Shown: positions 1 through 64,000 of the stretch, one piece after another | How the letters are laid out: every line of letters starts with the position of its first letter | Position numbering within the stretch: the stretch's first letter is position 1 | Assembly: GCF_044324785.1 (NCBI RefSeq) | Contig: NZ_CP172127.1 | Length of the DNA: 64,000 nt | Reading direction: 5' to 3' (one strand) | DNA from: Escherichia coli | GTDB taxonomy: Bacteria > Pseudomonadota > Gammaproteobacteria > Enterobacterales > Enterobacteriaceae | The notes under the pieces: generated by a model | The model's input: only the letters and a program-made list of their open reading frames with translations | Told to the model about the DNA's origin: nothing | The model's database searches: none | Translations under genes and position numbers: made by a program

Positions 1-14031: not shown

Positions 14032-14250
14032 ATGGAAAAAGAGCAGCTGATTGAAATAGCCAATACGATAATGCCGTTTGGCAAATACAAAGGGCGTCGC
14101 TTAATCGACCTGCCGGAGGAGTATCTTCTGTGGTTTGCCCGCAAAGATGAGTTCCCGGCAGGGAAGCTCGGTGAGCTAATGCAAATCACGCTGCTGATTA
14201 AAACTGAGGGGCTGACGCAACTGGTCCAGCCCCTGAAGCGTCCTCTTTAA
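14032..14250 (+). CDS. ypeB: small conserved protein (DUF3820 type)
   Basis: 72 aa; start 2 nt after ligA stop; stop overlaps yfeH stop on opposite strand (TTAA). Confidence 0.8.
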   Translation: MEKEQLIEIANTIMPFGKYKGRRLIDLPEEYLLWFARKDEFPAGKLGELMQITLLIKTEGLTQLVQPLKRPL

Positions 14251-15245
14251 GCTTTATTGGCGCGGCTTTCCTGCTGCGCCTGTAACTGTTCGGTCTGGTG
14301 TTTGTATCGACGCGCCAGCACCGCACAGACCATCAATTGGATCTGATGGAAAATCATCAGAGGCAGCACCATCATACCGATCACCGATGTGGGGAAAAGA
14401 ATGTTTGCCATCGGGATGCCATTTGCCAGACTCTTTTTCGAACCACAAAAGACGATAGTAATTTCATCTGCCTTATTGAAGCCCAGTCGGCGTGCCATAA
14501 AGACGTTAACTACGATCACGATAGCCAGAAGAACGCAGCTGACCACCACGATAAACAGCAATGATCCCCAGCCAACTTTATGCCAGATACCATTAACAAC
14601 GGCTTCGCTAAACGCTGTATAAACCACCAACAGAATGGACGTCTGGTCAGTTTTCGCAATCCATTTTTTATTGCGCGACACCCAGTCACCAATCCACGGC
14701 CGGGAAAGATGCCCCAACACAAACGGCAGCAGCAGTTGCAGCATAATTTTACCGACCTGCTCAAGGCTGCCTCCCGCACCGTGAACATTCATCACCAGAC
14801 CAACCAGCAATGGTGAAAGGAAAATCCCCAGCAGGCTGGATGCTGACGCAGAACAAACCGCTGCCGCGACGTTACCGCCCGCCATTGAAGTAAAGGCGAT
14901 TGCAGACTGCACGGTAGCGGGGAGAATGCACAAGTAGAGAAAACCGGAGTAGAGCATCGGGTCGACATTTACCGGTTTCCACCAGGCAAACAGCACGCCC
15001 AGAATCGGAAACAATACGAAGGTGCTGCACATTACCCACAAATGCAGTCGCCAGTGCCCACCGCCAGCAATAATCGCCTCACGCGACAACTTCGCGCCGT
15101 GCATAAAAAACAGCAGGGCAATCGCTGCGGTGGTCAGATTTTCAAAGAAGGGGACGAAATCGCCTCTGGCCGGAAAGAAAGAGGCCAGCAACACCACCGT
15201 GATCAGGGTTAAGGTGAAAGGATCGAGGATACGAAAAAGTTTCAT
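14247..15245 (-). CDS. yfeH: bile acid:sodium symporter (BASS) family transporter
   Basis: 332 aa polytopic membrane protein. Confidence 0.85.
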   Translation of the reverse strand: MKLFRILDPFTLTLITVVLLASFFPARGDFVPFFENLTTAAIALLFFMHGAKLSREAIIAGGGHWRLHLWVMCSTFVLFPILGVLFAWWKPVNVDPMLYSGFLYLCILPATVQSAIAFTSMAGGNVAAAVCSASASSLLGIFLSPLLVGLVMNVHGAGGSLEQVGKIMLQLLLPFVLGHLSRPWIGDWVSRNKKWIAKTDQTSILLVVYTAFSEAVVNGIWHKVGWGSLLFIVVVSCVLLAIVIVVNVFMARRLGFNKADEITIVFCGSKKSLANGIPMANILFPTSVIGMMVLPLMIFHQIQLMVCAVLARRYKHQTEQLQAQQESRANKA

Positions 15246-15334
15246 AAAGACTCCAGATGATCGATGGTTCTATTGTGCTTCTTCCAGTTTGAGAAATAAA
15301 ATTGATTTATTGCATCCATTCATGAAGAAAACAG

Positions 15335-16261
15335 ATGAATTATTCTTTAAAACAATTAAAGGTTTTCGTCACAGTAGCGCAGGAGAAAAGTTTTAGTCGT
15401 GCAGGAGAGCGTATCGGCCTGAGCCAGTCGGCAGTGAGTCACAGTGTGAAGGAGCTGGAAAATCATACTGGTGTTCGCCTGCTGGACAGAACCACGCGTG
15501 AAGTGGTGCTTACAGATGCAGGGCAGCAGTTGGCTTTGCGTCTTGAGCGACTGCTGGATGAACTGAACAGCACGTTGCGCGATACCGGGCGTATGGGGCA
15601 ACAACTGAGCGGAAAAGTTCGGGTCGCTGCCAGCCAGACCATTTCCGCGCATCTTATTCCGCAATGCATTGCTGAAAGCCATCGCCGCTATCCAGATATT
15701 CAGTTTGTCCTGCACGATCGTCCGCAGCAGTGGGTGATGGAAAGTATTCGCCAGGGAGATGTCGATTTTGGCATCGTCATCGATCCAGGCCCAGTGAGCG
15801 ATCTGCAATGTGAAGCGATTCTTTCCGAGCCTTTCTTTCTGCTTTGCCATCGCGATAGCGCTTTGGCCGTGGAAGATTATGTACCCTGGCAGGCATTACA
15901 GGGAGCGAAATTGGTGTTGCAGGATTACGCGTCAGGCAGCCGACCGCTGATTGACGCAGCTCTGGCGCGCAACGGTATTCAGGCGAATATTGTGCAGGAG
16001 ATTGGTCATCCGGCGACGCTGTTCCCGATGGTAGCCGCAGGCATCGGCATTAGTATTCTTCCCGCACTGGCGCTGCCGTTACCTGAAGGTAGCCCGCTGG
16101 TGGTAAAGCGCATTACGCCGGTGGTGGAACGCCAGTTGATGCTGGTGCGCAGGAAGAACCGTTCACTTTCCACCGCCGCTGAAGCGTTATGGGACGTGGT
16201 ACGAGGCCAGGGCCGTGCGCTAATGGCTGGGCGGGAAGGGGATCCGCTGTATCAGATATAG
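15335..16261 (+). CDS. yfeR: LysR-family transcriptional regulator
   Basis: 308 aa; N-terminal HTH ([35 protein letters not shown]) and LysR substrate-binding domain. Confidence 0.88.
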
Positions 16262-16593
16262 ATATCGATCTGAGTCGTTTTTTCAACAGGATTTGGAAGG
16301 GATGCATTCAAAGACAAACTCTGCTCTTTCTCCTGCGCCTTTTCTGCCTGCTGTCTTTGCAACTGCGCCAGTTGTGTTTCCAGTAGGGTGATTTGCTGCT
16401 GAATCAATTCGGCCTGTTTTTGCTTGTCTTCAGCACTGCCGCTAGTGTCTGCAATCTCTTTAATTTGTTGAGTGAGTTTGATGATTTGCTGACTTATCCG
16501 CGCAATTTGTGAAGCAACATCGCTACCTTCTGATGCCCTGTTACTACTCTGTGTTTGTATGGAAGGAATTGAAGTTGAAGAGATAGTGGCCAT
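16252..16593 (-). CDS. small Gln-rich coiled-coil protein, FlxA-like in character
   Basis: 113 aa, Ser/Thr-rich N-terminus then Q/K/E coiled-coil ([27 protein letters not shown]), C-terminal ...TQIDIYI; 10-bp convergent overlap with yfeR stop; family assignment from memory of FlxA-like proteins, not searched. Confidence 0.5.
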
Positions 16594-16680
16594 TGTTCAG
16601 TCCTCGTCACTGTACGAGGTAATATCGGCAGAAGAACAAGGAACTTGAGAAGAAAAATCAATCTTACAAACCGCATATAG

Positions 16681-16708
16681 CAAAAAAGCGCCTTTAGGGC
16701 GCTTTTTT
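16681..16708 (-). terminator. rho-independent terminator ending the Val-Val-Val-Lys tRNA operon
   Basis: agcgcc-ttta-ggcgct hairpin followed (minus strand) by T-run, immediately 3' of tRNA-Lys. Confidence 0.75.
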
Positions 16709-16712
16709 ACAT

Positions 16713-16788
16713 TGGTGGGTCGTGCAGGATTCGAACCTGCGACCAATTGATTAAAAGTCAACTGCTCTACCAACTGAGCTAACGACCC
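16713..16788 (-). tRNA. lysV: tRNA-Lys (anticodon UUU)
   Basis: Reverse complement GGGTCGTTAGCTCAGTTGGTAGAGCAGTTGACTTTTAATCAATTGGTCGCAGGTTCGAATCCTGCACGACCCACCA, 76 nt, encoded CCA. Confidence 0.95.
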
Positions 16789-16792
16789 GAAG

Positions 16793-16868
16793 TGGTGGGT
16801 GATGACGGGATCGAACCGCCGACCCCCTCCTTGTAAGGGAGGTGCTCTCCCAGCTGAGCTAATCACCC
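16793..16868 (-). tRNA. valY: tRNA-Val (anticodon UAC)
   Basis: rc GGGTGATTAGCTCAGCTGGGAGAGCACCTCCCTTACAAGGAGGGGGTCGGCGGTTCGATCCCGTCATCACCCACCA; one of three identical copies. Confidence 0.95.
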
Positions 16869-16914
16869 ACTTCGGTACTTCACATTTTTACAAGAAATTT
16901 AGCTGGCGAGAAAG

Positions 16915-16990
16915 TGGTGGGTGATGACGGGATCGAACCGCCGACCCCCTCCTTGTAAGGGAGGTGCTCTCCCAGCTGAGCTAATCACCC
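16915..16990 (-). tRNA. valX: tRNA-Val (anticodon UAC)
   Basis: Identical 76-nt sequence to copy at 16793-16868. Confidence 0.95.
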
Positions 16991-17034
16991 ACTTCTCAAT
17001 TTCTTGCTACACGGCGGAGACTACATAAAGTAGT

Positions 17035-17110
17035 TGGTGGGTGATGACGGGATCGAACCGCCGACCCCCTCCTTGTAAGGGAGGTGCTCTCCCAGCTGAG
17101 CTAATCACCC
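17035..17110 (-). tRNA. valU: tRNA-Val (anticodon UAC)
   Basis: Identical 76-nt sequence; first gene of the tRNA operon, divergent from gltX. Confidence 0.95.
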
Positions 17111-17368
17111 CCGCTGTGTGGAGTCGCATTATAGGGAGAGTTCAAAATGAGTCAACGCATTTTCTAAAGAAATTGTTCGTTCGTCGTAAATTTAAGCAAG
17201 ATGATCGCAAAACAGACCGTGTTGCGCAATTTGTCAACGAAAACAATAATGCGTAAGGTTGCAACCCGAACTACATTGAGGAATCAGGCGGGAGTGATAG
17301 AATATCGCCCACTCAATTTTTCCAGGATTTGCCGGTTGTCGGCATCTTTCTAAACGTAAGGCCATTTC

Positions 17369-18784
17369 ATGAAAATCAAAACTCGCTTCGCGCCAAGCCC
17401 AACAGGCTATCTGCACGTTGGCGGCGCGCGTACTGCTCTTTACTCCTGGCTTTTTGCACGTAACCACGGCGGTGAGTTCGTGCTGCGTATTGAAGACACC
17501 GATCTTGAGCGTTCCACGCCGGAAGCTATCGAAGCCATTATGGATGGCATGAACTGGCTGAGCCTGGAGTGGGATGAAGGTCCGTACTACCAGACCAAAC
17601 GTTTTGATCGCTACAACGCGGTGATCGATCAGATGCTGGAAGAGGGCACAGCTTATAAATGCTATTGTTCTAAAGAGCGCCTGGAAGCGCTGCGCGAAGA
17701 GCAAATGGCGAAAGGTGAGAAGCCGCGTTATGACGGTCGCTGCCGCCACAGCCATGAGCATCATGCTGATGATGAACCGTGCGTTGTACGTTTTGCTAAC
17801 CCGCAGGAAGGTTCTGTTGTTTTTGACGATCAGATCCGTGGCCCGATTGAGTTCAGCAACCAGGAGCTGGATGATCTGATCATTCGCCGTACCGATGGTT
17901 CCCCAACCTATAACTTCTGTGTGGTTGTTGATGACTGGGATATGGAAATCACCCATGTTATCCGTGGCGAAGACCATATCAACAACACGCCGCGCCAGAT
18001 CAACATTCTTAAAGCCCTGAAAGCGCCGGTACCGGTTTACGCGCACGTTTCTATGATCAACGGCGATGACGGTAAAAAACTGTCCAAACGTCACGGGGCG
18101 GTCAGCGTAATGCAGTATCGTGATGACGGTTATCTGCCAGAAGCACTGCTGAACTATCTGGTGCGTCTGGGCTGGTCCCACGGCGATCAGGAAATCTTCA
18201 CTCGTGAAGAGATGATCAAATACTTCACCCTGAATGCCGTCAGCAAATCTGCCAGTGCGTTCAACACCGACAAGCTGCTGTGGCTGAACCATCACTACAT
18301 TAACGCGCTGCCGCCGGAGTATGTTGCTACTCACTTACAGTGGCACATTGAGCAGGAAAATATCGATACCCGTAACGGCCCGCAGCTGGCTGATCTGGTG
18401 AAACTGCTGGGCGAACGCTGCAAGACGCTGAAAGAGATGGCACAGAGCTGCCGTTATTTCTACGAAGATTTTGCTGAGTTCGATGCCGACGCCGCGAAAA
18501 AACATCTGCGTCCAGTAGCGCGTCAGCCGCTGGAAGTAGTTCGTGACAAACTGGCCGCGATTACTGACTGGACAGCTGAAAACGTTCATCACGCTATTCA
18601 GGCGACGGCGGATGAGCTGGAAGTGGGTATGGGTAAAGTTGGTATGCCGCTGCGTGTCGCCGTTACCGGTGCGGGGCAGTCTCCGGCGCTGGATGTTACC
18701 GTTCACGCAATCGGTAAGACCCGCAGTATCGAGCGTATCAACAAAGCGCTGGCTTTTATTGCTGAACGCGAAAATCAGCAGTAA
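17369..18784 (+). CDS. gltX: glutamyl-tRNA synthetase
   Basis: 471 aa; class I HIGH motif (HVGGART) and KMSKS-like KLSKR. Confidence 0.97.
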
Positions 18785-18800
18785 TTAGCGCATAAAAGAT

Positions 18801-18833
18801 AAACGGCAGGAGAGATACCCCTGCCGTTTTTTA
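18801..18833. terminator. bidirectional rho-independent terminator between gltX and yfeD
   Basis: aaacggcagg-agagatac-cctgccgtttttt. Confidence 0.8.
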
Positions 18834-18834
18834 T

Positions 18835-19227
18835 TTATTCTGATTCATCTATGTCGAGACGAGCAAGGAAATTACGAATTCCTTCGCGTGACAAAAATTG
18901 CGCAACTTTTTCCTGCTCACTGTGAGTCATGTTGTCTATTGCGCTGATGATTTGCCGATAAGCAGGAGTGCGAATCCCCGGTGCGTATTCGGCAAGGGGT
19001 TCTTCGGCTTCCAGAAGCATCGGCGTGTTATGGAAGGCTGGCGTGTTCTGAATAAACTCGCAAACTTGCGTATCGACCAGAATAAGTCTGGCACGACCGC
19101 CTTTCACGCCAGGAAATTTTTCCGTTTTCCAGCCTTTTTCTCTGATCCAACGGTTAACAGTTTGTTTAGCCACACCGAGGCATTCAGCCAGTTCTTCGGT
19201 GGTCATTTTATTGCGTAATCTTTTCAT
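18835..19227 (-). CDS. yfeD: putative HTH DNA-binding protein (YfeC/YfeD family)
   Basis: 130 aa; paralog of adjacent yfeC (shared motif ...QT(I/V)N(K/R)W(V/I)R(K/E)(E/K)GW(T/K)T...PGV(Q/K)GG(K/R)ARL). Confidence 0.8.
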   Translation of the reverse strand: MKRLRNKMTTEELAECLGVAKQTVNRWIREKGWKTEKFPGVKGGRARLILVDTQVCEFIQNTPAFHNTPMLLEAEEPLAEYAPGIRTPAYRQIISAIDNMTHSEQEKVAQFLSREGIRNFLARLDIDESE

Positions 19228-19228
19228 A

Positions 19229-19573
19229 TTATTTGCTATCGCGAATCCCTAAGCGTTGTAATAATCCGATAATCCCTTCCCGCAGAAGCAAGGATGTAAA
19301 CTGTTTTTGTTCAACTGGCGTCATCTCTTTCGCCAGTGTCACCAGCAACACTTCAAGCGGCGCATCACCAGACAGGGCAGGCGCTTCTCCCTGACCTTCT
19401 GGACGTTCAGCATTGCGAATATATTCACGAACCTGTTCATTGACGTGAACCAGTCGGGCTTTGCCACCCTGGACGCCTGGTTTTGGTGACGTTGTCCAGC
19501 CTTCCTTGCGTACCCATTTATTAATGGTCTGGCGGCTATAGCCGGTCAGTCTGGCAAGTTCATCTGGCGTCAT
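19229..19573 (-). CDS. yfeC: putative HTH DNA-binding protein (YfeC/YfeD family)
   Basis: 114 aa from the ATG at 19573, which is preceded by SD aaggagagg; ORF-track start at 19588 would place the SD inside the CDS. Confidence 0.8.
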   Translation of the reverse strand: MTPDELARLTGYSRQTINKWVRKEGWTTSPKPGVQGGKARLVHVNEQVREYIRNAERPEGQGEAPALSGDAPLEVLLVTLAKEMTPVEQKQFTSLLLREGIIGLLQRLGIRDSK

Positions 19574-19808
19574 CCTCTCCTTGAACATAACAATTCCCTG
19601 AATGTATGTGGGTCTATTAGTAGTTCATTTTATAACACCACTTTACAGGAAACCGTGACATGAATAACTACTGAATGCGAGCGGTTTTCCAAAATTGTTC
19701 ATTTGCCTGATTTTTCAGCGATTGAAACTACACGTTGCAATTTGCCGTTGACACATTCGGGCGGAATTCATATGATGCCGCCCGTCAACTCGACAAGCTT
19801 TACGTGAC

Positions 19809-19884
<76 letters not shown>

Positions 19885-19923
19885 AATTTTGCACCCAGCA
19901 AATTTGGTACGTAAACGCATCGT

Positions 19924-19999
<76 letters not shown>

Positions 20000-20007
20000 A
20001 ATTTCCA

Positions 20008-20036
20008 ACCCTCGCTGCAAAGCGGGGGTTTTTTGT
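20008..20036 (+). terminator. rho-independent terminator after tRNA-Ala pair
   Basis: ccctcgct-gcaa-agcggggg hairpin followed by tttttt. Confidence 0.7.
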
Positions 20037-20206
20037 CTCTGCTTTTTGCCGCTTTTGTAATACAGTCTACGTCCGGGTTAGCGCCGCCTGGTGAAAGCAT
20101 CATTGGATGAAAAATCGGCAACAGGCTGGCCCCTGTTTGCTTCGCGATGCGAATAAACTTATTATTTGTGTGCCTGAAAACCCCGATCAGTGAGAGTAGT
20201 GTACTC

Positions 20207-22396
20207 ATGTTTGTGGAGCATAACCTGATAAAAAATATCAAGATATTCACACTAGCGTTTACGCTCACCGTGGTACTTATTCAGCTATCCCGTTTTATTT
20301 CGCCACTTGCCATTATCCATTCCAGTTATATCTTTCTGGCGTGGATGCCACTGTGCGTAATGCTGTCAATCTTGTTTATCTTTGGCTGGCGCGGTGTCGT
20401 TCCCGTTTTATGCGGGATGTTTTGCACCAATCTGTGGAACTTTCATCTCTCTTTTTTACAGACTGCGGTCATGCTCGGCAGCCAGACGTTTGTCGTGTTG
20501 TGTGCCTGCGCAATATTACGCTGGCAGCTGGGGACGCGTTGGCGTTATGGTTTGACCAGCCGATATGTCTGGCAACGTCTGTTCTGGCTTGGTTTGGTGA
20601 CGCCGATCGGCATCAAATGCAGCATGTATCTTGTGGGGAGCTTTTTTGATTTCCCGCTAAAGATATCCACCTTTTTCGGCGATGCGGATGCCATTTTCAC
20701 AGTCGTTGATTTACTAAGCCTTTTCACCGCTGTGCTGATTTACAACATGCTTTTCTACTATCTCACTCGCATGATTGTAAGTCCCCACTTTGCGCAGATA
20801 TTGTGGCGCAGGGATATCGCTCCGTCGTTGGGCAAAGAGAAACGCGCATTTACCTTAAGCTGGCTGGCAGCGTTAAGCGTGCTGCTACTTCTGCTGTGCA
20901 CACCGTATGAAAATGACTTTATTGCCGGTTACCTGGTGCCCGTTTTCTTCATTATCTTTACCCTCGGGGTCGGTAAGCTCCGCTATCCGTTTTTAAATCT
21001 CACCTGGGCTGTTTCAACGCTTTGCCTTCTGAATTACAACCAGAACTTTTTGCAAGGGGTGGAAACCGAATATTCGCTGGCATTTATTCTCGCAGTGCTG
21101 ATTTCCTTTAGCGTTTGCCTGCTCTATATGGTGCGCATTTATCATCGCAGTGAATGGCTTAATCGCCGCTGGCATTTGCAGGCGCTGACCGATCCGTTAA
21201 CGCTCCTACCCAACTTTCGTGCGTTAGAACAAGCGCCGGAGCAAGAGGCGGGCAAGAGTTTTTGCTGCCTGCGCATTGATAATCTTGAGTTTATGAGCCG
21301 TCATTACGGCTTAATGATGCGCGTTCACTGTATCCGATCAATTTACCGTACGCTGCTGCCGTTGATGCAGGAAAACGAAAAGTTGTATCAATTGCCGGGT
21401 AGTGAACTGCTGTTAGTGCTGAGTGGACCGGAAACGGAAGGGCGACTCCAGCATATGGTTAACATCCTGAATAGTCGGCAAATTCACTGGAACAATACCG
21501 GGCTGGATATGGGCTATGGTGCTGCCTGGGGGCGTTTTGATGGAAATCAGGAAACCCTGCAACCCTTGTTGGGGCAGTTAAGCTGGCTGGCGGAGCAATC
21601 CTGCGCACATCACCATGTGCTGGCGCTGGATAGCAGAGAGGAGATGGTTTCCGGGCAGACCACTAAACAGGTGCTATTGCTGAATACCATTCGTACGGCG
21701 TTAGATCAGGGTGATTTGCTGCTCTACGCCCAGCCAATTCGCAACAAAGAGGGTGAAGGTTATGATGAGATCCTCGCGCGACTGAAATATGACGGCGGCA
21801 TTATGACCCCGGATAAGTTTCTGCCCCTTATTGCTCAGTTTAACCTTAGCGCGCGTTTTGATTTGCAAGTGCTGGAATCCCTGTTGAAGTGGCTGGCAAC
21901 ACATCCTTGCGACAAAAAAGGCCCGCGCTTTTCAGTCAATTTAATGCCGCTCACGCTGCTGCAAAAGAATATTGCCGGGCGGATTATTCGTCTGTTTAAG
22001 CGTTATCACATCTCCCCGCAGGCGGTCATTCTTGAGATCACCGAGGAGCAGGCGTTTTCTAACGCAGAAAGCAGCATGTACAACATCGAGCAACTGCATA
22101 AGTTTGGTTTCCGGATTGCGATTGATGACTTTGGCACCGGCTATGCCAACTACGAACGGTTAAAGCGTTTGCAGGCTGATATCATCAAAATTGATGGCGT
22201 CTTTGTGAAAGATATCGTCACGAATACGCTGGATGCGATGATTGTGAGATCAATTACCGATCTGGCGAAAGCAAAGTCATTGAGTGTAGTCGCGGAGTTT
22301 GTCGAGACGCAACAGCAGCAGGCGCTATTACATAAGCTCGGAGTGCAATATCTGCAAGGGTATTTGATTGGTCGCCCGCAGCCATTAGCTGATTAA
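20207..22396 (+). CDS. pdeA: membrane-anchored c-di-GMP phosphodiesterase (MASE1 - degenerate GGDEF - EAL)
   Basis: 729 aa from ATG 20207 (MFVEHNLIKNI...); multi-TM N-terminus, C-terminal EAL domain; synonym yfeA. Confidence 0.88.
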   Translation: MFVEHNLIKNIKIFTLAFTLTVVLIQLSRFISPLAIIHSSYIFLAWMPLCVMLSILFIFGWRGVVPVLCGMFCTNLWNFHLSFLQTAVMLGSQTFVVLCACAILRWQLGTRWRYGLTSRYVWQRLFWLGLVTPIGIKCSMYLVGSFFDFPLKISTFFGDADAIFTVVDLLSLFTAVLIYNMLFYYLTRMIVSPHFAQILWRRDIAPSLGKEKRAFTLSWLAALSVLLLLLCTPYENDFIAGYLVPVFFIIFTLGVGKLRYPFLNLTWAVSTLCLLNYNQNFLQGVETEYSLAFILAVLISFSVCLLYMVRIYHRSEWLNRRWHLQALTDPLTLLPNFRALEQAPEQEAGKSFCCLRIDNLEFMSRHYGLMMRVHCIRSIYRTLLPLMQENEKLYQLPGSELLLVLSGPETEGRLQHMVNILNSRQIHWNNTGLDMGYGAAWGRFDGNQETLQPLLGQLSWLAEQSCAHHHVLALDSREEMVSGQTTKQVLLLNTIRTALDQGDLLLYAQPIRNKEGEGYDEILARLKYDGGIMTPDKFLPLIAQFNLSARFDLQVLESLLKWLATHPCDKKGPRFSVNLMPLTLLQKNIAGRIIRLFKRYHISPQAVILEITEEQAFSNAESSMYNIEQLHKFGFRIAIDDFGTGYANYERLKRLQADIIKIDGVFVKDIVTNTLDAMIVRSITDLAKAKSLSVVAEFVETQQQQALLHKLGVQYLQGYLIGRPQPLAD

Positions 22397-22403
22397 CAGG
22401 CGT

Positions 22404-22437
22404 AAAAAAGCCGGGGAATGATCCCCGGCTTTTTTAT
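22404..22437. terminator. bidirectional rho-independent terminator between convergent pdeA and nupC
   Basis: aaaaaagccgggga-atga-tccccggctttttt. Confidence 0.85.
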
Positions 22438-22445
22438 GTATGGTT

Positions 22446-23648
22446 TTACAGCACCAGTGCTGCGATTGACGCAGACAGCACACTCACCAGGGTAGAGCCG
22501 TAAACCAGCTTCAGACCGAAGCGAGAAACCACGTTACCTTGCTCTTCATTCAGGCCTTTAACTGCACCTGCGATAATCCCGATTGAAGAGAAGTTAGCGA
22601 AGGAAACCAGGAACACAGAGATGATGCCTTCAGCACGCGGAGAGAGCGTGGAAGCAATTTTCTGCAGATCCATCATCGCAACGAACTCGTTGGAAACCAG
22701 TTTGGTCGCCATGATACTGCCCACTTGCAGTGCTTCACTGGAAGGAACACCCATCACCCATGCAATCGGATAGAAGATGTAGCCCAGGATGCCCTGGAAG
22801 GAGATGCTGTAGCCAAACCAGCCAGTCACGGTGGCAAACAGTGCGTTCAGCGCGGCGATCAGGGCGATAAAGCCGATCAGCATCGCGGCAACGATAATGG
22901 CAACTTTGAAACCTGCCAGAATGTATTCACCCAGCATTTCGAAGAAGCTCTGACCTTCGTGCAGGTTGGACATCTGGATGTTTTCTTCACTGGCATCAAC
23001 ACGGTAAGGGTTGATCAGCGACAGCACGATAAAGGTGCTGAACATGTTCAGTACCAGTGCCGCAACGACGTATTTCGGTTCCAGCATGGTCATGTATGCA
23101 CCAACGATGGACATCGACACGGTGGACATCGCCGTGGCAGCCATGGTGTACATGCGATTGCGGGAGATTTTGCCGAGGATATCTTTATAGGCAATAAAGT
23201 TTTCAGACTGACCCAGAATCAGGGAGCTGACGGCGTTAAAGGATTCCAGTTTGCCCATGCCGTTGACTTTGGAGAGCAGGAAACCAATTGCGCGGATAAT
23301 CACCGGCAACACGCGAATGTGCTGGAGAATACCGATCAGTGCAGAGATAAAGACGATTGGGCACAGCACTTTAAGGAAGAAGAATGCCAGGCCTTGATCA
23401 TTCATGCTACCAAAGACGAAGTTAGTCCCTTCGTTGGCAAATCCGAGCAGTTTTTCAAACATTTCGGAGAAGCCTTTCACGAAGCCTAAACCAACGTCGG
23501 AGTTCAGGAAGAACCACGCCAGTAACACTTCGATAACAAGCAGTTGAATAACATAACGGATACGAATTTTTTTGCGGTCGCTGCTTACCAGCAGTGCGAG
23601 AATCGCAACAACGGCAAGTGCCAGTACAAAATGAAGGACGCGGTCCAT
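22446..23648 (-). CDS. nupC: nucleoside:H+ symporter (CNT family)
   Basis: 400 aa from internal ATG ([14 protein letters not shown]...); concentrative nucleoside transporter family. Confidence 0.92.
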
Positions 23649-23915
23649 ATTTGCTCCAAATATGAGGCAGGTTAAATTTCCGTGCACATTCTATGTAACA
23701 TGGTTAAGGAAAACGAGATCTGACACACACTATAATGACGTCCTGTGACAAGCTTCAAAAATAGTGAGCTGTCATACATTTCTGCTATGTTGTGTATGGA
23801 AGCTGAAAGTTATGTAAATGTGCTAACATTAAACATAACCATAACATTCAAGTCATCAATCTTTTCGTAGTCATAATCCTGGTCTATCAGAGAAATCACC
23901 ACAACCCATTTAAAT

Positions 23916-23934
23916 GAATTTGATAATCATTCTC
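23916..23934 (+). promoter_or_regulatory. Fur-box-like operator upstream of mntH
   Basis: gaatttGATAATCATTcTC, close to Fur consensus GATAATGATAATCATTATC. Confidence 0.5.
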
Positions 23935-23949
23935 GTTTGGCATAGCATG

Positions 23950-23971
23950 AAACATAGCAAAGGCTATGTTT
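23950..23971 (+). promoter_or_regulatory. MntR operator (inverted repeat) upstream of mntH
   Basis: Perfect inverted repeat AACATAGC-aaag-GCTATGTT 13 bp upstream of mntH ATG. Confidence 0.6.
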
Positions 23972-23974
23972 TAG

Positions 23975-25222
<1,248 letters not shown>

Positions 25223-25250
25223 TTCAACTGGCGTCGTACCAGGCATCACT

Positions 25251-25340
25251 GGCGGATGCGGCGTAAAACGCCTTATCCGCCCTACGCGTTAAAGAGACGG
25301 TTTGTAGGCCCGATAAGACGCACTAGCGTCGCATCAGGCC
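25251..25340. repeat. pair of REP elements (BIME-like) between mntH and ypeC
   Basis: ggcggatgcggcgtaaaacgccttatccgccctacg and gtaggcccgataagacgcactagcgtcgcatcaggcc. Confidence 0.7.
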
Positions 25341-25363
25341 TTGTGCTCCATTGGCAAATGTGT

Positions 25364-25690
25364 TTAATGGCGGTGTCCATGTCCGCGGCCTTTTCCGCGA
25401 TGATCGTCACGATCGCGCCAGCCTTCACGATAGCCACGCTCATACGCTTTACGCTTATCCCAGCCACGATGGTAGCCATTATCATGACGCCACCAGCGGT
25501 TTTTACGCCATTCATAATTGCGATGCCAGTAGTCACGGTCGCGCCAGTGACCACCGTCCCAGTAATTACCGTAATGATCGCGATCGCCAATTTGTAATTT
25601 GATTGATGGCAGTAGGGTGATTTCACCTGCGTTTGCCGCAAGCGGGGTAAATGCCATCAGGGCGGCCGCCAGAAACAGTGACCTGAACAT
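25364..25690 (-). CDS. ypeC: secreted Arg/Asp/Trp/His-rich small protein (DUF2502 type)
   Basis: 108 aa; signal peptide [21 protein letters not shown]; charged aromatic low-complexity tail ending [10 protein letters not shown]. Confidence 0.8.
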
Positions 25691-25804
25691 TGTTATTCTC
25701 CTTCACGATCGAAGCCGTCAGCGGCCTGTTAACGCAATATTACGGGGAGGTAAAGCCCCGTATCATCGCCATAACTCTTAAATCATAAAGGAGAGCATTT
25801 TTTG

Positions 25805-27061
25805 CTAAACGTTATCGTGGGGTGGCTGTTGCTTCGGACGATTGACCATCATCATCGGCTTACCTGCTAATAACAGCCATGCCGGAAGCATGACGATACA
25901 GAGCAGCGGTAGCAATGTGGTATTGGGTACAACGACTGCCGCCATAAAAAGACTTAACCAGCCATCGCGTGTTACCACCAGCACGATGCCGAGAATAGCG
26001 CAGGAAACGGTTATTGCCGCTGGAACGGCGGGAACGTGCTCATGCAGCATCAACCCTAATGCCACGCCGACAAACACTGCCGGGAAGATTCGCCCACCGC
26101 GAAAGCCACTGGCGGCAGCAACGACCAGGGCGGCAAGTTTAATTACCGCCAGCAAAAAGTAATCGCTGGTGCTGAAAGCCTGATTTGCCACCATCTGCTG
26201 CATCTCATCCAGCCCTTTAAACAGCGAAACTGGTCCACCAATAACCCCCAGAATACCGAGAATAAATCCGCCAATACCCAGCACGAGCACCGGATTTTTC
26301 ATTTGATGCATCATCGCGTGCAACCGTGGTAAGCACCATACGGCGACCATCCCTGCTGCGATGGCAATCGCCGCGACAATTGCACCGCTGAGAATATCGG
26401 TCATTTGCATCTGTCCGTAATGCGCAATGGGCAGTGAAAAATGAGGATGGAAAAATAATCCGGTAGTTAGTGCACCAGCTGCTGCCGCCATTAACGGCGC
26501 AAAGAGACGATCCCATAGCGGAACTTCACTACTGCCATTTAAGGTTTGCGAAAATATCAACGCCGCTGCAACAGGTGTGCCAAACAGCGCGCCGATGGTT
26601 CCGGCAGAGGATAAAATAGTCCACTCCATTCGGTTGACGCGCGGTAACAGACGAGCGCCAATGGCAACCGCAAGGGCGATATTGACGGTCATGATCGGAT
26701 GTTCTGGCCCCAGGCTGACGCCACCAGCAAGACCAAGAATTAATGCTACGATAAGTCCTGGTAGCGCAGAGGGCGGAACTGGTGCGCCGATCAGCGGTTC
26801 ACAGGCGGGGTCTGGTCCGGCATGACCCTGGCTGAAACGGATAACCAACCCCACTGCAATACCCGTTAGCGTTAATATACCGATGATCCAGAGAGGTGAA
26901 TCCTGGGCTATCCCCAGAGTTCCCGGCAGTCGTTGCCAGAGCAAATTCTGTAATACCGAGGCGATTTTCATCACCACAATCAGAATAAGACTGGACGCAA
27001 TCCCAATTGCCACGGCGGGGAGCGATAATAACAACATGGTTCTGGCTCGCGGATGGAGCAT
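25805..27061 (-). CDS. yfeO: ClC-like putative ion channel/transporter
   Basis: 418 aa polytopic membrane protein. Confidence 0.85.
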
Positions 27062-27264
27062 GTTCTATTCCTTATGCGGGGTCAGATACTTAGTTTGCCC
27101 AGCTTGCAAAAAGGCATCGCTGCAATTGGTGCTGAAACGATAAAGTAATTGTGTGACCCAGATCGATATTTACAGGGAGCCTGCCTTTCCGGCGTTGTTG
27201 TTATGCCCCCAGGTATTTACAGTGTGAGAAAGAATTATTTTGACTTTAGCGGAGCAGTTGAAGA

Positions 27265-28230
27265 ATGACAAAGTATGCATTAGTCGGTGATGTGGGCGGC
27301 ACCAACGCACGTCTTGCTCTGTGTGATATTGCCAGTGGTGAAATCTCGCAGGCTAAGACCTATTCAGGGCTTGATTACCCCAGCCTCGAAGCGGTCATTC
27401 GCGTTTATCTTGAAGAACATAAGGTCGAGGTGAAAGACGGCTGTATTGCCATCGCTTGCCCAATTACCGGTGACTGGGTGGCAATGACCAACCATACCTG
27501 GGCGTTCTCAATTGCCGAAATGAAAAAGAATCTCGGTTTTAGCCATCTGGAAATTATTAACGATTTTACCGCTGTATCGATGGCGATCCCGATGCTGAAA
27601 AAAGAGCATCTGATTCAGTTTGGTGGCGCAGAACCGGTCGAAGGTAAGCCTATTGCGGTTTACGGTGCCGGAACGGGGCTTGGGGTTGCGCATCTGGTCC
27701 ATGTAGATAAGCGTTGGGTAAGCTTGCCAGGCGAAGGCGGTCACGTTGATTTTGCGCCGAATAGTGAAGAAGAGGCCATTATCCTCGAAATACTGCGTGC
27801 AGAAATTGGTCATGTTTCGGCAGAGCGCGTGCTTTCTGGCCCAGGACTGGTGAATTTGTATCGCGCGATTGTGAAAGCCGACAACCGCCTGCCAGAAAAT
27901 CTCAAGCCAAAAGATATTACCGAACGCGCGCTGGCTGACAGCTGCACCGATTGCCGCCGCGCGTTGTCGCTGTTTTGCGTCATTATGGGCCGTTTTGGCG
28001 GCAATCTGGCGCTCAATCTCGGGACATTTGGCGGCGTGTTTATTGCGGGTGGTATCGTGCCGCGCTTCCTTGAGTTCTTCAAAGCCTCTGGTTTCCGTGC
28101 CGCATTTGAAGATAAAGGGCGCTTTAAAGAATATGTCCATGATATTCCGGTGTATCTCATCGTCCATGACAATCCGGGCCTTCTTGGTTCCGGTGCACAT
28201 TTACGCCAGACCTTAGGTCACATTCTGTAA
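27265..28230 (+). CDS. glk: glucokinase
   Basis: 321 aa, [21 protein letters not shown]... ROK/glucokinase ATP-binding motif. Confidence 0.96.
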
Positions 28231-28448
28231 CTCCTTCCTGTTATATCGGGAGATAACTCTCCCGATAATCTTTTAAATCATACAGTTAATTAAACTTTTC
28301 TTTGTGTCCCCTCACAAGGCCGACCTGCGTCACACTTCCGTACAGCGGGATTAATTCTCCAGTAAATGCATTATTTGTCTGGTAACGGCGATTTGTTTTG
28401 CACGTTCATAATTTCACTCGTCAACTATCACTGAACGAGGAATTAACG

Positions 28449-28775
28449 ATGAGTAAGAAACTGATTGCTTTATGTGCGTGCCCGATGGGCCTGGCTCACA
28501 CCTTTATGGCCGCTCAGGCGCTGGAAGAAGCGGCGGTAGAAGCCGGTTATGAAGTGAAAATTGAAACCCAGGGTGCGGACGGCATCCAGAATCGTCTGAC
28601 CGCGCAGGATATCGCCGAAGCGACCATCATCATCCACTCCGTGGCGGTTACGCCGGAAGATAACGAACGTTTCGAATCACGCGACGTTTATGAAATCACT
28701 TTGCAGGACGCAATTAAAAACGCTGCGGGCATCATCAAAGAAATCGAAGAGATGATTGCCTCTGAACAACAGTAA
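28449..28775 (+). CDS. fryB: PTS fructose-like EIIB component
   Basis: 108 aa from ATG 28449 (MSKKLIALCACPMGLAHTFMAAQ..., phosphorylatable Cys); SD gagg upstream. Confidence 0.88.
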   Translation: MSKKLIALCACPMGLAHTFMAAQALEEAAVEAGYEVKIETQGADGIQNRLTAQDIAEATIIIHSVAVTPEDNERFESRDVYEITLQDAIKNAAGIIKEIEEMIASEQQ

Positions 28776-28796
28776 TATTCGACAGGGATAATTGTT

Positions 28797-30044
28797 ATGG
28801 CCATTAAAAAACGCAGTGCAACCGTTGTGCCTGGCGCATCCGGTGCGGCAGCGGCAGTTAAGAATCCGCAGGCCTCTAAAAGCAGCTTCTGGGGTGAACT
28901 CTCGCAGCATGTGATGTCAGGGATTTCACGCATGGTGCCGACCTTAATTATGGGCGGTGTGATCCTCGCTTTCAGCCAGCTGATTGCTTATAGCTGGCTT
29001 AAAATTCCTGCTGATATCGGCATCATGGATGCTCTTAATAGCGGGAAATTCTCCGGTTTCGACCTCTCCTTACTGAAATTTGCCTGGTTGTCGCAGTCCT
29101 TCGGCGGCGTGTTGTTTGGTTTTGCCATTCCGATGTTTGCTGCATTTGTGGCGAACTCTATCGGTGGCAAACTGGCGTTCCCGGCTGGTTTTATCGGCGG
29201 GTTGATGTCTACCCAGCCGACGCAACTGCTGAACTTCGATCCCAGCACTATGCAATGGGCGACCTCTTCGCCGGTGCCGTCCACCTTCATTGGTGCCCTG
29301 ATTATTTCTATCGTTGCGGGTTACCTTGTGAAGTGGATGAACCAGAAAATCCAGTTACCGGATTTCCTGTTAGCGTTCAAAACCACATTTTTGCTACCGA
29401 TTCTTTCCGCCATTTTTGTCATGCTGGCGATGTACTACGTCATCACCCCCTTTGGTGGCTGGATCAACGGCGGTATCCGTACCGTGCTGACTGCCGCAGG
29501 TGAGAAGGGCGCGCTGATGTACGCGATGGGGATCGCCGCGGCGACAGCAATCGACCTTGGTGGCCCGATCAACAAAGCAGCTGGTTTCGTTGCCTTCAGC
29601 TTTACCACTGACCACGTATTACCGGTTACCGCGCGTTCCATCGCTATTGTTATTCCGCCGATTGGTCTGGGTCTGGCGACCATTATCGACCGCCGTTTAA
29701 CCGGCAAACGTCTGTTCAGTGCTCAGCTTTATCCGCAGGGTAAAACCGCCATGTTCCTGGCGTTTATGGGGATCAGTGAAGGTGCGATTCCGTTTGCGCT
29801 GGAAAGCCCCATTACCGCCATTCCGTCCTATATGGTCGGCGCGATTGTCGGCTCAACCGCCGCTGTCTGGCTGGGCGCAGTGCAATGGTTCCCGGAGTCC
29901 GCTATCTGGGCATGGCCGCTGGTCACTAACCTCGGCGTCTACATGGCGGGGATCGCGCTGGGGGCAGTCATTACTGCGCTGATGGTGGTGTTCCTGCGTC
30001 TGATGATGTTCCGTAAAGGCAAATTGTTAATCGATAGCCTGTAA
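28797..30044 (+). CDS. fryC: PTS fructose-like EIIC permease
   Basis: 415 aa polytopic membrane protein immediately after fryB. Confidence 0.9.
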
Positions 30045-30058
30045 GAAGGAAAATCCAG

Positions 30059-31144
30059 ATGACATTACTCGCTTCGCTGCGTGACTGGCTTAAGGCGCAA
30101 CAACTGGATGCGGTGCTTCTCTCCTCACGGCAGAACAAACAGCCGCATCTGGGGATCTCCACCGGATCAGGCTATGTGGTGATTAGCCGTGAAAGTGCGC
30201 ACATTCTGGTGGACTCGCGCTATTACGCGGATGTCGAAGCCCGCACGCAAGGTTACCAGCTACATTTGCTTGACGCGACACACACGCTTGCAACCATCGT
30301 CAATAAAATCATTGCCGATGAGCAGTTGCAAACGCTCGGTTTTGAAGGCCAGCAGGTAAATTGGGAAACCGCGCACCGCTGGCAGTCTGAACTCAATGCG
30401 AAACTGGTAAGCGCCACGCCGGATGTGCTGCGGCAAATCAAAACGCCAGAGGAGGTGGAGAAAATCCGCCTCGCCTGTGGGATTGCCGATCGCGGAGCGG
30501 AGCATATTCGCCGCTTTATTCAGGCGGGGATGAGCGAATGCGAGATTGCTGCTGAACTGGAGTGGTTTATGCGCCAGCAGGGCGCAGAAAAAGCCTCTTT
30601 CGATACCATTGTCGCCAGTGGCTGGCGTGGGGCGCTGCCGCACGGCAAAGCCAGCGACAAGATTGTTGCAGCGGGCGAGTTTGTCACTCTCGATTTCGGT
30701 GCGCTGTATCAGGGCTACTGCTCTGATATGACGCGTACCTTGCTGGTGAATGGCGAAGGGGTGAGCGCCGAATCTCACCCGCTGTTTGACGTCTATCAGA
30801 TTGTCCTGCAGGCACAGCTCGCAGCAATCTCCGCGATTCGCCCCGGCGTGCGCTGCCAGCAGGTTGACGATGCCGCGCGCCGGGTCATTACAGAAGCAGG
30901 TTATGGCGACTATTTCGGTCATAACACCGGTCACGCTATCGGCATTGAAGTCCATGAAGATCCGCGTTTTTCACCGCGGGACACCACGACGCTACAGCCA
31001 GGCATGTTGCTGACCGTGGAGCCGGGGATTTATTTGCCAGGGCAAGGGGGCGTGCGCATCGAAGATGTTGTGCTGGTCACCCCGCAAGGCGTAGAAGTGC
31101 TCTACGCCATGCCGAAAACAGTGTTGCTCACGGGAGAGGCATAA
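30059..31144 (+). CDS. ypdF: Xaa-Pro aminopeptidase (M24 family)
   Basis: 361 aa; M24 metal-binding residues ([13 protein letters not shown]); stop overlaps ypdE start. Confidence 0.88.
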
Positions 31145-32181
31145 TGGATTTATCGCTATTAAAAGCGTTGAGCGAGGCAGATGCGATCGCCTCCTCGGAA
31201 CAGGAAGTACGGCAGATCCTGCTGGAAGAAGCGGATCTCCTGCAAAAAGAAGTGCGATTTGACGGCCTGGGATCGGTGCTGATCCGCCTCAATGAATCGA
31301 CAGGTCCGAAGGTGATGATCTGTGCGCATATGGATGAAGTGGGATTTATGGTGCGCAGCATCTCCCGCGAAGGGGCGATTGATGTGCTGCCAGTTGGCAA
31401 CGTGCGCATGGCTGCCCGCCAGCTGCAGCCGGTGCGTATCACCACCCGTGAAGAGTGCAAAATTCCCGGTCTGCTTGATGGCGACCGGCAGGGAAATGAC
31501 GTCAGCACCATGCGCGTGGACATTGGCGCTCGCTCGTATGACGAAGTGATGCAGGCGGGAATTCGTCCAGGCGATCGCGTCACCTTTGATACCACTTTTC
31601 AGGTTCTCCCTCACCAGCGGGTAATGGGGAAAGCGTTTGATGATCGCCTCGGTTGCTACCTGCTGGTGACGTTACTGCGCGAACTACACAGCGCCGAACT
31701 GCCTGCGGAAGTGTGGCTGGTGGCCACCTCCAGCGAAGAGGTGGGATTACGCGGCGGGCAAACCGCTACCCGTGCGGTTTCACCGGACGTTGCGATTGTG
31801 CTGGATACCGCCTGCTGGGCGAAAAACTTTGATTATGGCGCGGCTAACCATCGCCAGATTGGTAACGGGCCGATGCTGGTATTAAGCGACAAGTCGCTGA
31901 TTGCGCCGCCAAAACTTACCGCGTGGATTGAAACCGTGGCGGCAGAAATTGGCGTACCGTTGCAGGCGGATATGTTCAGCAACGGCGGCACAGATGGCGG
32001 AGCGGTGCATTTAACCGGCACCGGCGTGCCCACGGTGGTGATGGGGCCAGCGACGCGCCACGGACATTGTGCGGCATCGATTGCCGATTGCCGCGACATT
32101 TTGCAGATGCAGCAACTTTTATCTGCCCTTATTCAACGTCTTACCCGTGAGACGGTTGTTCAACTGACGGATTTCAGATGA
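31144..32181 (+). CDS. ypdE: M42-family aminopeptidase
   Basis: 345 aa, FrvX/M42 glutamyl aminopeptidase-like. Confidence 0.88.
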
Positions 32182-32205
32182 TCTCCTGATTAACCCGGAG
32201 CGGTT

Positions 32206-34701
32206 ATGTTAACGATTCAATTTCTCTGTCCTTTGCCTAACGGTATTCATGCTCGTCCGGCGTGGGAACTTAAAGAACAGTGCAGCCAGTGGCAAAGCGA
32301 AATCACTTTTATTAACCATCGCCAGAACGCAAAGGCCGATGCGAAAAGTTCGCTGGCGCTGATTGGCACCGGCACTTTATTTAATGACAGTTGCAGCCTG
32401 AACATCAGCGGCAGCGATGAAGAACAGGCGCGGCGCGTGCTGGAAGAGTACATCCAGGTGCGCTTTATCGACAGCGACAGCATTCAGCCGACGCAGGCAG
32501 AACTGACGGCGCATCCGCTACCGCGTTCATTAAGCCGTCTGAATCCTGATTTACTGTACGGCAATGTGCTGGCAAGCGGTGTCGGCGTGGGTACGCTGAC
32601 CCTGTTACAGAGCGACAGCCTCGACAGTTATCGGGCAATCCCGGCCAGTGCGCAAGACTCCACCCGGCTGGAGCACAGCCTGGCAACGCTTGCCGAGCAA
32701 CTGAACCAGCAACTGCGCGAGCGTGACGGCGAAAGCAAAACTATCCTCAGCGCCCATTTGTCGCTGATCCAGGATGATGAATTTGCAGGCAATATCCGTC
32801 ACCTGATGGCAGAACAGCATCAGGGGCTGGGGGCGGCGATCATCAGCAATATGGAGCAGGTTTGTGCCAAACTTTCTGCTTCTGCCAGCGATTATCTGCG
32901 CGAGCGGGTCAGCGACATTCGCGATATCAGCGAACAGTTACTGCATATCACCTGGCCGGAACTAAAACCGCGCAATAATCTGGTGCTTGAAAAACCGACT
33001 ATTCTGGTGGCTGAAGATTTAACCCCAAGCCAGTTTTTGAGCCTCGATTTACAAAATCTTGCGGGCATGATTCTGGAGAAAACCGGGCGCACCTCGCATA
33101 CCCTGATTCTGGCCCGCGCCTCGGCGATCCCGGTTCTTAGCGGCTTGCCGCTGGATGCGATTGCCCGTTATGCCGGGCAACCGGCGGTGCTTGACGCCCA
33201 GTGCGGCGTGCTGGCGATTAACCCGAATGACGCGGTGAGCGGTTATTATCAGGTCGCGCAGACGCTGGCGGATAAACGCCAAAAACAACAGGCGCAGGCC
33301 GCCGCGCAGCTGGCCTATTCCCGTGATAACAAGCGTATTGATATTGCGGCGAATATCGGCACCGCTCTGGAAGCGCCAGGCGCGTTTGCTAACGGCGCGG
33401 AAGGTGTTGGGCTGTTCCGTACCGAAATGCTCTATATGGATCGCGACAGCGCGCCGGACGAGCAGGAGCAATTTGAAGCCTACCAGCAGGTGCTACTGGC
33501 GGCGGGCGACAAGCCGATTATCTTCCGCACGATGGACATCGGCGGCGATAAAAGCATTCCTTATCTGAATATTCCCCAGGAAGAGAACCCGTTCCTCGGC
33601 TATCGCGCGGTACGTATTTACCCGGAATTTGCTGGCCTGTTCCGCACTCAACTGCGGGCCATTTTGCGCGCCGCCAGTTTCGGCAACGCCCAGTTGATGA
33701 TCCCAATGGTTCACAGCCTCGATCAGATCTTATGGGTGAAGGGCGAGATCCAAAAAGCGATCGTTGAGCTTAAGCGCGATGGCCTGCGTCATGCAGAGAT
33801 GATTACGCTGGGTATCATGGTGGAAGTGCCGTCGGTGTGCTACATCATCGACCACTTCTGCGATGAGGTCGATTTCTTCAGTATCGGTTCTAACGATATG
33901 ACCCAGTATCTGTATGCGGTCGATCGTAATAACCCGCGCGTATCGCCGCTGTATAACCCGATTACGCCATCGTTCCTGCGCATGTTGCAGCAAATAGTTA
34001 CCACTGCGCATCAGCGGGGCAAATGGGTAGGCATTTGCGGTGAACTGGGCGGTGAAAGCCGTTATCTGCCGCTACTGCTTGGGCTGGGCCTGGATGAGCT
34101 GAGTATGAGTAGCCCGCGCATTCCGGCGGTGAAAAGCCAGCTTCGTCAACTGGATAGCGAGGCGTGTCGGGAACTGGCACGTCAGGCGTGTGAATGTCGC
34201 AGCGCGCAGGAAATTGAAGCGTTACTCACCGCCTTTACGCCGGAAGAAGACGTTCGCCCGCTGCTGGCGCTGGAGAATATCTTCGTTGATCAGGCCTTTA
34301 GTAATAAAGAGCAGGCGATCCAGTTCCTGTGTGGCAACCTCGGCGTTAACGGGCGCACGGAACATCCGTTTGAGCTGGAAGAGGATGTCTGGCAGCGGGA
34401 AGAGATTGTCACCACCGGCGTTGGTTTTGGCGTGGCGATCCCGCACACCAAATCGCAGTGGATCCGTCATTCCAGTATCAGCATTGCCCGGCTGGCGAAA
34501 CCGGTTGACTGGCAGTCAGAAATGGGCGAAGTCGAACTGGTGATCATGCTGACGCTGGGTGCTAACGAAGGGATGAATCATGTGAAAGTCTTCTCGCAGC
34601 TGGCGCGTAAACTGGTGAATAAAAACTTCCGCCAGTCGTTGTTTGCCGCGCAAGATGCACAAAGTATCCTGACGCTGCTGGAAACAGAATTAACCTTCTG
34701 A
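32206..34701 (+). CDS. fryA: PTS multiphosphoryl transfer protein (HPr-like - enzyme I-like - EIIA-like fusion)
   Basis: 831 aa; N-terminal HPr-like (GIHARPA), central EI-like PEP-utilising domain, C-terminal EIIA(Fru)-like; synonym ypdD. Confidence 0.9.
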   Translation: MLTIQFLCPLPNGIHARPAWELKEQCSQWQSEITFINHRQNAKADAKSSLALIGTGTLFNDSCSLNISGSDEEQARRVLEEYIQVRFIDSDSIQPTQAELTAHPLPRSLSRLNPDLLYGNVLASGVGVGTLTLLQSDSLDSYRAIPASAQDSTRLEHSLATLAEQLNQQLRERDGESKTILSAHLSLIQDDEFAGNIRHLMAEQHQGLGAAIISNMEQVCAKLSASASDYLRERVSDIRDISEQLLHITWPELKPRNNLVLEKPTILVAEDLTPSQFLSLDLQNLAGMILEKTGRTSHTLILARASAIPVLSGLPLDAIARYAGQPAVLDAQCGVLAINPNDAVSGYYQVAQTLADKRQKQQAQAAAQLAYSRDNKRIDIAANIGTALEAPGAFANGAEGVGLFRTEMLYMDRDSAPDEQEQFEAYQQVLLAAGDKPIIFRTMDIGGDKSIPYLNIPQEENPFLGYRAVRIYPEFAGLFRTQLRAILRAASFGNAQLMIPMVHSLDQILWVKGEIQKAIVELKRDGLRHAEMITLGIMVEVPSVCYIIDHFCDEVDFFSIGSNDMTQYLYAVDRNNPRVSPLYNPITPSFLRMLQQIVTTAHQRGKWVGICGELGGESRYLPLLLGLGLDELSMSSPRIPAVKSQLRQLDSEACRELARQACECRSAQEIEALLTAFTPEEDVRPLLALENIFVDQAFSNKEQAIQFLCGNLGVNGRTEHPFELEEDVWQREEIVTTGVGFGVAIPHTKSQWIRHSSISIARLAKPVDWQSEMGEVELVIMLTLGANEGMNHVKVFSQLARKLVNKNFRQSLFAAQDAQSILTLLETELTF

Positions 34702-34703
34702 CG

Positions 34704-35561
34704 TTAGCCCTGAAAACGGGCGCTGTACTCTCCCGGCGTCAGACCAAACTGACGCCGGAAAACGCGACAAAAATAGTCGCTATCCGGAAAACCGCAACGC
34801 TGCGCCACTTCATGAATCGACAGATGATATTTCTGCAAAATCATCCTCGCCTTCGCCATTCGCACCCAACGCACATATTCGATAAAACGCATTGTTCCAT
34901 GCTGCGCAAACAGTTTTGACAGATGATTGGGCGTGATATTAAAAAACAGCGCCACGCTCTCACGGGTGAGCGGCTGGGCATAATTATCCTGAACCCAGTT
35001 ACAAATGCTGTGATAAAGAAAATCGCCGCGCGGCTGCGAATTGCCCGGCGGCATATTCACCACGTTACGGCAAAGATGCAGCAAACTTAACACCAGCGGC
35101 TGAATGATATTCTGCTCCAGCGGCGAACGGCTAAGATGGGTGAGTGCAGTAAGCATTGCTTCACCTTCGCCGCGTTGCAGGCTGGGAAGTTGGATCTGGC
35201 GAGCAGGATGCAACAACGACGTGGTGCGGCTATCGTAAAACGATAACCCAAGCCAGGTCGGTGCGAACACCAGGCTTAACAGCATCACCGGTTTGTTGTT
35301 GATCGGTAAATTAGCCGCGCGCGCTGGAATAAACAGCATTTCTCCTTCAACCATACGTTGCTGCTTTGCTTCCAGCAGATTGCCGTATTCGCCGCGCAGC
35401 ACGATATCCAGACGGGGAAAATCAATACATAAACTGCCCACCGGTAACGAGGCAGGCTGGCTGGCAAACCAGACGCGCCCCAGTAGTTGCGGGTTAAGCA
35501 CCAGGCCGCTGAACAGATCGGCGAAAAATTGTTGATCGGCGGGCAAGCCTGGTGCTTTCAT
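34704..35561 (-). CDS. ypdC: AraC-family transcriptional regulator
   Basis: 285 aa with C-terminal AraC-type HTH. Confidence 0.85.
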   Translation of the reverse strand: MKAPGLPADQQFFADLFSGLVLNPQLLGRVWFASQPASLPVGSLCIDFPRLDIVLRGEYGNLLEAKQQRMVEGEMLFIPARAANLPINNKPVMLLSLVFAPTWLGLSFYDSRTTSLLHPARQIQLPSLQRGEGEAMLTALTHLSRSPLEQNIIQPLVLSLLHLCRNVVNMPPGNSQPRGDFLYHSICNWVQDNYAQPLTRESVALFFNITPNHLSKLFAQHGTMRFIEYVRWVRMAKARMILQKYHLSIHEVAQRCGFPDSDYFCRVFRRQFGLTPGEYSARFQG

Positions 35562-35573
35562 GAAAGTTCCCGA

Positions 35574-36308
35574 TTAAAGATGCATTAACTGGCGGAATTC
35601 TTTAACTTTGCTGCGGCTGACCGGCACTTCAAAATCCAGATCTTTCAGCCGCAGAATATAGGTGTTATTAAACCACGGTTCGATCTCGCGGATTTTGTTC
35701 AGATTGACACAAAATGAGCGATGGCAGCGGAAAAAATGCGACGGCGGCAGCTTGCTGCAAAACTCGGTAATGTTCATCGGCATTACGTAGGATTCACGCC
35801 GCGTATAGACAAAGGTCATTTTCTCGTGCGCTTCGGCGTAATAGATATCGTTAATTGGCGTGACAATGATTCGCTCATCTTTCACCAGATTAATGGTGTC
35901 ATTCTCACGCGTTACCGTCGCGGCAGGCGTACTGCTGGTCTGCTGTTGTTGCCAGGCTGCTTCCAGTTTTTGCAGCATCCCGGTAATGCGTGACTCCTGA
36001 TACGGTTTGAGAATGTAGTCAAACGCTTCCAGTTCAAATGCTTCTACCGCATGTTCTTTCCACGCGGTGATGAACACAATAAACGGTTTATGGGCGAACT
36101 GGCTGATGTTTTGCGCCAGCAACACGCCATCCAGCGACGGAATATTGATATCCAGAAAAATGGCGTCGACGCGGTTATGCTGCAAAAACTTCAACACGTC
36201 CAGACCGTCGTCAAAGGTGCCGACAATCTCCATCTGGCTGTGCTCTTTAATTAGCCAGCTCAGTTCCTGTTGTGCCAGGAATTCGTCTTCAACAATGATG
36301 ACTTTCAC
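35574..36308 (-). CDS. ypdB: LytTR-family response regulator
   Basis: Receiver domain plus LytTR DNA-binding domain; GTG start at 36308 (VKVIIVEDE...) gives 244 aa and sits 14 nt after ypdA stop; ATG at 36326 overlaps ypdA. Confidence 0.85.
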   Translation of the reverse strand: MKVIIVEDEFLAQQELSWLIKEHSQMEIVGTFDDGLDVLKFLQHNRVDAIFLDINIPSLDGVLLAQNISQFAHKPFIVFITAWKEHAVEAFELEAFDYILKPYQESRITGMLQKLEAAWQQQQTSSTPAATVTRENDTINLVKDERIIVTPINDIYYAEAHEKMTFVYTRRESYVMPMNITEFCSKLPPSHFFRCHRSFCVNLNKIREIEPWFNNTYILRLKDLDFEVPVSRSKVKEFRQLMHL

Positions 36309-36322
36309 AATATCACTCCGGC

Positions 36323-38020
36323 TCAAAGCAATAACGTAGCCTGTGAGGCGACTGGGGTGCGTTGGTTAGGAATGTAAAACGCAATTTCCGTTCCTGGTTC
36401 CAGGCGGCGGATATGCAGCCCCTCGCCATACAATAACTTCACGCGATGATGGACATTCAGCAGGCCAATTTTATTGCCCGGCATTTCGTTCGCTTCGACC
36501 CGCTCAATGACTTTTGGATCGATGCCGTGCCCGGTATCTCGCACCGCAATGCGTACCCGATTACCGCACTCTGCAACGCTGATGGTGACAACGCCTTTAC
36601 CTTTGCAAGGCTGAATACCGTGGACAATGGCATTCTCCACCAACGGCTGGATCAGCAGGCTGGGAATGCAGCAATTCACCTCTTCATCAATATCATAGAT
36701 AACCGTCAGCTTGTCGCCAAAGCGGGCCTGCTCAATGGCAATATAGTCTTTAATTTGATACAGCTCTTTTTTGATATCGATTTGCTCATCATCTTTTAAT
36801 TCAATGTTATAGCGCAGATAACGCGACAGATTAAAGATCAGCTGGCGAGCGGTATCTGGATTCAGACGGATTGACGATGAAATAGCGTTCAGAGCGTTAA
36901 ACAGAAAATGGGGATTAATTTTGCTTTGCAGAGCGCGAAGCTCTGCCTTATTTGCCATTTCACGTAACTGCTCGGCACGCGAAACCTCCAGTTGCGTGGA
37001 GATGATTTGCGACAGACCGACCGCCATTTCCTGTAATGACGAGGTGATCTGATGCGCGTGGCAGTAGTAAATTTTCAGCGTTCCGGTCACAACGCCTTTC
37101 TCCCACAATGGGATCACCAGCATGGAATGAATCTCTGGTGTGCGGTGGGCTTCATCATTGTTTTTAATGATGATTTTTCCGTAATTCATCGCCTGTCGGG
37201 TAGTCGGACTAATGAAGTCATCGCCATTCTGATAGTTGTGTTCGCCCACGCCGACATAGGCCAGCACATGATCGGTATTAGTAATCGCCACCGCATCGGC
37301 GTGAATATCATCGCGGATAATTTCGCAGACCTTGCGTAATGACTCGCTATTGACATGGCGAAACAGCGGCAGCGTTTTGTTGGCAATATCCAGCGCCAGC
37401 TTGGCCTGCCGCGCGGCGCTGGCCTCTTTTTCGCCCTCAACGCTTTGCACCAGCAGCACAATAAAGCCGATACAGACGCTACCGAGGATCATTGGAATCC
37501 CGATTTTAGAGACGATATCGATCCCCAACGCGGTAGTTGGTGCCCAGACAATCACCAGAATCATGGTCAACGTTTCACACAACATGCCGCCGAGAATACC
37601 GACGCGCCAGCGCTGTGCTTTAGGGATTTTCAGGTTGATCCAGCCCGATATACAACCCGCCAGAATGCTGGTGATAAAGCAGGGGATCGCCGTCACGCCG
37701 CCGATATCAATTAAATAACGGTGAATACCTGCGATCACGCCGGTAATAATGCCTACCCACGGGCCAAACAGTATCCCGCCTGACATCACCGCGATAATAC
37801 GTACGTTCACCAGCGAGCCTTCTACGGGAACGCCGGACCAGGTGCTGAACAGGGCGAACAGCGAGAAAATGGCGGTAACGGCGAGCAGCTCTTTCGGTGA
37901 GTGTGCCGACTTGTGCAACAGTTCGCGAAACAGGCGGATACGGATGAGAAAGAACAGGCAGATAAGCATTAACGCTGCCCGATCGAAGACCGCCAGCAGC
38001 ATGTTGAATATTTCGTGCAC
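36323..38020 (-). CDS. ypdA: LytS/5TM-Lyt-type sensor histidine kinase
   Basis: 565 aa; N-terminal multi-TM sensor, GAF-like region, His-kinase core. Confidence 0.9.
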
Positions 38021-38396
38021 GGGTGACTCTGAATAAGGATTAAACCTCTATGATAGGTAACCTGAAGGCTGATGACCAGCAGGCCGTTTTTGAGGAAAAA
38101 CCACAATTTTAAAAGGGGATTGAAAGATAAATGGTGTATTAGCAATGCATCTCTTGATAATGCATATCTGGTTAGTAAATTTATTGAATTTATAATGTTA
38201 ATAAATTGAGTGGTAATTTTCTTGTTCGCGTAGATAAATTTCCTGTTTTTAAAGTGGAGTTCCTCATTTAAAGCCATTGATAAAAATGTTCTAAAACGCT
38301 GGACAGACAGAAATTAATCAGGCTATTTTCAAAACAGCCACCATCGTGGCAGCGTCGCTCGGACGGTCCGGGCGCTAACGTTAATCTGAGGAAATT

Positions 38397-39635
38397 ATGG
38401 CTGACACTCGCCCTGAACGTCGCTTTACGCGCATTGATCGTCTCCCGCCCTACGTTTTTAATATTACCGCTGAACTGAAAATGGCTGCGCGTCGGCGCGG
38501 CGAAGATATTATCGATTTCAGTATGGGTAACCCGGACGGTGCGACTCCGCCGCACATCGTCGAAAAATTATGTACGGTGGCCCAGCGCCCGGACACGCAT
38601 GGTTACTCTACTTCACGCGGCATTCCGCGGTTACGTCGCGCCATTTCCCGCTGGTATCAGGATCGCTACGACGTTGAAATCGACCCGGAATCAGAAGCCA
38701 TCGTCACCATTGGTTCGAAAGAGGGCCTGGCGCATCTGATGCTGGCGACGCTGGATCATGGCGACACCGTACTGGTGCCTAATCCAAGCTACCCGATTCA
38801 TATTTACGGCGCGGTGATTGCCGGGGCGCAGGTACGCTCAGTGCCGCTGGTGGAAGGTGTCGATTTCTTCAACGAACTGGAACGCGCCATTCGTGAAAGT
38901 TATCCGAAACCGAAGATGATGATCCTCGGCTTCCCGTCGAATCCAACCGCGCAATGCGTGGAACTGGAATTCTTTGAGAAGGTTGTGGCGCTGGCGAAAC
39001 GCTACGATGTGCTGGTGGTCCATGACCTGGCCTATGCCGATATCGTCTACGATGGCTGGAAAGCGCCGTCAATCATGCAGGTGCCGGGTGCACGCGATGT
39101 GGCGGTCGAGTTCTTTACGCTGTCGAAAAGCTACAACATGGCGGGCTGGCGTATCGGCTTTATGGTTGGCAACAAAACGCTGGTTAGTGCGCTGGCACGT
39201 ATTAAAAGCTATCACGATTACGGCACCTTTACGCCGTTGCAGGTGGCGGCGATTGCGGCACTGGAGGGCGATCAACAGTGCGTGCGCGACATTGCCGAAC
39301 AGTACAAACGCCGCCGCGATGTGCTGGTGAAAGGGCTGCATGAAGCGGGCTGGATGGTCGAAATGCCGAAGGCTTCGATGTATGTCTGGGCGAAAATCCC
39401 GGAACCGTATGCTGCCATGGGCTCGCTGGAATTTGCCAAGAAGCTGCTGAACGAAGCGAAGGTCTGTGTCTCTCCGGGGATTGGCTTTGGCGACTACGGC
39501 GACACGCATGTTCGCTTTGCACTGATTGAAAACCGCGACCGTATTCGTCAGGCGATTCGTGGGATTAAAGCGATGTTCCGTGCCGATGGTTTACTACCCG
39601 CCAGCAGCAAACATATTCACGAAAATGCGGAATAA
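38397..39635 (+). CDS. alaC: glutamate-pyruvate aminotransferase (class I aminotransferase)
   Basis: 412 aa PLP aminotransferase ([12 protein letters not shown] lysine motif); synonym yfdZ. Confidence 0.92.
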
Positions 39636-39649
39636 ACACCGACCTCAAA

Positions 39650-39683
39650 AATGCAAACAGGAGCCTGATGGCTCCTGTTTTTC
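39650..39683. terminator. bidirectional rho-independent terminator after alaC
   Basis: aacaggagcc-tgat-ggctcctgtttttc. Confidence 0.8.
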
Positions 39684-39699
39684 ATTGCACAGTTTGCTT

Positions 39700-39771
39700 T
39701 TAGATCATCAGGGCAAAAGTACCGGCCCAAACGATGACCATAAAAGAAATGCCCATAAAGAAATATTTCAC
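39700..39771 (-). CDS. ypdK: very small hydrophobic protein (23 aa)
   Basis: Minus-strand GTG-initiated frame giving MKYFFMGISFMVIVWAGTFALMI (GTG read as initiator Met), preceded by ggagag SD; recognised from memory as YpdK; too short for the ORF track. Confidence 0.45.
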   Translation of the reverse strand: MKYFFMGISFMVIVWAGTFALMI

Positions 39772-40126
39772 TTTACATCTCTCCGCGTAATTACTGTTAC
39801 GCCTGAATGACTTCATTACACCTGATACAGTGAGTTGACACCGGGCAAAACGACCTTAAAAGTCCTGTATTTTACCGTGGGCATCACCCCAGAATTCTGA
39901 GCTAAACTGCTCCAGACGGCGCTAATGTACGCCTAAAACTGAAACGAGACAAGAGGCATTTTCTTATTTACTTTTAGTAACTTACAGGTGTCTCATATCG
40001 GCGACAGTTTAATTTCTGGCGGTAATAATTAGAGATTCAGCGAAGGAAAAAACCTTAAGAAAAAAGCCATAAAAACCATGAGGTTATTATGGCTGATTTG
40101 AGGAGGGAAAGAGTAAGAGCAGTTTG

Positions 40127-41047
40127 TTAAATGTATAACGACGATTCACCCACCGGGCGCGTTTTAAAGCGACGGTGGATCCAGAGGTACTGCTCCGGCG
40201 CGCGCATGATCTCTTTCTCGATAATCTTGTTCATATAGGCAGCGGCTTGATTTTCATCTGCCGGGTAGCCTTCCATCTCTGGGGTGATGTACAAACGATA
40301 TCCGCTGTAATCCGCTTTTCTTACCATCGTTACGGTTAACATGGCTGCGCCAGAGAGACGTGAAAGGACATACGTACCATTGGTTGTGGCGACATTTTCC
40401 ACCGCAAAGAACGGCGCGAAGGAGCTGCCTTTACGACCATAATCCTGATCGGGAGCAAACCATACCGCTTCACCTTTCTTCAGTGCACCGACAATGCCGC
40501 GTAGATTATTTCTGCCGATCATCGCTTTGTTAGAGCGCATGCGCCCACGGGTCTGCACCCATTCCATCAGCTGATTATTATGTGGACGATAGGTAGCCAT
40601 CATTGGTTGACAAAGTCCCATCACGCGGCCGCCCAGTTCCAGCGACATAAAATGGACGCCGACAACCATTACGCCGCGATTTTGCATTTGTGCGCGTTTA
40701 AGGTTATCCAGTCCTTCAACATCAAACCATTTGCGTACGCGACTGTCGGGCCAGAACCACGCCATGCCGGTTTCTACCAGCGCCATGCCGAGTGAACGAA
40801 AGTTTTCGGCAATCATCTTCTCGCGTTCTTCCGCAGAATGCTGCGGGAAGCAAAGTTCCAGGTTTTTACGGGCGATAGATTCACGCCGTTTCAGGAATGG
40901 TCGCGCCATTGCGCCAATACGCGTGCCGAGAAAGCAGAGAACAGGATAAGGAAGCTGTACCCAAAGCCAGAGTACACCAAGCCCAAACCATGTGAGCCAG
41001 TAGCGAGGATGTAGAAACTCGCGGGAAAATTTGCATTGTGGAAACAT
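40127..41047 (-). CDS. lpxP: lipid A palmitoleoyltransferase (cold-induced late acyltransferase)
   Basis: 306 aa from internal ATG (MFPQCKFSREFLHPRYW...); HtrB/MsbB acyltransferase family. Confidence 0.88.
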   Translation of the reverse strand: MFPQCKFSREFLHPRYWLTWFGLGVLWLWVQLPYPVLCFLGTRIGAMARPFLKRRESIARKNLELCFPQHSAEEREKMIAENFRSLGMALVETGMAWFWPDSRVRKWFDVEGLDNLKRAQMQNRGVMVVGVHFMSLELGGRVMGLCQPMMATYRPHNNQLMEWVQTRGRMRSNKAMIGRNNLRGIVGALKKGEAVWFAPDQDYGRKGSSFAPFFAVENVATTNGTYVLSRLSGAAMLTVTMVRKADYSGYRLYITPEMEGYPADENQAAAYMNKIIEKEIMRAPEQYLWIHRRFKTRPVGESSLYI

Positions 41048-41399
41048 AGTTACCTTCTGTAGATACGAATTGTTGTATCGCAGAAGATTCCATGTCGACA
41101 GCGGTACACTCAATTGGTTGGGCCATCATGTACGACAATGGTTCCTGTAAAGAGTGTAAAGACTAGTCAGGACATAACCACGAGGAGCATGAATGCGGTG
41201 GCTCTACTTTATCACTGGCTGACTGCTTTCAGCTACTGATTATTAATCGTGCAAAGTAAATATTTTTCCGCACGCAATAGCGTTGCATTTAACGTGCTGT
41301 TTTCATTGATGCTTAGCAAAAATTGCCAGAGGTTAAGGATTGTCTTACTATTAAAGTGACTGAAGTTACAGGTTTTTTAGCGCGGCAGGAGGTTGAGCT

Positions 41400-41642
41400 A
41401 TGATTTATTTATGGATGTTTCTCGCCCTGTGTATTGTCTGCGTAAGCGGCTACATTGGTCAGGTCCTGAACGTGGTATCGGCGGTCTCTTCTTTCTTCGG
41501 CATGGTGATCCTCGCTGCACTCATTTATTACTTCACCATGTGGTTAACTGGCGGTAATGAACTGGTGACGGGGATATTTATGTTTCTTGCCCCGGCTTGT
41601 GGCTTGATGATTCGCTTTATGGTGGGGTATGGCAGGCGCTAG
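41400..41642 (+). CDS. yfdY: small inner-membrane protein (DUF2545 type)
   Basis: 80 aa, two predicted TM helices. Confidence 0.75.
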   Translation: MIYLWMFLALCIVCVSGYIGQVLNVVSAVSSFFGMVILAALIYYFTMWLTGGNELVTGIFMFLAPACGLMIRFMVGYGRR

Positions 41643-41718
41643 TGGGTCAGGATGGTTCATTTGGGCAGGTGTTCACATCAGCATCAGGCATGATTGTTCA
41701 CCTGCCATGTGACAGACG

Positions 41719-41994
41719 CTATCGCACAGGATGGATAAGATAATTCGCCTTTGTCGGAAAAGGGGGCGGAATTTCTTCTGTGAGGTTTAATGGTGGCGCA
41801 TCTTCTCTCAACTTAAACAAAATCGCCTGTGATGGCTGAAGTTTTGTAGAATGAGTTGTCGTCATCACTGACGTTTTTTCTGTCTCTTTATAGCTCGTCT
41901 CACTTCCACCACCAGAAATAGAAAATGCAAAAACATTGCATGCCATAATAGAGACCAATAAAAATAAGCTAAAAAGCATTAAGTTTACTTTCAT
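41719..41994 (-). CDS. ypdI: small lipoprotein
   Basis: 91 aa; signal peptide with lipobox (SIMAC). Confidence 0.75.
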   Translation of the reverse strand: MKVNLMLFSLFLLVSIMACNVFAFSISGGGSETSYKETEKTSVMTTTHSTKLQPSQAILFKLREDAPPLNLTEEIPPPFPTKANYLIHPVR

Positions 41995-42289
41995 AGAAAG
42001 TTATCCTGAAAATGGTTCACTGAAAACCTACGACGTTATGGCTGTATTTACATATAATTAATCAGTATTTACATCGATATAATAAATGACATCTCTTTTT
42101 GGTATATAAGAATAGTTCTCTGTGACAGGAAGCATATTCCTACAATTGTAAGACTAAAATACTTCTTGCGATAATAACTACAGCTGTAAGATAACCCTTT
42201 CAAAATGACCGTTGCTCTCTGATTTCTCATTTCATGCTCACCCAATATGATGGCGGCGTTTTCTAAAACTGTTAAAGAATGAGGTAAGT

Positions 42290-42922
42290 ATGAAACGTTT
42301 AATTATGGCTACGATGGTCACAGCAATTCTGGCATCTTCAACTGTATGGGCGGCTGATAATGCACCGGTAGCGGCACAACAGCAAACTCAGCAAGTTCAG
42401 CAAACCCAGAAAACGGCAGCAGCAGAGCGTATCTCTGAACAAGGTTTATATGCGATGCGTGACGTGCAGGTAGCGCGCCTGGCTCTGTTTCATGGCGATC
42501 CGGAAAAGGCAAAAGAACTGACCAATGAAGCTTCAGCTTTGTTGTCAGATGACAGTACCGAATGGGCAAAGTTCGCTAAGCCAGGTAAAAAGACCAATCT
42601 CAATGATGACCAATATATTGTCATTAATGCATCTGTCGGAATTTCTGAGAGTTATGTAGCGACACCCGAAAAAGAAGCCGCGATAAAAATTGCCAACGAA
42701 AAAATGGCGAAAGGGGATAAAAAGGGCGCAATGGAAGAGCTTCGCCTGGCCGGTGTTGGCGTAATGGAAAACCAATATCTGATGCCGCTTAAACAGACTC
42801 GTAATGCACTTGCTGATGCGCAGAAACTGCTTGATAAAAAGCAATACTACGAGGCAAACCTGGCGCTTAAAGGTGCTGAAGATGGAATCATCGTCGATAG
42901 CGAAGCACTGTTTGTGAACTAA
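42290..42922 (+). CDS. yfdX: periplasmic YfdX-family protein
   Basis: 210 aa, signal peptide [21 protein letters not shown]. Confidence 0.88.
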
Positions 42923-43446
42923 AGCTGACAGGCAATATATTGAGGTAAAGGATTTAACTCCCTCCAGCCGACAATTTTTTATGACCACAATACGACAGGT
43001 TGTGGTCATAAAATTATTTGGCGCTCGCGGTTCTATAAACTCGCATTTTATCTTCCTCAAAGTAACCCGCAATAATTCCGTGTCATCACAAATCATTTAT
43101 TATGTTATGCTTTATGGTACGCTTTAAAAAGCGTAATCATACCCTTACTTGTAAATCACCGGCGCTTCTTACAGTTGTAAGAATAACATCACAAATGTCG
43201 CGGCTCTCTCTGATTACCGCGAACCAATATTTATCATATTCTTCTTTTCGTCCTCACTACTTACCATGCAGAAAGGAATTGGAAGTGGCGATGAAATGAT
43301 TATCAGCACTTGATACAGGAATTTAAAAATATCGAGTGCAGCTACGACGATATTTTGCGGATTATTTATAGAGAGCGTTATGCCTTAAATAAACGCTAAA
43401 TTAACATATATTTAATTAACTAATAGGTATTGCTATGTCAACTCCA

Positions 43447-43455
43447 CTTCAAGGA
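43447..43455. repeat. target-site duplication, left copy (cttcaagga)
   Basis: 9-bp direct repeat flanking the IS; identical copy at 44513-44521. Confidence 0.9.
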
Positions 43456-43473
43456 GGCTTTGTTGAATAAATC
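43456..43473. repeat. IS903 left terminal inverted repeat
   Basis: ggctttgttgaataaatc. Confidence 0.9.
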
Positions 43474-43511
43474 AGATTTCGGGTAAGTCTCCCCCGTAGC
43501 GGGTTGTGTTT

Positions 43512-44480
43512 TCAGGCAATACGCACGCTTTCAGGCATACCTGCTTTCGTCATTTTGTTCAGCGCTCGTACCAGGGCCATAGCCTCCGCAACCTGACCAT
43601 CGTAGTCACGCAGCGTCAGTGAACCCCCGAACAGCTGTTTTACCCGGTACATCGCCGTTTCCGCTATCGAGCGACGGTTGTAATCTGTTGTCCATTTCCA
43701 CCGCGCATTACTCCCGGTCATTCGCTGATTAGCCACTGCACGGTTACGGTCTGCATATTCACCGGGCCAGTAACCCGCACCTTTTCGGGGAGGGATAAGC
43801 GCGCTGATTTTCTTACGCCGCAGTTCATCGTGACATAGCCGGGTATCGTAAGCGCCATCGGCGGCGGCTGACCTGATTTTCCGGTGGGTTTGCCGGATTA
43901 ACCCGGGGAAGGCCTCTGAGTCCGTAACGTTGTTCAGCGACAGGTCAGCGCAGATGATTTCATGTGTTTTACTGTCAACGGCGAGATGCAGCTTACGCCA
44001 GATACGGCGGCGTTCCTGGCCATGCTTTTTGACTTTCCACTCGCCTTCACCGAAGACCTTCAGCCCGGTGGAATCAATTACCAGGTGTGCGATTTCACCC
44101 CGGGTGGGCGTTTTGAAACTGACATTAACCGACTTTGCCCGCCTGCTGACACAGCTGTAATCCGGGCAGCGTAGCGGAACGTTCATCAGAGAAAAAATGG
44201 AATCAATAAAGCCCTGCGCAGCCCGCAGGGTCAGCCTGAATACGCGTTTAATGACCAGCACAGTAGTGATGGCAAGGTCAGAATAGCGCTGAGGTCTGCC
44301 TCGTGAAGAAGGTGTTGCTGACTCATACCAGGCCTGAATAGCTTCATCATCCAGCCAGAAAGTTATGGAGCCACGGTTGATGAGGGCTTTATTGTAGGTG
44401 GGCCAGTTGGTGATTTTGAACTTTTGCTTTGCCACGGAACGGTCTGCGTTGTCGGGAAGATACGTGATCTGATCCTTCAA
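43512..44480 (-). CDS. IS903-group transposase (DDE)
   Basis: 322-aa ORF filling the IS; IS5/IS903-type transposase sequence. Confidence 0.9.
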
Positions 44481-44494
44481 CTCAGCAAAAGTTC

Positions 44495-44512
44495 GATTTA
44501 TTCAACAAAGCC
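44495..44512. repeat. IS903 right terminal inverted repeat
   Basis: gatttattcaacaaagcc, reverse complement of the left IR. Confidence 0.9.
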
Positions 44513-44521
44513 CTTCAAGGA
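44513..44521. repeat. target-site duplication, right copy (cttcaagga)
   Basis: Identical to 43447-43455. Confidence 0.9.
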
Positions 44522-45804
44522 ATTAAAGTTCTCGATTTCACCGGTGTGCAATCTGGCCCATCTTGTACTCAGATGCTGGCCTGGTTTGGCGCTGACGTCA
44601 TTAAAATTGAACGTCCCGGCGTTGGTGACGTAACGCGTCACCAGCTGCGAGATATTCCTGATATCGATGCGCTTTACTTCACCATGCTTAACAGTAACAA
44701 ACGTTCTATTGAATTAAATACCAAAACAGCGGAAGGCAAAGAGGTAATGGAAAAGCTGATCCGCGAAGCTGATATCTTAGTCGAGAACTTTCATCCAGGG
44801 GCCATTGATCACATGGGCTTCACCTGGGAGCATATTCAAGAAATCAATCCACGTCTGATTTTTGGTTCGATCAAAGGGTTTGATGAGTGTTCGCCTTATG
44901 TGAATGTAAAAGCCTATGAAAACGTTGCTCAGGCAGCGGGTGGTGCGGCATCCACTACAGGTTTTTGGGACGGCCCGCCGCTGGTAAGCGCTGCAGCGTT
45001 GGGTGACAGCAACACCGGAATGCATTTGCTGATCGGTTTACTTGCTGCTTTGCTGCATCGCGAAAAAACGGGGCGTGGGCAACGAGTTACCATGTCAATG
45101 CAGGATGCCGTGTTGAACCTTTGCCGCGTGAAATTACGCGACCAGCAGCGTCTCGATAAGTTGGGGTATCTGGAAGAATACCCGCAGTATCCGAATGGCA
45201 CATTTGGTGATGCAGTTCCCCGCGGTGGTAATGCGGGTGGTGGCGGTCAGCCTGGCTGGATCCTGAAATGTAAAGGCTGGGAAACCGATCCTAATGCCTA
45301 TATTTATTTCACTATTCAGGAGCAAAACTGGGAAAACACCTGTAAAGCTATCGGCAAACCAGAATGGATTACCGATCCGGCATATAGTACAGCTCATGCC
45401 CGACAGCCACATATTTTCGATATTTTTGCTGAAATCGAAAAATACACTGTCACTATTGATAAACATGAAGCGGTGGCCTATTTGACTCAGTTTGATATTC
45501 CTTGTGCACCGGTTTTAAGTATGAAAGAAATTTCACTTGATCCCTCTTTGCGCCAAAGTGGCAGTGTTGTCGAAGTGGAACAACCGTTGCGTGGAAAATA
45601 TCTGACAGTTGGTTGTCCAATGAAATTCTCTGCCTTTACGCCGGATATTAAAGCTGCGCCGCTATTAGGTGAACATACCGCTGCTGTATTGCAGGAGTTG
45701 GGTTATAGCGACGATGAAATTGCTGCAATGAAGCAAAACCACGCCATCTGATATTAACGGGGGCTTCTGGCTCCCAATTTATAAAAATTTCGAGGTTATT
45801 AATC

Positions 45805-47499
45805 ATGTCAGATCAACTTCAAATGACAGATGGTATGCATATCATCGTTGAAGCATTAAAACAGAATAATATTGACACTATTTATGGTGTTGTAGGTATT
45901 CCTGTGACGGATATGGCACGCCATGCCCAGGCGGAAGGCATTCGTTATATTGGTTTTCGTCATGAGCAGTCGGCAGGCTATGCCGCTGCGGCAAGCGGTT
46001 TTCTTACCCAAAAACCAGGGATCTGCCTGACAGTGTCTGCGCCAGGATTCCTCAATGGTTTGACCGCATTGGCCAACGCAACGGTAAATGGTTTTCCGAT
46101 GATCATGATTAGCGGCTCCAGCGACCGCGCGATCGTCGACCTACAGCAAGGTGATTATGAAGAGCTGGACCAAATGAATGCGGCAAAACCGTATGCCAAA
46201 GCAGCATTCCGCGTTAATCAGCCGCAGGATCTTGGCATTGCATTGGCACGCGCTATCCGGGTCTCAGTATCGGGTCGCCCTGGCGGAGTTTATCTTGATT
46301 TGCCTGCAAATGTCCTGGCCGCGACGATGGAAAAAGACGAAGCGTTAACCACGATTGTAAAAGTTGAAAATCCGTCGCCAGCATTATTGCCATGCCCGAA
46401 GTCAGTCACTAGCGCAATTTCGCTTTTAGCAAAAGCTGAACGGCCATTAATTATCCTTGGCAAAGGCGCGGCGTATTCACAAGCTGATGAACAGCTTCGT
46501 GAATTTATTGAAAGTGCTCAGATCCCATTCCTGCCAATGTCTATGGCGAAAGGGATCCTCGAAGATACGCATCCACTTTCTGCGGCAGCTGCGCGTTCGT
46601 TTGCCCTGGCAAATGCTGACGTTGTCATGCTTGTTGGTGCACGACTGAATTGGTTACTGGCGCACGGTAAAAAAGGATGGGCGGCAGATACACAGTTTAT
46701 TCAACTGGAAATTGAACCGCAGGAAATTGACAGCAACCGCCCCATTGCTGTGCCAGTCGTTGGTGATATTGCATCCAGTATGCAAGGTATACTGGCAGAA
46801 TTGAAACAAAACACATTTACGACTCCACTGGTATGGCGCGATATTTTAAATATCCACAAGCAGCAAAATGCACAAAAAATGCATGAAAAATTAAGTACAG
46901 ATACTCAACCATTAAATTACTTTAATGCATTAAGTGCTGTGCGCGACGTATTGCGCGAGAACCAGGATATTTATTTAGTTAATGAAGGGGCAAATACCCT
47001 GGATAATGCACGAAATATTATTGATATGTATAAACCACGTCGTCGTCTGGATTGTGGCACCTGGGGTGTCATGGGCATCGGTATGGGCTATGCCATCGGT
47101 GCTAGCGTGACTTCTGGTTCTCCGGTTGTCGCCATTGAAGGTGATAGTGCTTTTGGTTTCAGTGGGATGGAGATTGAAACGATTTGTCGATATAACCTGC
47201 CGGTGACGATCGTTATTTTTAATAATGGCGGCATTTACAGAGGAGACGGTGTTGATCTCAGTGGCGCTGGTGCACCATCACCAACAGATCTATTGCACCA
47301 TGCAAGGTATGACAAATTAATGGATGCGTTTCGTGGCGTTGGCTATAACGTCACTACGACAGATGAACTTCGTCATGCTTTAACCACCGGTATTCAGTCG
47401 CGCAAACCGACCATTATTAATGTGGTCATCGACCCTGCAGCAGGAACTGAAAGTGGCCATATTACCAAACTTAACCCAAAACAAGTCGCTGGTAATTAA
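45805..47499 (+). CDS. oxc: oxalyl-CoA decarboxylase (ThDP-dependent)
   Basis: 564 aa thiamine-diphosphate enzyme family. Confidence 0.93.
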
Positions 47500-47567
47500 A
47501 TACTGACATCGTCTCCTCTTGCCAACTCATTATCGATGGTGAGGGGACCCTTATCGGAAATACTATT

Positions 47568-48512
47568 ATGCTAACATTTTTTATTGGCGATTTATTGCCT
47601 ATTATCGTAATCATGCTGTTGGGTTATTTTAGCGGCAGACGAGAAACTTTTTCAGAAGATCAAGCCCGGGCATTTAATAAACTGGTATTAAACTACGCTC
47701 TTCCTGCGGCTCTATTTGTATCTATTACCCGGGCAAACAGGGAAATGATTTTTGCGGACACTCGTCTGACCCTTGTATCACTTGTGGTTATTGTCGGATG
47801 TTTCTTTTTCTCCTGGTTCGGTTGCTACAAATTTTTTAAACGTACTCATGCAGAAGCAGCAGTATGTGCATTAATTGCAGGTTCACCTACCATTGGATTC
47901 CTGGGATTTGCAGTTCTCGATCCTATTTATGGTGATTCCGTATCAACAGGTTTAGTTGTAGCAATTATTTCTATTATTGTTAACGCAATTACTATTCCTA
48001 TTGGTCTGTATTTGCTGAATCCTTCCTCAGGAGCGGATGGTAAGAAGAATAGTAATCTGAGCGCATTAATTTCTGCGGCAAAGGAGCCAGTAGTATGGGC
48101 ACCTGTTCTGGCAACGATCCTGGTGTTGGTTGGGGTAAAAATTCCGTCAGCATGGGACCCAACCTTTAATCTGATTGCGAAGGCTAACTCAGGGGTAGCG
48201 GTATTCGCTGCGGGGTTGACTCTGGCTGCACATAAATTCGAGTTCAGTGCCGAAATTGCTTATAACACCTTCCTGAAGCTGATTCTGATGCCACTGGCGC
48301 TGCTTCTCGTTGGTATGGCATGTCATTTGAACAGCGAACATTTGCAGATGATGGTACTGGCAGGCGCTTTACCGCCGGCATTCTCCGGAATCATTATTGC
48401 CAGCCGGTTTAATGTCTACACCCGCACTGGTACAGCATCATTGGCTGTGAGCGTACTGGGCTTTGTCGTCACGGCTCCCTTGTGGATTTATGTCAGTCGA
48501 CTGGTTTCATAA
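47568..48512 (+). CDS. yfdV: AEC-family (auxin efflux carrier-like) transporter
   Basis: 314 aa polytopic membrane protein. Confidence 0.88.
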
Positions 48513-48540
48513 TTAATCATGTTATTGATTTTACATAAAT

Positions 48541-48571
48541 GCCGAAGTGTCTTTTCACCTTCGGCTTTTTT
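48541..48571 (+). terminator. rho-independent terminator after yfdV
   Basis: gccgaag-tgtcttttcac-cttcggc followed by tttttt; lies inside the ORF-track N-terminal extension of yfdE, supporting the downstream start. Confidence 0.7.
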
Positions 48572-48585
48572 CAAGGCATAAGCAA

Positions 48586-49731
48586 ATGACAAATAATGAA
48601 TGCAAAGGGCCGTTTGAAGGCTTATTAGTTATCGATATGACACATGTCCTTAATGGACCTTTCGGAACTCAACTTCTTTGTAATATGGGCGCAAGGGTAA
48701 TTAAAGTTGAGCCGCCGGGTCATGGTGATGATACCCGCACATTTGGTCCCTATGTGGATGGGCAGTCACTCTATTACAGTTTTATTAATCATGGCAAAGA
48801 GAGTGTGGTTCTTGATTTAAAGAATGCTCACGATAAAAGTATATTTATAAATATGCTTAAACAAGCTGATGTATTAGCTGAGAATTTTCGCCCAGGTACA
48901 ATGGAAAAACTGGGGTTTTCATGGGAAACGCTACAAGAAATCAACCCGCGTCTCATATATGCTTCATCGTCAGGTTTTGGGCATACCGGCCCGCTAAAAG
49001 ATGCTCCAGCCTACGATACCATCATTCAGGCAATGAGCGGGATAATGATGGAAACAGGGTACCCTGATGCTCCGCCAGTGCGCGTGGGTACCTCTCTTGC
49101 GGATTTATGTGGCGGTGTCTATTTATTCAGCGGAATAGTGAGTGCACTTTATGGCCGCGAAAAGAGCCAGAGAGGGGCGCATGTCGATATAGCGATGTTT
49201 GATGCCACGCTGAGTTTTCTGGAGCATGGTCTGATGGCATATATTGCGACAGGGAAGTCACCACAACGCCTGGGAAATCGCCATCCCTACATGGCACCTT
49301 TTGATGTTTTTGATACTCAGGATAAGCCGATTACGATTTGTTGTGGTAATGACAAGCTTTTTTCTGCGTTATGCCAGGCACTGGAGCTTACGGAACTGGT
49401 TAATGATCCCCGATTTAGCAGCAATATTTTACGCGTACAAAACCAGGCTATTCTTAAACAATATATTGAGCGAACGTTAAAAACACAGGCAGCTGAAGTT
49501 TGGTTAGCCAAAATACATGAAGTTGGTGTGCCCGTCGCGCCGTTATTAAGTGTGGCTGAGGCCATTAATTTGCCACAAACTCAGGCGAGAAATATGTTGA
49601 TTGAAGCCGGGGGAATAATGATGCCAGGTAATCCGATAAAAATCAGCGGCTGCGCGGACCCGCATGTTATGCCGGGAGCGGCAACGCTCGACCAGCATGG
49701 GGAACAAATTCGCCAGGAATTCTCATCGTAA
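48586..49731 (+). CDS. yfdE: family III CoA-transferase (acetyl-CoA:oxalate CoA-transferase)
   Basis: 381 aa from ATG 48586 (MTNNECKGPFEGLLVIDMTHVLNGPFG...); paralogous to Frc. Confidence 0.88.
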   Translation: MTNNECKGPFEGLLVIDMTHVLNGPFGTQLLCNMGARVIKVEPPGHGDDTRTFGPYVDGQSLYYSFINHGKESVVLDLKNAHDKSIFINMLKQADVLAENFRPGTMEKLGFSWETLQEINPRLIYASSSGFGHTGPLKDAPAYDTIIQAMSGIMMETGYPDAPPVRVGTSLADLCGGVYLFSGIVSALYGREKSQRGAHVDIAMFDATLSFLEHGLMAYIATGKSPQRLGNRHPYMAPFDVFDTQDKPITICCGNDKLFSALCQALELTELVNDPRFSSNILRVQNQAILKQYIERTLKTQAAEVWLAKIHEVGVPVAPLLSVAEAINLPQTQARNMLIEAGGIMMPGNPIKISGCADPHVMPGAATLDQHGEQIRQEFSS

Positions 49732-49786
49732 ATGTTAGATATGCTGGTAAATAGCTCCCACATTTGAACATTGTGGGAGCCGCTAT

Positions 49787-52700
49787 TTAGTCATTTTGTT
49801 GACAGAAAACAGCAATCTCCTGGTCTAACTCTGCAATGTGTTCTTTAACAGAGTTCAGCAACTTAAGAATTTCAGGCTTGCTGTCATCTGAAACGGGCGT
49901 TATTTCTAACTGATGGCTAATATTAATCAACTTTTGCAAATTCAGGATGTTAGCCGCACCGTGGATGCGATGAATACACTGATGGAAAGTTCTGTTGTCG
50001 CCAGCTTCTAGTGCATGAAACGCAGCGGGTAGATCTTTATGCGTTTCATGCTGGAAAGTCATGAGAATCTCCTGCATCAGTTGTAGATCGTTCGCCGTAT
50101 TATTTTTCAGGGCCTCGATATCAAGGTGGCGATACTGAGGTGCAATATGCGCAACCTGGTGTAACTGACTTAAATGTGTTTTCAGTACATCCAGGGTCAA
50201 CGGTTTGAACAAACATAAGTTCATGCCGCAATTTAACCCTTTTTCACGTTCGTTAGCCTGTGCGTTGGCTGTAAGCCCCCAGATGGGTAAGGAAGAATTT
50301 TGCTCACGGAGTTTGCGAGTCAACTCAAAACCATCCATATTCGGCATATTAACGTCAGTAATAAGCAGATCATAATGTTGCATACTGACTTTGTGTAGCG
50401 CTTGCACACCATCAGTTGCTTCATCAACATCATATCCTAATAGGTTTAGCTGGCGTTTGAGTAATAGCCTGTTGGTCGGATGATCATCCGCTATTAATAT
50501 GCTCAACTTTTCAGGGAGTGTCATAGGTTGTTCTGCTTTTGCCTCGACAGTCGCCACTTGTTGGGTAATTTCTACCGGGATTGTGATCGTAAATGTCGTT
50601 CCTATGCCTGGATGACTTTCTAATGATAAATCGCCCTGCATGTTTTTAATTAATTCTTTGCAGATCATTAAGCCTAAACCAGAACCTGTTTGCTGACGAC
50701 CTGCACTTGTTTGGCTATAGCGTTTAAACAGTTGTTGTTGTTCTTCCTGCGATAATCCACTTCCAGAATCCATAATCGTCATTTTGATAACAGCGTGGTT
50801 GTCATCAATGTGACCCAGGGAGGTCGTAATTTTTACTGCCCCCTCGGTAGTAAATTTAAGAGCATTGCTCAGTAAATTAGATAAGACCTGCTTAAACGCC
50901 TGAGGGTCGATCTTAACCTGGTAATGTTCTGGAAACGTACTGCTGCAACTTAATGCGATGGATTTGCTTGCAGCAATCGCACCGAAAGAGTGACAAGTGT
51001 TCTGGACTAAAGTAGGGATGTCGACCCATTGTGGTTGAAGTTGATAGTTACCCGACTCAATTTTGTCGACATCAAGGATTTCACCAATTAAGCCGAGGAG
51101 TGATTGTCCGGTGGCGTAGGCAAGTGAAATCGCCTCCACCCGTTGCTCCTTGCTAAGACCAGAACCCGACAGAAGTTCGAGGAAGCCCATAATGGAGCTT
51201 ATTGGTGTTCTTATTTCGTGACTCATTGTTGCCAGAAACTGGCTTTTTGCGACAGTTGCATTGATCGCTTTATTTCTCTCTACTTCGAGTGCATGAATTA
51301 AATCACGCGTCTCGGTAATATCTTGCCAACCACAAATATAAACAGCATGATCGCTGGCTGGCAGATTGCATAATGTATGCCAGTGATTAATGCATCTTTT
51401 CTCGATGCCATTATCAATTTCAAATACCTGTGTGTATATTGTTCGATTTTCTTTCGTTTCTGCTGTGACTTCATGCGCATTAGAAAAAACATCTTTAAAG
51501 GGTGAGTCACTGTTTTCTAATGGTAACATTGCATTTTTGTAGTAATCCGCAGTGAAATAATGTTCAAAAGCACTATTATGACTAATGACATTACCTTGCC
51601 AGTTTACAACATAAGTTGGATTCGGTAAGGAATCCGAGAGTGCTTTTCGGAATGATATTTGGTTTTCTAAATCACCCTGAATGACTTTACGACGACGAAC
51701 TGAGCGTAACAGGTAGAATCCCCATAAAAGGCTACTGCCAACTAATAAAACGGATAATGTCGTGACAATATAAAATTGCTCGCTATAGAGGTCCCATGTG
51801 TCAATGGTCACATTGGGCATTTTAATCCATTTTTCCGTCAGGCGCAGAACTTCGCTTGGGGGAATTGCATTCAGTGCTTTATTAATAATATCCTTAAGTT
51901 CCGGTTCTCCGCGAGGAAAAGCGAACGAAAGCGATGCATTCTGAACGCCGGGAATAAGAAAATGATAAAGTTCATTAGGATAGTAATGGTCGATCATGTA
52001 ACGCGAATTTAGCTGTGTCGCGACCAGAGCATCAAGTTCACCTTCCTTGACCTTGTGAAATGCAGCACTAGCGTTATCGACTTTTATCCACTCTACCTCC
52101 GGATACATCTCTTTTAATTGCGAATGAAGCTCATAATAATATGGAATGGCAACTTTCATTCCTTTTTTTAATGTTTGTTCACTGTCAGGCGCTTTTTGCA
52201 TGACAAAAACGTAAGGCGTTGTTATGAAGGCTTCAGCAAATGAAACATTATTTTCTCGATCTTCACTATAAATAGCGGCGGGCAATATATCCCATCCACC
52301 GGGGTTAAGCTGTGTCCCCGCATGAATATTGTGTGAAACGGTGATCGGAGAAAAATTTAAACCTGTTTGCAAGGTAATAATATTAAGAATATCACCCATC
52401 ACGCCCCGAACTGAGCCAGTTTCATCTGTCATAGAATAGGGTGGCGAGTAAGGATTTTCCAGCACCTTTAAATCGGGATGCTGCTTAATCCACTGTTTTT
52501 CATGTTCAGTGAGTTCTAATGGTTTGTTCAGAAAGGCCAGGTTTCCTGTATCAAGCCAATTTTGTGATACTTCATAGCGAACTTCATTTGTTAAAGCATC
52601 AACAAACCGATTGAGTACTTCATTAAGAACGACTGAATCTTTTCTGGTTAAGAAAAAGTTATATTGACGCGGCGAGTTATAATATTTCACTACATTTAAG

Positions 52701-53380
52701 GAGTGAGTGAAATAGCGGGAAATCATACTGCTGGTAATAATGTTACTACCAATAAAGTAATCATTCTGTCCGGCTGAGACGGATGCTAATGCCTGATATA
52801 AATTTGTAAAAGAGATAATTGTTGCTTTTGGAAATGATTGATGAATTACCTCGTCTGGAGGGTAATTTGCTACCCGAGCAATATTTACTGGTTTTGATGA
52901 GGTAAGCGGTCTCATTGAATCGTGAAGGGTGGTGACCAGCGCCGGAAAGGTAATTATCAGCGGTTTGGTTGCAGCAATGTCATCATTAAGAGGCGGCGAA
53001 GCAACTAAATGTGATAACACTATATCGACTTCACCTTCTTCCAGCGCGTCCATTGCTTTTTGATGATCGGCGTATTCCCGGAGTGTTAATTTGATATTTA
53101 ACGCTCTTTTTAAAAGATTTAAATAATCAGCATTAATACCACGAACCCGTTGCTGCGAATCGGTATGCAACAACGTAGCCGTTTGGGACTTGTGTACTGC
53201 AATCACAAGATTTTTTTTGCTCGCTAACCAACGTAATTCCTTGTTGCTCAGACGTAGTGGATCAAGTGTGACACGGTTGTTACTACTGATGCCACGATAT
53301 TCGATGTAATCTTCGTCTGCGAAACTTATGGTCGACCAAAGACCACAACAGAGAAGAAAAATATAGGGTAAAAACTTCAT
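49787..53380 (-). CDS. evgS: hybrid sensor histidine kinase EvgS
   Basis: 1197 aa; tandem periplasmic solute-binding domains, TM, HisKA/HATPase, receiver, HPt. Confidence 0.95.
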   Translation of the reverse strand: MKFLPYIFLLCCGLWSTISFADEDYIEYRGISSNNRVTLDPLRLSNKELRWLASKKNLVIAVHKSQTATLLHTDSQQRVRGINADYLNLLKRALNIKLTLREYADHQKAMDALEEGEVDIVLSHLVASPPLNDDIAATKPLIITFPALVTTLHDSMRPLTSSKPVNIARVANYPPDEVIHQSFPKATIISFTNLYQALASVSAGQNDYFIGSNIITSSMISRYFTHSLNVVKYYNSPRQYNFFLTRKDSVVLNEVLNRFVDALTNEVRYEVSQNWLDTGNLAFLNKPLELTEHEKQWIKQHPDLKVLENPYSPPYSMTDETGSVRGVMGDILNIITLQTGLNFSPITVSHNIHAGTQLNPGGWDILPAAIYSEDRENNVSFAEAFITTPYVFVMQKAPDSEQTLKKGMKVAIPYYYELHSQLKEMYPEVEWIKVDNASAAFHKVKEGELDALVATQLNSRYMIDHYYPNELYHFLIPGVQNASLSFAFPRGEPELKDIINKALNAIPPSEVLRLTEKWIKMPNVTIDTWDLYSEQFYIVTTLSVLLVGSSLLWGFYLLRSVRRRKVIQGDLENQISFRKALSDSLPNPTYVVNWQGNVISHNSAFEHYFTADYYKNAMLPLENSDSPFKDVFSNAHEVTAETKENRTIYTQVFEIDNGIEKRCINHWHTLCNLPASDHAVYICGWQDITETRDLIHALEVERNKAINATVAKSQFLATMSHEIRTPISSIMGFLELLSGSGLSKEQRVEAISLAYATGQSLLGLIGEILDVDKIESGNYQLQPQWVDIPTLVQNTCHSFGAIAASKSIALSCSSTFPEHYQVKIDPQAFKQVLSNLLSNALKFTTEGAVKITTSLGHIDDNHAVIKMTIMDSGSGLSQEEQQQLFKRYSQTSAGRQQTGSGLGLMICKELIKNMQGDLSLESHPGIGTTFTITIPVEITQQVATVEAKAEQPMTLPEKLSILIADDHPTNRLLLKRQLNLLGYDVDEATDGVQALHKVSMQHYDLLITDVNMPNMDGFELTRKLREQNSSLPIWGLTANAQANEREKGLNCGMNLCLFKPLTLDVLKTHLSQLHQVAHIAPQYRHLDIEALKNNTANDLQLMQEILMTFQHETHKDLPAAFHALEAGDNRTFHQCIHRIHGAANILNLQKLINISHQLEITPVSDDSKPEILKLLNSVKEHIAELDQEIAVFCQQND

Positions 53381-53384
53381 GTGG

Positions 53385-53999
53385 TTAGCCGATTTTGTTA
53401 CGTTGTGCGAATGTGTAAAGATCCATCAGTGATTTACATTCTAATTTTTCCATCAGGCGACTTTTATAAGTGCTGACAGTTTTGTTGCTGATGAACATTT
53501 TTTCAGCAATGTCATTATTATCCTTGCCATCAAGAATATATCGCATGACACTAATTTCTTGTTTCGATAAGGAGTCGAGTTTTTGCTGGTCGGACGTTAA
53601 ACTTCCAACAAACCGGTTGAGAGAGAAGGGGAAATAGCAGTAGCCATTTTTTGCAGCTTCAATAGCCGCAATGATATTGTTCATGCCTTCTTTTTTACTC
53701 ACGAATCCATTAGCGCCAGCATCAGCACAATGTTTCCCGTAAAAATGGTCATTTTTAGCGGAGACGATAATAATAATTCCGCTATATTGACGCTTCCTTA
53801 GCGTTTCTAACACCTGGATACCGTTAACTCCGGGGATATCGACATCAATGATGACGATATCAGGCTTAAGTGTTTCCACCCGCTGAACGGCGCTTCCGCC
53901 TTCAGTCAACTCTGCTAAGATTTCAATATCGTTTTTGATCAATAAATTACGAATAGCTGCGATAGCAAGAGGATGGTCATCAATAATTATTGCGTTCAT
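53385..53999 (-). CDS. evgA: response regulator EvgA (NarL/FixJ family)
   Basis: 204 aa; receiver domain plus LuxR-type HTH. Confidence 0.95.
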   Translation of the reverse strand: MNAIIIDDHPLAIAAIRNLLIKNDIEILAELTEGGSAVQRVETLKPDIVIIDVDIPGVNGIQVLETLRKRQYSGIIIIVSAKNDHFYGKHCADAGANGFVSKKEGMNNIIAAIEAAKNGYCYFPFSLNRFVGSLTSDQQKLDSLSKQEISVMRYILDGKDNNDIAEKMFISNKTVSTYKSRLMEKLECKSLMDLYTFAQRNKIG

Positions 54000-54223
54000 A
54001 GATTATTCCCTTTGCAATGAAGCATCTCCCTTCTCCCTGTAGTAATACAGACATAAGGCATCATCTCATTTTCTCAATAAAAATAAGAAAATTTGAGCTT
54101 CCTTTAAGATAATTCGACAAGTATACCATATAAATAGTCGGCATAAATGAAATGTCAACAATAAAATCAGGGATTGTACCGATGATTTATAGTTTCACAT
54201 TAGCACTATAAGTCTTCTCACTA

Positions 54224-54241
54224 ATCCTACAGGCGTAAGAA
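54224..54241. promoter_or_regulatory. candidate EvgA box (18-bp imperfect inverted repeat) in evgA-emrK divergent intergenic region
   Basis: aTCCTACAggCGTAAGAA, resembling the reported EvgA half-site TTCPyTACA in inverted orientation. Confidence 0.45.
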
Positions 54242-54414
54242 TTGTATTGCAAAAGCCACGGTTTAGTCCTCTGTTGTTTCTTTTGCACCTCATTTAAATT
54301 AGGCCTCCAACGTTCCTGGGATAATGTGCAACACATGCACTGTGTTTGATATGAAGAATGAATACTCTTTTCATTCAATTCATAAATTTCATCTATGCGA
54401 AATGAGAGATAATA

Positions 54415-55578
54415 GTGGAACAGATTGATTCAAATAAAAAACATTCTAACAGAAGAAAATACTTTTCTTTATTGGCGGTAGTTTTATTTATTGCGTTTTC
54501 AGGTGCCTATGCCTATTGGTCAATGGAATTAGAAGACATGATTAGTACAGATGACGCCTATGTCACGGGGAATGCAGATCCAATTTCTGCACAAGTTTCA
54601 GGCAGCGTCACTGTCGTTAATCATAAAGATACGAACTACGTTCGACAGGGTGACATTTTAGTCTCACTGGATAAGACTGATGCCACTATCGCACTCAATA
54701 AAGCTAAAAATAATCTGGCCAATATTGTTCGGCAAACGAATAAACTGTACTTACAGGATAAACAATACAGTGCCGAAGTCGCTTCAGCACGTATTCAGTA
54801 TCAACAATCTTTAGAAGATTATAACCGTCGTGTACCTTTAGCGAAGCAGGGGGTTATTTCAAAAGAAACGCTGGAGCATACCAAAGATACGTTAATAAGT
54901 AGCAAAGCGGCATTGAATGCTGCTATTCAGGCTTATAAAGCGAATAAAGCTTTAGTAATGAACACACCATTAAACCGTCAGCCACAAGTCGTTGAAGCGG
55001 CGGATGCAACCAAAGAAGCCTGGTTAGCGCTTAAACGTACGGATATTAAGAGTCCTGTTACCGGCTATATTGCCCAGAGAAGCGTTCAGGTCGGCGAAAC
55101 AGTGAGTCCCGGACAATCGTTAATGGCTGTCGTACCGGCACGTCAAATGTGGGTTAATGCCAACTTTAAAGAAACACAACTTACGGATGTGCGGATTGGT
55201 CAATCGGTCAATATTATCAGCGATCTTTATGGTGAAAATGTTGTGTTTCATGGTCGGGTGACAGGGATCAATATGGGAACCGGCAATGCGTTCTCCTTAT
55301 TACCTGCACAAAATGCGACAGGGAATTGGATCAAAATCGTTCAGCGTGTACCGGTTGAGGTTTCTCTTGATCCAAAAGAACTCATGGAACATCCCTTGCG
55401 TATTGGTTTATCGATGACTGCAACTATTGATACCAGGAACGAAGACATTGCCGAGATGCCCGATCTGGCTTCAACCGTGACGTCCATGCCTGCTTATACC
55501 AGTAAGGCTTTAGTTATCGATACCAGTCCGATAGAAAAAGAAATTAGCAACATTATTTCGCATAATGGACAACTTTAA
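54415..55578 (+). CDS. emrK: multidrug efflux membrane fusion protein (EmrA paralog)
   Basis: 387 aa HlyD-family periplasmic adaptor; stop overlaps emrY start. Confidence 0.92.
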   Translation: MEQIDSNKKHSNRRKYFSLLAVVLFIAFSGAYAYWSMELEDMISTDDAYVTGNADPISAQVSGSVTVVNHKDTNYVRQGDILVSLDKTDATIALNKAKNNLANIVRQTNKLYLQDKQYSAEVASARIQYQQSLEDYNRRVPLAKQGVISKETLEHTKDTLISSKAALNAAIQAYKANKALVMNTPLNRQPQVVEAADATKEAWLALKRTDIKSPVTGYIAQRSVQVGETVSPGQSLMAVVPARQMWVNANFKETQLTDVRIGQSVNIISDLYGENVVFHGRVTGINMGTGNAFSLLPAQNATGNWIKIVQRVPVEVSLDPKELMEHPLRIGLSMTATIDTRNEDIAEMPDLASTVTSMPAYTSKALVIDTSPIEKEISNIISHNGQL

Positions 55579-57116
55579 TGGCAATCACTAAATCAACTCC
55601 GGCACCATTAACTGGTGGGACGTTATGGTGCGTCACTATTGCATTGTCATTAGCGACGTTTATGCAAATGTTGGATTCCACTATTTCTAACGTCGCAATA
55701 CCGACAATATCTGGATTTCTGGGAGCATCAACAGACGAAGGCACCTGGGTTATCACTTCGTTTGGCGTAGCAAATGCCATTGCGATCCCTGTTACCGGCA
55801 GGCTGGCACAAAGAATAGGCGAATTAAGATTATTTTTACTTTCAGTAACCTTTTTTTCGCTGTCTTCATTAATGTGTAGTTTATCGACCAATCTTGATGT
55901 GCTGATATTTTTTAGAGTCGTTCAGGGGTTAATGGCGGGGCCGTTAATTCCACTGTCACAGAGTTTATTATTAAGGAATTATCCACCAGAAAAAAGAACA
56001 TTTGCTCTGGCATTATGGTCTATGACCGTGATTATCGCTCCGATATGTGGGCCGATATTGGGCGGCTATATTTGTGATAACTTTAGTTGGGGCTGGATAT
56101 TTTTAATCAATGTCCCTATGGGGATTATCGTCCTGACATTATGCTTAACCTTACTTAAAGGAAGAGAAACTGAGACTTCACCGGTCAAAATGAATCTACC
56201 AGGACTGACCCTGTTAGTGCTCGGTGTTGGTGGCTTGCAAATTATGCTTGATAAAGGTCGTGATCTGGATTGGTTCAACTCGAGTACAATAATAATATTA
56301 ACAGTGGTATCAGTTATTTCTCTGATCTCTTTAGTCATTTGGGAGTCGACCTCAGAGAATCCGATTCTTGATCTCAGTTTGTTTAAGTCCCGTAATTTCA
56401 CCATTGGTATTGTGAGTATCACATGCGCGTATTTATTTTACTCTGGGGCGATAGTCCTTATGCCGCAGTTACTCCAGGAAACGATGGGGTATAATGCGAT
56501 ATGGGCCGGACTTGCTTATGCGCCCATCGGCATCATGCCGCTATTAATTTCACCTTTGATAGGACGTTATGGCAACAAAATAGACATGCGGTTGTTAGTG
56601 ACATTTAGTTTTTTGATGTATGCGGTTTGCTATTACTGGCGTTCTGTGACATTTATGCCAACGATTGATTTTACAGGCATCATTTTGCCACAGTTTTTTC
56701 AGGGATTCGCCGTCGCCTGTTTCTTTTTACCCTTAACAACGATTTCGTTTTCAGGTTTGCCAGATAATAAATTTGCCAATGCCTCGAGTATGAGTAATTT
56801 TTTTCGTACCTTGTCAGGATCAGTTGGTACGTCGTTGACAATGACGCTGTGGGGACGCCGAGAATCATTACACCATAGTCAGTTGACAGCAACAATCGAT
56901 CAATTTAACCCCGTGTTTAATTCATCGTCACAAATTATGGATAAATATTATGGTTCGCTTTCAGGGGTTCTTAATGAAATTAATAATGAAATAACTCAGC
57001 AGTCACTTTCAATTTCTGCAAATGAGATTTTCCGTATGGCGGCTATTGCTTTTATCTTACTTACGGTATTGGTTTGGTTTGCGAAACCGCCGTTTACAGC
57101 GAAAGGTGTTGGGTGA
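55578..57116 (+). CDS. emrY: MFS multidrug efflux pump (EmrB paralog)
   Basis: 512 aa, 14-TM major facilitator. Confidence 0.92.
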   Translation: MAITKSTPAPLTGGTLWCVTIALSLATFMQMLDSTISNVAIPTISGFLGASTDEGTWVITSFGVANAIAIPVTGRLAQRIGELRLFLLSVTFFSLSSLMCSLSTNLDVLIFFRVVQGLMAGPLIPLSQSLLLRNYPPEKRTFALALWSMTVIIAPICGPILGGYICDNFSWGWIFLINVPMGIIVLTLCLTLLKGRETETSPVKMNLPGLTLLVLGVGGLQIMLDKGRDLDWFNSSTIIILTVVSVISLISLVIWESTSENPILDLSLFKSRNFTIGIVSITCAYLFYSGAIVLMPQLLQETMGYNAIWAGLAYAPIGIMPLLISPLIGRYGNKIDMRLLVTFSFLMYAVCYYWRSVTFMPTIDFTGIILPQFFQGFAVACFFLPLTTISFSGLPDNKFANASSMSNFFRTLSGSVGTSLTMTLWGRRESLHHSQLTATIDQFNPVFNSSSQIMDKYYGSLSGVLNEINNEITQQSLSISANEIFRMAAIAFILLTVLVWFAKPPFTAKGVG

Positions 57117-57220
57117 TGGTAAAAGCAAGGGGTTATAGCGGGTAAGACCGGGGATCTTAAGTCTGCGCCATCGGCAGCATCGCTCACCCAGGGAAAGGAT
57201 GGCGATGCTGCGTTGAAACG

Positions 57221-58552
57221 TTATGAACGGCCTTTTGCCAGATATTGATTCATCTCTTCTTCCGGCACCATTCCACCTCCCGTCGCCCACACCAGATGAG
57301 TGGCATTATGCAGTTGTTCTGCGCTGAAACCGTGCATCTGTTGGTAACTTACTGATGCGCACACGCGCTGAGGCCCGGCCATACCCGCCAGTGCCGAAGG
57401 TTCAAGACGAATACCTTCTTCCTGCGCCAGCCAGCCAAGCATGTCATACATGGTTTGATCGCTAAGGGTATAGAAGCCATCCAGTAGACGCTCCATTGCC
57501 CGCCCGACAAAGCCTGATGCGCGACCAACTGCAAGGCCATCCGCTGCGGTAAGGTTGTCGATACCAATATCCTGAACAGAAATCTGATCGTGTAATCCTG
57601 TATGGACGCCTAACAACATACAAGGGGAGTGCGTTGGTTCGGCAAAAAAGCAGTGAACATGATCGCCAAACGCCAGTTTAAGCCCGAATGCGACGCCACC
57701 AGGACCACCGCCAACACCACACGGCAGATAGACAAACAGAGGGTTATCAGCATCGACAATACGACCTTGCTCGGCAAATTGCGCTTTAAGACGCTGGCCT
57801 GCGACGGAATACCCAAGGAACAACGTGCGGGAATTCTCGTCATCAATAAAGAAACAGTTCGGGTCAGACTGCGCTGCTTTACGTCCTTCCTCGACGGCAA
57901 CACCATAATCTTGCTCATATTCCACGACCGTAACGCCATGGCTGCGCAGTTTCGCTTTTTTCCATGCCCGGGCATCAGCAGACATATGTACTGTCACCTT
58001 AAAGCCAATGCGGGCGCTCATAATGCCGATTGATAACCCCAGATTTCCGGTTGAGCCCACAGCAATGCTGTATTGGCTAAAGAACTGTTTAAATTCCGGA
58101 GAAAGCAGTTTGCTGTAGTCATCTTCAAGCGTCAGCAACCCCGCTTCCAGAGCCAGTTTTTCTGCATGTGCCAGGACTTCATAAATCCCGCCGCGTGCTT
58201 TTATGGAGCCGGAAATGGGCAAATGGCTATCTTTTTTCAGTAGCAGTTGCCCGCTGATCGGTTGTTGATATTCCTTTTCCAGCCGTTTTTGCATAGCCGG
58301 AATGGCAACCAGTTCTGATTCAATAATCCCCCCAGTGGCAGCAGTTTCAGGAAATGCTTTTGCCAGATAGGGTGCAAAACGAGATAAGCGCGCATGGGCG
58401 TCCTGAACATCCTGTTCGGTCAGGCCAACATAAGGTAAACCTTCAGCCAATGAGGTCGTGCCAGGATTAAACCAGGTGGTTTCTTTAAGAGCAACCAGAT
58501 CCTTTACCAACGGATACTGGGCGATGAGCGAGTTCATTTTAGCGTTTTCCAT
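57221..58552 (-). CDS. dsdA: D-serine ammonia-lyase (D-serine dehydratase)
   Basis: 443 aa PLP enzyme (SGSIKARGG lysine motif). Confidence 0.95.
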
Positions 58553-58569
58553 AGTACGTCTCTTTGCGC

Positions 58570-64000: not shown

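What the first reader, a model, noticed from the sequence alone, without database searches (positions are those of the whole stretch)
14247..14250. Convergent genes sharing overlapping stop codons (ypeB/yfeH)
The ypeB stop TAA (14248-14250) and the yfeH stop (rc of tta at 14247-14249) overlap within the tetranucleotide TTAA, leaving no room for terminators on either strand; the ligA-ypeB and yfeH transcripts must overlap at their 3' ends. The same tail-to-tail compaction occurs at yfeR/FlxA-like ORF (10-bp overlap) and cysM/yfeK (2-bp gap), implying possible antisense interference between convergent transcripts.
Basis: seen in the sequence. Interest (0 to 1): 0.2.

Follow-up and report, generated by a model that had tools for sequence, protein, structure and literature searches.

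The report
Interlocked stop codons of ypeB/yfeH
Two E. coli genes that face each other really do share the four bases TTAA as their stop codons, but this is an old, common and already catalogued arrangement. Their transcription end signals are not missing; they sit inside the neighbouring gene's coding sequence.

Summary
ypeB (14032-14250, +) and yfeH (14247-15245, -) overlap by TTAA. The yfeR/FlxA-like 10-nt overlap and the cysM/yfeK 2-nt gap are also real.

The window is E. coli chromosome, and K-12 and essentially all complete E. coli genomes have the same overlap. So do 74 of 80 other Enterobacteriaceae species, which use all four allowed tetranucleotides (TTAA, TTAG, CTAA, CTAG).

The inference that the transcripts overlap is supported by published data:
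- K-12 3' ends map to window 14200 (yfeH) and 14332 (ligA-ypeB), giving a 133-nt overlap.
- ExcludonFinder lists yfeH-ypeB among 165 convergent excludons.

The claim that there is no room for terminators is not supported. A GC-rich hairpin plus UUUU lies inside ypeB codons 57-68, and the yfeH mRNA ends exactly there. Its stem keeps pairing through G·U and compensatory changes on the yfeH-sense strand. The two four-fold codons in the stem (Gly GGG, Pro CCC) are invariant in 81 species, while the 13 others vary.

The ligA-ypeB end lies behind less conserved hairpins inside yfeH. Antisense interference remains untested.

This class of overlap was described in 2007. The finding is ordinary and of low interest.

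The parts
12015..14030 (+). ligA CDS. Its TGA stop is 1 nt before the ypeB start codon.
   Evidence: ORF; RefSeq annotation of homologous loci; junction sequence.
14032..14250 (+). ypeB CDS (72 aa, DUF3820/PF12843), stop TAA at 14248-14250.
14247..15245 (-). yfeH CDS (332 aa, SBF-like transporter), stop TAA, which is the reverse complement of 14247-14249.
14247..14250 (.). TTAA, the shared tetranucleotide holding both stop codons.
   Evidence: Conserved as [CT]TA[AG] in 74 of 80 Enterobacteriaceae species.
14200..14234 (-). Terminator-like element of yfeH embedded in ypeB codons 57-68. Hairpin A is at 14234->14207: an 8-bp outer stem AGGGGCUG/CAGCCCCU plus an inner stem. A CAG spacer follows, then UUUU at 14203->14200. 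The mapped yfeH mRNA 3' end corresponds to 14200.
   Evidence: Fold. K-12 3' end 2527991(+) in TRS data, with coordinates transferred. Pair conservation and compensatory changes. Frozen GGG, CCC and AAA codons.
14259..14280 (+). Hairpin B (GGCGCGGC-UUUCCU-GCUGCGCC), 8 nt after the ypeB stop and inside the yfeH 3' codons. It has no U tract in E. coli.
   Evidence: A hairpin of -10 kcal/mol or stronger lies in this zone in 70 of 81 species, followed by a run of 4 or more U in 20 of them.
14286..14328 (+). Hairpin C inside yfeH. The mapped ligA-ypeB mRNA 3' end corresponds to 14332, 4 nt after it, with no U tract.
   Evidence: Fold. K-12 3' end 2527859(-) in TRS data. Not conserved as a consensus structure.
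14200..14332 (.). 133-nt segment present in both mRNAs as complementary 3' UTRs.
   Evidence: Derived from the two K-12 3' ends. The mapping is indel-free. ExcludonFinder lists the pair.
13440..13440 (-). Position corresponding to a Rho termination region on the yfeH strand, antisense to ligA and about 807 nt past the yfeH stop.
   Evidence: MG1655 2528751(+), Rho score 6.7, in Adams et al. 2021 supplementary file 2. Gene coordinates. The transfer to the window is inferred from the equal ligA length.
16252..16261 (.). 10-nt overlap of yfeR (15335-16261, +, stop TAG) and the FlxA-like ORF (16252-16593, -, stop TGA).
4518..4525 (.). cysM stop (4518-4520), a 2-nt gap, then the yfeK stop (4523-4525, - strand).

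Best explanation
ypeB and yfeH are an ancestral tail-to-tail gene pair of Enterobacteriaceae whose stop codons interlock in [CT]TA[AG]. Termination and 3'-end signals were not lost. They lie inside the partner gene.

The yfeH mRNA ends at an intrinsic-type terminator: GC-rich hairpin A, a 3-nt spacer and UUUU, encoded antisense within ypeB codons 57-68. The ligA-ypeB mRNA runs about 82 nt into yfeH and ends just behind hairpin C. That end has no U tract, so it is probably a processed, Rho- or collision-assisted end. This step is inferred.

The two mRNAs therefore carry about 133 nt of complementary 3' UTR. Transcripts that read through hairpin A are stopped by Rho inside antisense ligA. The overlap most likely persists for two reasons. 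A mutation of the shared TA would destroy both stops at once. The arrangement also costs little at the low expression of both genes. An evolved regulatory switch is the less likely reason.
For: The overlap is present in the window, in K-12 and in N3. It is present in 74 of 80 other species, with all four permitted tetranucleotides. The overlap was resolved in six species, grouped as three cases: a 5-nt duplication in L044; Atlantibacter-like L058-60 and L082; and L073.

The K-12 yfeH 3' end at 2527991(+) is the last U of ...CAGCCCCUCGGUUUU. The ypeB 3' end is at 2527859(-), 83 nt after the stop (legend; strain and definition). The window differs from K-12 by only 5 substitutions and no indel across 14181-14351.

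The hairpin A outer stem is paired in 647 of 648 cells on the yfeH-sense strand. One pair reads G-C 57, G·U 22, A-U 2. Another reads C-G 77, U-A 3, U·G 1. All but one of the single-sided changes give G·U on this strand, which would be A·C mismatches on the ypeB-sense strand; the one exception is an unpaired cell in L077.

Of the 15 conserved four-fold-degenerate codons of ypeB, only Gly60 GGG and Pro67 CCC are invariant (81 of 81), and both lie in the stem. Lys57 AAA, which forms the U tract, is 80 of 80, against Lys69 AAA 47 and AAG 30.

A Rho termination region lies on the yfeH strand about 807 nt downstream. ExcludonFinder detected overlapping transcription in at least 50% of 58 transcriptomes.
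Against: The consensus terminator scan did not call hairpin A. The U tract is only 4 U and follows a 3-nt spacer. Rho-independence has not been shown.

Adams et al. Term-seq lists no 3' end at 25278xx-25280xx, so the ends are weak or depend on the method.

The 3'-end data are from K-12 in LB, not from this strain. That the rows come from the LB RNAtag-seq sheet is inferred from their position in a truncated file.

Hairpins B and C have no conserved consensus structure, so the mechanism of the ligA-ypeB end is open.

The sequences are phylogenetically related, so the counts are not independent events.
Confidence: 0.75

Rival explanations
1. Regulatory excludon. The interlocked stops and the 133-nt complementary 3' UTRs are selected because transcription of ligA-ypeB and of yfeH repress each other, through RNAP collision and/or RNase III cleavage of the duplex.
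For: yfeH-ypeB is in the MG1655 excludome. The arrangement has been conserved across the family. The two mRNAs share 133 nt.
Against: No expression anticorrelation or RNase III data were found. Both genes are weakly expressed in LB (Supplementary Data 4), so collisions would be rare. Conservation is explained more simply by the double cost of mutating the shared TA. Six of 80 species separated the stops while keeping hairpin A. Tight tail-to-tail packing is common here, in 4 of 12 pairs.
Confidence: 0.15
2. There are no terminators at this junction. Both polymerases read on until they are stopped only by Rho or by head-on collision, and the mapped ends are merely exonuclease stops.
For: The consensus scan found no canonical terminator at the junction. 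A Rho-dependent region lies downstream on the yfeH strand. The ypeB end has no U tract. Adams Term-seq shows no peaks there.
Against: The yfeH end falls precisely on the UUUU after hairpin A. Stem and U-tract codons are frozen at synonymous sites, with strand-specific G·U tolerance and compensatory changes. This shows selection on the RNA element, whatever its exact mode of action.
Confidence: 0.1
3. The conservation of hairpin A reflects protein and codon constraints, or a function in the ypeB-sense mRNA or in DNA, and not a yfeH terminator.
For: The stem encodes invariant residues E-G-L and Q-P-L of YpeB. Both strands fold about equally well (Am -20.1, Ap -20.4 kcal/mol).
Against: Amino-acid constraint does not fix third positions, yet GGG and CCC are 81 of 81 while 13 other four-fold codons vary with H3 of 0.39-1.69 bits. 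The 24 G·U cells would be A·C mismatches on the ypeB-sense strand. The only mapped RNA end at this element is on the yfeH strand.
Confidence: 0.05

Closest known systems
4-bp convergent stop-stop overlaps (CTAA/TTAA/CTAG/TTAG) described by Lillo & Krakauer 2007, Biol Direct 2:22 (PMC2174442)
   Same: Exactly this geometry. That paper counts 58 convergent overlaps in E. coli. It states that rho-independent terminators of such genes must lie in the partner's coding sequence, and finds predicted ones for 23 of 116 genes.
   Different: Nothing in kind. This report adds per-locus detail: the family-wide conservation, mapped RNA ends, and frozen synonymous sites in ypeB.
Convergent excludons (ExcludonFinder, NAR 2025, PMC12288877)
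   Same: yfeH-ypeB is listed by name among the 165 convergent excludons of MG1655, on the basis of overlapping RNA-seq coverage.
   Different: The defining functional consequence, mutually exclusive expression with RNase III processing, has not been shown for this pair.
Overlapping bidirectional terminators between convergent genes (Ju et al. 2019, as described in bioRxiv 10.1101/2022.10.23.513370)
   Same: A convergent pair with stem-loops at the transcript ends and overlapping 3' ends.
   Different: Here there is no intergenic region and no single shared stem-loop. Each strand ends behind a different hairpin (A versus C), 133 nt apart. The Ju et al. data themselves could not be consulted.
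Rho-dependent suppression of antisense and readthrough transcription (Adams et al. 2021, eLife, PMC7815308)
   Same: A Rho termination region sits antisense to ligA on the yfeH strand, at 2528751(+) with Rho score 6.7.
   Different: It lies about 760 nt beyond the mapped yfeH end, so it acts as a backstop and is not the primary end.

Membership tests
4-nt convergent stop-stop overlap | Two genuine protein-coding genes on opposite strands, tail to tail. | tested here: met
   Pfam E=4e-29 and 3.9e-113. RefSeq annotation. Orthologues at 82-100% identity in 80 species.
4-nt convergent stop-stop overlap | Both stops lie within one [CT]TA[AG] tetranucleotide. | tested here: met
   TTAA at 14247-14250. 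All four variants are seen among orthologues.
Convergent excludon | The transcripts of the two neighbouring genes overlap. | tested here: met
   Published K-12 data only: 3' ends at 2527991(+) and 2527859(-), and the ExcludonFinder Table 1 entry. Not measured in this strain.
Convergent excludon | The overlap causes mutually exclusive expression, by transcriptional interference and/or RNase III processing. | not testable with these tools
   No functional data were found for this pair.
Intrinsic (Rho-independent) terminator: hairpin A for yfeH | A GC-rich stem-loop in the nascent RNA. | tested here: met
   An 8-bp outer stem with 6 G-C pairs plus an inner stem. Energy is -17.1 kcal/mol for the 47-nt 3' UTR. 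The outer stem is 99.8% paired in 81 species.
Intrinsic (Rho-independent) terminator: hairpin A for yfeH | A U-rich tract directly after the stem. | tested here: inconclusive
   There are only UUUU, preceded by a CAG/CGG spacer. The consensus scan did not report it. AAA at Lys57, which gives UUU, is invariant.
Intrinsic (Rho-independent) terminator: hairpin A for yfeH | The RNA 3' end falls in the U tract in vivo. | tested here: met
   The TRS dominant position 2527991 is the last U of GGUUUU in K-12.
Intrinsic (Rho-independent) terminator: hairpin A for yfeH | Termination without Rho, shown in vitro or by insensitivity to bicyclomycin. | not testable with these tools
   Only a downstream Rho region is documented.
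Overlapping bidirectional terminator (Ju et al. 2019) | One shared stem-loop element between the genes that defines the 3' ends of both strands. | tested here: not met
   The ends lie behind different hairpins, 133 nt apart, and there is no intergenic DNA.

The most novel reading that the evidence does not exclude
The last 12 codons of ypeB double as a strand-specific terminator for the opposing gene yfeH. That terminator has frozen synonymous sites across all sampled Enterobacteriaceae. Under this reading, the interlocked stops, the terminator and the 133-nt duplex form a selected module that makes expression of the essential ligA operon and of the YfeH transporter mutually antagonistic.
Probability: 0.12. 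Interest if true: 0.4.

Novelty: already known. Interest (0 to 1): 0.18.

Why it matters
It matters little beyond annotation. The locus is a clean illustration of three points. A zero-length intergenic region does not mean an absence of terminators. Coding sequence can carry an antisense RNA signal strong enough to freeze synonymous codons for a whole bacterial family. Interlocked stop codons are evolutionarily sticky.

It could serve as a test locus for excludon or collision models, because both 3' ends are mapped. However, the class, the transcript overlap and this very gene pair are already in the literature.

Tried and rejected
- The consensus promoter/terminator scan of 11500-17500 found no terminator at the junction. 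This is a limit of the tool, because hairpin A has a bulge and a spacer, and was superseded by folding and the published 3'-end data.
- Rfam at gathering threshold found only tRNAs in the window.
- Adams et al. 2021 Term-seq tables have no 3' end annotated to ypeB or yfeH, and none at coordinates 25278xx-25280xx.
- The TERMITe supplements gave no hit.
- The supplements of Dar & Sorek 2018, Choe et al. 2022 and ExcludonFinder are not held.
- Ju et al. 2019 SEnd-seq is not held.
- RNAalifold on the + strand downstream of ypeB in 81 species gave no consensus structure. I therefore do not claim conserved function for hairpins B and C.
- An attempt to confirm which sheet of TRS Supplementary Data 3 holds the rows failed.
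- I considered and rejected the idea that the overlap is an annotation artefact. Both C-termini are confirmed by orthologue alignment to the last residues.

Full report
**Identity of the window and check of the observation**

The sequence 14247-14250 reads TTAA. The mechanical ORF list gives 14032..14250 on the + strand (72 aa) and 14247..15245 on the - strand (332 aa). The stated stop codons and the 4-nt overlap are therefore exact.

The DNA is E. coli chromosome. A 2-kb query around the site matches 5425 of 5426 complete E. coli genomes at 95-99.5% identity, always annotated ligA, ypeB, yfeH, yfeR. RefSeq annotates the same overlap in strain N3 (ypeB 15533..15751 and yfeH 15748..16746 of L001), in MG1655 (yfeH 2526946-2527944 +, ypeB 2527941-2528159 -) and in 118UI.

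Both products are bona fide families: PF12843 at E=4e-29 for YpeB and PF13593 at E=3.9e-113 for YfeH.

- yfeR 15335..16261 and a FlxA-like ORF 16252..16593 overlap by 10 nt. The overlap is annotated as such in E. coli 042.
- cysM ends at 4520 and the yfeK stop begins at 4523.

These two layouts are strain-variable. The FlxA-like layout, without yfeN-xapABR, is in 1306 of 5426 genomes. The layout without yfeS is in 4038 of 5426 genomes. K-12 has neither.

**How unusual is it?**

It is not unusual. From the ORFs and the annotation of the collinear strain 118UI, I count 12 convergent CDS pairs in the window. Their gaps are -10, -4, 2, 2, 42, 49, 50, 55, about 64, about 76, 104 and about 141 nt.

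The literature already defines the class. Lillo & Krakauer 2007 name CTAA, TTAA, CTAG and TTAG as the tetramers that end two genes on opposite strands. They count 58 convergent overlaps in E. coli. They point out that rho-independent terminators of such genes must lie in the partner's coding sequence, and find predicted ones for 23 of 116 such genes (PMC2174442).

**Evolutionary depth**

I scanned one genome per species (GTDB representatives) with a YpeB alignment. This returned 80 loci from Escherichia, Citrobacter, Enterobacter, Kosakonia, Kluyvera, Klebsiella, Raoultella, Leclercia, Lelliottia, Pluralibacter, Atlantibacter, Trabulsiella and others.

In all 80, yfeH lies convergent to ypeB. 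In 74 the stops overlap by exactly 4 nt: TTAA 45, TTAG 14, CTAG 9, CTAA 6. Positions 1 and 4 toggle by transitions, while the shared TA is fixed.

The overlap was undone in six species, grouped as three cases:
- a 5-nt duplication, TTAACTTAAG, in Enterobacter vonholyi (L044);
- new stops in the Atlantibacter-like group (L058-60, L082);
- a new stop in Kluyvera georgiana (L073).

Codon indels occurred on both sides. YpeB is 70-72 aa, the YfeH tail is variable, and the hairpin-to-stop spacing is 7, 10 or 13 nt. None of this disturbed the tetranucleotide.

The simplest reading, which is inference, is inertia reinforced by selection. A hit in the shared TA extends both proteins at once.

**Are there really no terminators?**

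Folding the + strand 14200-14340 gives -60.8 kcal/mol, z=-4.65, with three hairpins around TTAA:
- **Hairpin A (14207-14234)** lies inside ypeB. On the - strand it starts 13 nt after the yfeH stop and is followed by CAG-UUUU-AAU.
- **Hairpin B (14259-14280)** is GGCGCGGC-UUUCCU-GCUGCGCC. It lies inside yfeH, 8 nt after the ypeB stop.
- **Hairpin C (14286-14328)** also lies inside yfeH.

The simple consensus scan missed all three. Hairpin A has a bulge and a spacer, and B and C lack U runs.

**Experimental 3' ends**

The TRS study (Nat Commun 2023, PMC10687069) used E. coli K-12 MG1655 in LB at exponential phase and defines a primary end as one within 100 nt of the stop. It lists two relevant ends (column legend):
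- A primary yfeH end at 2527991(+), with adjusted p of 3e-4 to 4e-7 in three libraries. The surrounding sequence is ...CAGGGGCUGGACCAGUUGCGUCAGCCCCUCGGUUUUA.
- A primary ypeB end at 2527859(-), with adjusted p of 7e-15 to 3e-25. It lies behind the hairpin GUUCGGUCUGGCGUUUGUAUCGACGCGCCAGCACCGCACAG.

Its Supplementary Data 4 gives 3' UTRs of 48 and 83 nt.

The window and K-12 differ by five substitutions and no indel over 14181-14351, so window coordinate = 2542191 minus K-12 coordinate. The yfeH end is therefore window 14200, the last U after hairpin A. The ligA-ypeB end is 14332, 4 nt after hairpin C.

The two mRNAs share 14200-14332, which is 133 nt. This agrees with ExcludonFinder. That study lists yfeH-ypeB among the 165 convergent excludons found in at least 50% of 58 MG1655 transcriptomes (PMC12288877).

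The overlap inference stands.

**Caveats on the experimental data**

- The Adams et al. 2021 Term-seq tables contain no end at this junction.
- That the TRS rows come from the LB RNAtag-seq sheet is inferred from their position in a truncated file.
- Adams et al. do report a Rho termination region at 2528751(+), antisense to ligA, with a Rho score of 6.7. This is 807 nt past the yfeH stop, at about window 13440. It suggests that readthrough beyond hairpin A is cleared by Rho.

**Is hairpin A a selected RNA element?**

I aligned the yfeH-sense strand of 81 sequences (A2) and counted the pairs of the hairpin. The 8-bp outer stem is paired in 647 of 648 cells:
- One pair reads G-C 57, G·U 22, A-U 2.
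- Another reads C-G 77, U-A 3, U·G 1.
- A third reads G-C 79, G·U 1, other 1.

There are five cells with changes on both sides, and 0 of 500 shuffles reach that number. Only 34 of 500 shuffles reach the count of pairs with such changes, so the covariation signal is modest.

The 24 G·U cells would be A·C mismatches on the ypeB-sense strand. This points to the yfeH transcript as the functional strand.

The stronger evidence is at synonymous sites. Among the 15 conserved four-fold-degenerate codons of ypeB, 13 vary, with third-position entropy of 0.39-1.69 bits. Only Gly60 (GGG, 81 of 81) and Pro67 (CCC, 81 of 81) are invariant, and these are precisely the two such codons inside the stem. If two of 15 sites were invariant at random, both would fall in the stem with probability 1/105. 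Lys57 AAA, which supplies UUU, is 80 of 80, whereas Lys69 is AAA 47 and AAG 30.

The sequences are related, so the counts are not independent events. The other codons of the same gene serve as an internal control.

**The ligA-ypeB end is less clear**

RNAalifold finds no consensus structure downstream of ypeB. The Ala wobble position in hairpin C's 3' arm varies.

A hairpin is nevertheless usually present after the ypeB stop:
- The 45 nt after the stop fold better on the + strand (mean -16.7 kcal/mol, z -2.07) than on the - strand (mean -12.9, z -1.24).
- A single hairpin of -10 kcal/mol or stronger lies within 50 nt in 70 of 81 species.
- In 20 of those, for example Enterobacter, it is followed by a run of 4 or more U.

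In E. coli the mapped end has no U tract. It may be an exonuclease-trimmed Rho-dependent end, a weak intrinsic end or a collision end. I could not decide among these.

**Mechanism proposed**

Shown:
- interlocked stops;
- embedded hairpins;
- RNA ends behind hairpins A and C in K-12;
- overlapping transcription;
- evolutionary constraint on hairpin A and its U tract.

Inferred:
- Hairpin A acts as an intrinsic-type terminator for yfeH.
- Rho acts as a backstop.
- The overlap persists mainly through the double cost of mutating TA and the low cost of the arrangement at low expression.
- ligA-ypeB are co-transcribed and translationally coupled. The stop and start are 0-1 nt apart in all species, with ATG in 38 and GTG in 43.

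Antisense interference, the excludon function, is possible but untested. Both genes have low read densities in LB.

**Comparison and verdict**

The locus is a member of the known class of 4-nt convergent overlaps and is already listed as a convergent excludon. It does not fit the single shared stem-loop bidirectional terminator of Ju et al., because each strand ends behind a different hairpin.

The finding is already known in kind and, for this gene pair, by name. The only new detail is the family-wide freezing of ypeB codons by an antisense terminator.

Noticed in passing
An 831-aa ORF (fryA/ptsP-like, 32206..34701, +) and ypdC (34704..35561, -) are separated by 2 nt. Overall, 4 of 12 convergent CDS pairs in the window have gaps of 2 nt or less.
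   Followed up: partly
window 14028-14034, and L003-L082: The ypeB start lies 0-1 nt after the ligA stop in all 81 sequences. It alternates between ATG (38) and GTG (43) across species. This suggests conserved translational coupling of ypeB to the essential ligase gene.
   Followed up: partly
window 16252-16700 and 4520-4525, compared with K-12 (L002): Relative to K-12, the window lacks yfeN-xapABR and carries instead a 113-aa FlxA-like ORF next to the tRNA-Lys/Val cluster, a layout found in 1306 of 5426 genomes. It also lacks yfeS between cysM and yfeK, a layout found in 4038 of 5426 genomes. Two of the three tight junctions are therefore products of strain-variable gene content.
   Followed up: partly
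window 4526-4559: A perfect 9-bp inverted repeat, ATTGCGCAG...CTGCGCAAT, starts 6 nt after the cysM stop and lies inside the 3' end of yfeK. It has no U tract on either strand. It may be the analogue of the embedded hairpins at ypeB/yfeH.
   Followed up: no
window 16252-16285: At the yfeR/FlxA-like overlap, a weak AT-rich hairpin (UCAGAU...AUCUGA) spans the overlapped stops. On the + strand it is followed by GUCG and UUUUUU. This is a possible yfeR terminator inside the FlxA-like ORF.
   Followed up: no
L044 around 2713-2722 (Enterobacter vonholyi): The overlap has been resolved by what looks like a 5-nt tandem duplication, TTAAC-TTAAG. This gives separate stops with a 1-nt gap, and it is a natural control construct for testing the role of the overlap.
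   Followed up: no
about window 13440, - strand (MG1655 2528751 +): A published Rho termination region antisense to ligA (Rho score 6.7) implies detectable antisense transcription across ypeB and the 3' third of ligA in K-12.
   Followed up: partly
window 16716-17110: The tRNA cluster here gives four Rfam tRNA matches. The annotated strains differ in arrangement: N3 has Lys-Val-Val-Val and 118UI has Val-Lys-Val-Lys. The cluster is therefore rearranged between E. coli lineages.
   Followed up: no

Follow-up and report, generated by a model that had tools for sequence, protein, structure and literature searches.

A FlxA-family gene with a predicted sigma-28 promoter between yfeR and lysV is most likely the ancestral state of a two-state locus in Escherichia coli

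In the 64-kb stretch of Escherichia coli DNA analysed here (the window), the interval between yfeR and the tRNA-Lys gene lysV holds a small FlxA-family gene at the site where K-12 carries genes for xanthosine catabolism. Our overall explanation, to which we give a probability of about 0.8, is that an ancestral FlxA-family gene with a sigma-28 promoter was replaced by xap/yfeN genes in most E. coli. The gene would occupy the site that it has held since early in the enterobacteria, facing yfeR tail to tail directly past the terminator of a tRNA operon, and a horizontally mobile yfeN-xapA-xapB-xapR cassette would have replaced it in about 76% of E. coli, exchanging the interval from one base past the yfeR stop to just short of the lysV terminator. 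The arrangement in the window is common and already annotated; it is no new insertion, and the state seen here is most likely the old one.

Two states between yfeR and lysV

From the yfeR stop to the 3′ end of tRNA-Lys, the interval measures 451 bp and, as an earlier reading of the letters without database searches (the sequence-only reading) had described, contains a single 113-aa minus-strand ORF whose stop overlaps that of yfeR by 10 bp (Table 1). The same reading had placed about 4.5 kb of xap and yfeN genes at this site in K-12 and had proposed that the locus varies; both points were borne out. The K-12 lineage carries yfeN-xapA-xapB-(DUF1427)-xapR, about 4.4 kb, between yfeR and lysV, and homologues of XapA, XapB and YfeN are missing from the entire window. 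Across 5426 complete E. coli genomes, the FlxA-like segment is present in 1316 (24%, including O157:H7 and BL21) and the xap/yfeN cassette in 4099 (about 76%), and the two states look almost mutually exclusive. Junction sequences set side by side with K-12 mapped the left breakpoint to between 16262 and 16263 and the right breakpoint to about 16664–16667.

Table 1. Features of the yfeR–lysV region, in window coordinates
Feature	Position	Strand	Description	Basis
yfeR	15335–16261	+	LysR-family regulator, convergent with the FlxA-like ORF	ORF list, RefSeq annotation of matching loci
FlxA-like CDS	16252–16593	−	113 aa, ATG start	ORF list, Pfam, alignment, AlphaFold2
Convergent stop-region overlap of yfeR and FlxA-like gene	16252–16261		10 nt; centre of the near-palindrome in the sequence-only reading	
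Haplotype-specific segment	16263–16666		about 404 bp, missing in K-12-type genomes	Junction sequences side by side, population counts
Shine–Dalgarno sequence of FlxA-like gene	16601–16605	−	GAGGA, 7 nt 5′ of the ATG	Read from sequence
Predicted FliA (sigma-28) class-3 promoter	16621–16648	−	TCAAGTTC-N11-GCCGATAT(T)	
Predicted −35 element	16641–16648			
Predicted −10 element	16622–16629			
Intrinsic terminator of the valU-valX-valY-lysV tRNA operon	16680–16710			Fold, identity with K-12
lysV	16713–16788	−	tRNA-Lys(UUU)	
valY, valX, valU	16793–17110	−	Three tRNA-Val(UAC) genes	

The K-12 cassette fills exactly the same interval from the yfeR stop to the lysV terminator, and its yfeN is placed and oriented like the FlxA-like gene in Citrobacter. 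In content it differs entirely, comprising unrelated genes (a nucleoside channel, a phosphorylase, a permease and a LysR activator) that occupy 4.4 kb rather than 0.4 kb. It also differs in its sporadic distribution, and xapR is a published case of repeated horizontal transfer (PMC2395238 Fig. 3). Within E. coli, the cassette falls into two old allele classes, of at least 99% and of 90–95% identity, and so is itself also old in the species. The locus illustrates cleanly how one cassette can replace another segment while the flanks stay fixed: K-12-type strains would have gained xanthosine catabolism at the expense of a predicted flagellar-regulon gene.

Strain HH97 resembled a relic of a state in which the FlxA-like gene and xap coexisted. 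A16–A20 runs and duplicated fragments abound in the 1.2-kb segment of this strain, which may have been misassembled, and we give it no weight.

Synteny across enterobacterial genera

Several lines of evidence bear on which of the two states is the older. First, the matches listed place a FlxA-like gene next to the valU-lysV operon, in convergent orientation with yfeR, in about 15 enterobacterial genera. The order gltX, three tRNA-Val genes, tRNA-Lys, FlxA-like gene, yfeR, yfeH recurs in the listed Pseudocitrobacter, Kluyvera, Pluralibacter, Citrobacter, Cedecea, Enterobacter, Leclercia, Yokenella, Lelliottia, Superficieibacter, Buttiauxella, Pantoea, Phytobacter and Kosakonia. Also among the matches listed, six Citrobacter or Enterobacter loci read lysV-xapR-xapB-xapA-FlxA-like-yfeR, without yfeN. 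Given the same gene at the same site in so many listed genera, the arrangement in the window is most likely ancestral and that of K-12 a derived replacement; within E. coli, the FlxA-like state would most likely be ancestral and xap/yfeN derived, a polarity that rests on outgroup synteny exclusive of other Escherichia species and Salmonella. The genome scan was made with five close FlxA-like sequences as its model, and those other Escherichia species and Salmonella fall outside the matches listed, so that their absence from the list is uninformative.

Second, synonymous divergence argues for some lateral exchange of yfeR and the FlxA-like gene as a block, since both are unusually close to Pseudocitrobacter faecalis (dS 0.62–0.64, against 1.31 for the adjacent yfeH). 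This raises the alternative that the FlxA-like state was re-acquired in E. coli by homologous recombination from a Pseudocitrobacter-like donor into a xap-bearing ancestor, a course of events with which the saturated dS of yfeR against other genera and the two old xap allele classes would also agree. We regard it as unlikely: K-12-type genomes share the Pseudocitrobacter-like yfeR (dS 0.07 to the window), so that any exchange came before the two states diverged and affected the species as a whole, and its direction could equally have run from Escherichia to Pseudocitrobacter.

Third, the locus has few of the marks of a tRNA-associated genomic island. The sequence-only reading had favoured an integration or replacement hotspot, with the ORF inserted beside the lysV 3′ end and a near-palindrome at the overlapping stops as a possible junction. 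Like such islands, the segment is strain-variable and adjoins a tRNA 3′ end; its GC content is low (42–44%, against 52–60% in yfeR), and K-12 homology does stop within the palindromic stretch. Unlike them, it has neither an integrase nor an att-type repeat of the tRNA end, and its content appears ancestral rather than foreign. No integrase or other mobility gene lies between yfeR and gltX, and searches with NCBIfam and Pfam found no recombinase domain in the sole substantial ORF between yfeR and lysV. The tRNA-Lys 3′ end (25 nt, at most three mismatches) occurs as a single copy in the window, and no direct repeats flanking the variable segment were found. Rather than being sporadic and missing at this site from related genera, the gene is present there in about 15 listed genera. 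The lower GC content of the segment stood up on comparison, but low GC would itself follow from encoding so much Q, K, E, I, S and T.

Nor is the near-palindrome a recombination scar. Its 10-nt overlap encodes both C termini (LYQI in YfeR and IDIYI in the FlxA-like protein, each followed by a stop), is conserved in Pseudocitrobacter, Citrobacter, Kluyvera, Yokenella and Superficieibacter, and has a folding energy unremarkable beside that of its shuffles (z 0.55 and 0.09); of the proposed junction, what survives is that K-12 homology ends inside it. Integration as a tRNA-linked islet is therefore very improbable, and we retain the reading of an ancestral gene replaced in K-12-type strains.

A FlxA-family gene under purifying selection

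The resemblance to FlxA-like proteins noted from the letters was borne out by profile search: the 113-aa protein matches Pfam FlxA (PF14282) with an i-Evalue of 5e-15 and a score of 55.9 over model positions 4–83 of 101, and precomputed PF14282 matches are present on all of its close homologues. In RefSeq the ORF is annotated as a "FlxA-like family protein", and in the Sakai record it appears as flxA (ECs_3279); a literature search found no published work on the FlxA-like gene or ECs3279.

The Ser/Thr-rich N terminus and heptad coiled coil that had been described were likewise recovered. The 113 residues include 20 Q, 15 S, 14 I, 9 E and 7 K; the first 27 contain 8 Ser and 3 Thr, and two heptad runs follow 4,3,4,3 spacing (V26-I30-I33-I37-L40-I44-I47 and I64-I68-L71-L75-L78). 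In the AlphaFold2 model, helices span residues 23–49 and 54–94, residues 1–22 form a disordered Ser/Thr-rich segment, and the disordered tail ends in the conserved IDIYI; the product is thus predicted to be a small hairpin of two heptad coiled-coil helices, disordered at either end. The family alignment keeps I37, Q67, I68, L71, Q77, Q82, A83 and Y112 each in at least 90% of sequences and has IDIY[IV] as its conserved C-terminal motif, and the window protein shows the features of the family: about 100–120 aa, a low-complexity N terminus, a core of two Q-rich heptad helices, and [IV]D[IV]Y[IV] at the C terminus. Other searches returned generic matches. NCBIfam gave sub-threshold coiled-coil noise only, a PDB sequence search gave designed coiled coils only, and Foldseek against the PDB gave nothing at E < 0.19, its matches being generic helical hairpins (the LSD1 tower, ING4 and CdsO). 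The match to CdsO, a FliJ-like protein, is such a hairpin at E ≥ 0.19, and we do not read it as homology.

Comparison between genera shows constraint on the protein. Against P. faecalis, dN/dS is 0.13 at a dS of 0.62, and the reading frame is intact at 102–119 aa in 26 species loci. With this ratio and a GAGGA Shine–Dalgarno sequence, the ORF exceeds a chance reading frame, and we conclude that the chromosome carries a real gene here, which belongs to the FlxA family and is under purifying selection. Within E. coli, dN/dS rises to 0.5–0.6 (a value resting on few changes), the O157:H7 allele carries D110G inside the conserved C-terminal motif, and IS1203 interrupts the ORF in one strain. The first two of these suggest that constraint may be relaxed in some lineages; all three would be expected if the ORF were spurious or decaying and the segment a mere intergenic tail of the tRNA operon. 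That view is scarcely credible against the low ratio over the longer distance, the intact frames, the Pfam match and the conserved promoter and Shine–Dalgarno sequence.

A conserved sigma-28 promoter motif

The gene itself was already annotated; its predicted sigma-28 promoter is a new observation here. The predicted element, TCAAGTTC-N11-GCCGATAT, is the sole match to the FliA consensus with at most three mismatches in the 64 kb, conforms to the class-3 type TAAAGTTT-N11-GCCGATAA and ends 28 nt before the ATG. Scored with a position weight matrix, it reaches 18.7 bits, ranking first of about 128,000 window positions (the runner-up has 14.0) and exceeding the leave-one-out scores of the ChIP-verified sites of flgKL, trg, ycgR, aer and fliC, which were taken from PMC4183435.

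The motif is also conserved. In 26 of 27 species loci, a tCAAG..N..GCCGATA motif stands 24–31 nt 5′ of the ATG, persisting at a fixed distance from the start codon while the spacer and flanks diverge, and it is intact in the E. coli alleles examined. Promoter scores at the species loci run from 12 to 21.6 bits, against an 11.6-bit 99th percentile for the best background score in 160 nt. With its own predicted sigma-28 promoter, the FlxA-like gene probably belongs to the class-3 genes of the flagellar regulon, with transcription from a start predicted near 16612–16615. FliA-dependent transcription would match that of the K-12 paralogue flxA, the prophage gene that the existing FliA-dependence data concern (PMC4183435, PMC1935009); the FliA regulon was mapped in K-12, which has no yfeR-adjacent FlxA-like gene.

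Relation to the prophage gene flxA of K-12

K-12 FlxA (b1566, PF14282) is close to the window protein in length (110 against 113 aa) and shares its architecture: a Ser/Thr-rich N terminus, two heptad helices, and IDIY[VI] at the C terminus, with 45% identity over a 74-aa helical core. A FliA-type promoter, TAAAGATT-N11-GCCGATAG, likewise lies shortly upstream of flxA. The two genes differ in setting and in the standing of their regulation. K-12 flxA is borne by the Qin cryptic prophage, whereas the window gene is chromosomal, syntenic and overlaps the yfeR 3′ end; FliA dependence is measured for flxA and predicted for the window gene. The K-12 promoter is FliA-bound, and deleting fliA lowers flxA expression from 280 to 2 (PMC4183435 Table 2).

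The Qin location invites the idea that FlxA-family genes are phage morons and the window gene a domesticated prophage remnant left at the tRNA locus. K-12 FlxA is indeed a full-length member of phrog_11044 (E 1.8e-71), a profile that the window protein matches weakly (E 2e-9, residues 16–88 only). No phage gene, however, adjoins the FlxA-like gene in any of 37 loci, and the synteny and divergence over many genera fit long vertical residence. A tblastn search of 50,697 phage records (E ≤ 1e-3, low-complexity filter on) found no relative. A prophage origin is thus quite unlikely, and the prophage flxA copies are more likely captures of the host gene.

On the preferred reading of an ancestral chromosomal gene, K-12 would have lost a gene with a FliA promoter that is kept at a fixed site in about 15 listed genera, and its only FlxA-family gene is the prophage paralogue. 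Strains with the native gene may therefore suit work on FlxA function better.

A possible role in flagellar export

Ide and Kutsukake reportedly found in 1997 that flxA is dispensable for motility. The K-12 gene has no obvious role in flagellar synthesis or motility (PMC4183435), and K-12 FlxA was detected in an E. coli exoproteome, co-upregulated with FlgK, FlgL, FliD, FliC and FlgM (PMC6391000 Table 1), evidence that is correlative and concerns the paralogue. By analogy with these five late export substrates, we speculate that the FlxA-like protein may be exported late by the flagellar type III apparatus or act as an accessory to it, a tentative proposal. The likenesses are a (predicted) sigma-28 promoter, small size as in FlgM, a disordered N terminus, heptad helices with disordered ends, and the appearance of the paralogue in the supernatant with exactly those proteins (PMC6391000); the difference is that the FlxA-like protein resembles none of them in sequence, nor significantly in fold. 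More doubtful still is the broader possibility that the FlxA family as a whole comprises unrecognised small late substrates or export-gate accessories, with the yfeR-adjacent copy as the ancestral member and K-12 keeping the prophage paralogue only. If so, the loss in K-12 would help to explain the missing phenotype in the model strain.

Transcription signals around the gene

The intrinsic terminator of the tRNA operon folds at −19.1 kcal/mol (z −5.55) and is identical in sequence in K-12. An A-run and a U-run flank its stem, so it should terminate in both directions, and it stands between the tRNA operon and the promoter of the FlxA-like gene. It was established by folding, having been overlooked by a consensus terminator scan that also gave no minus-strand terminator for the FlxA-like ORF. 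An Rfam search of 15800–17400 returned nothing besides the tRNAs. A hairpin considered in the 5′ leader of the FlxA-like gene (CCTCGT...ACGAGG) was set aside: the expected sigma-28 start falls within its 5′ arm, and the transcribed portion folds unremarkably (z −1.4). Separately, the consensus scan marked a weak plus-strand hairpin at 16398–16413, which may end yfeR.

A FlxA-family gene between yfeR and lysV

Comparative evidence indicates that the FlxA-like gene next to the tRNA-Lys gene lysV occupies an ancestral chromosomal position, with a strongly conserved predicted sigma-28 promoter motif, in about a quarter of Escherichia coli genomes, the K-12 arrangement being a derived replacement. 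The FlxA-like open reading frame (ORF), the difference from the K-12 xap/yfeN arrangement and the variability of the locus, all noted in a sequence-only reading, hold up; the integration hotspot, palindromic scar and unusual status also proposed there do not. Conserved promoter, replacement polarity and a dual-coding overlap are small additions to known annotation.

Features of the yfeR–lysV interval (window positions)
Feature	Position	Strand	Remark
Gene order			ligA, ypeB, yfeH(-), yfeR(+), FlxA-like ORF(-), tRNA-Lys(UUU)(-), 3x tRNA-Val(UAC), gltX(+)
yfeR	15335-16261	+	
FlxA-like ORF	16252-16593	-	113 aa
tRNA-Lys(UUU), lysV	16713-16788	-	
Window-specific segment	16263-16666		~404 bp; junction comparison with K-12-type genomes
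Putative sigma-28 promoter	16622-16648	-	28 nt before FlxA-like ATG
Weak hairpin	16398-16413	+	inside FlxA-like ORF; may end yfeR

The ORF is a genuine gene of the FlxA family, and existing annotation already records it. A Pfam profile search matches it to FlxA (PF14282, E 5e-15), and BLASTP gives 45% identity to K-12 FlxA over 74 residues. Every detail of its first description (a 113-aa minus-strand ORF, Q-rich heptads, FlxA likeness) was borne out, as were the distance between the yfeR stop and the tRNA-Lys 3′ end, remeasured at 451 bp, and the 10 nt shared by the two stops. The protein contains 20 Gln, 15 Ser, 14 Ile, 9 Glu and 7 Lys, with hydrophobic residues in a regular 4,3 heptad pattern at V26-I30-I33-I37-L40-I44-I47 and I64-I68-L71-L75-L78. 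An AlphaFold2 model from a 63-sequence alignment (mean pLDDT 69.5, ~90 within helices) predicts a disordered segment (residues 1–22), a helix (23–49), a four-residue turn, a second helix (54–94) and a disordered tail. A PDB sequence search found no solved structure for the family, which is small, with 93 clusters (50% identity) out of 1.8 billion representatives, and Foldseek found no significant structural neighbour of the model in the PDB.

A GAGGA Shine-Dalgarno sequence lies 7 nt from the ATG, and the frame is unbroken, at 102–119 aa, in 26 species loci among those listed; comparison with Pseudocitrobacter faecalis gives a dN/dS of 0.13 at a dS of 0.62. We rejected an origin as a prophage remnant in favour of a host gene, because tblastn against 50,697 phage records (E ≤ 1e-3, low-complexity filter on) returned no close relatives and the protein matches the phage family containing K-12 FlxA only weakly. 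Within E. coli, the differences are few and mostly nonsynonymous (dN/dS ~0.5–0.6). The O157:H7 allele (comparison loci L045, 1490–1831, and L047, 112–1370) differs from the window at 9 nonsynonymous and 4 synonymous positions and carries D110G, changing the conserved IDIYI to IGIYI, and in strain CUVET18-789 (L004, 2582–4236) an IS1203 element (IS3 family) splits the gene into two pseudogene fragments. On these three observations, constraint may be relaxed in some E. coli lineages.

Two alternative states in E. coli

The K-12 map, with the xap genes and yfeN between lysV and yfeR, was seen in XL1-Blue (a K-12 derivative) and clinical strain 3150, both with the order yfeR, yfeN(-), xapA, xapB, a small DUF1427 gene, xapR and tRNA-Lys. 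Placed side by side, window and K-12-type junctions are identical as far as the first base after the yfeR stop (16262) and then wholly divergent until ~16664–16667, immediately before the strong hairpin of the lysV terminator (-19.1 kcal/mol, z -5.55). These breakpoints delimit the window-specific ~404 bp, against a K-12-specific segment of ~4.4 kb. No homologue of XapA, XapB or YfeN was found anywhere in the 64 kb, and K-12-like genomes do not carry the same ORF with the xap genes simply elsewhere.

Of 5426 complete E. coli genomes, 1316 carry the 404-bp segment, O157:H7, O145:H28 and BL21 among them, always on the chromosome and almost always at one site per genome, in two allele groups (~99% and ~97% identity to the window). 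The xap/yfeN cassette occurs in 4099. The two counts sum to 5415, with one genome, the anomalous HH97, noticed in both result sets, and going by these numbers the states seem to be alternatives that essentially exclude each other. The arrangement, first taken to be unusual, is an ordinary and already annotated polymorphism: RefSeq names the gene 'FlxA-like family protein', and the Sakai reference record calls it flxA (ECs_3279), beside a yfeR (ECs_3280) annotated as a pseudogene.

The cassette itself (L002, 8064–12462) forms two deeply diverged allele classes, at ≥99% identity in 2435 E. coli genomes and 90–95% in 1642, a divergence far exceeding that of flanking core genes. A third state, in HH97 (L044, 4644–5860), spans 1.2 kb in which degenerate FlxA-like pieces, duplicated in part, and an xapB fragment (~84% identity) are interspersed with A16–A20 runs, and could be a decayed haplotype with both genes or an assembly artefact. 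An 8-kb stretch of core genes in the window (12000–20000) is just 98.8% identical to its best match among the 5426 genomes, so that the DNA comes from a lineage, or from a near relative of the kind of Shigella, with no close representative there. In TUM14771, the closest carrier (L001, 6703–8344), gltX and yfeD are separated by an IS609-family tnpA pseudogene and a TnpB (InsQ) gene, both absent from the window. In some carriers, such as O166:H15 JNE070796 (L005, 3395–3672; ~16667–16712 in the window), 159 bp annotated as 'RtT sRNA' are inserted between the FlxA-like promoter and lysV. The insertion copies the lysV terminator, together with 18 nt from the 3′ end of tRNA-Lys, around a GC-rich core of repeats resembling those downstream of tyrT; it has the look of a tandem duplication, not of an att site.

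Probable polarity of the replacement

To place the two states in order, one genome per species was scanned, and the 37 loci listed were mapped by tblastn and for their tRNA genes; other Escherichia species and Salmonella were not among the matches listed. Among these matches, the FlxA-like gene is convergent with yfeR and adjoins the valU-lysV tRNA operon in at least 14 genera (Pseudocitrobacter, Kluyvera, Pluralibacter, Citrobacter, Cedecea, Enterobacter, Leclercia, Yokenella, Lelliottia, Superficieibacter, Buttiauxella, Pantoea, Phytobacter and Kosakonia). At least six loci (Citrobacter werkmanii, C. youngae, two further Citrobacter species, Enterobacter chuandaensis and one E. asburiae) carry both gene sets, as lysV-xapR-xapB-xapA-FlxA-like-yfeR. 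These lack yfeN, so the K-12 yfeN has the place and orientation of the FlxA-like gene. Repeated horizontal transfer of xapR with xapA among gamma-proteobacteria has been described (PMC2395238 Fig. 3). Read most simply, these data would make the FlxA-like gene the ancestral occupant and the K-12 state derived: the xap genes would have inserted between the FlxA-like gene and lysV in some lineages, and a xap-plus-yfeN cassette would have replaced the FlxA-like gene in most E. coli.

A caveat to this reading is an unexpected closeness between E. coli (15335–16593) and P. faecalis (L007, 6001–7259): dS is 0.62–0.64 for yfeR and the FlxA-like gene but 1.31 for the adjoining yfeH, which suggests an old lateral exchange of the yfeR/FlxA-like block between the two lineages. 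K-12-type yfeR has the same P. faecalis affinity, so that the exchange would predate the dimorphism. Comparisons of yfeR with Citrobacter, Enterobacter and RIT691, an Enterobacteriaceae isolate, are saturated.

Integration at the tRNA 3′ end, as first proposed, finds no trace here. The stretch from yfeR to gltX contains neither an integrase nor any other mobility gene, the tRNA-Lys 3′ end occurs just once in the window, even with three mismatches allowed, and flanking direct repeats are absent. The near-palindrome at the stop overlap had been read as a possible recombination junction, and the K-12 breakpoint does fall inside it, because the replacement took away everything past yfeR. Yet it folds no better than shuffled sequences (z 0.55 and 0.09 on the two strands), and the overlap sequence, tatcagatataR|ATATCGATCTGA, is kept in Pseudocitrobacter, Citrobacter, Kluyvera, Yokenella and Superficieibacter, encoding the YfeR C terminus (LYQI*) on one strand and the conserved FlxA-like C terminus (IDIYI*) on the other. 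GC content is lower in the ORF than in yfeR (43.6% versus 52–60%), but amino-acid composition accounts for this.

A predicted flagellar promoter

Upstream of the FlxA-like gene lies TCAAGTTC-N11-GCCGATAT. No other site in the 64 kb matches TAAAGTTT-N11-GCCGATAA at up to three mismatches; chance would give ~0.6 matches in the whole window and roughly 5e-4 in the 100 nt upstream of the gene on the right strand. A weight matrix for FliA (flagellar sigma-28), built from 25 ChIP-seq sites with FAT > 4 (Fitzgerald et al. 2014, PMC4183435 Table 2), ranks this site first of ~128,000 positions (18.7 bits; second best, 14.0), above the leave-one-out values of the verified flgKL, trg, ycgR, aer and fliC promoters. 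Among the loci listed, 26 of 27 species loci have the motif tCAAG...GCCGATA 24–31 nt upstream of the ATG, with diverged spacer and flanks and spacer-masked scores of 12–21.6 bits against a 99th-percentile background of 11.6. All six E. coli alleles examined keep it unbroken, with ACCGATAT in BL21 and CUVET18-789; ACCGATAA is present too in the verified ycgR and fliD sites (PMC4183435).

The promoter of the K-12 paralogue flxA is bound by FliA, and deleting fliA lowers flxA expression from 280 to 2 (PMC4183435); a value of -28-fold is also given for flxA (PMC1935009). From the likeness of its sigma-28 motif, we infer that the window gene is FliA-dependent as well. The lysV terminator lies 32 nt before the -35 element and should shield the gene from read-through out of the tRNA operon, leaving it reliant on its own predicted promoter. 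In the 20–30 nt between the -10 element and the ATG, just 5′ of the Shine-Dalgarno sequence, many genera (L013, L017, L019, L020, L024, L036, L039 and others) share TTTTA(T/C)GGC, a possible conserved leader element, in place of which CCTCGTACAGTGACGAGG stands in E. coli and Pseudocitrobacter.

Possible role

Class-3 (FliA-dependent) timing, small size, a disordered Ser/Thr-rich N terminus and helices with disordered ends underlie our preferred guess, of fairly low probability, that the protein would be exported late by the flagellar type III apparatus or serve as an accessory to it. One correlative support is that K-12 FlxA was detected in an E. coli exoproteome, co-upregulated with exactly the canonical late substrates FlgK, FlgL, FliD, FliC and FlgM (PMC6391000 Table 1). 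Coupling of yfeR and the FlxA-like gene through convergent, overlapping transcription is a further possibility, since no terminator separates the two and yfeR may end at the weak hairpin within the ORF.

Follow-up and report, generated by a model that had tools for sequence, protein, structure and literature searches.

Paralogous regulators YfeC and YfeD of Escherichia coli: apparent translational coupling, a candidate operator and a likeness to the Mu repressor

Introduction

Two small genes for proteins with a helix-turn-helix (HTH) motif lie one nucleotide apart between a pair of tRNA-Ala genes and gltX in E. coli, which raises the question of what kind of system they form. An earlier note, made from the DNA letters alone, had taken them for a co-expressed, duplicated regulator pair with a common N-terminal core and subfunctionalised C-termini. 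The window in which they lie is the whole stretch that was analysed, 64,000 nucleotides of contig NZ_CP172127.1 (assembly GCF_044324785.1); the features of the locus are collected in Table 1.

The two genes make up the yfeC-yfeD operon of E. coli, which is already known (b2398 and b2399 in K-12); their names and their paralogy stand in public annotation. The window is chromosomal DNA of E. coli. In RefSeq, yfeC is given the product name 'DNA-binding transcriptional dual regulator YfeC', and yfeD carries a MerR-family name in many genomes. The finding was already known, since the genes are annotated as yfeC and yfeD and DNA binding has been published. Its discovery value is small, as genes, family and DNA binding are on record; the function is only partly understood. 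The testable additions are a probable start-codon correction, a candidate operator, the misplacement of an 'own-promoter' ChIP peak and a Mu-repressor-like architecture.

Table 1 Features of the yfeCD locus (positions in the window)
Feature	Position	Strand	Remarks
Bidirectional intrinsic terminator, common to yfeD and convergent gltX	18801..18829		12-pair stem with T-runs on both sides; inverted repeat I1
yfeD CDS	18835..19227	-	ORF, 130 aa; YfeC-type architecture plus 7-residue N-terminal extension
Stop-start junction TAA-T-ATG	19225..19231	-	Sequence AAA TAA T ATG AAA
yfeC CDS as annotated in K-12	19229..19573	-	ORF, 114 aa; PF07037 173 bits; AF2 pLDDT 82.6
Longer yfeC ORF	19229..19588	-	119 aa; second ATG, at 19573, is the annotated start
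Probable 5' end of yfeC, five extra codons M-F-K-E-R	19574..19588	-	Gives a 119-aa protein
Predicted extended -10 of the yfeCD operon	19629..19637	-	TGtTATAAA (consensus TGcTATAA); from alignment
GTCAC block and palindrome-like element, candidate operator	19639..19659	-	Adjoins the -10 on its upstream side
Divergent alaW-alaX tRNA-Ala(GGC) promoter (context only)	19748..19776	+	TTGACA-17-TATGAT, 11/12 matches

The locus and its distribution

YfeC of this strain is 100 % identical to K-12 YfeC, and YfeD is 94 % identical to its K-12 counterpart, with few residues changed. The DNA of the locus matched 5425 of the 5426 complete E. coli genomes compared, with a coverage of at least 80 % in 5251, and yfeC and yfeD are annotated there. 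Both flanks of the pair were located where the earlier note had placed them: upstream, two divergent genes for tRNA-Ala(GGC) occupy 19809-19884 and 19924-19999 on the + strand, and gltX (17369-18784, + strand) is convergent and lies downstream of yfeD. The order is the same in K-12, namely pdeA, alaX, alaW, yfeC, yfeD, gltX and valU-X-Y-lysV. An Rfam scan of 16500-20300 returned the tRNAs and nothing else, so no hidden RNA gene is present at the locus. Residual DNA similarity between the paralogs (GWxT codons at a spacing of 367 nt) and the inverted repeat I1 of the terminator were all that a repeat search brought up.

A scan of 100,044 species, with one genome per species, yielded 101 relatives, the best 80 of which are all from Enterobacteriaceae. 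In all of these 80 species loci yfeC is followed by yfeD, and tRNA genes, gltX and pdeA are the neighbours in all loci; where the flank was present, gltX was convergent downstream, two tRNA-Ala(GGC) genes lay upstream, and tRNA-Val/Lys genes followed past gltX. The family is very narrow: when 1.84 billion representative proteins were searched exhaustively with its profile, only 246 matched at E ≤1e-3 (83 at ≤1e-10), and beyond these there were only generic multi-HTH proteins. Divergent named members of the family come from Cedecea, Atlantibacter, Entomohabitans, Cronobacter and Franconibacter and from Chimaeribacter (Yersiniaceae).

Identity to the E. coli proteins is 66-94 % for YfeC orthologs and 44-97 % for YfeD orthologs, and yfeD evolves 1.5-2 times faster than yfeC. 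The dN/dS values are 0.03-0.13 for yfeC and yfeD alike; as judged from the substitutions, both genes are under purifying selection. One informative exception to the two-gene arrangement is locus L044 of Enterobacter sp. BIGb0383, which has three copies, that is, yfeC and two yfeD-like genes. A metagenomic contig (L082) carries a single YfeC-like gene convergent with gltX, which suggests that the YfeC type is ancestral and that YfeD is the derived copy. Going by this distribution, yfeCD is an old tandem duplication that has been fixed in the Enterobacteriaceae and is a vertically inherited core pair.

Two full-length paralogs with a common C-terminal hairpin

The view of yfeC and yfeD as tandem paralogs was borne out by BLASTP and by Pfam. 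In BLASTP with compositional adjustment the two proteins are 36 % identical (54 % positives, E 5e-27) over their full length, and the similarity is for that reason not one of low complexity, a possibility that the earlier note had named as a reason to give up the claim. Both span positions 1-122 of the 122 of PF07037, 'Transcription regulator YfeC-like', a family named after YfeC and formerly known as DUF1323, with 173 bits for YfeC and 206 bits for YfeD at a gathering score of 22.9 bits. The proposal that the C-terminal halves diverge does not hold, as both proteins belong to PF07037 from end to end and their last ~45 residues form a conserved helical hairpin in both. The hairpin is the shared, conserved part, and a subfunctionalisation of the C-termini is not supported. 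The alignment in the earlier note ended short of this conserved C-terminal module.

In an alignment of 134 sequences, the segment M..E.......L.REG......RL of the C-terminal part is invariant or nearly so in both paralogs; residues conserved at 90 % or more are M89, E93, L101, R103, E104, G105, L110, R112, L113 and I115 (numbering of the 119-residue YfeC). Divergence is confined to a linker of ~30 residues (about 60-77 in YfeC and 62-88 in YfeD), which varies in sequence and in length and is predicted to be disordered.

Matches to other families are weaker. HTH_17 scored 31.3 bits with YfeD and 20.9 with YfeC at a cut-off of 27, and the excisionase model TIGR01764 gave 27.5 and 18.7, both under its cut-off of 28.8. 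MerR_1 (PF13411) stayed at 12-13 bits for YfeC and YfeD (E 0.15 and 0.19) vs a cut-off of 21.6. HTH_Tnp_Mu_1 (PF02316) scored YfeC at 14.6 bits (E 0.041), under the gathering score of 23.3, and did not list YfeD.

Protein architecture and relatives

An AlphaFold2 model of YfeC (134 sequences; mean pLDDT 82.6, pTM 0.46) predicts a beta-alpha-alpha-beta-beta-alpha winged HTH for residues 5-60, disorder for residues 61-77 and a two-helix hairpin with a pLDDT of 92-96 for residues 78-112. A profile of the YfeC family found the I-alpha domain of MuA in the PDB (1tns, E 1.1e-4) and the Mu repressor (E 0.021). In hhalign, Mu repressor c was matched with 94 % probability (E 1e-7) and an alignment of 11 Mu-repressor sequences with 97.3 % (E 1.9e-11), over 110 columns that include the hairpin. 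Upon splitting, the N-domain gave E 2.5e-10 and the C-terminal part 4.8e-4, vs 0.004 and 0.11 in cross-controls. As far as profile comparisons go, homology of the winged HTH of YfeC and YfeD to that of the Mu repressor and MuA is solid, and homology of the hairpin is only suggestive. The Mu link is not new, since UniRef already labels the Chimaeribacter members 'HTH Mu-type domain-containing protein'.

With Mu repressor c and MuA I-alpha (1qpm/1g4d, 1tns) the two proteins have the winged HTH motif W..(K/R)...GVKGGKA in common. In the Mu repressor, a variable linker is followed by a Leu-rich helical segment, ELEPDEARKALKLLSKGGLSALM, that is collinear with the hairpin EMTPvEQkqltsLLlREGIxGLL of YfeC and YfeD. 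Unlike the repressor, which has 196 residues, YfeC and YfeD have only 114-130 and lack its C-terminal 60 residues; moreover, they are encoded by chromosomal core genes that have no transposable-phage context (ner/A/B).

Identity to small winged-HTH proteins of the excisionase/MerR-like kind (Pukovnik Xis, TorI, BldC, RacA, pSK1 Par and the N-domains of terminase small subunits) is 8-27 %. The Xis-type proteins have no YfeC-type C-terminal hairpin, and excisionases work with a recombinase, which is absent at yfeCD: tblastn and tRNA scans of the 80 loci showed no integrase or recombinase partner up to a distance of 4 kb. With the MerR regulators YfeC and YfeD have in common an HTH of the MerR-like superfamily and a candidate operator directly upstream of the -10. 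Unlike these regulators, YfeC as modelled has neither a long antiparallel coiled-coil helix nor an effector domain, and unlike MerR promoters the yfeC promoter is without a recognisable -35 at a 19-20 bp spacing. When the full-length model was compared with the viral folds of BFVD, nothing scored below E 1e-3 and the matches were of the generic HTH kind.

The hairpin most likely mediates oligomerisation, as we infer from the models. A fusion of the two hairpins (YfeC 74-119, a 20-residue Gly/Ser linker and YfeD 84-130), modelled from a paired alignment of 50 species, reached a pTM of 0.64, with a pLDDT of 84-88 in the helices and 36-46 in the linker; tethering favours packing in such a model. 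The predicted arrangement, in which the two hairpins take up a defined position relative to each other, is consistent with an oligomerisation module, for a homodimer and a heterodimer alike.

The junction between yfeC and yfeD

Read directly from the sequence, the gap between the yfeC stop and the yfeD start is exactly 1 nt, as had been reported. Half of the 82 loci (41) have this 1-nt gap, and the range over all two-gene loci is -20 to +9 nt. The yfeD start has no Shine-Dalgarno sequence: across orthologous loci, the median energy of the anti-Shine-Dalgarno duplex there is +0.2 kcal/mol, vs -1.7 at random positions and -5.4 at the annotated yfeC start, and only 3 % of the loci reach an energy of -4.4 or lower upstream of yfeD. 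This absence supports translational coupling. When the pair was tested for membership in the class of translationally coupled bicistronic operons, both the gap and the missing Shine-Dalgarno sequence of the downstream gene were found.

The seven-residue N-terminal extension of YfeD (MKxLxxK) is conserved among orthologs as protein, and the ortholog at locus L033 lacks the internal Met; YfeD therefore starts at M1. A start at the junction ATG without a Shine-Dalgarno sequence is the signature of coupling by termination and reinitiation, which probably takes place at the yfeC/yfeD junction. Co-expression and coupling, as proposed before, are thus supported by a junction that is kept in 80 species and by the lack of a Shine-Dalgarno sequence at yfeD, the coupling itself being deduced from these features. 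The earlier note would have yielded to evidence that only one of the two genes is expressed. Both proteins are made, as tagged YfeC and tagged YfeD each gave ChIP-exo peaks and yfeD mRNA has been measured (PMC8464067).

The start codon of yfeC

All 82 loci have an ATG five codons ahead of the annotated start, at 19588 in the window. The codon at -4 is TTC, ATC or CTC (F/I/L) and is followed by the K and E codons; at -1, CGA (58), CGG (16), AGG (4), AGA (1) and CGT (1) are found, with ATG in the remaining 2. The five upstream codons behave as coding sequence, since F/I/L, K and E are kept and Arg is written in five ways. The true start of YfeC is probably 19588, which would make the annotated gene 15 nt too short. 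Against this stands the stronger Shine-Dalgarno sequence, which precedes the annotated ATG at 19573.

Promoter, terminator and a candidate operator

In an alignment of the region upstream of yfeC from 24 taxa, a conserved block, GTCAC-nn-TTTC-nnn-TAAAA-n-G, lies directly upstream of an extended -10. The latter, TG.TA[TA]AA, is present in all 82 loci, in most of them as TGCTATAA, at 37-41 nt before the upstream ATG, and is the putative -10 of the yfeCD promoter. For want of a -35 match it escaped a consensus promoter scan. The same scan showed no promoter-like site and no convincing terminator between yfeC and yfeD, and the terminator that follows yfeD (18801-18829) is a strong one. A terminator-like match inside yfeD was judged to be due to chance. 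The promoter of alaW is conserved across genera with a GC-rich discriminator.

The palindrome-like element in the block reads CGGTTT-CCTGT-AAAGTG in E. coli (19639-19655), where it is degenerate with 4 of 6 positions complementary, and CGTTTT-N5-AAAACG in many other genera. Of 65 distinct promoters, 22 have arms (C-x-T-T-T-T and A-A-A-A-x'-G) that match perfectly as a 6+5+6 palindrome. The positions x and x' are complementary in 31 of the 65, against 18.9 expected, a value reached by 1 of 20,000 shuffles in a count that ignores phylogeny; they are the top covarying complementary column pair of the segment. A conserved, covarying palindrome beside the -10 makes a concrete candidate operator. 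In a published yfeC deletion, yfeD rose 20-fold (log2 4.3, padj 5e-133; PMC8464067). As this rise goes together with a covarying palindrome that overlaps the promoter, YfeC probably represses its own operon via the candidate operator. The rise could also be an artefact of the construct; how the strain was made is not stated in the paper.

Two further likenesses were considered and set aside. The best intergenic match to the words of YfeC footprints, AATCGCTGAAAA at 19711-19723, lies in an invariant block that could equally be a site for Fis (GCCTGATTTTTCAGC), with its centre at about -71 of the alaW promoter, the classical position at stable-RNA promoters; for this reason it is not claimed as a YfeC site. 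An operator word of Mu, CTTTTCAGTAAT (repeated at 887-1032 of L087), is similar to TTTTC(C)AGTAAAA in some yfeC promoters, but the G is not conserved and the offset differs by 1 nt. The two are only loosely alike, and this is taken as resemblance and nothing further.

Published binding and expression data

That the targets of the pair are unclear, as the earlier note had it, is outdated, since genome-wide sites have been available for both proteins since 2021; what these sites mean biologically is still weakly established. Gao et al. tagged both proteins and found 50 YfeC sites and 43 YfeD sites by ChIP-exo (PMC8464067). The YfeC motif was described as 'TTC-rich inverted repeats' (E 7e-10), 40 % of the YfeC sites were intragenic, 205 genes were differentially expressed upon deletion of yfeC, and 16 of 20 direct YfeC targets were repressed (PMC8464067). 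As cited by Gao et al., an earlier screen tied yfeC to the release of extracellular DNA (PMC8464067). A K1 strain without yfeC colonised the small intestine of neonatal rats poorly (PMC5847654).

The published lists of YfeC and YfeD have one site in common, rplU/ispB. Many YfeC sites are at highly expressed genes (lpp, rpmH, rpsU and rplU), and the ispB region, next to the shared rplU site, is also bound by YciT. Because of these highly expressed genes, the site shared with YfeD and the presence of YciT at ispB, part of the YfeC site data may be non-specific. C-terminal 8xmyc tags were used in both ChIP experiments (PMC8464067). These tags sit on the most conserved module of the proteins, and insertion of the yfeC tag also splits the coupled stop/start junction; the published regulons of YfeC and YfeD therefore deserve caution.

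The yfeC promoter is not among the places for which a ChIP-exo peak was published, which speaks against autorepression. What is listed as the 'yfeC' peak (NC_000913.2, 2516052-2516085) falls on the 3' end of alaX once the coordinates are converted, at about 19977-20010 of the window, ~400 bp from the yfeC start. The conversion was checked with motif-bearing footprints at mukF, abgR and fdoG, which fall correctly. A later modelling paper took this peak as an own-promoter site (PMC9725139). In 17 of the strongest published footprints the words GTTTC[CT][GA]AAA and TTCCGGAA were found, with weak statistics (best 6-mer P 1e-4 before correction for ~2000 words). Equating the promoter palindrome with the in-vivo motif of YfeC was rejected, given these weak word statistics and the different spacing in the promoter, GTTTC-N4-AAAG.

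Alternative explanations

The explanation that we favour, and regard as fairly probable, is that yfeCD is a coupled operon for two Mu-type winged-HTH regulators that oligomerise through a hairpin and of which YfeC represses the operon. One mRNA would run from the extended -10 promoter, ~40 nt upstream of yfeC, to the terminator shared with gltX. Ribosomes would enter at yfeC through its own Shine-Dalgarno sequence, and yfeD would be translated by reinitiation at TAA-T-ATG, so that both proteins would be made together. The N-terminal winged HTH, of the Mu-repressor/MuA/excisionase (MerR-like) type, would bind DNA, and the hairpin that follows the disordered, variable linker would oligomerise. 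YfeC and YfeD would act as transcription regulators, YfeC chiefly as a repressor, which would probably silence its own operon via the palindrome-like element by the -10.

The closest folds (Xis, BldC, RacA and pSK1 Par) multimerise head-to-tail on DNA, and YfeC and YfeD could be nucleoid-associated or architectural proteins of low specificity that, like Xis, BldC and RacA, act cooperatively on A/T-rich or repeated sites. The intragenic share of 40 % of the YfeC sites and the short, T/A-rich words of the strongest footprints (GTTTCCGAAA and TTCCGGAA, with their weak statistics) would agree with this; the idea is nevertheless distinctly improbable in view of the small number of reported sites (only 50 and 43), the E value of 7e-10 of the published motif and the specific expression changes in the yfeC deletion strain. 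The domain of the excisionase/Mu-repressor type and the flanking tRNA genes might also be what is left of a mobile element, an excisionase or repressor without a function for the host. We consider this very improbable: the genes next to yfeCD include no integrase, transposase or phage gene, the locus has the same place and neighbours in every member of the Enterobacteriaceae sampled, dN/dS is ~0.1, and of 5426 E. coli genomes 5251 carry the pair at a coverage of at least 80 %. No homologs were found by tblastn in 50,697 phage records, and 14 'plasmid' matches proved to be Mb-sized chromosomes or other records with the same paired locus, mostly mislabelled chromosomes or chromosomal fragments; on these two results a mobile origin was rejected. 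The domain may have come from a phage in the distant past, the genes now being host genes. RASTA-Bacteria predicted in 2007 that yfeCD is a toxin-antitoxin locus (PMC2374986), and the prediction was repeated in a TraDIS paper of 2018 (PMC5847654). Two small abutting or overlapping genes in one operon, one HTH and possible autorepression would indeed suit a type II pair, but this reading is effectively refuted because YfeC and YfeD are paralogous, both being full-length members of one DNA-binding family. No toxin family is above its cut-off for YfeC or YfeD in Pfam or NCBIfam, each gene can be deleted or tagged singly (PMC8464067), and the genes are a vertically inherited core pair that keeps its synteny and occurs in neither phages nor true plasmids, all of which makes a toxin-antitoxin function extremely improbable.

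An obligate YfeC-YfeD heterodimer, in which the two subunits would function solely as a pair and differ in half-site or partner specificity, is unlikely; it corresponds to the subfunctionalised pair of the earlier note. Strict co-occurrence and coupling in 80 species would favour equimolar production, both paralogs have kept the C-terminal hairpin, which looks like an interface, the model of the fused hairpins predicts that they pack (pTM 0.64), and the 1.5-2 times faster evolution of YfeD is as for a specialised partner. However, rplU/ispB is the only site shared by the published lists of 50 and 43 sites, and the hairpin residues are so alike in the paralogs that homodimers are equally plausible. 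In addition, the single-copy locus L082, beside gltX, and the three-copy locus L044 mean that stoichiometric pairing of YfeC and YfeD is not obligatory. Quite unlikely, to our judgement, is a bolder reading, by which the pair would be a repressor of the Mu type that has been domesticated, reduced in size and divided into two subunits: a Mu-type DNA-binding domain and a Rep-like Leu-rich hairpin would form mixed oligomers that regulate their own operon via the palindrome adjacent to the -10, and the fast-evolving YfeD would tune or antagonise YfeC. If true, such tuning would parallel the competition between Mu Rep and MuA via their shared DNA-binding domain.

Conclusions

Should that be so, a Mu-type module beside the gltX and tRNA operons might couple to the control of the translation apparatus, a link that is possible because the ChIP targets of YfeC include rpmH, rpmB, rpsU and rplU. 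The Mu-repressor-like architecture offers a template for the mechanism of these core regulators, both of them poorly understood, of which one affects gut colonisation by E. coli K1.

Start codons and regulatory region of yfeC

The annotated start of YfeC (19573) probably lies five codons downstream of the true start, because an ATG is present upstream of it in 82 of the 82 loci compared and the amino acids encoded between the two ATGs are conserved. Across these loci, the intervening codons specify M-[FIL]-K-E-R, with the Arg residue being encoded by five synonymous codons. For the neighboring gene pdeA (yfeA), the K-12 annotation is 2190 nt long (729 aa) versus an ORF of 749 aa in the window; the choice of start codon may differ between the two.

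Coordinates of features in and around yfeC (window numbering)
Feature	Position	Strand	Remarks
Probable extra 5' codons of yfeC	19574-19588	-	Upstream ATG and amino acid conservation
TTGCGAG/CTCGCAA inverted repeat (right arm only in E. coli)	~19670-19690		Clearer in the upstream regions of the compared loci L026, L047, and L062
Invariant block GCCTGATTTTTCAGCGATT	19706-19723	+	Conserved across 24 enterobacterial taxa
'yfeC' ChIP-exo peak	~19977-20010		alaX 3' end and spacer before the terminator (20007-20030)
pdeA (yfeA) ORF	20147-22396	+	749 aa counted from the first ATG

The invariant block is located between the divergent promoters of alaW and yfeC. Judged from its sequence, it fits the pattern of a Fis site with its center near -71 of the alaW promoter; the same block is the best match in this region to a crude motif made from the YfeC ChIP-exo footprints. 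An inverted repeat, TTGCGAG-N2-6-CTCGCAA, is present in most non-Escherichia genera, where approximately 45-55 nt separate it from the -10 element of yfeC farther downstream. Apparent compensatory changes between its arms were observed (GG..CC in Lelliottia). Only the right arm (CTCGCA) has been kept in E. coli.

Published YfeC binding sites

Among the YfeC ChIP-exo peaks in the literature (PMC8464067), the one attributed to 'yfeC' falls, upon coordinate conversion, where the alaX tRNA gene ends, at a distance of ~400 bp and two tRNA genes from the yfeC start. In a later citation, this peak was treated as a site in YfeC's own promoter (PMC9725139). Eight of the 50 published sites are located in a stretch of ~51 kb from yaiT to xseB (390-441 kb of NC_000913.2), a number far above that expected from an even spread.

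Variation in the yfeD-yfeC locus

In E. coli NZ_OZ547136.1, which is 100 % identical to the window segment, an IS200C element is inserted in the yfeD-yfeC-tRNA region, the match spanning 2016 bp versus 1201 bp for the query. This insertion is absent from the window itself.

The number of family members also varies. Enterobacter sp. BIGb0383 (positions 3986-5129 of locus L044) carries three tandem members, in which yfeC and two yfeD-like genes directly adjoin one another; this shows that the yfeD copy was duplicated again. An AT-rich metagenomic contig (L082, 413-763) contains a YfeC-like gene in single copy, with a GTG start and convergent with gltX, while tRNA-Val/Lys genes are located farther out. 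This single copy could represent the state prior to duplication, or it could be the result of secondary loss.

Follow-up and report, generated by a model that had tools for sequence, protein, structure and literature searches.

The mntH promoter of Escherichia coli and its two metal-sensing repressor sites for Fur and MntR

Dual repression by Fur and MntR, together with activation by OxyR, has been textbook knowledge for mntH since 2000–2002. The promoter of E. coli K-12 mntH was reportedly described by Patzer & Hantke in 2001 and by Kehres et al. in 2000. For mntH of Salmonella enterica, Kehres et al. are said to have placed in 2002 an OxyR motif immediately upstream of the −35 element, a Fur motif over the −35 element and an MntR inverted repeat between the −10 element and the ribosome-binding site (RBS). 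Regarding E. coli, reviews describe separate MntR, Fur and OxyR sites in the mntH promoter and state that Fur and MntR each repress mntH transcription independently. The literature also places an OxyR site in this promoter and has OxyR activating mntH, and RegulonDB curation lists OxyR as an activator of the E. coli gene and both Fur and MntR as its repressors. Finally, mntH-lacZ is reported to be repressed by Fur.

We compared these descriptions with a window of E. coli DNA, the whole stretch of 64,000 nucleotides analyzed here, in which the nupC–mntH intergenic region is the locus of both operator motifs. The gene nupC is the divergent neighbour of mntH and lies on the minus strand. Across the 461-nt intergenic query, the window, from an O157:H7-like strain, is 100% identical to E. 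coli O157:H7; among complete E. coli genomes, 5,424 of 5,426 contain the query. The locus and the named regulators (Fur, MntR and OxyR) are the same as those of the K-12 mntH promoter, and there is no functional difference between the two. A K-12 derivative differs from the window at just three intergenic positions (23751, 23768 and 23905), which spare the Fur and MntR sites. The difference at 23905 falls within the OxyR-like block, and the segment 23906–23989, which spans both operators, the −10 hexamer, the Shine–Dalgarno sequence as well as the start codon, is identical. The layout in the window is also the one reported for Salmonella enterica mntH. We are confident in reading this region as the mntH promoter of E. 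coli with two published metal-sensing repressor sites, one for Fur and one for MntR. Which protein belongs to which box is taken from reviews, curation tables, a published matrix scan and what the primary papers reportedly describe. Dual Fur/MntR control of mntH is already known, and nothing functional is new at the operators. The sequence-only reading had matched the locus to this known control, and the reviews, RegulonDB, Chen et al. (2007), the ChIP-exo data and the mntS and mntP sites all agree with it. The features of the region are as follows.

23873–23909, plus strand: conserved block, probable OxyR binding region (position, conservation and literature)
23913–23937, plus strand: Fur operator cluster (consensus, published matrix and conservation; extent inferred from the row in Table 4 of Chen et al., 2007)
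23914–24003, plus strand: ypeD, 29 amino acids, 'protein YpeD' in RefSeq (annotation, of ribosome-profiling origin)
23920–23925, plus strand: −35 hexamer TTGATA (promoter scan), overlapped by the Fur core
23943–23948, plus strand: −10 hexamer TAGCAT (promoter scan)
23950–23971, no strand: MntR operator, perfect 9-4-9 inverted repeat AAACATAGC-AAAG-GCTATGTTT (sequence, matrix and conservation)
23974–23977, plus strand: Shine–Dalgarno GAGG of mntH, 6 nt before the ATG (sequence and conservation)
23984–25222, plus strand: mntH coding sequence, the regulated gene, encoding a 412-residue Nramp-family Mn2+/Fe2+ : H+ symporter (open reading frame)

The consensus scan gives one plus-strand promoter, composed of TTGATA, a 17-nt spacer and TAGCAT. 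To describe its conservation, we use a scan of species-representative genomes, which yields 80 Enterobacteriaceae mntH loci (Escherichia to Klebsiella, Raoultella, Kosakonia and Buttiauxella) and, with the window, an alignment of 81 sequences. The MntH orthologues of the 80 species are 89–99% identical, all from the aligned ATG. All 81 sequences have TTGATA unchanged, followed by a spacer of 16 or 17 nt. The −10 hexamer occurs as TAGCAT, TAGCTT, TAATAT, TAACAT, TAGTTT or TAGCCT, so that positions 1, 2 and 6 (T, A and T) are constant and variation is seen at positions 3–5 only. This pattern, as expected for a −10 element, together with the invariant −35 hexamer and the spacer, supports the promoter assignment, and the promoter geometry predicts a transcription start near 23955. 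Downstream, AGAGG, TGAGG or a close variant is found at the Shine–Dalgarno position in 81/81 sequences. An in-frame TAG at 23972–23974 lies upstream of the mntH ATG at 23984; thus, 23984 is the first possible mntH start. This ATG is kept in every one of the 81 sequences, and the RefSeq start is identical. The start at 23984 had been called earlier and was said to be confirmed by the operators. The call holds on the in-frame TAG, the GAGG, the conserved ATG and the RefSeq annotation, whereas the operators alone do not confirm it. On the minus strand, a promoter-like site at 23758–23729 (TTGAAG, 18 nt, TATAGT) is directed toward nupC and lies about 80 nt upstream of the inferred NupC start at 23647; the longest nupC open reading frame starts at GTG 23687. 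nupC is known to be controlled by CRP/CytR.

At the MntR site, aacatagc-aaag-gctatgtt is read at 23951–23970. The perfect inverted repeat described there by the sequence-only reading is indeed present and perfect, but its 8-4-8 length has to be corrected: the symmetry runs one more base on each side and gives a 9-4-9 palindrome at 23950–23971. The palindrome's own pattern has a single occurrence in the window. Since such a search is circular, we used in its place a leave-one-out MntR matrix, which is based on three independent sites only, namely the mntS site and the two mntP sites of K-12, in both orientations. The mntH palindrome scores 27.6 bits with this matrix, compared with 12.2 bits for the runner-up in the 64-kb window and a highest score of 21.05 bits in 200 random 64-kb sequences. 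The second-best match, at 23165–23186 in nupC, is judged a chance match because its 12.2 bits equal the random mean maximum. A literature search for the literal operator sequence returned unrelated primer matches only.

Palindromy as such is not rare in the window, which contains six perfect 9-4-9 inverted repeats, and 22 when loops of 0–8 nt are allowed; most of them are G+C-rich and terminator-like. It is the sequence, not the palindromy, that puts 23950–23971 beyond chance. The core ATAGC-N4-GCTAT of this sequence is found once at the start of K-12 mntS/rybA and twice upstream of mntP. The MntR box opens 2 nt past the predicted −10 hexamer, extends over the predicted start of transcription (∼23955) and the early transcribed region, and closes 2 nt before the Shine–Dalgarno sequence; this position, relative to a predicted start point, is compatible with repression. 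As for the other perfect palindromes, a G+C-rich 9-4-9 repeat, AGCCGGGGA-ATGA-TCCCCGGCT, is located at 22409–22430, where pdeA (ending at 22396) and nupC (ending at 22446) converge, and is likely to be a bidirectional terminator, and four more are found at 5851, 8806, 28245 and 39657. A direct repeat of CATAGCA, 12 bp apart, is also visible (23941–23948 and 23953–23960), and its first copy contains the −10 hexamer. We considered this first copy, CATAGCAT at 23941–23948, which repeats the left half-site 12 bp upstream, as a third MntR half-site and rejected it, since other species carry TAATAT or TAACAT there and keep only the −10 signature T-A-x-x-x-T.

At the Fur site, gaatttgataatcattctc is present at exactly 23916–23934, where the sequence-only reading had placed a Fur-like box, and matches the 19-bp Fur consensus GATAATGATAATCATTATC at 15 of 19 positions. 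This 19-mer lies within the Fur cluster, whose strong 7-1-7 core TGATAATcATTCTCg (23921–23935, centre 23928) matches TGATAATnATTATCA at 12 of 14 positions. A weaker overlapping 7-1-7 element, TGAATTTgATAATCA, lies six bases upstream (23915–23929) and matches at 10 of 14 positions by hand count. A search of the window for the 19-mer with up to three mismatches gives no match, because the mntH site itself has four. Fur matches as good as that of mntH arise in 16–26% of random 64-kb sequences, and two other loci of the window equal it.

12063–12081, minus strand: Fur-consensus match with 4/19 mismatches, inside ligA
20226–20240: Fur-consensus match with 2/14 mismatches, in the first codons of pdeA

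Both are judged chance matches, occurring at the expected background rate. Given this rate and these two equal loci, matching the Fur consensus is by itself weak evidence; what supports the mntH site as real is its −35 position, its column conservation, and the published matrix and ChIP data. Chen et al. (2007) derived an information-theory matrix for Fur from 24 sites and found only 42 clusters above 17 bits genome-wide, with 10.1 bits for the lowest proven site. In their Table 4, the mntH cluster has 19.9 bits, two walkers and a 25-bp span at −56 from the start, which corresponds to about 23928 in the window, where the C in the middle of the 7-1-7 core lies. Neither a footprint nor a gel-shift flag is given for mntH in this table; thus, mntH appears to be absent from the training set of the matrix. 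A Fur matrix trained on sites picked by their consensus would be circular; the score we cite comes from a published independent matrix, and the sequence at this site is identical to that of K-12. Binding of Fur in vivo is documented by published ChIP-exo data, in which the core Fur regulon shared by nine E. coli strains, O157:H7 Sakai among them, comprises 36 genes and includes mntH.

The Fur core departs from the consensus at two positions, C at 23932 and G at 23935. In the sampled E. coli variants, TTGATAATCATT is constant, and natural changes at 23932 and 23935 shift the core toward the Fur consensus, up to the perfect TGATAATCATTATCA. Some strains have A both at 23932 (for C) and at 23935 (for G), which produces this perfect form. 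The G at 23935, which is the allele of both the window and K-12, is the minority state across Enterobacteriaceae, so the affinity of Fur for mntH may vary between strains.

Both motifs are present in 80/80 species loci at the same distance from the ATG. The mean column conservation in the 81 sequences is as follows.

Fur 7-1-7 core, 23921–23935: 0.978
MntR box, 23950–23971: 0.976
Fur cluster, 23913–23937: 0.945
RBS, 23973–23979: 0.94
−10 hexamer: 0.93
mntH codons 1–10: 0.876
linker, 23936–23942: 0.81
OxyR-like block, 23873–23909: 0.735
DNA further upstream: 0.485

Within E. coli, the segment 23913–23975 is identical in 3,334 genomes and just 90–95% identical in 885. In the sampled variants, the changes are confined to the linker (23936–23942) and to positions 23932 and 23935, and the MntR box does not vary.

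The sequence-only reading mentioned neither the OxyR-type region at 23873–23909 nor the overlap with YpeD. This block ends about 10 nt before the −35 hexamer, and CTATCAGA and AATCA within it are near-invariant in the 81 sequences. The OxyR consensus consists of four ATAG-type elements at 10-bp spacing, ATAGnTnnnAnCTAT-N7-ATAGnTnnnAnCTAT. The best match to it in the intergenic region is 23873–23909, with 13 of 20 specified positions, a score tied with 12 other positions of the window and thus not significant by itself; allowing up to three mismatches, the consensus has no match in the window. Position, conservation and literature, not score, support the OxyR assignment. The block is probably the published H2O2-responsive OxyR activator site, and its extent is a predicted one.

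The arrangement of the sites suggests how control would operate. When iron is sufficient, Fe2+-Fur dimers would occupy the Fur cluster (about 23913–23937), and Fur on the core would occlude the −35 hexamer TTGATA and block docking of RNA polymerase. When manganese is sufficient, Mn2+-MntR, a dimer of the DtxR family, would bind the 9-4-9 palindrome at 23950–23971 and, lying over the start point, may block open-complex formation or promoter escape. Since the Fur core overlaps the −35 hexamer and the MntR box adjoins the −10 hexamer, both proteins most likely repress by blocking RNA polymerase, that is, sterically, from two independent operators of a single sigma-70 promoter. The strong Fur core has its last base at 23935 and the MntR box its first at 23950, which leaves 14 nt between them; with no overlap, either repressor should be able to act alone. 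The importer MntH would then be produced only under iron or manganese shortage, and under H2O2 stress oxidized OxyR would most likely activate the promoter from 23873–23909.

Two other explanations of the operator-like motifs concern the sites themselves. The 9-4-9 palindrome could form a hairpin in the 5′ leader of the mntH RNA, acting on mRNA stability, attenuation or access to the RBS, and not an operator. In isolation, the 22-nt RNA does form a perfect stem of 9 bp (−9.3 kcal/mol, z = −5.8), and the other five perfect 9-4-9 palindromes of the window resemble terminator hairpins. However, 23950–23971 is A+T-rich and has no T-run, and from the predicted transcription start (∼23955) only 4 bp of the stem are left (−2.7 kcal/mol, z = 0.29), and the leader folds no better than shuffled sequences do. 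Covariation is also absent: of the 81 sequences, 60 have A in place of G at 23968 and 12 have C in place of T at 23970, both in the right arm, and the left arm compensates for neither. The AAAG spacer, by comparison, is fixed in 80/81, showing that the sequence and not the pairing is conserved, as expected of a protein operator, and the same ATAGC-N4-GCTAT core stands at other MntR-controlled promoters. An Rfam search gave snoZ185 as its sole match (E = 0.88, far under the gathering score); thus, neither compensatory changes nor a credible Rfam family indicate a structured RNA leader or riboswitch, and we regard the hairpin explanation as extremely improbable. It is also very unlikely that the Fur-like box is an A+T-rich match arising by chance and kept only through the −35 hexamer, with iron acting on mntH indirectly, even though equally good matches are frequent in random sequence, both other such loci of the window are coding, and the invariant TTGATA doubles as the −35 hexamer. 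Promoter spacers ordinarily vary freely. Here, conservation exceeds the hexamer, covering the whole 7-1-7 core and extending into the spacer (ATCATTCTCA). Moreover, E. coli variants at 23932 and 23935 approach the Fur consensus, the published 19.9 bits rank among the top 42 clusters genome-wide, and mntH is a member of the core Fur regulon by ChIP-exo. Operators for Fur and MntR thus remain the preferred reading of both motifs.

The third explanation starts from ypeD, which spans the Fur box, the −10 hexamer, the MntR box, the Shine–Dalgarno sequence as well as the first 20 nt of mntH, with its stop codon 20 nt inside mntH. Selection on this small protein could account for the conservation of 23914–24003 and leave the operator-like motifs secondary. 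It is annotated in RefSeq, a ribosome-profiling study reports initiation at its ATG together with homologues in Salmonella and Citrobacter koseri, and the ATG is kept in 72/81 sequences. In the part of the supplement of the ribosome-profiling preprint that was covered, no ypeD entry is found. The frame itself is broken or shifted in most species, with the DNA motifs unchanged. It is 29 amino acids long in 12/81 sequences (the window counted; 11 with an ATG start), 11 in 40/81 and eight in three Escherichia genomes, and it is likewise cut to eight in sampled divergent E. coli lineages (VTB97074v and AH21E028). In Enterobacter and relatives, a 1-nt indel between the boxes (..LILIALNIAKAIF..) shifts the ypeD frame and touches neither box. 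Neither reading frame nor length is therefore conserved among relatives, and alignment by eye shows no pattern of variation at third codon positions. Read as codons, the Fur core gives the conserved YpeD residues LIIIL and the MntR box gives KHSKGYV, so conservation of the peptide is explained by conservation of the operators. The ATG has no Shine–Dalgarno sequence, precedes the −35 hexamer by 6 nt and appears to fall in the weaker upstream Fur half-cluster. Judged from these sequences, YpeD is probably not a protein under selection, and its selection is a most doubtful cause of the conserved motifs.

A different role for ypeD is likewise very unlikely: in the Escherichia–Salmonella–Citrobacter group, it might be a translated uORF whose coding sequence doubles as the operators and which couples to, or interferes with, mntH initiation on a second, upstream-initiated transcript. 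If so, ypeD translation would add a post-transcriptional layer to the Fur/MntR/OxyR control of mntH. The ypeD ATG is upstream of the predicted −35 hexamer, and the promoter consensus scan finds no convincing promoter upstream of ypeD. CATAAT at 23872–23877 is a possible −10 hexamer upstream of ypeD and is not conserved outside Escherichia. More generally, small open reading frames lying on regulatory sites need a control for the conservation of the underlying operators.

With the Fur and MntR operators as the preferred reading, the mntH locus serves as a positive control for a sequence-only reading. The earlier statement that operator detection works at the sequence level is borne out here, as real operators were recovered at mntH. 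What made the case was conservation and comparison with independent sites, not the palindrome or the Fur consensus alone.

Lastly, we compared the two operators with the known sites of each regulator. The K-12 palindromes used for MntR are as follows.

L083, 766–787 and 806–827: K-12 mntP MntR-type palindromes, two sites 40 bp apart
L082, 1055–1076: MntR-type palindrome at the 5′ end of K-12 mntS/rybA

The mntS (rybA) and mntP sites share with mntH the ATAGC-N4-GCTAT core and A/T-rich outer arms. They are imperfect, with three or four mismatches to the mntH palindrome, and mntH has the sole perfectly symmetric site. The mntP sites lie about 360–420 nt upstream of the ATG; there, MntR reportedly activates and does not repress. 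Regarding Fur, the classical boxes of fepA-fes, fhuA, cirA and other genes are 19-bp GATAAT-type or 7-1-7 elements, with a 6-bp offset between overlapping sites, that lie on the −35/−10 region, like that of mntH. The mntH cluster is short (two walkers, 25 bp) compared with those of siderophore genes (up to 14 walkers, 140 bp) and, unlike the classical Fur boxes, is paired with a second metalloregulator site. The Salmonella loci (L012 and L013) have an identical MntR box and, as Fur core, the perfect TGATAATCATTATCA at the same distance to the ATG. Compared with Salmonella, E. coli thus has two departures in the Fur core (C at 23932 and G at 23935), and the sequence of the OxyR-like block differs.

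What the first reader, a model, noticed from the sequence alone, without database searches (positions are those of the whole stretch)
25364..25690. ypeC: secreted small protein with an Arg/Asp/Trp/His-rich repetitive tail, adjacent to mntH
After a signal peptide, the mature ~87-aa protein is dominated by charged and aromatic residues in short repeats ([30 protein letters not shown]...[19 protein letters not shown]). The composition and C-terminal His-Gly repeats suggest a periplasmic metal- or polyanion-binding role. It is convergent with the Mn/Fe transporter gene mntH, separated by REP elements, which prompts the question of a metal-homeostasis link. Long antisense ORFs across it (25256-25597 +, 25282-25641 -) are artefacts of the repetitive codons.
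Basis: inference. Interest (0 to 1): 0.3.

Follow-up and report, generated by a model that had tools for sequence, protein, structure and literature searches.

The report
ypeC: known envelope-stress periplasmic protein gene
This is the already annotated E. coli gene ypeC, which encodes a small exported protein of unknown biochemical function that published data tie to envelope and antibiotic stress (Rcs, MarA/SoxS), and nothing found here links it to its neighbour, the manganese transporter gene mntH.

Summary
The ORF at 25364-25690 (-) is real. Its product is 100% identical to E. coli K-12 YpeC (b2390), sole Pfam hit DUF2502, and it is present in 5424 of 5426 complete E. coli genomes. It shows purifying selection (dN/dS 0.11-0.23). 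The protein has a Sec-type signal peptide (…ANA|GE), a conserved ~50-residue Trp/Arg/Asp/Gly core that AlphaFold models with confidence, and a ~36-residue disordered tail. The tail is cationic and rich in His, Arg and Gly; its composition is conserved across the family but its sequence is not. No solved structure resembles the core. The "repeats" are weak: WRDRD occurs twice and there is no tandem DNA repeat. The long overlapping ORFs follow from codon composition. The two REP elements and the convergent arrangement with mntH are confirmed. The metal-homeostasis link is not supported. The MntR and Fur boxes lie upstream of mntH only. ypeC carries the exact marbox that published ChIP-seq assigns to MarA/SoxS, and published transcriptomes show strong Rcs dependence (42-60x up; 24x down when rcsB is disrupted). 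The adjacency to mntH is block synteny within Enterobacterales and is absent in a betaproteobacterial member. My best reading is an envelope-stress-induced periplasmic protein that binds envelope polyanions, with metal or pH tuning by the His tail; that biochemistry is inferred, not shown. This is a known gene of low to moderate interest.

The parts
25364..25690 (-). ypeC coding sequence (108 codons plus stop codon TAA at 25364-25366)
   Evidence: ORF list and translation. Pfam DUF2502 at E=3e-24. 100% identical to K-12 YpeC. dN/dS 0.11-0.23 against orthologs.
25628..25690 (-). Signal peptide, residues 1-21 ([21 protein letters not shown]), with predicted signal peptidase I cleavage after ANA
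   Evidence: Hydrophobicity profile, the AXA motif and the absence of Cys. Ala at -1 is kept in at least 90% of 81 family members. This is a heuristic; no dedicated predictor was run.
25478..25627 (-). Conserved DUF2502 core, residues 22-71 ([33 protein letters not shown]…RWWRH)
   Evidence: Near-invariant across the family: P28 G35 D38 G41 Y43 W44 D45 G46 W49 R50 W55. 62% identical to the paralog YaaX over residues 2-66. AF2 block-mean pLDDT 79-90 over mature residues ~11-50, with short strands, one helix and a beta-hairpin.
25367..25474 (-). Variable C-terminal tail, residues 73-108, predicted disordered, cationic and rich in His, Arg, Gly and Asp; ends GRGHGHRH
   Evidence: pLDDT below 50. 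Length and sequence vary between genera. Composition is conserved: median His 15%, R+K 23%, G 15%, net positive in 59 of 66 members.
25698..25703 (-). Shine-Dalgarno sequence AAGGAG, 7 nt before the ATG
   Evidence: Read from the sequence. Conserved in Klebsiella and Cronobacter orthologs.
25795..25809 (+). Marbox GCATTTTTTGCTAAA (MarA/SoxS/Rob site), backward relative to ypeC, 105 nt upstream of the ATG, overlapping the yfeO stop codon
   Evidence: Exact single match in the window. The same 15-mer is reported as the ChIP-seq MarA site at ypeC in ETEC (PMC5684230) and as the SoxS site in Salmonella (PMC10268841). Conserved in Klebsiella, Cronobacter, Shimwellia and L005.
25737..25742 (-). Candidate -10 hexamer TAATAT (inferred); it would put the transcription start near 25729-25730 and the marbox centre near -72
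   Evidence: Identical in five aligned lineages. There is no good -35, which fits an activator-dependent promoter. The consensus promoter scan found nothing. This is inference only; no TSS data were seen.
25774..25780 (-). Conserved upstream block T[AC][AG]GAGT (TAAGAGT), about -50 to -44 from the candidate -10; function unknown
   Evidence: Phylogenetic footprint. It resembles one RcsB half-site (TNRGA), but the full RcsB box is not met.
25251..25285 (+). REP element 1 (GGCGGATGCGGCGTAAAACGCCTTATCCGCCCTAC)
   Evidence: Inverted repeat. REP core pattern match. Stable hairpin. Sub-threshold hit to the Rfam family naRNA4, which I recall (own knowledge, not in the tool output) to be REP-derived.
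25304..25340 (-). REP element 2, in the opposite orientation (GGCCTGATGCGACGCTAGTGCGTCTTATCGGGCCTAC); with REP 1 it forms a BIME-like pair in the 3' region shared by mntH and ypeC
   Evidence: The intergenic RNA folds with z=-3.9 on the ypeC strand.
23984..25222 (+). mntH (Nramp Mn2+/H+ symporter), the convergent neighbour; not part of the ypeC unit
   Evidence: ORF. Annotation in E. coli genomes. Its own MntR palindrome at 23950-23971 and Fur-like box at 23916-23934.
25805..27061 (-). yfeO (CLC-type channel/transport protein), the upstream co-directional neighbour in E. coli only
   Evidence: ORF. Annotation. In other genera the upstream neighbour is an aldo-keto reductase, an ipdC-type enzyme or glk.

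Best explanation
The locus is the E. coli gene ypeC.

Shown here or in the cited literature:
- The gene is under purifying selection and encodes a 108-aa precursor.
- The precursor has a Sec/SPase-I type signal peptide, a conserved ~50-residue Trp/Arg/Asp/Gly-rich core (Pfam DUF2502, motif GDRDxxGxYWDGxxWRDxxWW) and a C-terminal tail.
- The tail varies in sequence but keeps its composition: His/Arg/Gly-rich and net positive.
- Upstream of ypeC lies a marbox that is bound by MarA/SoxS in published ChIP data.
- In published transcriptomes ypeC is among the most strongly Rcs-dependent genes, and its paralog yaaX is also Rcs-induced.
- The transcript 3' region runs into a pair of REP hairpins shared with the convergent mntH.

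Inferred: YpeC is an abundant, stress-induced, soluble periplasmic protein. Its small folded core presents aromatic and charged side chains. Its flexible cationic tail binds anionic envelope material, such as phospholipid or LPS phosphates, peptidoglycan carboxylates, anionic periplasmic glucans or capsule intermediates. This would help stabilise or shield the envelope when the outer membrane, lipoprotein traffic or the cell wall is perturbed. The nine His residues would make that binding depend on pH and/or divalent metals. The gene is not regulated together with mntH.
For: Identity.

Selection and coding frame.

Export signal.

Core and tail architecture.

Marbox: an exact match at 25795-25809, identical to the ChIP-defined MarA site (PMC5684230) and SoxS site (PMC10268841), and conserved across genera.

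Rcs dependence: 42-60x induction by a LolCDE inhibitor, alongside wca, bdm, ycfJ and spy (PMC5105897); -23.7x in an rcsB-disrupted O157 isolate (PMC5343319). The paralog yaaX is listed in the RcsB regulon and is induced by colicin M and by Lol inhibition.

Physical chemistry: the mature protein has pI about 10, net +7 without counting His, GRAVY -2.1 and 15% Gly.

No metal-regulator boxes at ypeC.
Against: - No binding, localisation or phenotype data exist for YpeC in what I could read, so the ligand is a guess from charge and composition.
- The strict RcsB box TNRGAN4TCYNA is not found upstream of ypeC or yaaX at better than chance level. Rcs control may therefore be indirect.
- The promoter and transcription start are inferred only; the consensus scan found nothing.
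- The conserved Trp/Arg residues may simply hold a tiny fold together rather than form a binding site.
- The structural model is only moderately confident overall (mean pLDDT 64).
- His-rich tails are also typical of metal-binding periplasmic proteins, so a primary metal role is not excluded.
Confidence: 0.5

Rival explanations
1. YpeC is a periplasmic metal-binding protein (a buffer, chaperone or sensor for Zn, Ni, Cu or Mn). It would bind metal through the His-rich tail and be functionally coupled to the adjacent Mn importer MntH.
For: - A His-rich C-terminus is a conserved compositional feature: median 15% His in the tail, and at least 3 His in the last 15 residues in 39 of 66 members.
- ypeC stays tail-to-tail with Nramp in Klebsiella, Cronobacter, Shimwellia, Chimaeribacter and an unnamed lineage, and one gene away in Pantoea.
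- The paralog yaaX is likewise convergent with yaaA (PF03883, peroxide stress response protein).
- yaaX changes together with zraP and the cus genes in cusS mutants (PMC10920338).
- One database source labels a Pantoea member 'zinc ABC transporter substrate-binding protein'. This is a label, not evidence.
Against: - There is no Fur or MntR box upstream of ypeC, while both are evident upstream of mntH.
- The convergent orientation excludes co-transcription.
- The known regulators are Rcs and MarA/SoxS.
- nupC is conserved next to Nramp just as constantly, so the adjacency is block synteny.
- The Azonexus member lies next to clpB, not a metal gene.
- The His tract is short in E. coli (GHGHRH), and its sequence and length are not conserved.
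- No homology to any known metal-binding family.
Confidence: 0.2
2. YpeC is a hydrophilin-like or chaperone-like periplasmic protectant. In this reading, a very hydrophilic, Gly-rich, largely disordered protein protects envelope proteins or membranes during osmotic, desiccation or folding stress without a specific ligand, in the manner of Spy or LEA-type proteins.
For: - GRAVY -2.1 and 15% Gly in the mature protein meet the published hydrophilin criteria (my own knowledge: Gly above 6%, hydrophilicity index above 1).
- It is co-induced with spy, osmB, yjbJ, otsB and osmE under Lol inhibition.
- About 40% of the mature chain is predicted disordered.
Against: - The strongly conserved, apparently folded core with 11 near-invariant residues argues for a specific structure or interaction rather than bulk hydrophilicity.
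- No experimental data.
Confidence: 0.15
3. The annotated frame is wrong or the gene is non-functional, and one of the long overlapping ORFs (25256-25597 +, 25282-25641 -, 25351-25602 +) is the real product.
For: These ORFs are 83-119 codons long. Some metagenomic gene calls of family members run into such frames, giving Ile/Thr/Met-rich tails.
Against: - Substitutions between genera fall mainly on codon position 3 of the ypeC frame, and dN/dS is 0.11-0.23.
- All 9 CDS differences from K-12 are synonymous in the ypeC frame.
- Codon-shuffled sequences give equally long open alternative frames.
- Only the ypeC frame has a Shine-Dalgarno sequence, a signal peptide and a Pfam match.
Confidence: 0.01

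Closest known systems
E. coli K-12 YpeC (b2390), a member of Pfam DUF2502 (PF10697)
   Same: 100% identical protein, the same neighbours (yfeO, mntH) and the same upstream region apart from 1 nt. It is the same gene.
   Different: Nothing of substance. There are 9 synonymous differences in the CDS and a few differences in the REP region.
E. coli YaaX (b0005), the DUF2502 paralog
   Same: Signal peptide plus the same core, 62% identical over residues 2-66. Has a His/Pro/Gly-rich tail. Rcs-induced. Also convergent with a stress gene (yaaA).
   Different: The tail is Pro/His-rich and lacks the second YpeC block ([15 protein letters not shown]). It has a different locus (thrC-yaaX-yaaA) and no reported marbox.
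Other small Rcs-induced envelope proteins (Ivy, Spy, OsmB, Bdm, YcfJ, YpfG)
   Same: The same expression class: strongly induced when lipoprotein traffic, the outer membrane or peptidoglycan is disturbed. All are small exported or envelope proteins.
   Different: No sequence relationship. Where a function is known (Ivy inhibits lysozyme, Spy is a chaperone; my own knowledge), the folds and compositions are unrelated to YpeC.
His-rich periplasmic metal binders (ZraP, ZinT, the His-rich loop of ZnuA)
   Same: Periplasmic location and a flexible His-rich segment. yaaX co-varies with zraP in one data set.
   Different: No homology. The ypeC upstream region shows no metal-regulator site for Fur or MntR; Zur and ZraR were not tested. 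The His tract is short and embedded in Arg/Gly/Asp.
MarA/SoxS/Rob regulon promoters with an upstream marbox
   Same: A marbox with 2 mismatches to the 19-mer degenerate consensus and identical to the ChIP-defined site. It lies upstream of the core promoter in backward orientation, as in class I mar/sox promoters (my own knowledge).
   Different: The transcription start, and hence the spacing, is only inferred here. In Salmonella only SoxS gave a peak.

Membership tests
Pfam DUF2502 (PF10697) / YpeC orthologs | Match to the family HMM above the gathering score, covering the whole model | tested here: met
   85.4 bits against a cut-off of 27, profile positions 1-90 of 90. 80 of 81 aligned relatives match only this family.
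Pfam DUF2502 (PF10697) / YpeC orthologs | N-terminal signal peptide followed by the core motif GDRDxxGxYWDGxxWRDxxWW | tested here: met
   All 11 near-invariant family positions are present in the window protein.
Pfam DUF2502 (PF10697) / YpeC orthologs | Orthologous position (between the glk-side genes and mntH-nupC) and identity to K-12 YpeC | tested here: met
   100% identity. The same locus in 5424 of 5426 E. coli genomes and in other Enterobacterales.
Sec-exported soluble periplasmic protein (not a lipoprotein) | n/h/c-region signal peptide with A-x-A before the cleavage site, and no lipobox Cys | tested here: met
   MFR / [15 protein letters not shown] / ANA|GE; no Cys anywhere in the protein. 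Ala at -1 is conserved. The test is heuristic only; export itself cannot be tested with these tools.
MarA/SoxS/Rob regulon | A marbox upstream of the gene that is bound by the activators | tested here: met
   The sequence is present exactly and is conserved. Binding comes from published ChIP-seq and was not tested here. The effect on transcription was not seen in what I read.
Rcs regulon (direct RcsB target) | RcsB box TN(G/A)GAN4TC(T/C)NA near the promoter (PMC7913699) | tested here: not met
   No site with at most 1 mismatch. Sites with 2 mismatches are no more frequent than chance (3.7 expected per 160 nt) and are not positionally conserved. Rcs dependence of expression comes from the literature, so control may be indirect or act through a degenerate site.
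Fur / MntR (metal) regulons | A Fur box or the MntR palindrome in the promoter region | tested here: not met
   The best matches upstream of ypeC have 7 mismatches. mntH has an exact MntR palindrome and a Fur box with 4 mismatches.
REP / BIME elements | An imperfect palindrome of about 35 nt with the GATGCGRCG…CGYCTTATC core and a GCC…CTAC frame, lying outside genes, often in inverted pairs | tested here: met
   Two copies in opposite orientation in the 141-bp gap, and a third at 3558-3581; 0 expected by chance. Stable hairpins. The 38-nt consensus as I recalled it gave no hit at up to 3 mismatches because the loop lengths differ.
Tandem-repeat / repeat-built protein | Recurring sequence units beyond what composition explains | tested here: inconclusive
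   Only WRDRD occurs twice. 4- and 5-mer repeats are reached by 2-9% of shuffles and 3-mers by 17-50%. No DNA tandem repeat. Short RGWD-type insertions in other genera hint at local duplication.
Hydrophilins | Gly above 6% and mean hydrophilicity above 1 (criteria from my own knowledge) | tested here: met
   Gly 14.9% and GRAVY -2.12 for the mature protein. This is a compositional class, not a homology family.
Known structural folds (PDB) | Significant structural similarity of the predicted core to a solved structure | tested here: not met

The most novel reading that the evidence does not exclude
DUF2502 may be a small Trp/Arg-rich fold with no solved counterpart that acts as an effector of the Rcs and Mar/Sox envelope responses. 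In this reading the cationic His-rich tail is a pH- or metal-gated clamp on anionic envelope polymers. The conserved tail-to-tail placement of both E. coli paralogs next to peroxide and metal-homeostasis genes (ypeC with mntH, yaaX with yaaA) would reflect real functional coupling during oxidative or envelope stress, not synteny inertia.
Probability: 0.1. Interest if true: 0.5.

Novelty: already known. Interest (0 to 1): 0.2.

Why it matters
ypeC is an annotated E. coli gene in a curated Pfam family of unknown function, so nothing here is new as an object. Its value is as an open question. It and its paralog yaaX are among the strongly induced, still unexplained members of the Rcs envelope-stress response, and ypeC is also a direct MarA/SoxS target, which ties it to antibiotic tolerance programmes. 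The family is small (115 clusters at 50% identity among 1.84 billion representatives) and has no structural relative among solved structures. The analysis moves the first experiment away from Mn/Fe regulation and toward envelope-stress phenotypes and polyanion or metal binding by the tail.

Tried and rejected
1. Metal-regulator sites. Fur, MntR, RcsB, RcsAB and marbox patterns were scanned upstream of ypeC. Only the marbox is present.

2. REP consensus. A 38-nt version from memory gave no hit at up to 3 mismatches. A core pattern with a variable loop found both REPs.

3. Tandem repeats. TRF found none. k-mer recurrence barely exceeds composition.

4. Very large proteins hit by the family profile (P0186, P0226, P0227, P0231). 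These are Ig-like repeat proteins with weak partial matches summed over repeats, and I rejected them as relatives.

5. Solved-structure relatives by sequence and by fold. None were found. The afdb50 library was not on the machine.

6. NCBIfam. No model matches.

7. Rfam. Only sub-threshold naRNA4 hits on the two REPs, and no known RNA element in the ypeC leader.

8. Consensus promoter and terminator scan. It found no sigma-70 promoter and only an unrelated terminator-like site inside yfeO.

9. Literature. A search for 'b2390' returned only unrelated papers apart from the core-perturbome paper already seen. A zincophore review matched only 'YpeCntM'. The cap on papers was reached before the H2O2 preprint that mentions yaaX could be read.

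10. Alternative-frame genes. Rejected on codon-position and dN/dS evidence.
Full report
**1. What is in the sequence**

The minus strand carries an ATG-started ORF at 25364..25690. A strong Shine-Dalgarno sequence, AAGGAG, lies 7 nt before the ATG.

The N-terminus looks like a standard Sec signal peptide:
- one basic residue in the n-region (MFR);
- a hydrophobic stretch;
- A-N-A immediately before Gly22;
- no cysteine anywhere, so no lipobox.

No dedicated signal-peptide predictor was available, so this is a heuristic call. It is backed by conservation of the Ala at -1 in at least 90% of 81 family members. The predicted mature protein has 87 aa, pI about 10, composition R16 G13 D10 H9 W8 Y7, GRAVY -2.1 and 15% Gly.

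**2. Identity**

- The only Pfam hit is DUF2502, at 85.4 bits against a gathering score of 27 and across the whole model. No NCBIfam model matches.
- A 751-bp stretch around the gene matches 5424 of 5426 complete E. coli genomes. There it is annotated 'ypeC: DUF2502 domain-containing protein YpeC', lying between yfeO and mntH.
- The protein is 100% identical to K-12 MG1655 YpeC (b2390). All nine CDS differences are synonymous, and the upstream region differs from K-12 by one base.
- This is a known, annotated gene of unknown function.

**3. Is it a real gene, and what about the overlapping ORFs?**

I compared the window with orthologs from Klebsiella (L002), Cronobacter (L003), Shimwellia (L004) and an unnamed lineage (L005). 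dN/dS is 0.11-0.23, and differences concentrate at codon position 3 (for example 15/16/51 at positions 1/2/3). The ypeC frame is therefore the selected one.

The long overlapping ORFs exist: 25256-25597 (+), 25282-25641 (-) and also 25351-25602 (+).

Shuffling the order of the ypeC codons gives mean stop-free runs of 71 and 83 codons in the frames that are on average most open. The cause is codon composition (CGY, TGG, CAT, GAY, GGY), not repetition. The same effect probably explains the metagenomic gene calls of family members that end in Ile/Thr/Met-rich frame-shifted tails.

**4. Repeats**

- TRF finds no tandem repeat in the DNA.
- In the protein only WRDRD recurs (residues 49 and 91), and DRD occurs three times.
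- Composition-preserving shuffles reach the observed 4- and 5-mer recurrence in 2-9% of trials, and the 3-mer recurrence in 17-50%.
- The protein is better described as compositionally biased than as repetitive. Short RGWD-type insertions in Kosakonia, Cronobacter and Franconibacter do suggest local duplication in the tail.

**5. Architecture from comparison**

Within Enterobacteriaceae, residues 22-71 are almost invariant, a second block ([15 protein letters not shown]) is well conserved, and the extreme C-terminus varies in length but is always His/Gly/Arg-rich.

An exhaustive profile search of 1.84 billion representative proteins found only 115 clusters at E of 1e-3 or better, and 47 at 1e-10. 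The family is small.

Distant members keep a signal peptide and the core motif φxφGDRDxxGxYWDGxxWRDxxWW. The near-invariant positions are P28 G35 D38 G41 Y43 W44 D45 G46 W49 R50 W55. After the core the sequences diverge completely, but the composition persists: median His 15%, Arg+Lys 23%, Gly 15%, Asp+Glu 13%, and net positive in 59 of 66 members. A few members carry the core twice or end in CPPGQAKKGxC.

The E. coli paralog YaaX shares the signal peptide and core (62% identity over residues 2-66) but not the tail.

Named members come from Enterobacteriaceae, Yersiniaceae (Chimaeribacter, Rouxiella), Erwiniaceae (Pantoea) and one betaproteobacterium (Azonexus).

**6. Structure**

I ran AlphaFold2 on an 81-sequence alignment. 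Block-mean pLDDT is 79-90 for mature residues ~11-50, which form short strands, one helix and a beta-hairpin. pLDDT is below 50 for residues 52-87, which correspond to residues 73-108 of the precursor. A shallower alignment gave the same picture.

No solved structure resembles the model:
- Foldseek's best E-value was 7.9.
- The profile search of PDB sequences gave a best E-value of 0.47.
- The AlphaFold-database library was not available.

Weak profile hits to very large proteins turned out to be Ig-like repeat proteins, and I rejected them as relatives.

**7. The intergenic region toward mntH**

mntH (23984..25222, +) is convergent with ypeC across 141 bp. That gap holds two REP sequences in opposite orientation, with cores at 25255-25277 (+) and 25312-25335 (-). 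A third copy lies at 3558-3581, and none is expected by chance. The REPs form stable hairpins on either strand. Their only Rfam matches are sub-threshold hits to naRNA4, which I recall to be a REP-derived family.

**8. Regulation, and why the Mn/Fe link is not supported**

Metal regulators: upstream of mntH there is an exact MntR palindrome (23950-23971) and a Fur-like box with 4 mismatches (23916-23934). Upstream of ypeC the best matches to either have 7 mismatches. Convergent genes cannot share a promoter.

MarA/SoxS: the 15-mer GCATTTTTTGCTAAA occurs once in the window, at 25795-25809, 105 nt upstream of the ypeC ATG and overlapping the yfeO stop codon.
- It is exactly the marbox reported under the MarA ChIP-seq peak at ypeC in ETEC, and ypeC is also listed there among SoxS ChIP-exo targets (PMC5684230).
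- It is exactly the site reported under the SoxS peak in Salmonella (PMC10268841).
- It is conserved in Klebsiella, Cronobacter, Shimwellia and L005, even though the gene upstream of ypeC differs between these lineages.

The same footprint shows three further conserved elements: a T[AC][AG]GAGT block, a fully conserved TAATAT (25737-25742, a candidate -10 with no good -35), and a conserved leader. These promoter assignments are my inference. The consensus scan found nothing, and I saw no TSS data.

Rcs: expression data from the literature place ypeC firmly in the Rcs envelope-stress response.
- It is induced 42-60 fold by a LolCDE inhibitor, alongside wca, bdm, ycfJ and spy (PMC5105897).
- It is down 23.7 fold in an O157 isolate with disrupted rcsB (PMC5343319).
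- The paralog yaaX is listed in the RcsB regulon and is induced by colicin M and by Lol inhibition.
- The published RcsB box TN(G/A)GAN4TC(T/C)NA (PMC7913699) is not found upstream of ypeC or yaaX at better than chance level. Direct control by RcsB therefore remains open.

**9. Synteny**

ypeC stays tail-to-tail with an Nramp gene in Klebsiella, Cronobacter, Shimwellia, L005, Chimaeribacter and L008, and is one gene away in Pantoea. The gene upstream of ypeC varies between yfeO, an aldo-keto reductase, an ipdC-type enzyme and glk.

This is worth noting, but nupC is just as constantly on the other side of Nramp in the same loci. The whole glk…ypeC-mntH-nupC block is conserved within Enterobacterales. 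In Azonexus the family member is convergent with clpB, with no metal gene nearby.

The yaaX-type paralog is convergent with yaaA (PF03883) both in E. coli and in a distant relative. Both paralogs therefore abut genes of the peroxide and metal world. I record this as an unexplained coincidence rather than as evidence.

**10. Most likely mechanism**

The points shown are export signals, a conserved folded core plus a disordered cationic His-rich tail, the marbox, and strong Rcs dependence from the literature.

From these I infer the following. YpeC is an abundant stress-induced periplasmic protein. Its cationic, aromatic-rich surface and tail bind anionic envelope material, such as phospholipid or LPS phosphates, peptidoglycan, anionic periplasmic glucans or capsule intermediates. 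This would stabilise or shield the envelope when the outer membrane, lipoprotein traffic or the wall is perturbed. His protonation or metal binding would tune the interaction. I give this composite reading about 0.5. The identity, export and regulation parts are far more secure than the ligand.

Rivals:
- A primary metal-binding role, about 0.2. It is supported only by the His-rich tail, the synteny and one co-variation of yaaX with zraP and cus.
- A hydrophilin-like or chaperone-like protectant, about 0.15.
- A mis-called frame, about 0.01.

**11. Verdict**

'Periplasmic polyanion or metal binder' remains a fair but untested guess. The proposed link to mntH and Mn/Fe homeostasis has no support in the sequence or in the literature I could read. 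The literature instead points to envelope and antibiotic stress. The gene is already known, and interest is low to moderate.

Noticed in passing
window 23914-24003 (+): A 29-codon ORF that overlaps the start of mntH. It is identical to the small protein YpeD (b4819) annotated in K-12, and it spans the Fur-like box and the MntR palindrome of the mntH leader.
   Followed up: partly
window 23916-23934 and 23950-23971: Upstream of mntH there is a Fur-like box (GAATTTGATAATCATTCTC, 4 mismatches to the 19-mer) and an exact MntR palindrome (AAACATAGCAAAGGCTATGTTT). These served as positive controls for the negative result at ypeC.
   Followed up: yes
L001 1235-1531 / 1684-2460 (MG1655 yaaX / yaaA); L010 5001-5300 / 5340-6113: The DUF2502 paralog yaaX is convergent with yaaA (peroxide stress, PF03883), just as ypeC is convergent with mntH. 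Both paralogs therefore lie tail-to-tail with genes of peroxide or metal homeostasis, and the yaaX arrangement is kept in a distant relative. This may be coincidence.
   Followed up: partly
window 25741-25762 (-): A hairpin (TACGGGG…CCCCGTA) lies between the yfeO stop codon and the ypeC start codon and overlaps the candidate ypeC promoter spacer. Its loop (CTTTAC) is conserved across genera while its stem is only partly conserved. It could be a yfeO terminator remnant or a regulatory site.
   Followed up: partly
window 3558-3581 (-): A third REP core (GATGCGACGCTTGCGCGTCTTATC) elsewhere in the window.
   Followed up: no
proteins P0141, P0145, P0148, P0153, P0163, P0177, P0181, P0191, P0215: Database representatives of the family that switch after the core into Ile/Thr/Met/Ala-rich sequence. 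These look like frame-shifted gene calls running into the open alternative frames. They inflate cluster counts for this family.
   Followed up: partly
proteins P0166, P0173, P0183, P0189, P0208, P0209, P0210, P0216; locus L012 5001-5324: A subgroup, including one from Azonexus (Betaproteobacteria), ends in a Cys-flanked CPPGQAKKGxC motif that is absent from the enterobacterial proteins. Other members (P0141, P0145, P0149, P0175) carry the YWDG core twice.
   Followed up: no
cluster of P0161: One UniRef entry names a Pantoea stewartii DUF2502 protein 'Zinc ABC transporter substrate-binding protein'. This is probably an annotation carried over from His-rich similarity, and no ZnuA-type domain is detected.
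   Followed up: no
L011 6274-7001 (MG1655) versus the window: In K-12 an IS186 copy follows nupC. I did not check whether the window has it. Most E. coli genomes match the ypeC region at 95-99% identity and only 43 at 99% or more, so the window is from an E. coli lineage that is not K-12.
   Followed up: no

What the first reader, a model, noticed from the sequence alone, without database searches (positions are those of the whole stretch)
28449..38020. Cryptic PTS operon with embedded aminopeptidases next to a LytS/LytTR two-component system
fryB (EIIB), fryC (EIIC), ypdF (M24 Xaa-Pro aminopeptidase), ypdE (M42 aminopeptidase) and fryA (HPr-EI-EIIA fusion) sit on one strand with overlapping or closely spaced junctions, such as the TAATG overlap of ypdF and ypdE. 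Immediately downstream on the opposite strand lie ypdC (AraC-type), ypdB (LytTR regulator) and ypdA (LytS-type kinase). Pairing a sugar-type PTS with two peptidases is unusual and suggests a glycosylated peptide or amino-sugar-peptide substrate. The genes are intact here, but the physiological substrate is to my knowledge still not firmly established.
Basis: partly seen in the sequence, partly recalled or inferred. Interest (0 to 1): 0.35.

Follow-up and report, generated by a model that had tools for sequence, protein, structure and literature searches.

The report
Orphan sugar transporter with peptide-trimming enzymes
This is the well-known but functionally unsolved E. coli fryBC-ypdFE-fryA operon, and comparison with other bacteria shows that its transporter-plus-two-peptidases core is an ancient conserved unit that elsewhere ends with a bond-breaking lyase, which points to a sugar-linked small peptide as the missing substrate.

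Summary
Window 28449-38020 holds intact fryB, fryC, ypdF, ypdE and fryA on the + strand and ypdC, ypdB and ypdA on the - strand, with the stated domains and the TAATG overlap. The locus is core E. coli (5423 of 5426 complete genomes), already annotated, and under purifying selection (dN/dS 0.01-0.16).

The comparison with other genomes adds four points.
- EIIB-EIIC-M24-M42 keeps the same order from Enterobacterales to gut Clostridia.
- In the Clostridia the module is followed by a MalY/PatB-type PLP beta-lyase.
- Closely related EIICs carry either that lyase (25 loci) or a GH38 alpha-mannosidase (14 loci), never both.
- The same M42 + M24 + lyase trio also accompanies a different PTS family (lactose/cellobiose type).

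This supports a sugar-amino-acid or sugar-peptide conjugate as substrate. E. coli has lost the lyase, replaced the PRD-type regulator with the AraC-type YpdC, and fused HPr-EI-EIIA into FryA.

ypdC travels with the fry genes (30 of 32 loci). ypdAB does so in only 12 of 32 and is the known pyruvate sensor for yhjX, so its adjacency is lineage-specific. A conserved activator-type promoter with a direct repeat lies upstream of fryB.

The locus is already known. The substrate remains unproven.

The parts
28330..28412 (+). Conserved fryB promoter/operator region. It contains TCACACTTCC (28330-28339), the direct repeat TCCAGTAA (28358-28365) / TCTGGTAA (28378-28385) spaced 20 bp start to start, and a -10 hexamer CATAAT (28407-28412). 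There is no good -35, which fits an activator-dependent promoter. This is the candidate YpdC binding site.
   Evidence: These blocks are conserved in an alignment of 19 Enterobacterales upstream regions that have different upstream genes. The exact repeat occurs once in the 64 kb window. In 11 loci it occurs only upstream of fryB. The sigma-70 consensus scan did not call this promoter. Binding by YpdC is inferred, not shown.
28449..28775 (+). fryB, PTS EIIB (108 aa) with active-site Cys11 in the CPMGLAHT motif.
   Evidence: It is 70-80% identical to the Clostridial orthologues.
28797..30044 (+). fryC, PTS EIIC membrane permease (415 aa), fructose-like family.
   Evidence: TIGR01427, 159 bits against a cutoff of 157.55. 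It was the query of the genome scan. NJ tree.
30059..31144 (+). ypdF, M24B Xaa-Pro-type aminopeptidase (361 aa). The five metal ligands D212, D223, H292, E321 and E335 are intact.
   Evidence: (PDB 5CNX, aminopeptidase YpdF). It is the fastest-evolving gene of the operon (dN/dS 0.11-0.16).
31144..32181 (+). ypdE, M42 aminopeptidase (345 aa). Its start codon overlaps the ypdF stop (TAATG). The seven metal and catalytic residues are intact.
   Evidence: (PDB 1YLO).
32206..34701 (+). fryA, a fused HPr-EI-EIIA phosphoryl relay (831 aa). HPr His15, the EI TSH histidine, the GICGE cysteine and the EIIA AIPH histidine (His747) are present.
   Evidence: The fusion is specific to Enterobacterales. Firmicute relatives have a stand-alone EIIA upstream of EIIB.
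34704..35561 (-). ypdC, an AraC-family regulator (285 aa) with a cupin-like N-terminal domain. It is the probable dedicated regulator of the fry operon.
   Evidence: AlphaFold model with pLDDT 86.5, with fold matches to full-length Rns/CsvR/ToxT and to the RhaR regulatory domain. It is adjacent to fryA in 30 of 32 loci.
35574..36308 (-). ypdB, a LytTR response regulator. It is a neighbour and not part of the conserved module.
   Evidence: It is present beside fry in only 12 of 32 Enterobacterales loci. Its known target is yhjX (PMC4847170, PMC5552118).
36323..38020 (-). ypdA, a LytS-type histidine kinase (5TMR-LYT, GAF, His_kinase, HATPase). It is a neighbour and not part of the conserved module.
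   Evidence: Same distribution as ypdB.

Best explanation
fryB-fryC-ypdF-ypdE-fryA is one catabolic operon.

Proposed pathway:
1. FryA (HPr-EI-EIIA) passes phosphate from PEP to FryB.
2. FryC imports a small sugar-amino-acid or sugar-peptide conjugate and phosphorylates its sugar. The conjugate is most plausibly a hexosyl (perhaps mannosyl) Ser/Thr/Cys residue flanked by one or two residues, with Pro a likely neighbour.
3. In the cytoplasm YpdE (broad-specificity aminopeptidase) and YpdF (Xaa-Pro peptidase) trim the flanking residues.
4. In the ancestral form of the pathway, still found in Clostridia and in one Enterobacterales genome, a MalY/PatB-type PLP beta-lyase then eliminates the sugar phosphate from the exposed amino acid. 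The products would be sugar-6-P, pyruvate (or 2-oxobutyrate) and ammonia.

E. coli has lost that last gene, so the final step is missing or is supplied in trans (its MalY is the obvious candidate).

YpdC, an AraC-type activator, most likely switches the operon on at a conserved direct repeat upstream of fryB. YpdAB next door is the separate, already characterised pyruvate-sensing system, and its adjacency is a lineage-specific accident.

Shown here: gene content, intactness, synteny, co-occurrence, purifying selection, enzyme family assignments.
Known from the literature: the peptidase activities and YpdAB function.
Inferred: the substrate class, the order of steps, the YpdC role.
For: 1. Operon structure. 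Gaps are 21, 14, -1 and 24 nt, with Shine-Dalgarno-like sequences before ypdF, ypdE and fryA and no internal terminator or promoter above chance. The genes are listed as one unit, b2387-b2383, in PMC2731931.

2. Synteny.
- All five genes are in the same order in 31 of 37 Enterobacterales-type loci.
- EIIB-EIIC-M24-M42 is in the same order in 16 Firmicute loci, with FryC 56-67% and FryB 70-80% identical.

3. Lyase.
- Of 44 loci of non-Enterobacteriaceae type (40 from Firmicutes and Fusobacteria, 4 Rahnella-type Enterobacterales), 25 carry a PatB/MalY C-S lyase directly after the peptidase gene(s), or directly after EIIC in L068.
- Family assignment: PDB 1D2F MalY, E 2e-97; TIGR04350, 345 bits against a cutoff of 340.
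- The PLP lysine is invariant.
- One Enterobacterales genome (L036) keeps the lyase after fryA. It is 65% identical to E. coli MalY.

4. Lyase and GH38 are alternatives.
- 14 loci have a GH38 alpha-mannosidase, 25 have the lyase, none has both.
- The two kinds interleave in the EIIC tree. The lyase therefore occupies the place of the bond-cleaving glycosidase.
- M42 (16 loci) and a PepV-type M20 dipeptidase (12 loci) are likewise alternatives.

5. A type I mannose-6-P isomerase lies within about 4.5 kb of the EIIC gene in 6 loci, directly after the lyase in 3 of them.

6. A second PTS family. Four of four contexts of lyase homologues show PRD regulator, M42, lactose/cellobiose-type IIA, IIB, IIC, M24, lyase, RDD protein. 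The same map is printed for L. sakei LT-13 in PMC5845896.

7. Selection. dN/dS is 0.01-0.16 against cryptic-clade Escherichia, Citrobacter and Salmonella. The locus is present in 5423 of 5426 E. coli genomes.

8. Regulation. ypdC is adjacent in 30 of 32 loci and ypdAB in 12 of 32. The promoter and direct repeat are conserved. The YpdC model has a cupin-like sensor domain.

9. Biology. UTI89 delta-ypdE is outcompeted in mouse bladder, competitive index 0.30 (PMC8767336). A fryA in-frame deletion improves fitness after prolonged LB culture (PMC5364489).
Against: - No substrate has ever been shown for FryABC. Reviews still list it as 'fructose-like' (PMC10305011).
- E. coli has neither a lyase nor a glycosidase in the locus or elsewhere in the window. 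The proposed pathway cannot finish there as encoded.
- To my knowledge, no PTS of the fructose family is known to carry a glycopeptide.
- YpdE and YpdF cleave ordinary unmodified peptides in vitro (Zheng et al. 2005, cited as ref. 51 of PMC3511314, not readable here). They could be general peptidases.
- The mannose clue rests on 6 of 44 loci and on the GH38 sister group.
- PLP-dependent beta-elimination of an O-glycosyl serine has, to my knowledge, no experimental precedent.
- The YpdC-operator link is co-occurrence only.
- The NJ tree was not bootstrapped, and gene calls in the loci were made with a simple ORF rule.
Confidence: 0.55

Rival explanations
1. FryABC is simply a spare fructose-like or polyol PTS. 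ypdF and ypdE are general housekeeping aminopeptidases that happen to be embedded in the operon (hitch-hiking genes) and have no shared substrate with the transporter.
For: NCBIfam places FryB, FryC and FryA in the fructose-type subfamilies. YpdE and YpdF hydrolyse ordinary peptides in vitro (Zheng et al. 2005, cited in PMC3511314). E. coli encodes no enzyme in the locus that would separate a sugar from an amino acid.
Against: A chance association would not keep EIIB-EIIC-M24-M42 in the same order across phyla. It would not reappear with a different PTS family or in L. sakei. All three E. coli M42 paralogues sit in PTS operons. None of the 44 non-Enterobacteriaceae-type loci shows a consistent sugar-phosphate catabolic enzyme (kinase, aldolase) in the operon.
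Confidence: 0.12
2. The substrate is an aminoacyl- or peptidyl-amino-sugar, meaning an amide between an amino acid and the amine of GlcN or ManN (bacillithiol-like Cys-GlcN-X, for example). The aminopeptidases themselves release the amino-sugar phosphate, and the lyase of the relatives merely degrades the released cysteine or cysteine conjugate.
For: Aminopeptidases cleave aminoacyl amides of many amines. MalY/PatB enzymes are cysteine and cysteine-S-conjugate lyases (PDB names). In this reading E. coli would not need the lyase for carbon release, which explains its loss. The M20 alternative is PepV/Sapep-like and scores on the Cys-Gly-3M3SH dipeptidase model (217 bits, far below its cutoff). 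That echoes the dipeptidase plus PatB thioalcohol pathway.
Against: No amino-sugar catabolic gene (NagA/NagB type) is consistently linked; a NagB-like ORF (judged by eye, not scanned) lies upstream in a few Enterocloster-type loci, next to ABC-transporter genes. The GH38/lyase alternation argues that the lyase, not a peptidase, does the job of the glycosidase. Mannose-6-P isomerase, not an amino-sugar deaminase, is the linked sugar enzyme.
Confidence: 0.15
3. The Fry proteins are a regulatory phosphorelay comparable to PTS-Ntr. It would sense the PEP/pyruvate state and control peptidase activity or gene expression rather than transport anything, and it would be wired to the neighbouring pyruvate sensor YpdAB.
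For: FryA is a self-contained EI-HPr-EIIA protein, separate from ptsHI-crr, which lies in the same window. ypdABC is adjacent and convergent, and YpdAB senses pyruvate (PMC5552118).
Against: A full EIIC permease is conserved and under strong purifying selection (dN/dS 0.025-0.05 against Escherichia, Citrobacter and Salmonella). Firmicute relatives use only a stand-alone EIIA and the general EI/HPr. ypdAB is absent from 20 of 32 fry loci. No YpdB motif is found near fryB. In Serratia and Yersinia ypdAB lies beside yhjX instead.
Confidence: 0.05
4. In E. coli the operon is an evolutionary remnant. After losing the lyase it no longer supports growth on the ancestral substrate and is kept only for a side activity, for example peptide turnover or detoxification of an imported conjugate.
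For: The lyase is missing from all Enterobacteriaceae loci except L036. ypdF evolves fastest. Sporadic damage is seen: ypdE matches over only 46% of its length in Escherichia sp. MOD1-EC7003 (L005) and fryA over only about half in C. amalonaticus (L013). A fryA deletion was advantageous in long LB culture.
Against: All five genes are intact in 31 of 37 loci and have low dN/dS, comparable for fryB and fryC with glk and alaC. The locus is retained in 5423 of 5426 E. coli genomes. A ypdE mutant has an in vivo defect. MalY elsewhere in the chromosome could complete the pathway.
Confidence: 0.13

Closest known systems
MngA/MngB of E. coli: fructose-family PTS for 2-O-alpha-mannosyl-D-glycerate plus a GH38 alpha-mannosidase that cleaves the phosphorylated product (recalled from Sampaio et al. 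2004; not read here)
   Same: Both use a fructose-family PTS. FryB, FryC and FryA-EIIA all score on the MngA model. The nearest non-peptidase relatives of FryC (51-62% identical) are followed by a GH38 mannosidase, which is the MngAB logic. A mannosyl hydroxy-acid is chemically close to a mannosyl-serine.
   Different: The fry locus has no GH38. It has two metallopeptidases instead and, in relatives, a PLP lyase. MngA is a single IIABC protein that depends on the general EI/HPr, whereas Fry has separate IIB and IIC and its own EI-HPr-IIA.
frvABXR and sgcXBCQAER operons of E. coli (orphan PTS operons that each contain an M42 paralogue)
   Same: Each pairs a PTS with an M42 protein inside one operon. 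YpdE is 34% identical to FrvX and 31% to SgcX. None has a known substrate.
   Different: frv and sgc lack an M24 peptidase. The sgc operon has a different PTS architecture (SgcA, SgcB, SgcC) and extra sugar-type enzymes (SgcE epimerase, SgcQ). The frv operon uses FrvR as regulator, annotated only as a putative DNA-binding regulator.
malX-malY of E. coli (glucose-family PTS EIICB plus MalY, a PLP beta C-S lyase and MalT antagonist)
   Same: A PTS permease is paired with a MalY-type lyase. This is the same pairing as in the ancestral fry-type cassette. MalY is 65% identical to the fry-linked lyase of L036 and 37-43% identical to those of Lachnospiraceae. The physiological substrate is unknown here too (PMC5845896).
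   Different: malXY has no peptidases, a different PTS family and a different regulator (MalI). The window itself has no MalY-like gene.
PRD regulator, M42, lactose/cellobiose-type PTS, M24, MalY/PatB, RDD clusters of Firmicutes (L. sakei LT-13 map in PMC5845896; Amedibacterium, Clostridium intestinale and metagenomic contigs here)
   Same: They share the three enzymes M42, M24B (with Creatinase_N) and MalY-type lyase, tightly linked to a three-component PTS.
   Different: The PTS family differs (PF02255 IIA). A PRD/EIIA regulator and an RDD membrane protein are present, and the lyase is present. The gene order puts M42 before the PTS genes.
Staphylococcus hominis thioalcohol pathway (Cys-Gly-3M3SH dipeptidase, then PatB C-S lyase); recalled, supported here only by model and PDB names
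   Same: Both follow the logic of trimming a dipeptide and then beta-eliminating the side-chain substituent with a PatB-family lyase. The M20 alternative in fry-type clusters scores on the Cys-Gly-3M3SH dipeptidase model, and PatB structures are the next PDB matches after MalY.
   Different: Uptake there is by a peptide transporter and not a PTS. The conjugate is a thioether of an alcohol and not a sugar. The scores are far below the equivalog cutoff.
GfrABCD/GfrEF of Salmonella (mannose-family PTS for glucoselysine and fructoselysine plus deglycases); recalled, not checked here
   Same: It is a precedent for a PTS that imports a sugar-amino-acid conjugate and for cytoplasmic enzymes that then separate the sugar phosphate from the amino acid.
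   Different: It uses a different PTS family, a different linkage (an amine-linked glycation product) and SIS-domain deglycases instead of peptidases and a lyase.

Membership tests
PTS enzyme II complex, fructose-type family | EIIB domain with an active-site cysteine | tested here: met
   PF02302, E 1e-19; TIGR00829, 92 bits against a cutoff of 76.85. Cys11 lies in CPMGLAHT.
PTS enzyme II complex, fructose-type family | Integral-membrane EIIC domain of the fructose subfamily | tested here: met
   PF02378. TIGR01427 scores 159 bits against a cutoff of 157.55, only just above it.
PTS enzyme II complex, fructose-type family | EIIA (PTS_EIIA_2) with a phosphorylatable histidine | tested here: met
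   FryA residues 687-826, PF00359, E 5e-32; TIGR00848, 142 bits against a cutoff of 103.5. AIPH motif at residues 744-747 (His747).
PTS enzyme II complex, fructose-type family | PEP-dependent uptake and phosphorylation of a defined substrate | not testable with these tools
   No substrate is reported in the searchable literature.
Multiphosphoryl transfer protein (fused HPr-EI-EIIA, as in FrwA/PtsA) | HPr, complete EI and EIIA domains in one polypeptide, with their catalytic residues | tested here: met
   Domain order is HPr 6-84, EI 119-650, EIIA 687-826. TIGR01417 scores 504 bits. His15, the TSH histidine and the GICGE cysteine are present.
M24B Xaa-Pro peptidase (prolidase / aminopeptidase P type) | Creatinase_N domain plus pita-bread M24 domain, with five metal ligands (D, D, H, E, E) | tested here: met
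   (PDB 5CNX, YpdF). D212, D223, H292, E321 and E335 are present in the window and in 57 of 58 cluster members.
M24B Xaa-Pro peptidase (prolidase / aminopeptidase P type) | Xaa-Pro cleavage activity | not testable with these tools
   Reported for E. coli YpdF by Zheng et al. 2005 (ref. 51 of PMC3511314). That paper is not held in the library.
M42 aminopeptidase (TET-like) | M42 domain with the conserved His, Asp and Glu metal and catalytic residues | tested here: met
   PF05343, E 3e-85; NF007421, 677 bits; PDB 1YLO. Seven residues are invariant in 45 of 45 sequences.
M42 aminopeptidase (TET-like) | Dodecameric tetrahedral assembly | not testable with these tools
   PMC3511314 states that YpdE is dodecameric (unpublished data quoted there).
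AraC/XylS transcription activators | C-terminal double helix-turn-helix and an N-terminal ligand or dimerisation domain | tested here: met
   HTH_18 and HTH_AraC. AlphaFold model with pLDDT 86.5, showing a beta-rich cupin-like N-domain. Foldseek matches to full-length Rns, CsvR and ToxT, and to the RhaR regulatory domain.
AraC/XylS transcription activators | Binding to direct-repeat half-sites that abut the -35 region of the regulated promoter | tested here: inconclusive
   A conserved TCYRGTAA-N12-TCYRGTAA repeat ends about 21 bp before the -10 hexamer. Binding by YpdC has not been shown.
LytS/LytTR pyruvate-responsive two-component system (YpdA/YpdB) | 5TMR-LYT + GAF + His_kinase sensor and receiver + LytTR regulator | tested here: met
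   RefSeq names.
LytS/LytTR pyruvate-responsive two-component system (YpdA/YpdB) | The regulated promoter carries the GGCATTTCAT direct repeat (PMC4847170). The test here is whether fry is a target. | tested here: not met
   There is no repeat in the window. Single near-matches occur at chance frequency and none lies in 28231-28448.
   The order and spacing are the same as in 16 Firmicute loci.
   No MalY-like ORF is found in the window by tblastn. The lyase is present in 25 of the 44 non-Enterobacteriaceae-type loci (all 25 from Firmicutes or Fusobacteria) and in the Enterobacterales locus L036.
   In all Enterobacterales-type loci these are replaced by AraC-type YpdC and by the fused FryA.
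MngA/MngB-type mannoside PTS | GH38 alpha-mannosidase gene adjacent to the PTS genes | tested here: not met
   No GH38 gene is found in any Enterobacterales-type locus. It is present in 14 sister loci.

The most novel reading that the evidence does not exclude
PTS permeases of at least two families, coupled to M24 + M42 (or M20) peptidases and a MalY/PatB lyase, would define an unrecognised, glycosidase-independent route for eating O- (or S-) glycosylated Ser/Thr/Cys peptides. Such peptides are the protease- and glycosidase-resistant stubs of mucins, yeast mannoproteins and other glycoproteins.

In this route the sugar is phosphorylated on entry, the peptide is trimmed, and the sugar phosphate is released by PLP-dependent beta-elimination. 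That reading would also give MalY its long-missing physiological substrate. It would make the E. coli Fry system a lyase-less branch that relies on MalY in trans.
Probability: 0.25. Interest if true: 0.75.

Novelty: already known. Interest (0 to 1): 0.4.

Why it matters
FryABC is one of several orphan PTS systems of E. coli (with Frv, Frw and Sgc) whose substrates have been unknown since the genome was sequenced. YpdE and YpdF have solved structures and in vitro activities but no physiological role.

The cross-phylum cassette found here narrows the search to a specific chemical class. It names the enzyme that probably does the decisive step in relatives. It predicts the regulator and its operator. 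It also links the puzzle to a second old one, the natural substrate of MalY.

If correct, the cassette would describe how gut and urinary-tract bacteria harvest glycopeptide remnants of host or dietary glycoproteins. That would be consistent with the reported bladder fitness defect of a ypdE mutant.

Tried and rejected
- Literature searches for a known Fry substrate or for a described PTS-peptidase-lyase pathway. They found none. Many hits were author names (Fry A/B/C) or yeast media (YPD).
- Zheng et al. 2005 could not be opened.
- The consensus promoter/terminator scan gave only chance-level hits and missed the conserved fryB promoter, which was found by alignment instead.
- My first repeat pattern, with 13 nt spacing, found nothing because I had miscounted. 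It was corrected to 12 nt.
- A YpdB-motif search as a test of YpdAB control of fry was negative.
- The M24-lyase single ORF (P0049) looked like a Rosetta-stone fusion. Its M24 domain stops at profile position 152 of 208, so it is probably a deletion product and I do not count it as evidence.
- Other neighbours of the Firmicute loci (an ABC-type permease, a NagB-like protein, a DeoR-type regulator, a HAD-type phosphatase and a prolyl-tRNA synthetase, all named from their sequences by eye, not by a family scan, plus a PfkB kinase confirmed by Pfam) are not consistent enough to name the sugar.
- GC content of the operon (54-58%, against 48-54% in the flanks) gives no clear sign of recent transfer.
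- The scan's record labelled E. coli (L004) turned out to be only 93.7% identical to the window, as divergent as the cryptic-clade Escherichia records. The high dS values are therefore real and not an error.
- No sequence-level match was found for the YpdC N-terminal domain. The fold was obtained only by modelling.

Full report
**1. What is in the window**

- + strand: fryB 28449-28775 (EIIB), fryC 28797-30044 (EIIC), ypdF 30059-31144 (Creatinase_N + M24), ypdE 31144-32181 (M42), fryA 32206-34701 (HPr, then EI, then EIIA).
- - strand: ypdC 34704-35561 (AraC type), ypdB 35574-36308 (receiver + LytTR), ypdA 36323-38020 (5TMR-LYT, GAF, His_kinase, HATPase).

The junctions are 21, 14, -1 and 24 nt, and the TAATG overlap is real. 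The fryA and ypdC stop codons are convergent and 2 nt apart.

The phosphorylation and metal-binding residues checked are present. YpdF and YpdE are nearly identical to solved structures 5CNX and 1YLO.

Megablast finds the 9.6 kb stretch in 5423 of 5426 complete E. coli genomes. The best match is 98.8% (strain N3) and most of the top-listed matches are 97.6%. RefSeq annotation gives the same names.

**2. State of knowledge**

The searchable literature gives no substrate for FryABC.
[quoted passage not shown] It also reports that an in-frame fryA deletion improved fitness after prolonged LB culture (PMC5364489).
- A 2023 review still lists FryB and FryC as 'fructose-like' (PMC10305011).
- A microarray study lists fryBC-ypdF-ypdE-fryA as one unit with weak Cpx-linked induction (PMC2731931).
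- YpdE and YpdF were characterised as aminopeptidases by Zheng et al. 2005. That paper is cited in PMC3511314, which also notes that E. coli has three M42 proteins and that YpdE is dodecameric. I could not open the primary paper.
- A UTI89 ypdE deletion mutant is outcompeted in mouse bladder, with a competitive index of 0.30 (PMC8767336).
- YpdAB is the lower-affinity pyruvate-responsive system whose target is yhjX (PMC5552118, PMC4847170).

**3. Comparative genomics of the transporter**

A scan of one genome per species with FryC returned 80 loci. I located homologues of all window proteins in them by tblastn. I then clustered all neighbouring ORFs and named the clusters with Pfam, NCBIfam and PDB sequence searches.

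Thirty-seven loci are of the enterobacterial type (Escherichia, Citrobacter, Salmonella arizonae and diarizonae, Kluyvera, Pseudocitrobacter, Superficieibacter, Enterobacter, Lelliottia, Pluralibacter, Huaxiibacter, Hafnia, Serratia and others).
- 31 have all five fry genes in the same order.
- 32 have a full-length fryA.
- Of those 32, 30 have ypdC next to fryA, but only 12 have ypdAB.

ypdC therefore belongs with the fry genes. ypdAB is a lineage-specific neighbour, found beside fry only in Escherichia, Citrobacter and Pseudocitrobacter. This agrees with PMC5552118, which finds YpdAB absent from Salmonella and beside yhjX in Serratia and Yersinia.

**4. The module outside the enterobacteria**

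Forty-four loci come from Clostridia, Erysipelotrichales, Negativicutes, Fusobacteria and Rahnella. FryC is 51-67% identical there and FryB 58-80%. They fall into three architectures, all headed by a PRD/Mga-type regulator with an EIIA domain and a stand-alone EIIA.
- (a) IIA-IIB-IIC-M24-M42, followed by a roughly 395 aa PLP enzyme.
- (b) A PepV/Sapep-type M20 dipeptidase upstream, then IIA-IIB-IIC-M24 and the same PLP enzyme. This is the form in C. difficile, for example.
- (c) IIA-IIB-IIC followed by a GH38 alpha-mannosidase, which is the MngA/MngB logic.

The PLP enzyme is a MalY/PatB-family C-S beta-lyase.
- PDB MalY 1D2F matches at E 2e-97.
- TIGR04350 scores 345 bits against a cutoff of 340.
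- The PLP lysine, Asn173 and Asp201 are invariant.

Counts:

| Feature | Loci (of 44) |
|---|---|
| Lyase | 25 |
| GH38 | 14 |
| Lyase and GH38 together | 0 |
| M24 | 29 (24 of the 25 lyase loci) |
| M42 | 16 |
| M20 | 12 |
| M42 and M20 together | 0 |
| Type I mannose-6-P isomerase within about 4.5 kb of the EIIC gene | 6 (directly after the lyase in 3) |

In a neighbour-joining tree of the EIICs, the enterobacterial clade groups with the Clostridial M24 + M42 + lyase clade (a GH38-linked Hungatella group branches next to that clade). GH38-linked and lyase-linked EIICs interleave (the tree was not bootstrapped).

One Enterobacterales genome (L036) has AraC, IIB, IIC, M24, M42, FryA and then a lyase that is 65% identical to E. 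coli MalY.

The simplest history is that the whole cassette, lyase included, entered Enterobacterales. The PRD regulator and the stand-alone IIA were then replaced by YpdC and the fused FryA. The lyase was later lost in the lineage leading to E. coli.

**5. The enzymes are the constant, the PTS is the variable**

I searched for homologues of a Clostridial fry-linked lyase and looked at four contexts: Amedibacterium intestinale, Clostridium intestinale and two metagenomic contigs, one of them representing 1485 member sequences.

All four show PRD regulator, M42, PTS_IIA of the lactose/cellobiose family (PF02255), IIB, IIC, M24, lyase and an RDD membrane protein. The published map of a strain-specific 8 kb cluster of L. 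sakei LT-13 is the same (PMC5845896).

In E. coli K-12 all three M42 paralogues lie in PTS operons (frvABXR and sgcXBCQAER). MalY lies with the PTS gene malX.

A recurring enzyme trio attached to different sugar-type permeases suggests substrates whose sugar varies while the aglycone chemistry stays fixed. Two exopeptidases, one of them proline-directed, followed by a beta-lyase that needs a free alpha-amino acid with a beta-substituent, fits a glycosylated Ser/Thr/Cys residue inside a very short peptide. The lyase/GH38 alternation says the lyase does the bond-breaking that a glycosidase does in the sister clusters. The GH38 and mannose-6-P isomerase links suggest mannose for the Fry branch, but the evidence for that is thin.

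**6. Is the E. coli operon alive?**

Nei-Gojobori dN/dS against cryptic-clade Escherichia, Citrobacter braakii and Salmonella diarizonae is 0.01-0.16 for every gene. fryB and fryC are comparable with the flanking housekeeping genes glk and alaC. ypdF is the most relaxed, at 0.11-0.16. Together with the retention of the locus across E. coli, this argues for function and not decay.

Occasional damage does occur. ypdE matches over only 46% of its length in L005 and fryA over only about half in L013.

**7. Regulation**

An alignment of the 230 nt upstream of fryB from 19 Enterobacterales, which have different upstream genes, shows conserved blocks:
- TCACACTTCC at 28330-28339;
- a direct repeat TCCAGTAA / TCTGGTAA at 28358-28365 and 28378-28385;
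- a -10 hexamer CATAAT at 28407-28412, with no recognisable -35.

The exact repeat is unique in the window. In 11 loci it is found only upstream of fryB. This is the layout of an AraC-type class II activator site.

A model of YpdC (pLDDT 86.5) has a cupin-like N-terminal domain, a helical linker and two HTH motifs. It matches full-length Rns, CsvR and ToxT, and the RhaR regulatory domain. YpdC as the fry activator is inferred from co-occurrence, not shown.

The YpdB recognition repeat is absent.

**8. Verdict**

The PTS-peptidase coupling and the glyco-peptide idea gain real comparative support. The implied link to the LytS/LytTR system does not, and ypdC should be reassigned to the fry side.
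- The locus itself is already known.
- To my knowledge, and within the searchable literature, the new element is the recognition that it is a lyase-less member of a widespread PTS + M24 + M42/M20 + MalY/PatB cassette. That gives a concrete, testable substrate class and a candidate physiological role for MalY.
- Main weaknesses: there are no experimental data on substrate, the pathway is incomplete in E. coli, and there is no precedent for a fructose-family PTS carrying a glycopeptide or for PLP-dependent elimination of an O-glycosyl serine.

Noticed in passing
window about 5889-8468 (- strand): The general PTS genes crr, ptsI and ptsH lie in the same window, about 20 kb upstream of the fry operon. 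FryA is a fused paralogue of HPr + EI + an EIIA. Coordinates were transferred from the strain N3 annotation with an offset of 4047.
   Followed up: partly
window 43456-44512: A roughly 1.06 kb insertion relative to strain N3 lies between yfdX and frc. It matches an IS5-like IS903B transposase element. Only about 22 of 5426 genomes cover at least 80% of the query spanning this site.
   Followed up: partly
window 16263-16666: A 404 bp segment replaces the 4.4 kb yfeN-xapA-xapB-xapR stretch of strain N3. This xap-less arrangement (yfeR, a FlxA-like gene, then tRNA-Lys/Val) is shared by about 1306 of 5426 E. coli genomes.
   Followed up: partly
window 61000-64000: dsdC is followed directly by tRNA-Arg, yfdC and mlaA. 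The window therefore lacks the ipuAB/upaE genes that follow dsdC in strain N3.
   Followed up: partly
window 34733-34758: A perfect 10 bp hairpin (CCGGCGTCAG-ACCAAA-CTGACGCCGG) lies inside the 3' coding end of ypdC, just past the fryA stop. The 141 nt stretch folds with a z-score of -5.9. No U-tract follows, so it is not a canonical terminator. It encodes the conserved RRQFGLTPGE motif.
   Followed up: partly
L092 1926-17176 (metagenomic scaffold): The whole lactose/cellobiose-type cassette (regulator, M42, IIA, IIB, IIC, M24, lyase, RDD) is tandemly duplicated. A Y1-type (IS200-like) transposase gene lies between the copies.
   Followed up: no
L087 5246-7264 (protein P0049): A single 672 aa ORF joins Creatinase_N, a truncated M24 domain (profile positions 1-152 of 208) and a complete MalY-type lyase. 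It is probably a deletion product and not a functional fusion.
   Followed up: yes
L005 about 12827; L013 about 13411: Sporadic damage to the operon: ypdE matches over only 46% of its length in Escherichia sp. MOD1-EC7003, and fryA over about half its length, with unrelated downstream DNA, in Citrobacter amalonaticus S646.
   Followed up: no
L026: A record labelled Chryseobacterium sp. 18061 carries a typical Enterobacteriaceae fry-ypdC locus (FryC 74% identical, same flanking gene clusters as the Pluralibacter, Enterobacter and Lelliottia loci). This suggests contamination or mislabelling of that assembly.
   Followed up: no
L042, L046, L049 (just downstream of the lyase): In three Enterocloster/Clostridium loci, an ORF that I judged by eye (no family scan) to be a prolyl-tRNA synthetase follows the lyase directly. 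This may be coincidence, or a hint at a proline connection.
   Followed up: no
window 28449-38020 compared with L002-L005: The scan's record labelled E. coli (strain SCPM-O-B-8794, L004) is only 93.7% identical to the window here, like the cryptic-clade Escherichia records. Mainstream E. coli genomes are 97.6-98.8% identical.
   Followed up: partly

Follow-up and report, generated by a model that had tools for sequence, protein, structure and literature searches.

Two probable kinds of AT-rich promoter spacer and a conserved predicted alaC leader in the pyrS-alaC to evgA-emrK region of Escherichia coli

Four intergenic tracts between pyrS (ypdA) and emrK on the Escherichia coli chromosome are strongly AT-rich, and the locus raises the question whether they share a single meaning. 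A preliminary description had taken all four for promoters silenced by the nucleoid proteins H-NS and StpA. It had also taken them to mark a horizontally influenced block, lpxP-yfdX-frc. Analysis of the whole 64,000-nucleotide stretch in which they lie (hereafter the window) indicates that the four tracts are probably intergenic spacers that carry promoters and fall into two distinct kinds. The acid-resistance layout of evgAS, emrKY and yfdX-frc, an old block of low GC whose promoters are AT-rich, bound by H-NS and activated by EvgA, is already known, and the earlier reading is right in spirit for the spacers linked to evgAS, wrong for lpxP and unsupported for the pyrS-alaC spacer. What is gained is a correction, in that the compositional block begins at ypdI rather than at lpxP. 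Potential novelty attaches solely to the predicted leader of alaC, which is far more conserved than the AlaC protein and for which an Rfam match is absent.

The window is a part of the E. coli chromosome that is colinear with 2.478-2.503 Mb of K-12 MG1655 in reverse orientation, at 97.2-97.8% identity, and the gene names and boundaries used here are those of the K-12 annotation transferred onto it (Table 1). The K-12 counterparts of islands 1 to 4 are, in this order, 2498296-2498670, 2494403-2494697, 2493255-2493766 and 2483340-2483754 of NC_000913.3. Some strain-level differences from K-12 were also observed. Where K-12 has the genes xapR-xapB-xapA-yfeN, between yfeR and lysV, the window has only a 451-bp spacer at 16262-16712, and IS186C, which lies beside nupC in K-12, is missing from the window. 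At the argW tRNA-Arg(CCT) site (61160-63291) the CPS-53 (KpLE1) prophage of K-12 is missing, and the ORFs directly after argW in this interval are presumably yfdC- and mlaA-like.

Table 1. Features of the window; gene rows follow the transferred K-12 annotation, and promoters, boxes and leader elements are predictions
Feature	Positions	Strand	Details
ypdC, pyrR (ypdB), pyrS (ypdA)	pyrS 36323-38020	pyrS -	
Island 1, divergent pyrS (ypdA)-alaC spacer	38021-38396		376 bp; GC 0.372
Predicted pyrS promoter	38050-38078	-	-35 TGGTCA (38078-38073), 17-nt spacer, -10 TATCAT (38055-38050); hexamers conserved in 17 genera
Box A	38111-38121	+	AAAAGGGGATT; invariant in 17 genera; candidate SgrR site
AT-rich centre of island 1	38125-38260		GC 0.27; two 9/10 H-NS motif matches, 38178-38187 (-) and 38231-38240 (+)
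Box B	38260-38269	+	TTCCTCATTT (consensus TTCCnCTTTT); reverse complement of box A; candidate SgrR site
Predicted alaC promoter	38300-38329	+	-35 TGGACA (consensus TCGACA), 18-nt spacer, -10 TATTTT
alaC leader, GC-rich, structured	38336-38396	+	59% GC; most conserved sequence of the region
Leader hairpin 1	38337-38350	+	GCCAC-CAUC-GUGGC; structure conserved, sequence variable
Leader hairpin 2	38352-38381	+	G CGUCGCUCGGA CGG UCCGGGCG CUA ACGU; 12 bp, 3-nt bulge, two G.U pairs
alaC Shine-Dalgarno GAGGA and ATG start (38397)	38388-38399	+	
alaC, ypdK	alaC 38397-39635	alaC +	
lpxP, yfdY, ypdI	lpxP 40127-41047; ypdI 41719-41994	lpxP -; ypdI -	
Low-GC block ypdI-yfdX-frc-oxc-yfdV-yfdE-evgSA-emrKY	41719-57116		GC 0.425 without the IS, against 0.52 in the left flank
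GC3, genes left of the block			pyrS 0.60, alaC 0.62, lpxP 0.54, yfdY 0.63
GC3, block, first half			ypdI 0.36, yfdX 0.41, frc 0.43, oxc 0.40, yfdV 0.40, yfdE 0.41
GC3, block, second half			evgS 0.38, evgA 0.41, emrK 0.37, emrY 0.40
GC3, genes right of the block			dsdA 0.475, dsdX 0.54
Island 2, divergent ypdI-yfdX spacer	41995-42289		GC 0.332; EvgA boxes 42137-42154 (1 mismatch) and 42175-42192 (3 mismatches)
yfdX, frc, oxc, yfdV, yfdE	yfdX 42290-42922; frc start 43435	yfdX +	
Island 3, yfdX-frc spacer	42923-43434	+	GC 0.363; perfect EvgA box 43166-43183
Terminator-like hairpin downstream of yfdX, in island 3	42977-43013		
IS903B, after frc codon 7	43456-44512	-	1057 bp; 9-bp target duplication CTTCAAGGA at 43447-43455 and 44513-44521
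evgS and evgA	49787-53999	-	
evgL leader ORF, in island 4	53996-54025		
Island 4, divergent evgA-emrK spacer	54000-54414		GC 0.340; EvgA box 54224-54241 (2 mismatches)
emrK and emrY, then dsdA	emrK/emrY 54415-57116	+	

Base composition of the four spacers

The four intervals coincide exactly with gene boundaries, and their strong AT-richness was borne out, the GC contents being 0.33-0.37 against 0.491 for the whole window. In a sliding 300-bp GC profile of the window (mean 0.491, sd 0.061, 5th percentile 0.383, 1st percentile 0.333) all four rank in the lowest 1-5% of the 300-bp windows, and their 100-bp minima are 0.23-0.27.

Among all spacers of the window that bear a promoter and measure 100 bp or more, 18 in number, the four have a mean GC of 0.352 against 0.414 for the other 14 (Mann-Whitney p=0.006). 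The four do not constitute a separate compositional class, AT-rich promoter spacers being the norm in E. coli. Their composition could accordingly be regarded as that of any E. coli promoter spacer, with its UP elements, -10 regions and easy melting, and as devoid of nucleoid-protein meaning. Unrelated spacers of the window that are equally AT-rich (dsdX-dsdC 0.346, nupC-ypeD/mntH 0.358, yfeH-yfeR 0.337) agree with such an explanation, as do the tables of Shimada 2014 (PMC3946193), in each of which only 24-36% of the RpoD-bound spacers bear an H-NS mark. However, the GC of the four is significantly below that of the other 14, and experiments have shown H-NS to bind islands 3 and 4; we consider the explanation improbable for the four taken together.

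The AT-richest stretch of the window, absent from the preliminary description, is 63184-63978, with a 300-bp minimum GC of 0.283 and a sole ORF of at least 60 amino acids, which is 63 amino acids long.

The low-GC block from ypdI to emrY and its EvgA boxes

A compositionally foreign block that is limited to E. coli in the sample exists from ypdI to emrY, and lpxP is excluded from it. The block is about 14 kb long and its edges are defined by steps in GC3 at the yfdY|ypdI and emrY|dsdA junctions (Table 1); lpxP, with a GC of 0.514 and a GC3 of 0.54, falls outside. The phyletic distribution was surveyed in AlaC-anchored loci (L005-L084) of 80 species, each represented by a single genome with 10 kb of flanking sequence, the contig of E. 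albertii being incomplete. Among these loci, the genes from ypdI to yfdE adjoin alaC-lpxP-yfdY in E. coli only. The order glk-pyrR-pyrS followed by the divergent alaC is common across the Enterobacteriaceae and the Erwiniaceae, and lpxP-yfdY is found downstream of alaC in Escherichia, Citrobacter and Salmonella, with lpxP alone also in Enterobacter and Lelliottia. When the stretch 37000-45000, which includes the left part of the block and reaches frc, was used as a query, it was identified in about 5396 of the 5426 complete E. coli genomes, and the left part of the block is therefore core in E. coli.

As to the marks of horizontal acquisition, the ypdI-emrY block shows deviant GC and GC3 and a restricted distribution, and lacks an integrase or tRNA, none being annotated in or beside it; its sole mobile element is the strain-specific IS903B. 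The earlier claim of a horizontally influenced lpxP-yfdX-frc block thus holds in so far as a block of low GC and GC3 was seen only in E. coli among the 80 species. It does not hold for lpxP, a gene of ordinary GC and GC3 that keeps its synteny with alaC in Citrobacter, Salmonella and Enterobacter; the limits are also to be moved, the left edge being really yfdY|ypdI and the right end extending to emrY.

The same loci (L005-L084) differ on the other side of pyrR. The genes fryBC-ypdFE-fryA-ypdC separate glk from pyrR in Escherichia, Pseudocitrobacter and some Citrobacter alone, glk being directly beside pyrR in most other genera. In Salmonella arizonae the fry/ypd cluster is present and pyrSR have no match.

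The window was searched for the 18-bp inverted repeat TTCYTACANNTGTARGAA, which we take to be the EvgA-box consensus. With up to three mismatches to this consensus, four matches were obtained in the 64 kb against 0.55 expected by chance, and all of them lie in islands 2-4. The same four boxes are found in K-12, and island 1 has no match at up to three mismatches. EvgA-bound inverted repeats have been described upstream of yfdX and yfdWUVE (PMC3720670), binding of EvgA to the emrKY promoter is stated in PMC9496106 with reference to Kato 2000, and yfdX, frc and emrKY are activated by EvgA (PMC3720670, PMC9496106). The description of these genes as acid-stress-inducible agrees with this literature and with the presence of all four boxes in their spacers.

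Genomic-SELEX 'HNS' marks are reported in the frc-yfdX and emrK-evgA spacers and none in the yfdY-lpxP spacer (Shimada 2014, PMC3946193). A preferential gel shift of the evgA promoter by H-NS has also been reported, and EvgA is among the regulators with expression modulated by H-NS (Krin 2010, PMC2984483). The proposed binding of H-NS is supported, for islands 3 and 4, by the published SELEX and gel-shift results. According to Fitzgerald 2023 (PMC10294691), the K-12 position 2484480, which lies in evgS and corresponds to about 53274 in the window, is flagged as H-NS-bound in the ChIP-seq data of Kahramanoglou. The evgS coding sequence itself holds AT-rich patches at 51292-51778 and 52461-52905 (GC 0.33-0.34), and the patches together with the bound position indicate that H-NS probably covers coding DNA of evgS besides the spacers. 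The SELEX, gel-shift and other articles consulted yielded no published H-NS or StpA binding at islands 1 and 2; the supplements of Fitzgerald 2023 hold no coordinates near the islands, and H-NS is not mentioned in Pasqua 2019.

Islands 2-4 would thus represent the control regions of EvgA acid-response genes within the low-GC block. Following the established model, H-NS would coat their AT-rich DNA and keep the genes quiet, and phosphorylated EvgA, acting at its box, would activate transcription at mildly acidic pH. In this scheme the boxes and the composition were computed here, H-NS at islands 3 and 4 and the dependence on EvgA are taken from the literature, and for island 2 we infer the presence of H-NS. 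The three spacers are orthologous to those of the K-12 EvgA regulon, whose promoters are under H-NS silencing (emrKY, yfdX, frc/yfdWUVE, ydeP, safA-ydeO, evgAS), and resemble their K-12 counterparts in sequence (about 97-98% identity), in the four EvgA boxes, in gene order and in the low-GC context.

The strain studied differs from the K-12 regulon in one respect, namely that the frc promoter and its EvgA box are split by IS903B from most of frc-oxc-yfdV-yfdE, the open frame of frc being broken after codon 7. Island 3, described earlier as the region upstream of frc, is still so by position, as the yfdX-frc spacer, but no longer by function. Since the insertion cuts frc off from the EvgA promoter, this strain probably has a defect in the oxalate-dependent pathway of acid tolerance. 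The junction of IS903B with frc was not found in one piece among the complete E. coli genomes.

The pyrS-alaC spacer and its candidate SgrR boxes

The spacer between pyrS and alaC is present in 5422 of the 5426 E. coli genomes, and in about 37 species of the Enterobacteriaceae it has a length of 381-392 bp and a GC of 0.36-0.50, about 10 points under that of the flanking genes. Its composition is uneven, the centre having 27% GC and the last 61 bp 59% GC. Conserved blocks were read from an alignment of 17 genera, and they include a predicted promoter for each of the two genes and two short boxes, A and B (Table 1). The centre is unconserved in sequence, with a GC ranging between genera from 0.28 (E. 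coli) to 0.51, and its length is 138-143 bp in 15 of the 17 genera. The conserved -35 and -10 hexamers of alaC place its predicted start near 38335-38337, about 1 nt before leader hairpin 1.

Boxes A and B are inverted copies of a AAAAGGGGA-type motif. A distance of about 149 bp lies between them, and they face each of the two divergent promoters, with the alaC -35 lying about 30 bp downstream of box B. In K-12 the same motif as box A is found in the sgrS promoter, in the form TAAAAGGGGAAC, and the sgrS start follows about 65 nt further downstream. As alaC is an SgrR-activated gene (PMC4021124) and the motif is shared with the sgrS promoter, we infer that boxes A and B are SgrR sites. Their placement suggests SgrR sites that serve both divergent promoters, possibly with DNA looping. 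Among the SgrR-activated promoters (sgrS, setA, alaC/yfdZ), the motif of sgrS thus recurs here twice, directly in box A and in inverted form in box B; the difference from the known SgrR-activated promoters is that the candidate boxes are widely separated and directed toward both promoters. The promoters, the starts and the boxes of this spacer are all predicted from conservation.

The sequence TCGATAAATT, which we take to be the high-affinity motif of H-NS, is a weak predictor; it has two 9/10 matches in island 1 and one just inside evgA, and islands 2 and 3 have none. With two near-consensus motifs in its AT-rich core, island 1 is a plausible place for H-NS binding. These motifs, the strong AT-richness common to all four tracts and the published binding of H-NS at two of them are what can be said for the explanation that every one of the tracts is a promoter bound and silenced by H-NS/StpA and marks a horizontally influenced lpxP-yfdX-frc block. 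That explanation nevertheless appears unlikely. For lpxP, alaC and pyrS, both GC and GC3 are normal and synteny is kept between genera; island 1, a core spacer, is itself conserved and has an AT-richness that depends on the lineage, and reports of H-NS or StpA were not found in the literature on islands 1 and 2.

The pyrS-alaC spacer belongs to a different and ancient class from islands 2-4. The horizontal influence attributed to it earlier is contradicted by its conservation across the Enterobacterales, by the lack of an EvgA box and by the SgrR-activated alaC promoter that it holds. In the explanation preferred here, island 1 would be an ancient, vertically inherited and length-constrained divergent spacer carrying the pyrS and alaC promoters and the two inverted boxes, separated by an unconserved linker whose pronounced AT-richness in Escherichia is incidental. 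At its alaC end would stand the GC-rich, structured and near-invariant 5' leader of that gene. The alaC gene is activated by SgrR and is not an EvgA gene; a role of H-NS at island 1 is possible.

The conserved, predicted leader of alaC

Conservation of the leader was examined in 77 distinct sequences, 76 of them from AlaC-anchored genome loci and one from the window itself. The core, CGTCGCTCGGACGGTCCGGGCGCTNACGT, is essentially invariant across the 77 leaders, and the 29-nt bulged hairpin CGUCGCUCGGACGGUCCGGGCGCUNACGU is almost invariant across the Enterobacterales. When folded independently, all 77 leaders were found to have a hairpin upstream of the core, of 5-8 bp and ending 0-3 nt before it. 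This hairpin 1 occurs in 29 stem types and has a mean fold energy of -9.1 kcal/mol against -3.3 kcal/mol for shuffled sequences. In an alignment fitted to the model, compensatory changes are observed in 5 of its 5 pairs, with 97.8% of the cells paired and none of 500 shuffles matching this. Seven of the 12 pairs of hairpin 2 never vary, and its sole double change, in Kluyvera, replaces G-C by A-U with the pairing kept; as helices 2 and 3 are nearly invariant, covariation is uninformative there. In single-sequence folding the 5' end of the leader pairs with the region of the start codon. Inspection of the aligned leaders revealed no conserved alternative pairing that would hide the ribosome-binding site, the pairing of the 5' end being lost with other hairpin-1 arms.

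A covariance model of the leader finds one match per locus in 1.57 Mb, with 62-97 bits in the sense and at most 16 bits in the antisense orientation, and in E. coli genomes the core is single-copy with no annotation beneath it. In Rfam 15, the leader (38336-38394) has no match at the gathering score or at E<=10, the only overlap being a below-threshold chance match to a snoRNA from 38395, and tRNAs alone reach the gathering score window-wide. A permissive Rfam scan of 38000-38450 gave chance-level matches only, and no paper on an alaC leader RNA was found in the literature.

These features suggest, tentatively, that 38336-38396 may code for a cis-regulatory RNA element, not described before, in the mRNA for alaC, the glutamate-pyruvate aminotransferase, a reading that we hold with somewhat less than even confidence. 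The near-invariance of hairpin 2 would imply that its sequence is specifically recognised, whether the partner is a universal factor, a metabolite or, in autoregulation, AlaC itself. If it is a real regulatory RNA, the leader offers a handle on the control of alanine/pyruvate transamination and could bear on the fact that alaC adjoins the pyruvate-sensing PyrSR system across the Enterobacterales.

Alternatively, the stretch 38352-38381 could work at the level of double-stranded DNA instead of as an RNA hairpin, a conserved transcription factor using it as an operator downstream of the start of alaC. The stretch forms an imperfect palindrome, and hairpin 2 varies so little that covariation provides no proof of RNA pairing. 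However, the two arms differ by the 3-nt bulge and by two G.U positions that pair only in the sense RNA, and the double change in Kluyvera preserves the pairing. Free covariation in the neighbouring hairpin 1 argues for a transcribed and structured region; 29 consecutive invariant bases would be unusual for a factor binding site, and alaC is the only gene always linked to the element. An operator seems quite unlikely on these grounds.

Several other identities were considered for the leader and rejected. A longer AlaC protein is excluded by an in-frame TAA at 38382-38384. For a conserved upstream peptide, this strain has a 10-codon GTG ORF running across the core, yet its start lies within the covarying arm of hairpin 1; this, together with the invariance of all three codon positions, indicates that the conservation is not driven by a peptide. 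An operator of the AlaRS type was discarded as the region upstream of alaS has no similarity to the leader core, and mimicry of rRNA or tRNA was dismissed since shuffled cores, at their best, match an rrn operon just as well as the real core does. A sigma-54 or NtrC-like reading of hairpin 1 was rejected by eye, the arm sequences differing between genera. The guanidine-II (mini-ykkC) class needs two tandem hairpins with ACGR loops, whereas only hairpin 2 has ACGG, with AUGG in several species; the loops of hairpin 1 are variable across the leaders.

As a regulatory RNA, the predicted element may be compared with small structured 5' leaders, both the translational operators bound by proteins, as in thrS or ribosomal-protein genes, and small riboswitches such as guanidine-II/mini-ykkC, since it would likewise be a short, gene-specific element of the 5'-UTR on the sense strand. 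The apex of the near-invariant stem-loop reads ACGG, as in the ACGR loops of mini-ykkC. Unlike mini-ykkC, the alaC leader has one ACGR-like loop only, and this loop tolerates C>U.

The linkage of the core to alaC was also assessed in metagenomes, where an exact-pattern scan identified 120 stretches. An AlaC homologue starts 5-23 nt downstream of the core in all of the 118 matches that could be assessed. A protein search for distant AlaC homologues gave only matches of at least 89% identity, and hence no variant hairpin-2 cores. The core also occurs on contigs of 63-71% GC that encode an AlaC 70-83% identical to the E. coli protein. The same leader is carried by one Pseudomonas resinovorans genome (contig L082, 62% GC) together with a 91%-identical AlaC, which suggests joint horizontal transfer of the gene and its leader. 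The AlaC protein is itself unusually conserved, the E. coli sequence being about 89-92% identical in amino acids to those of Pantoea, Erwinia and Serratia.
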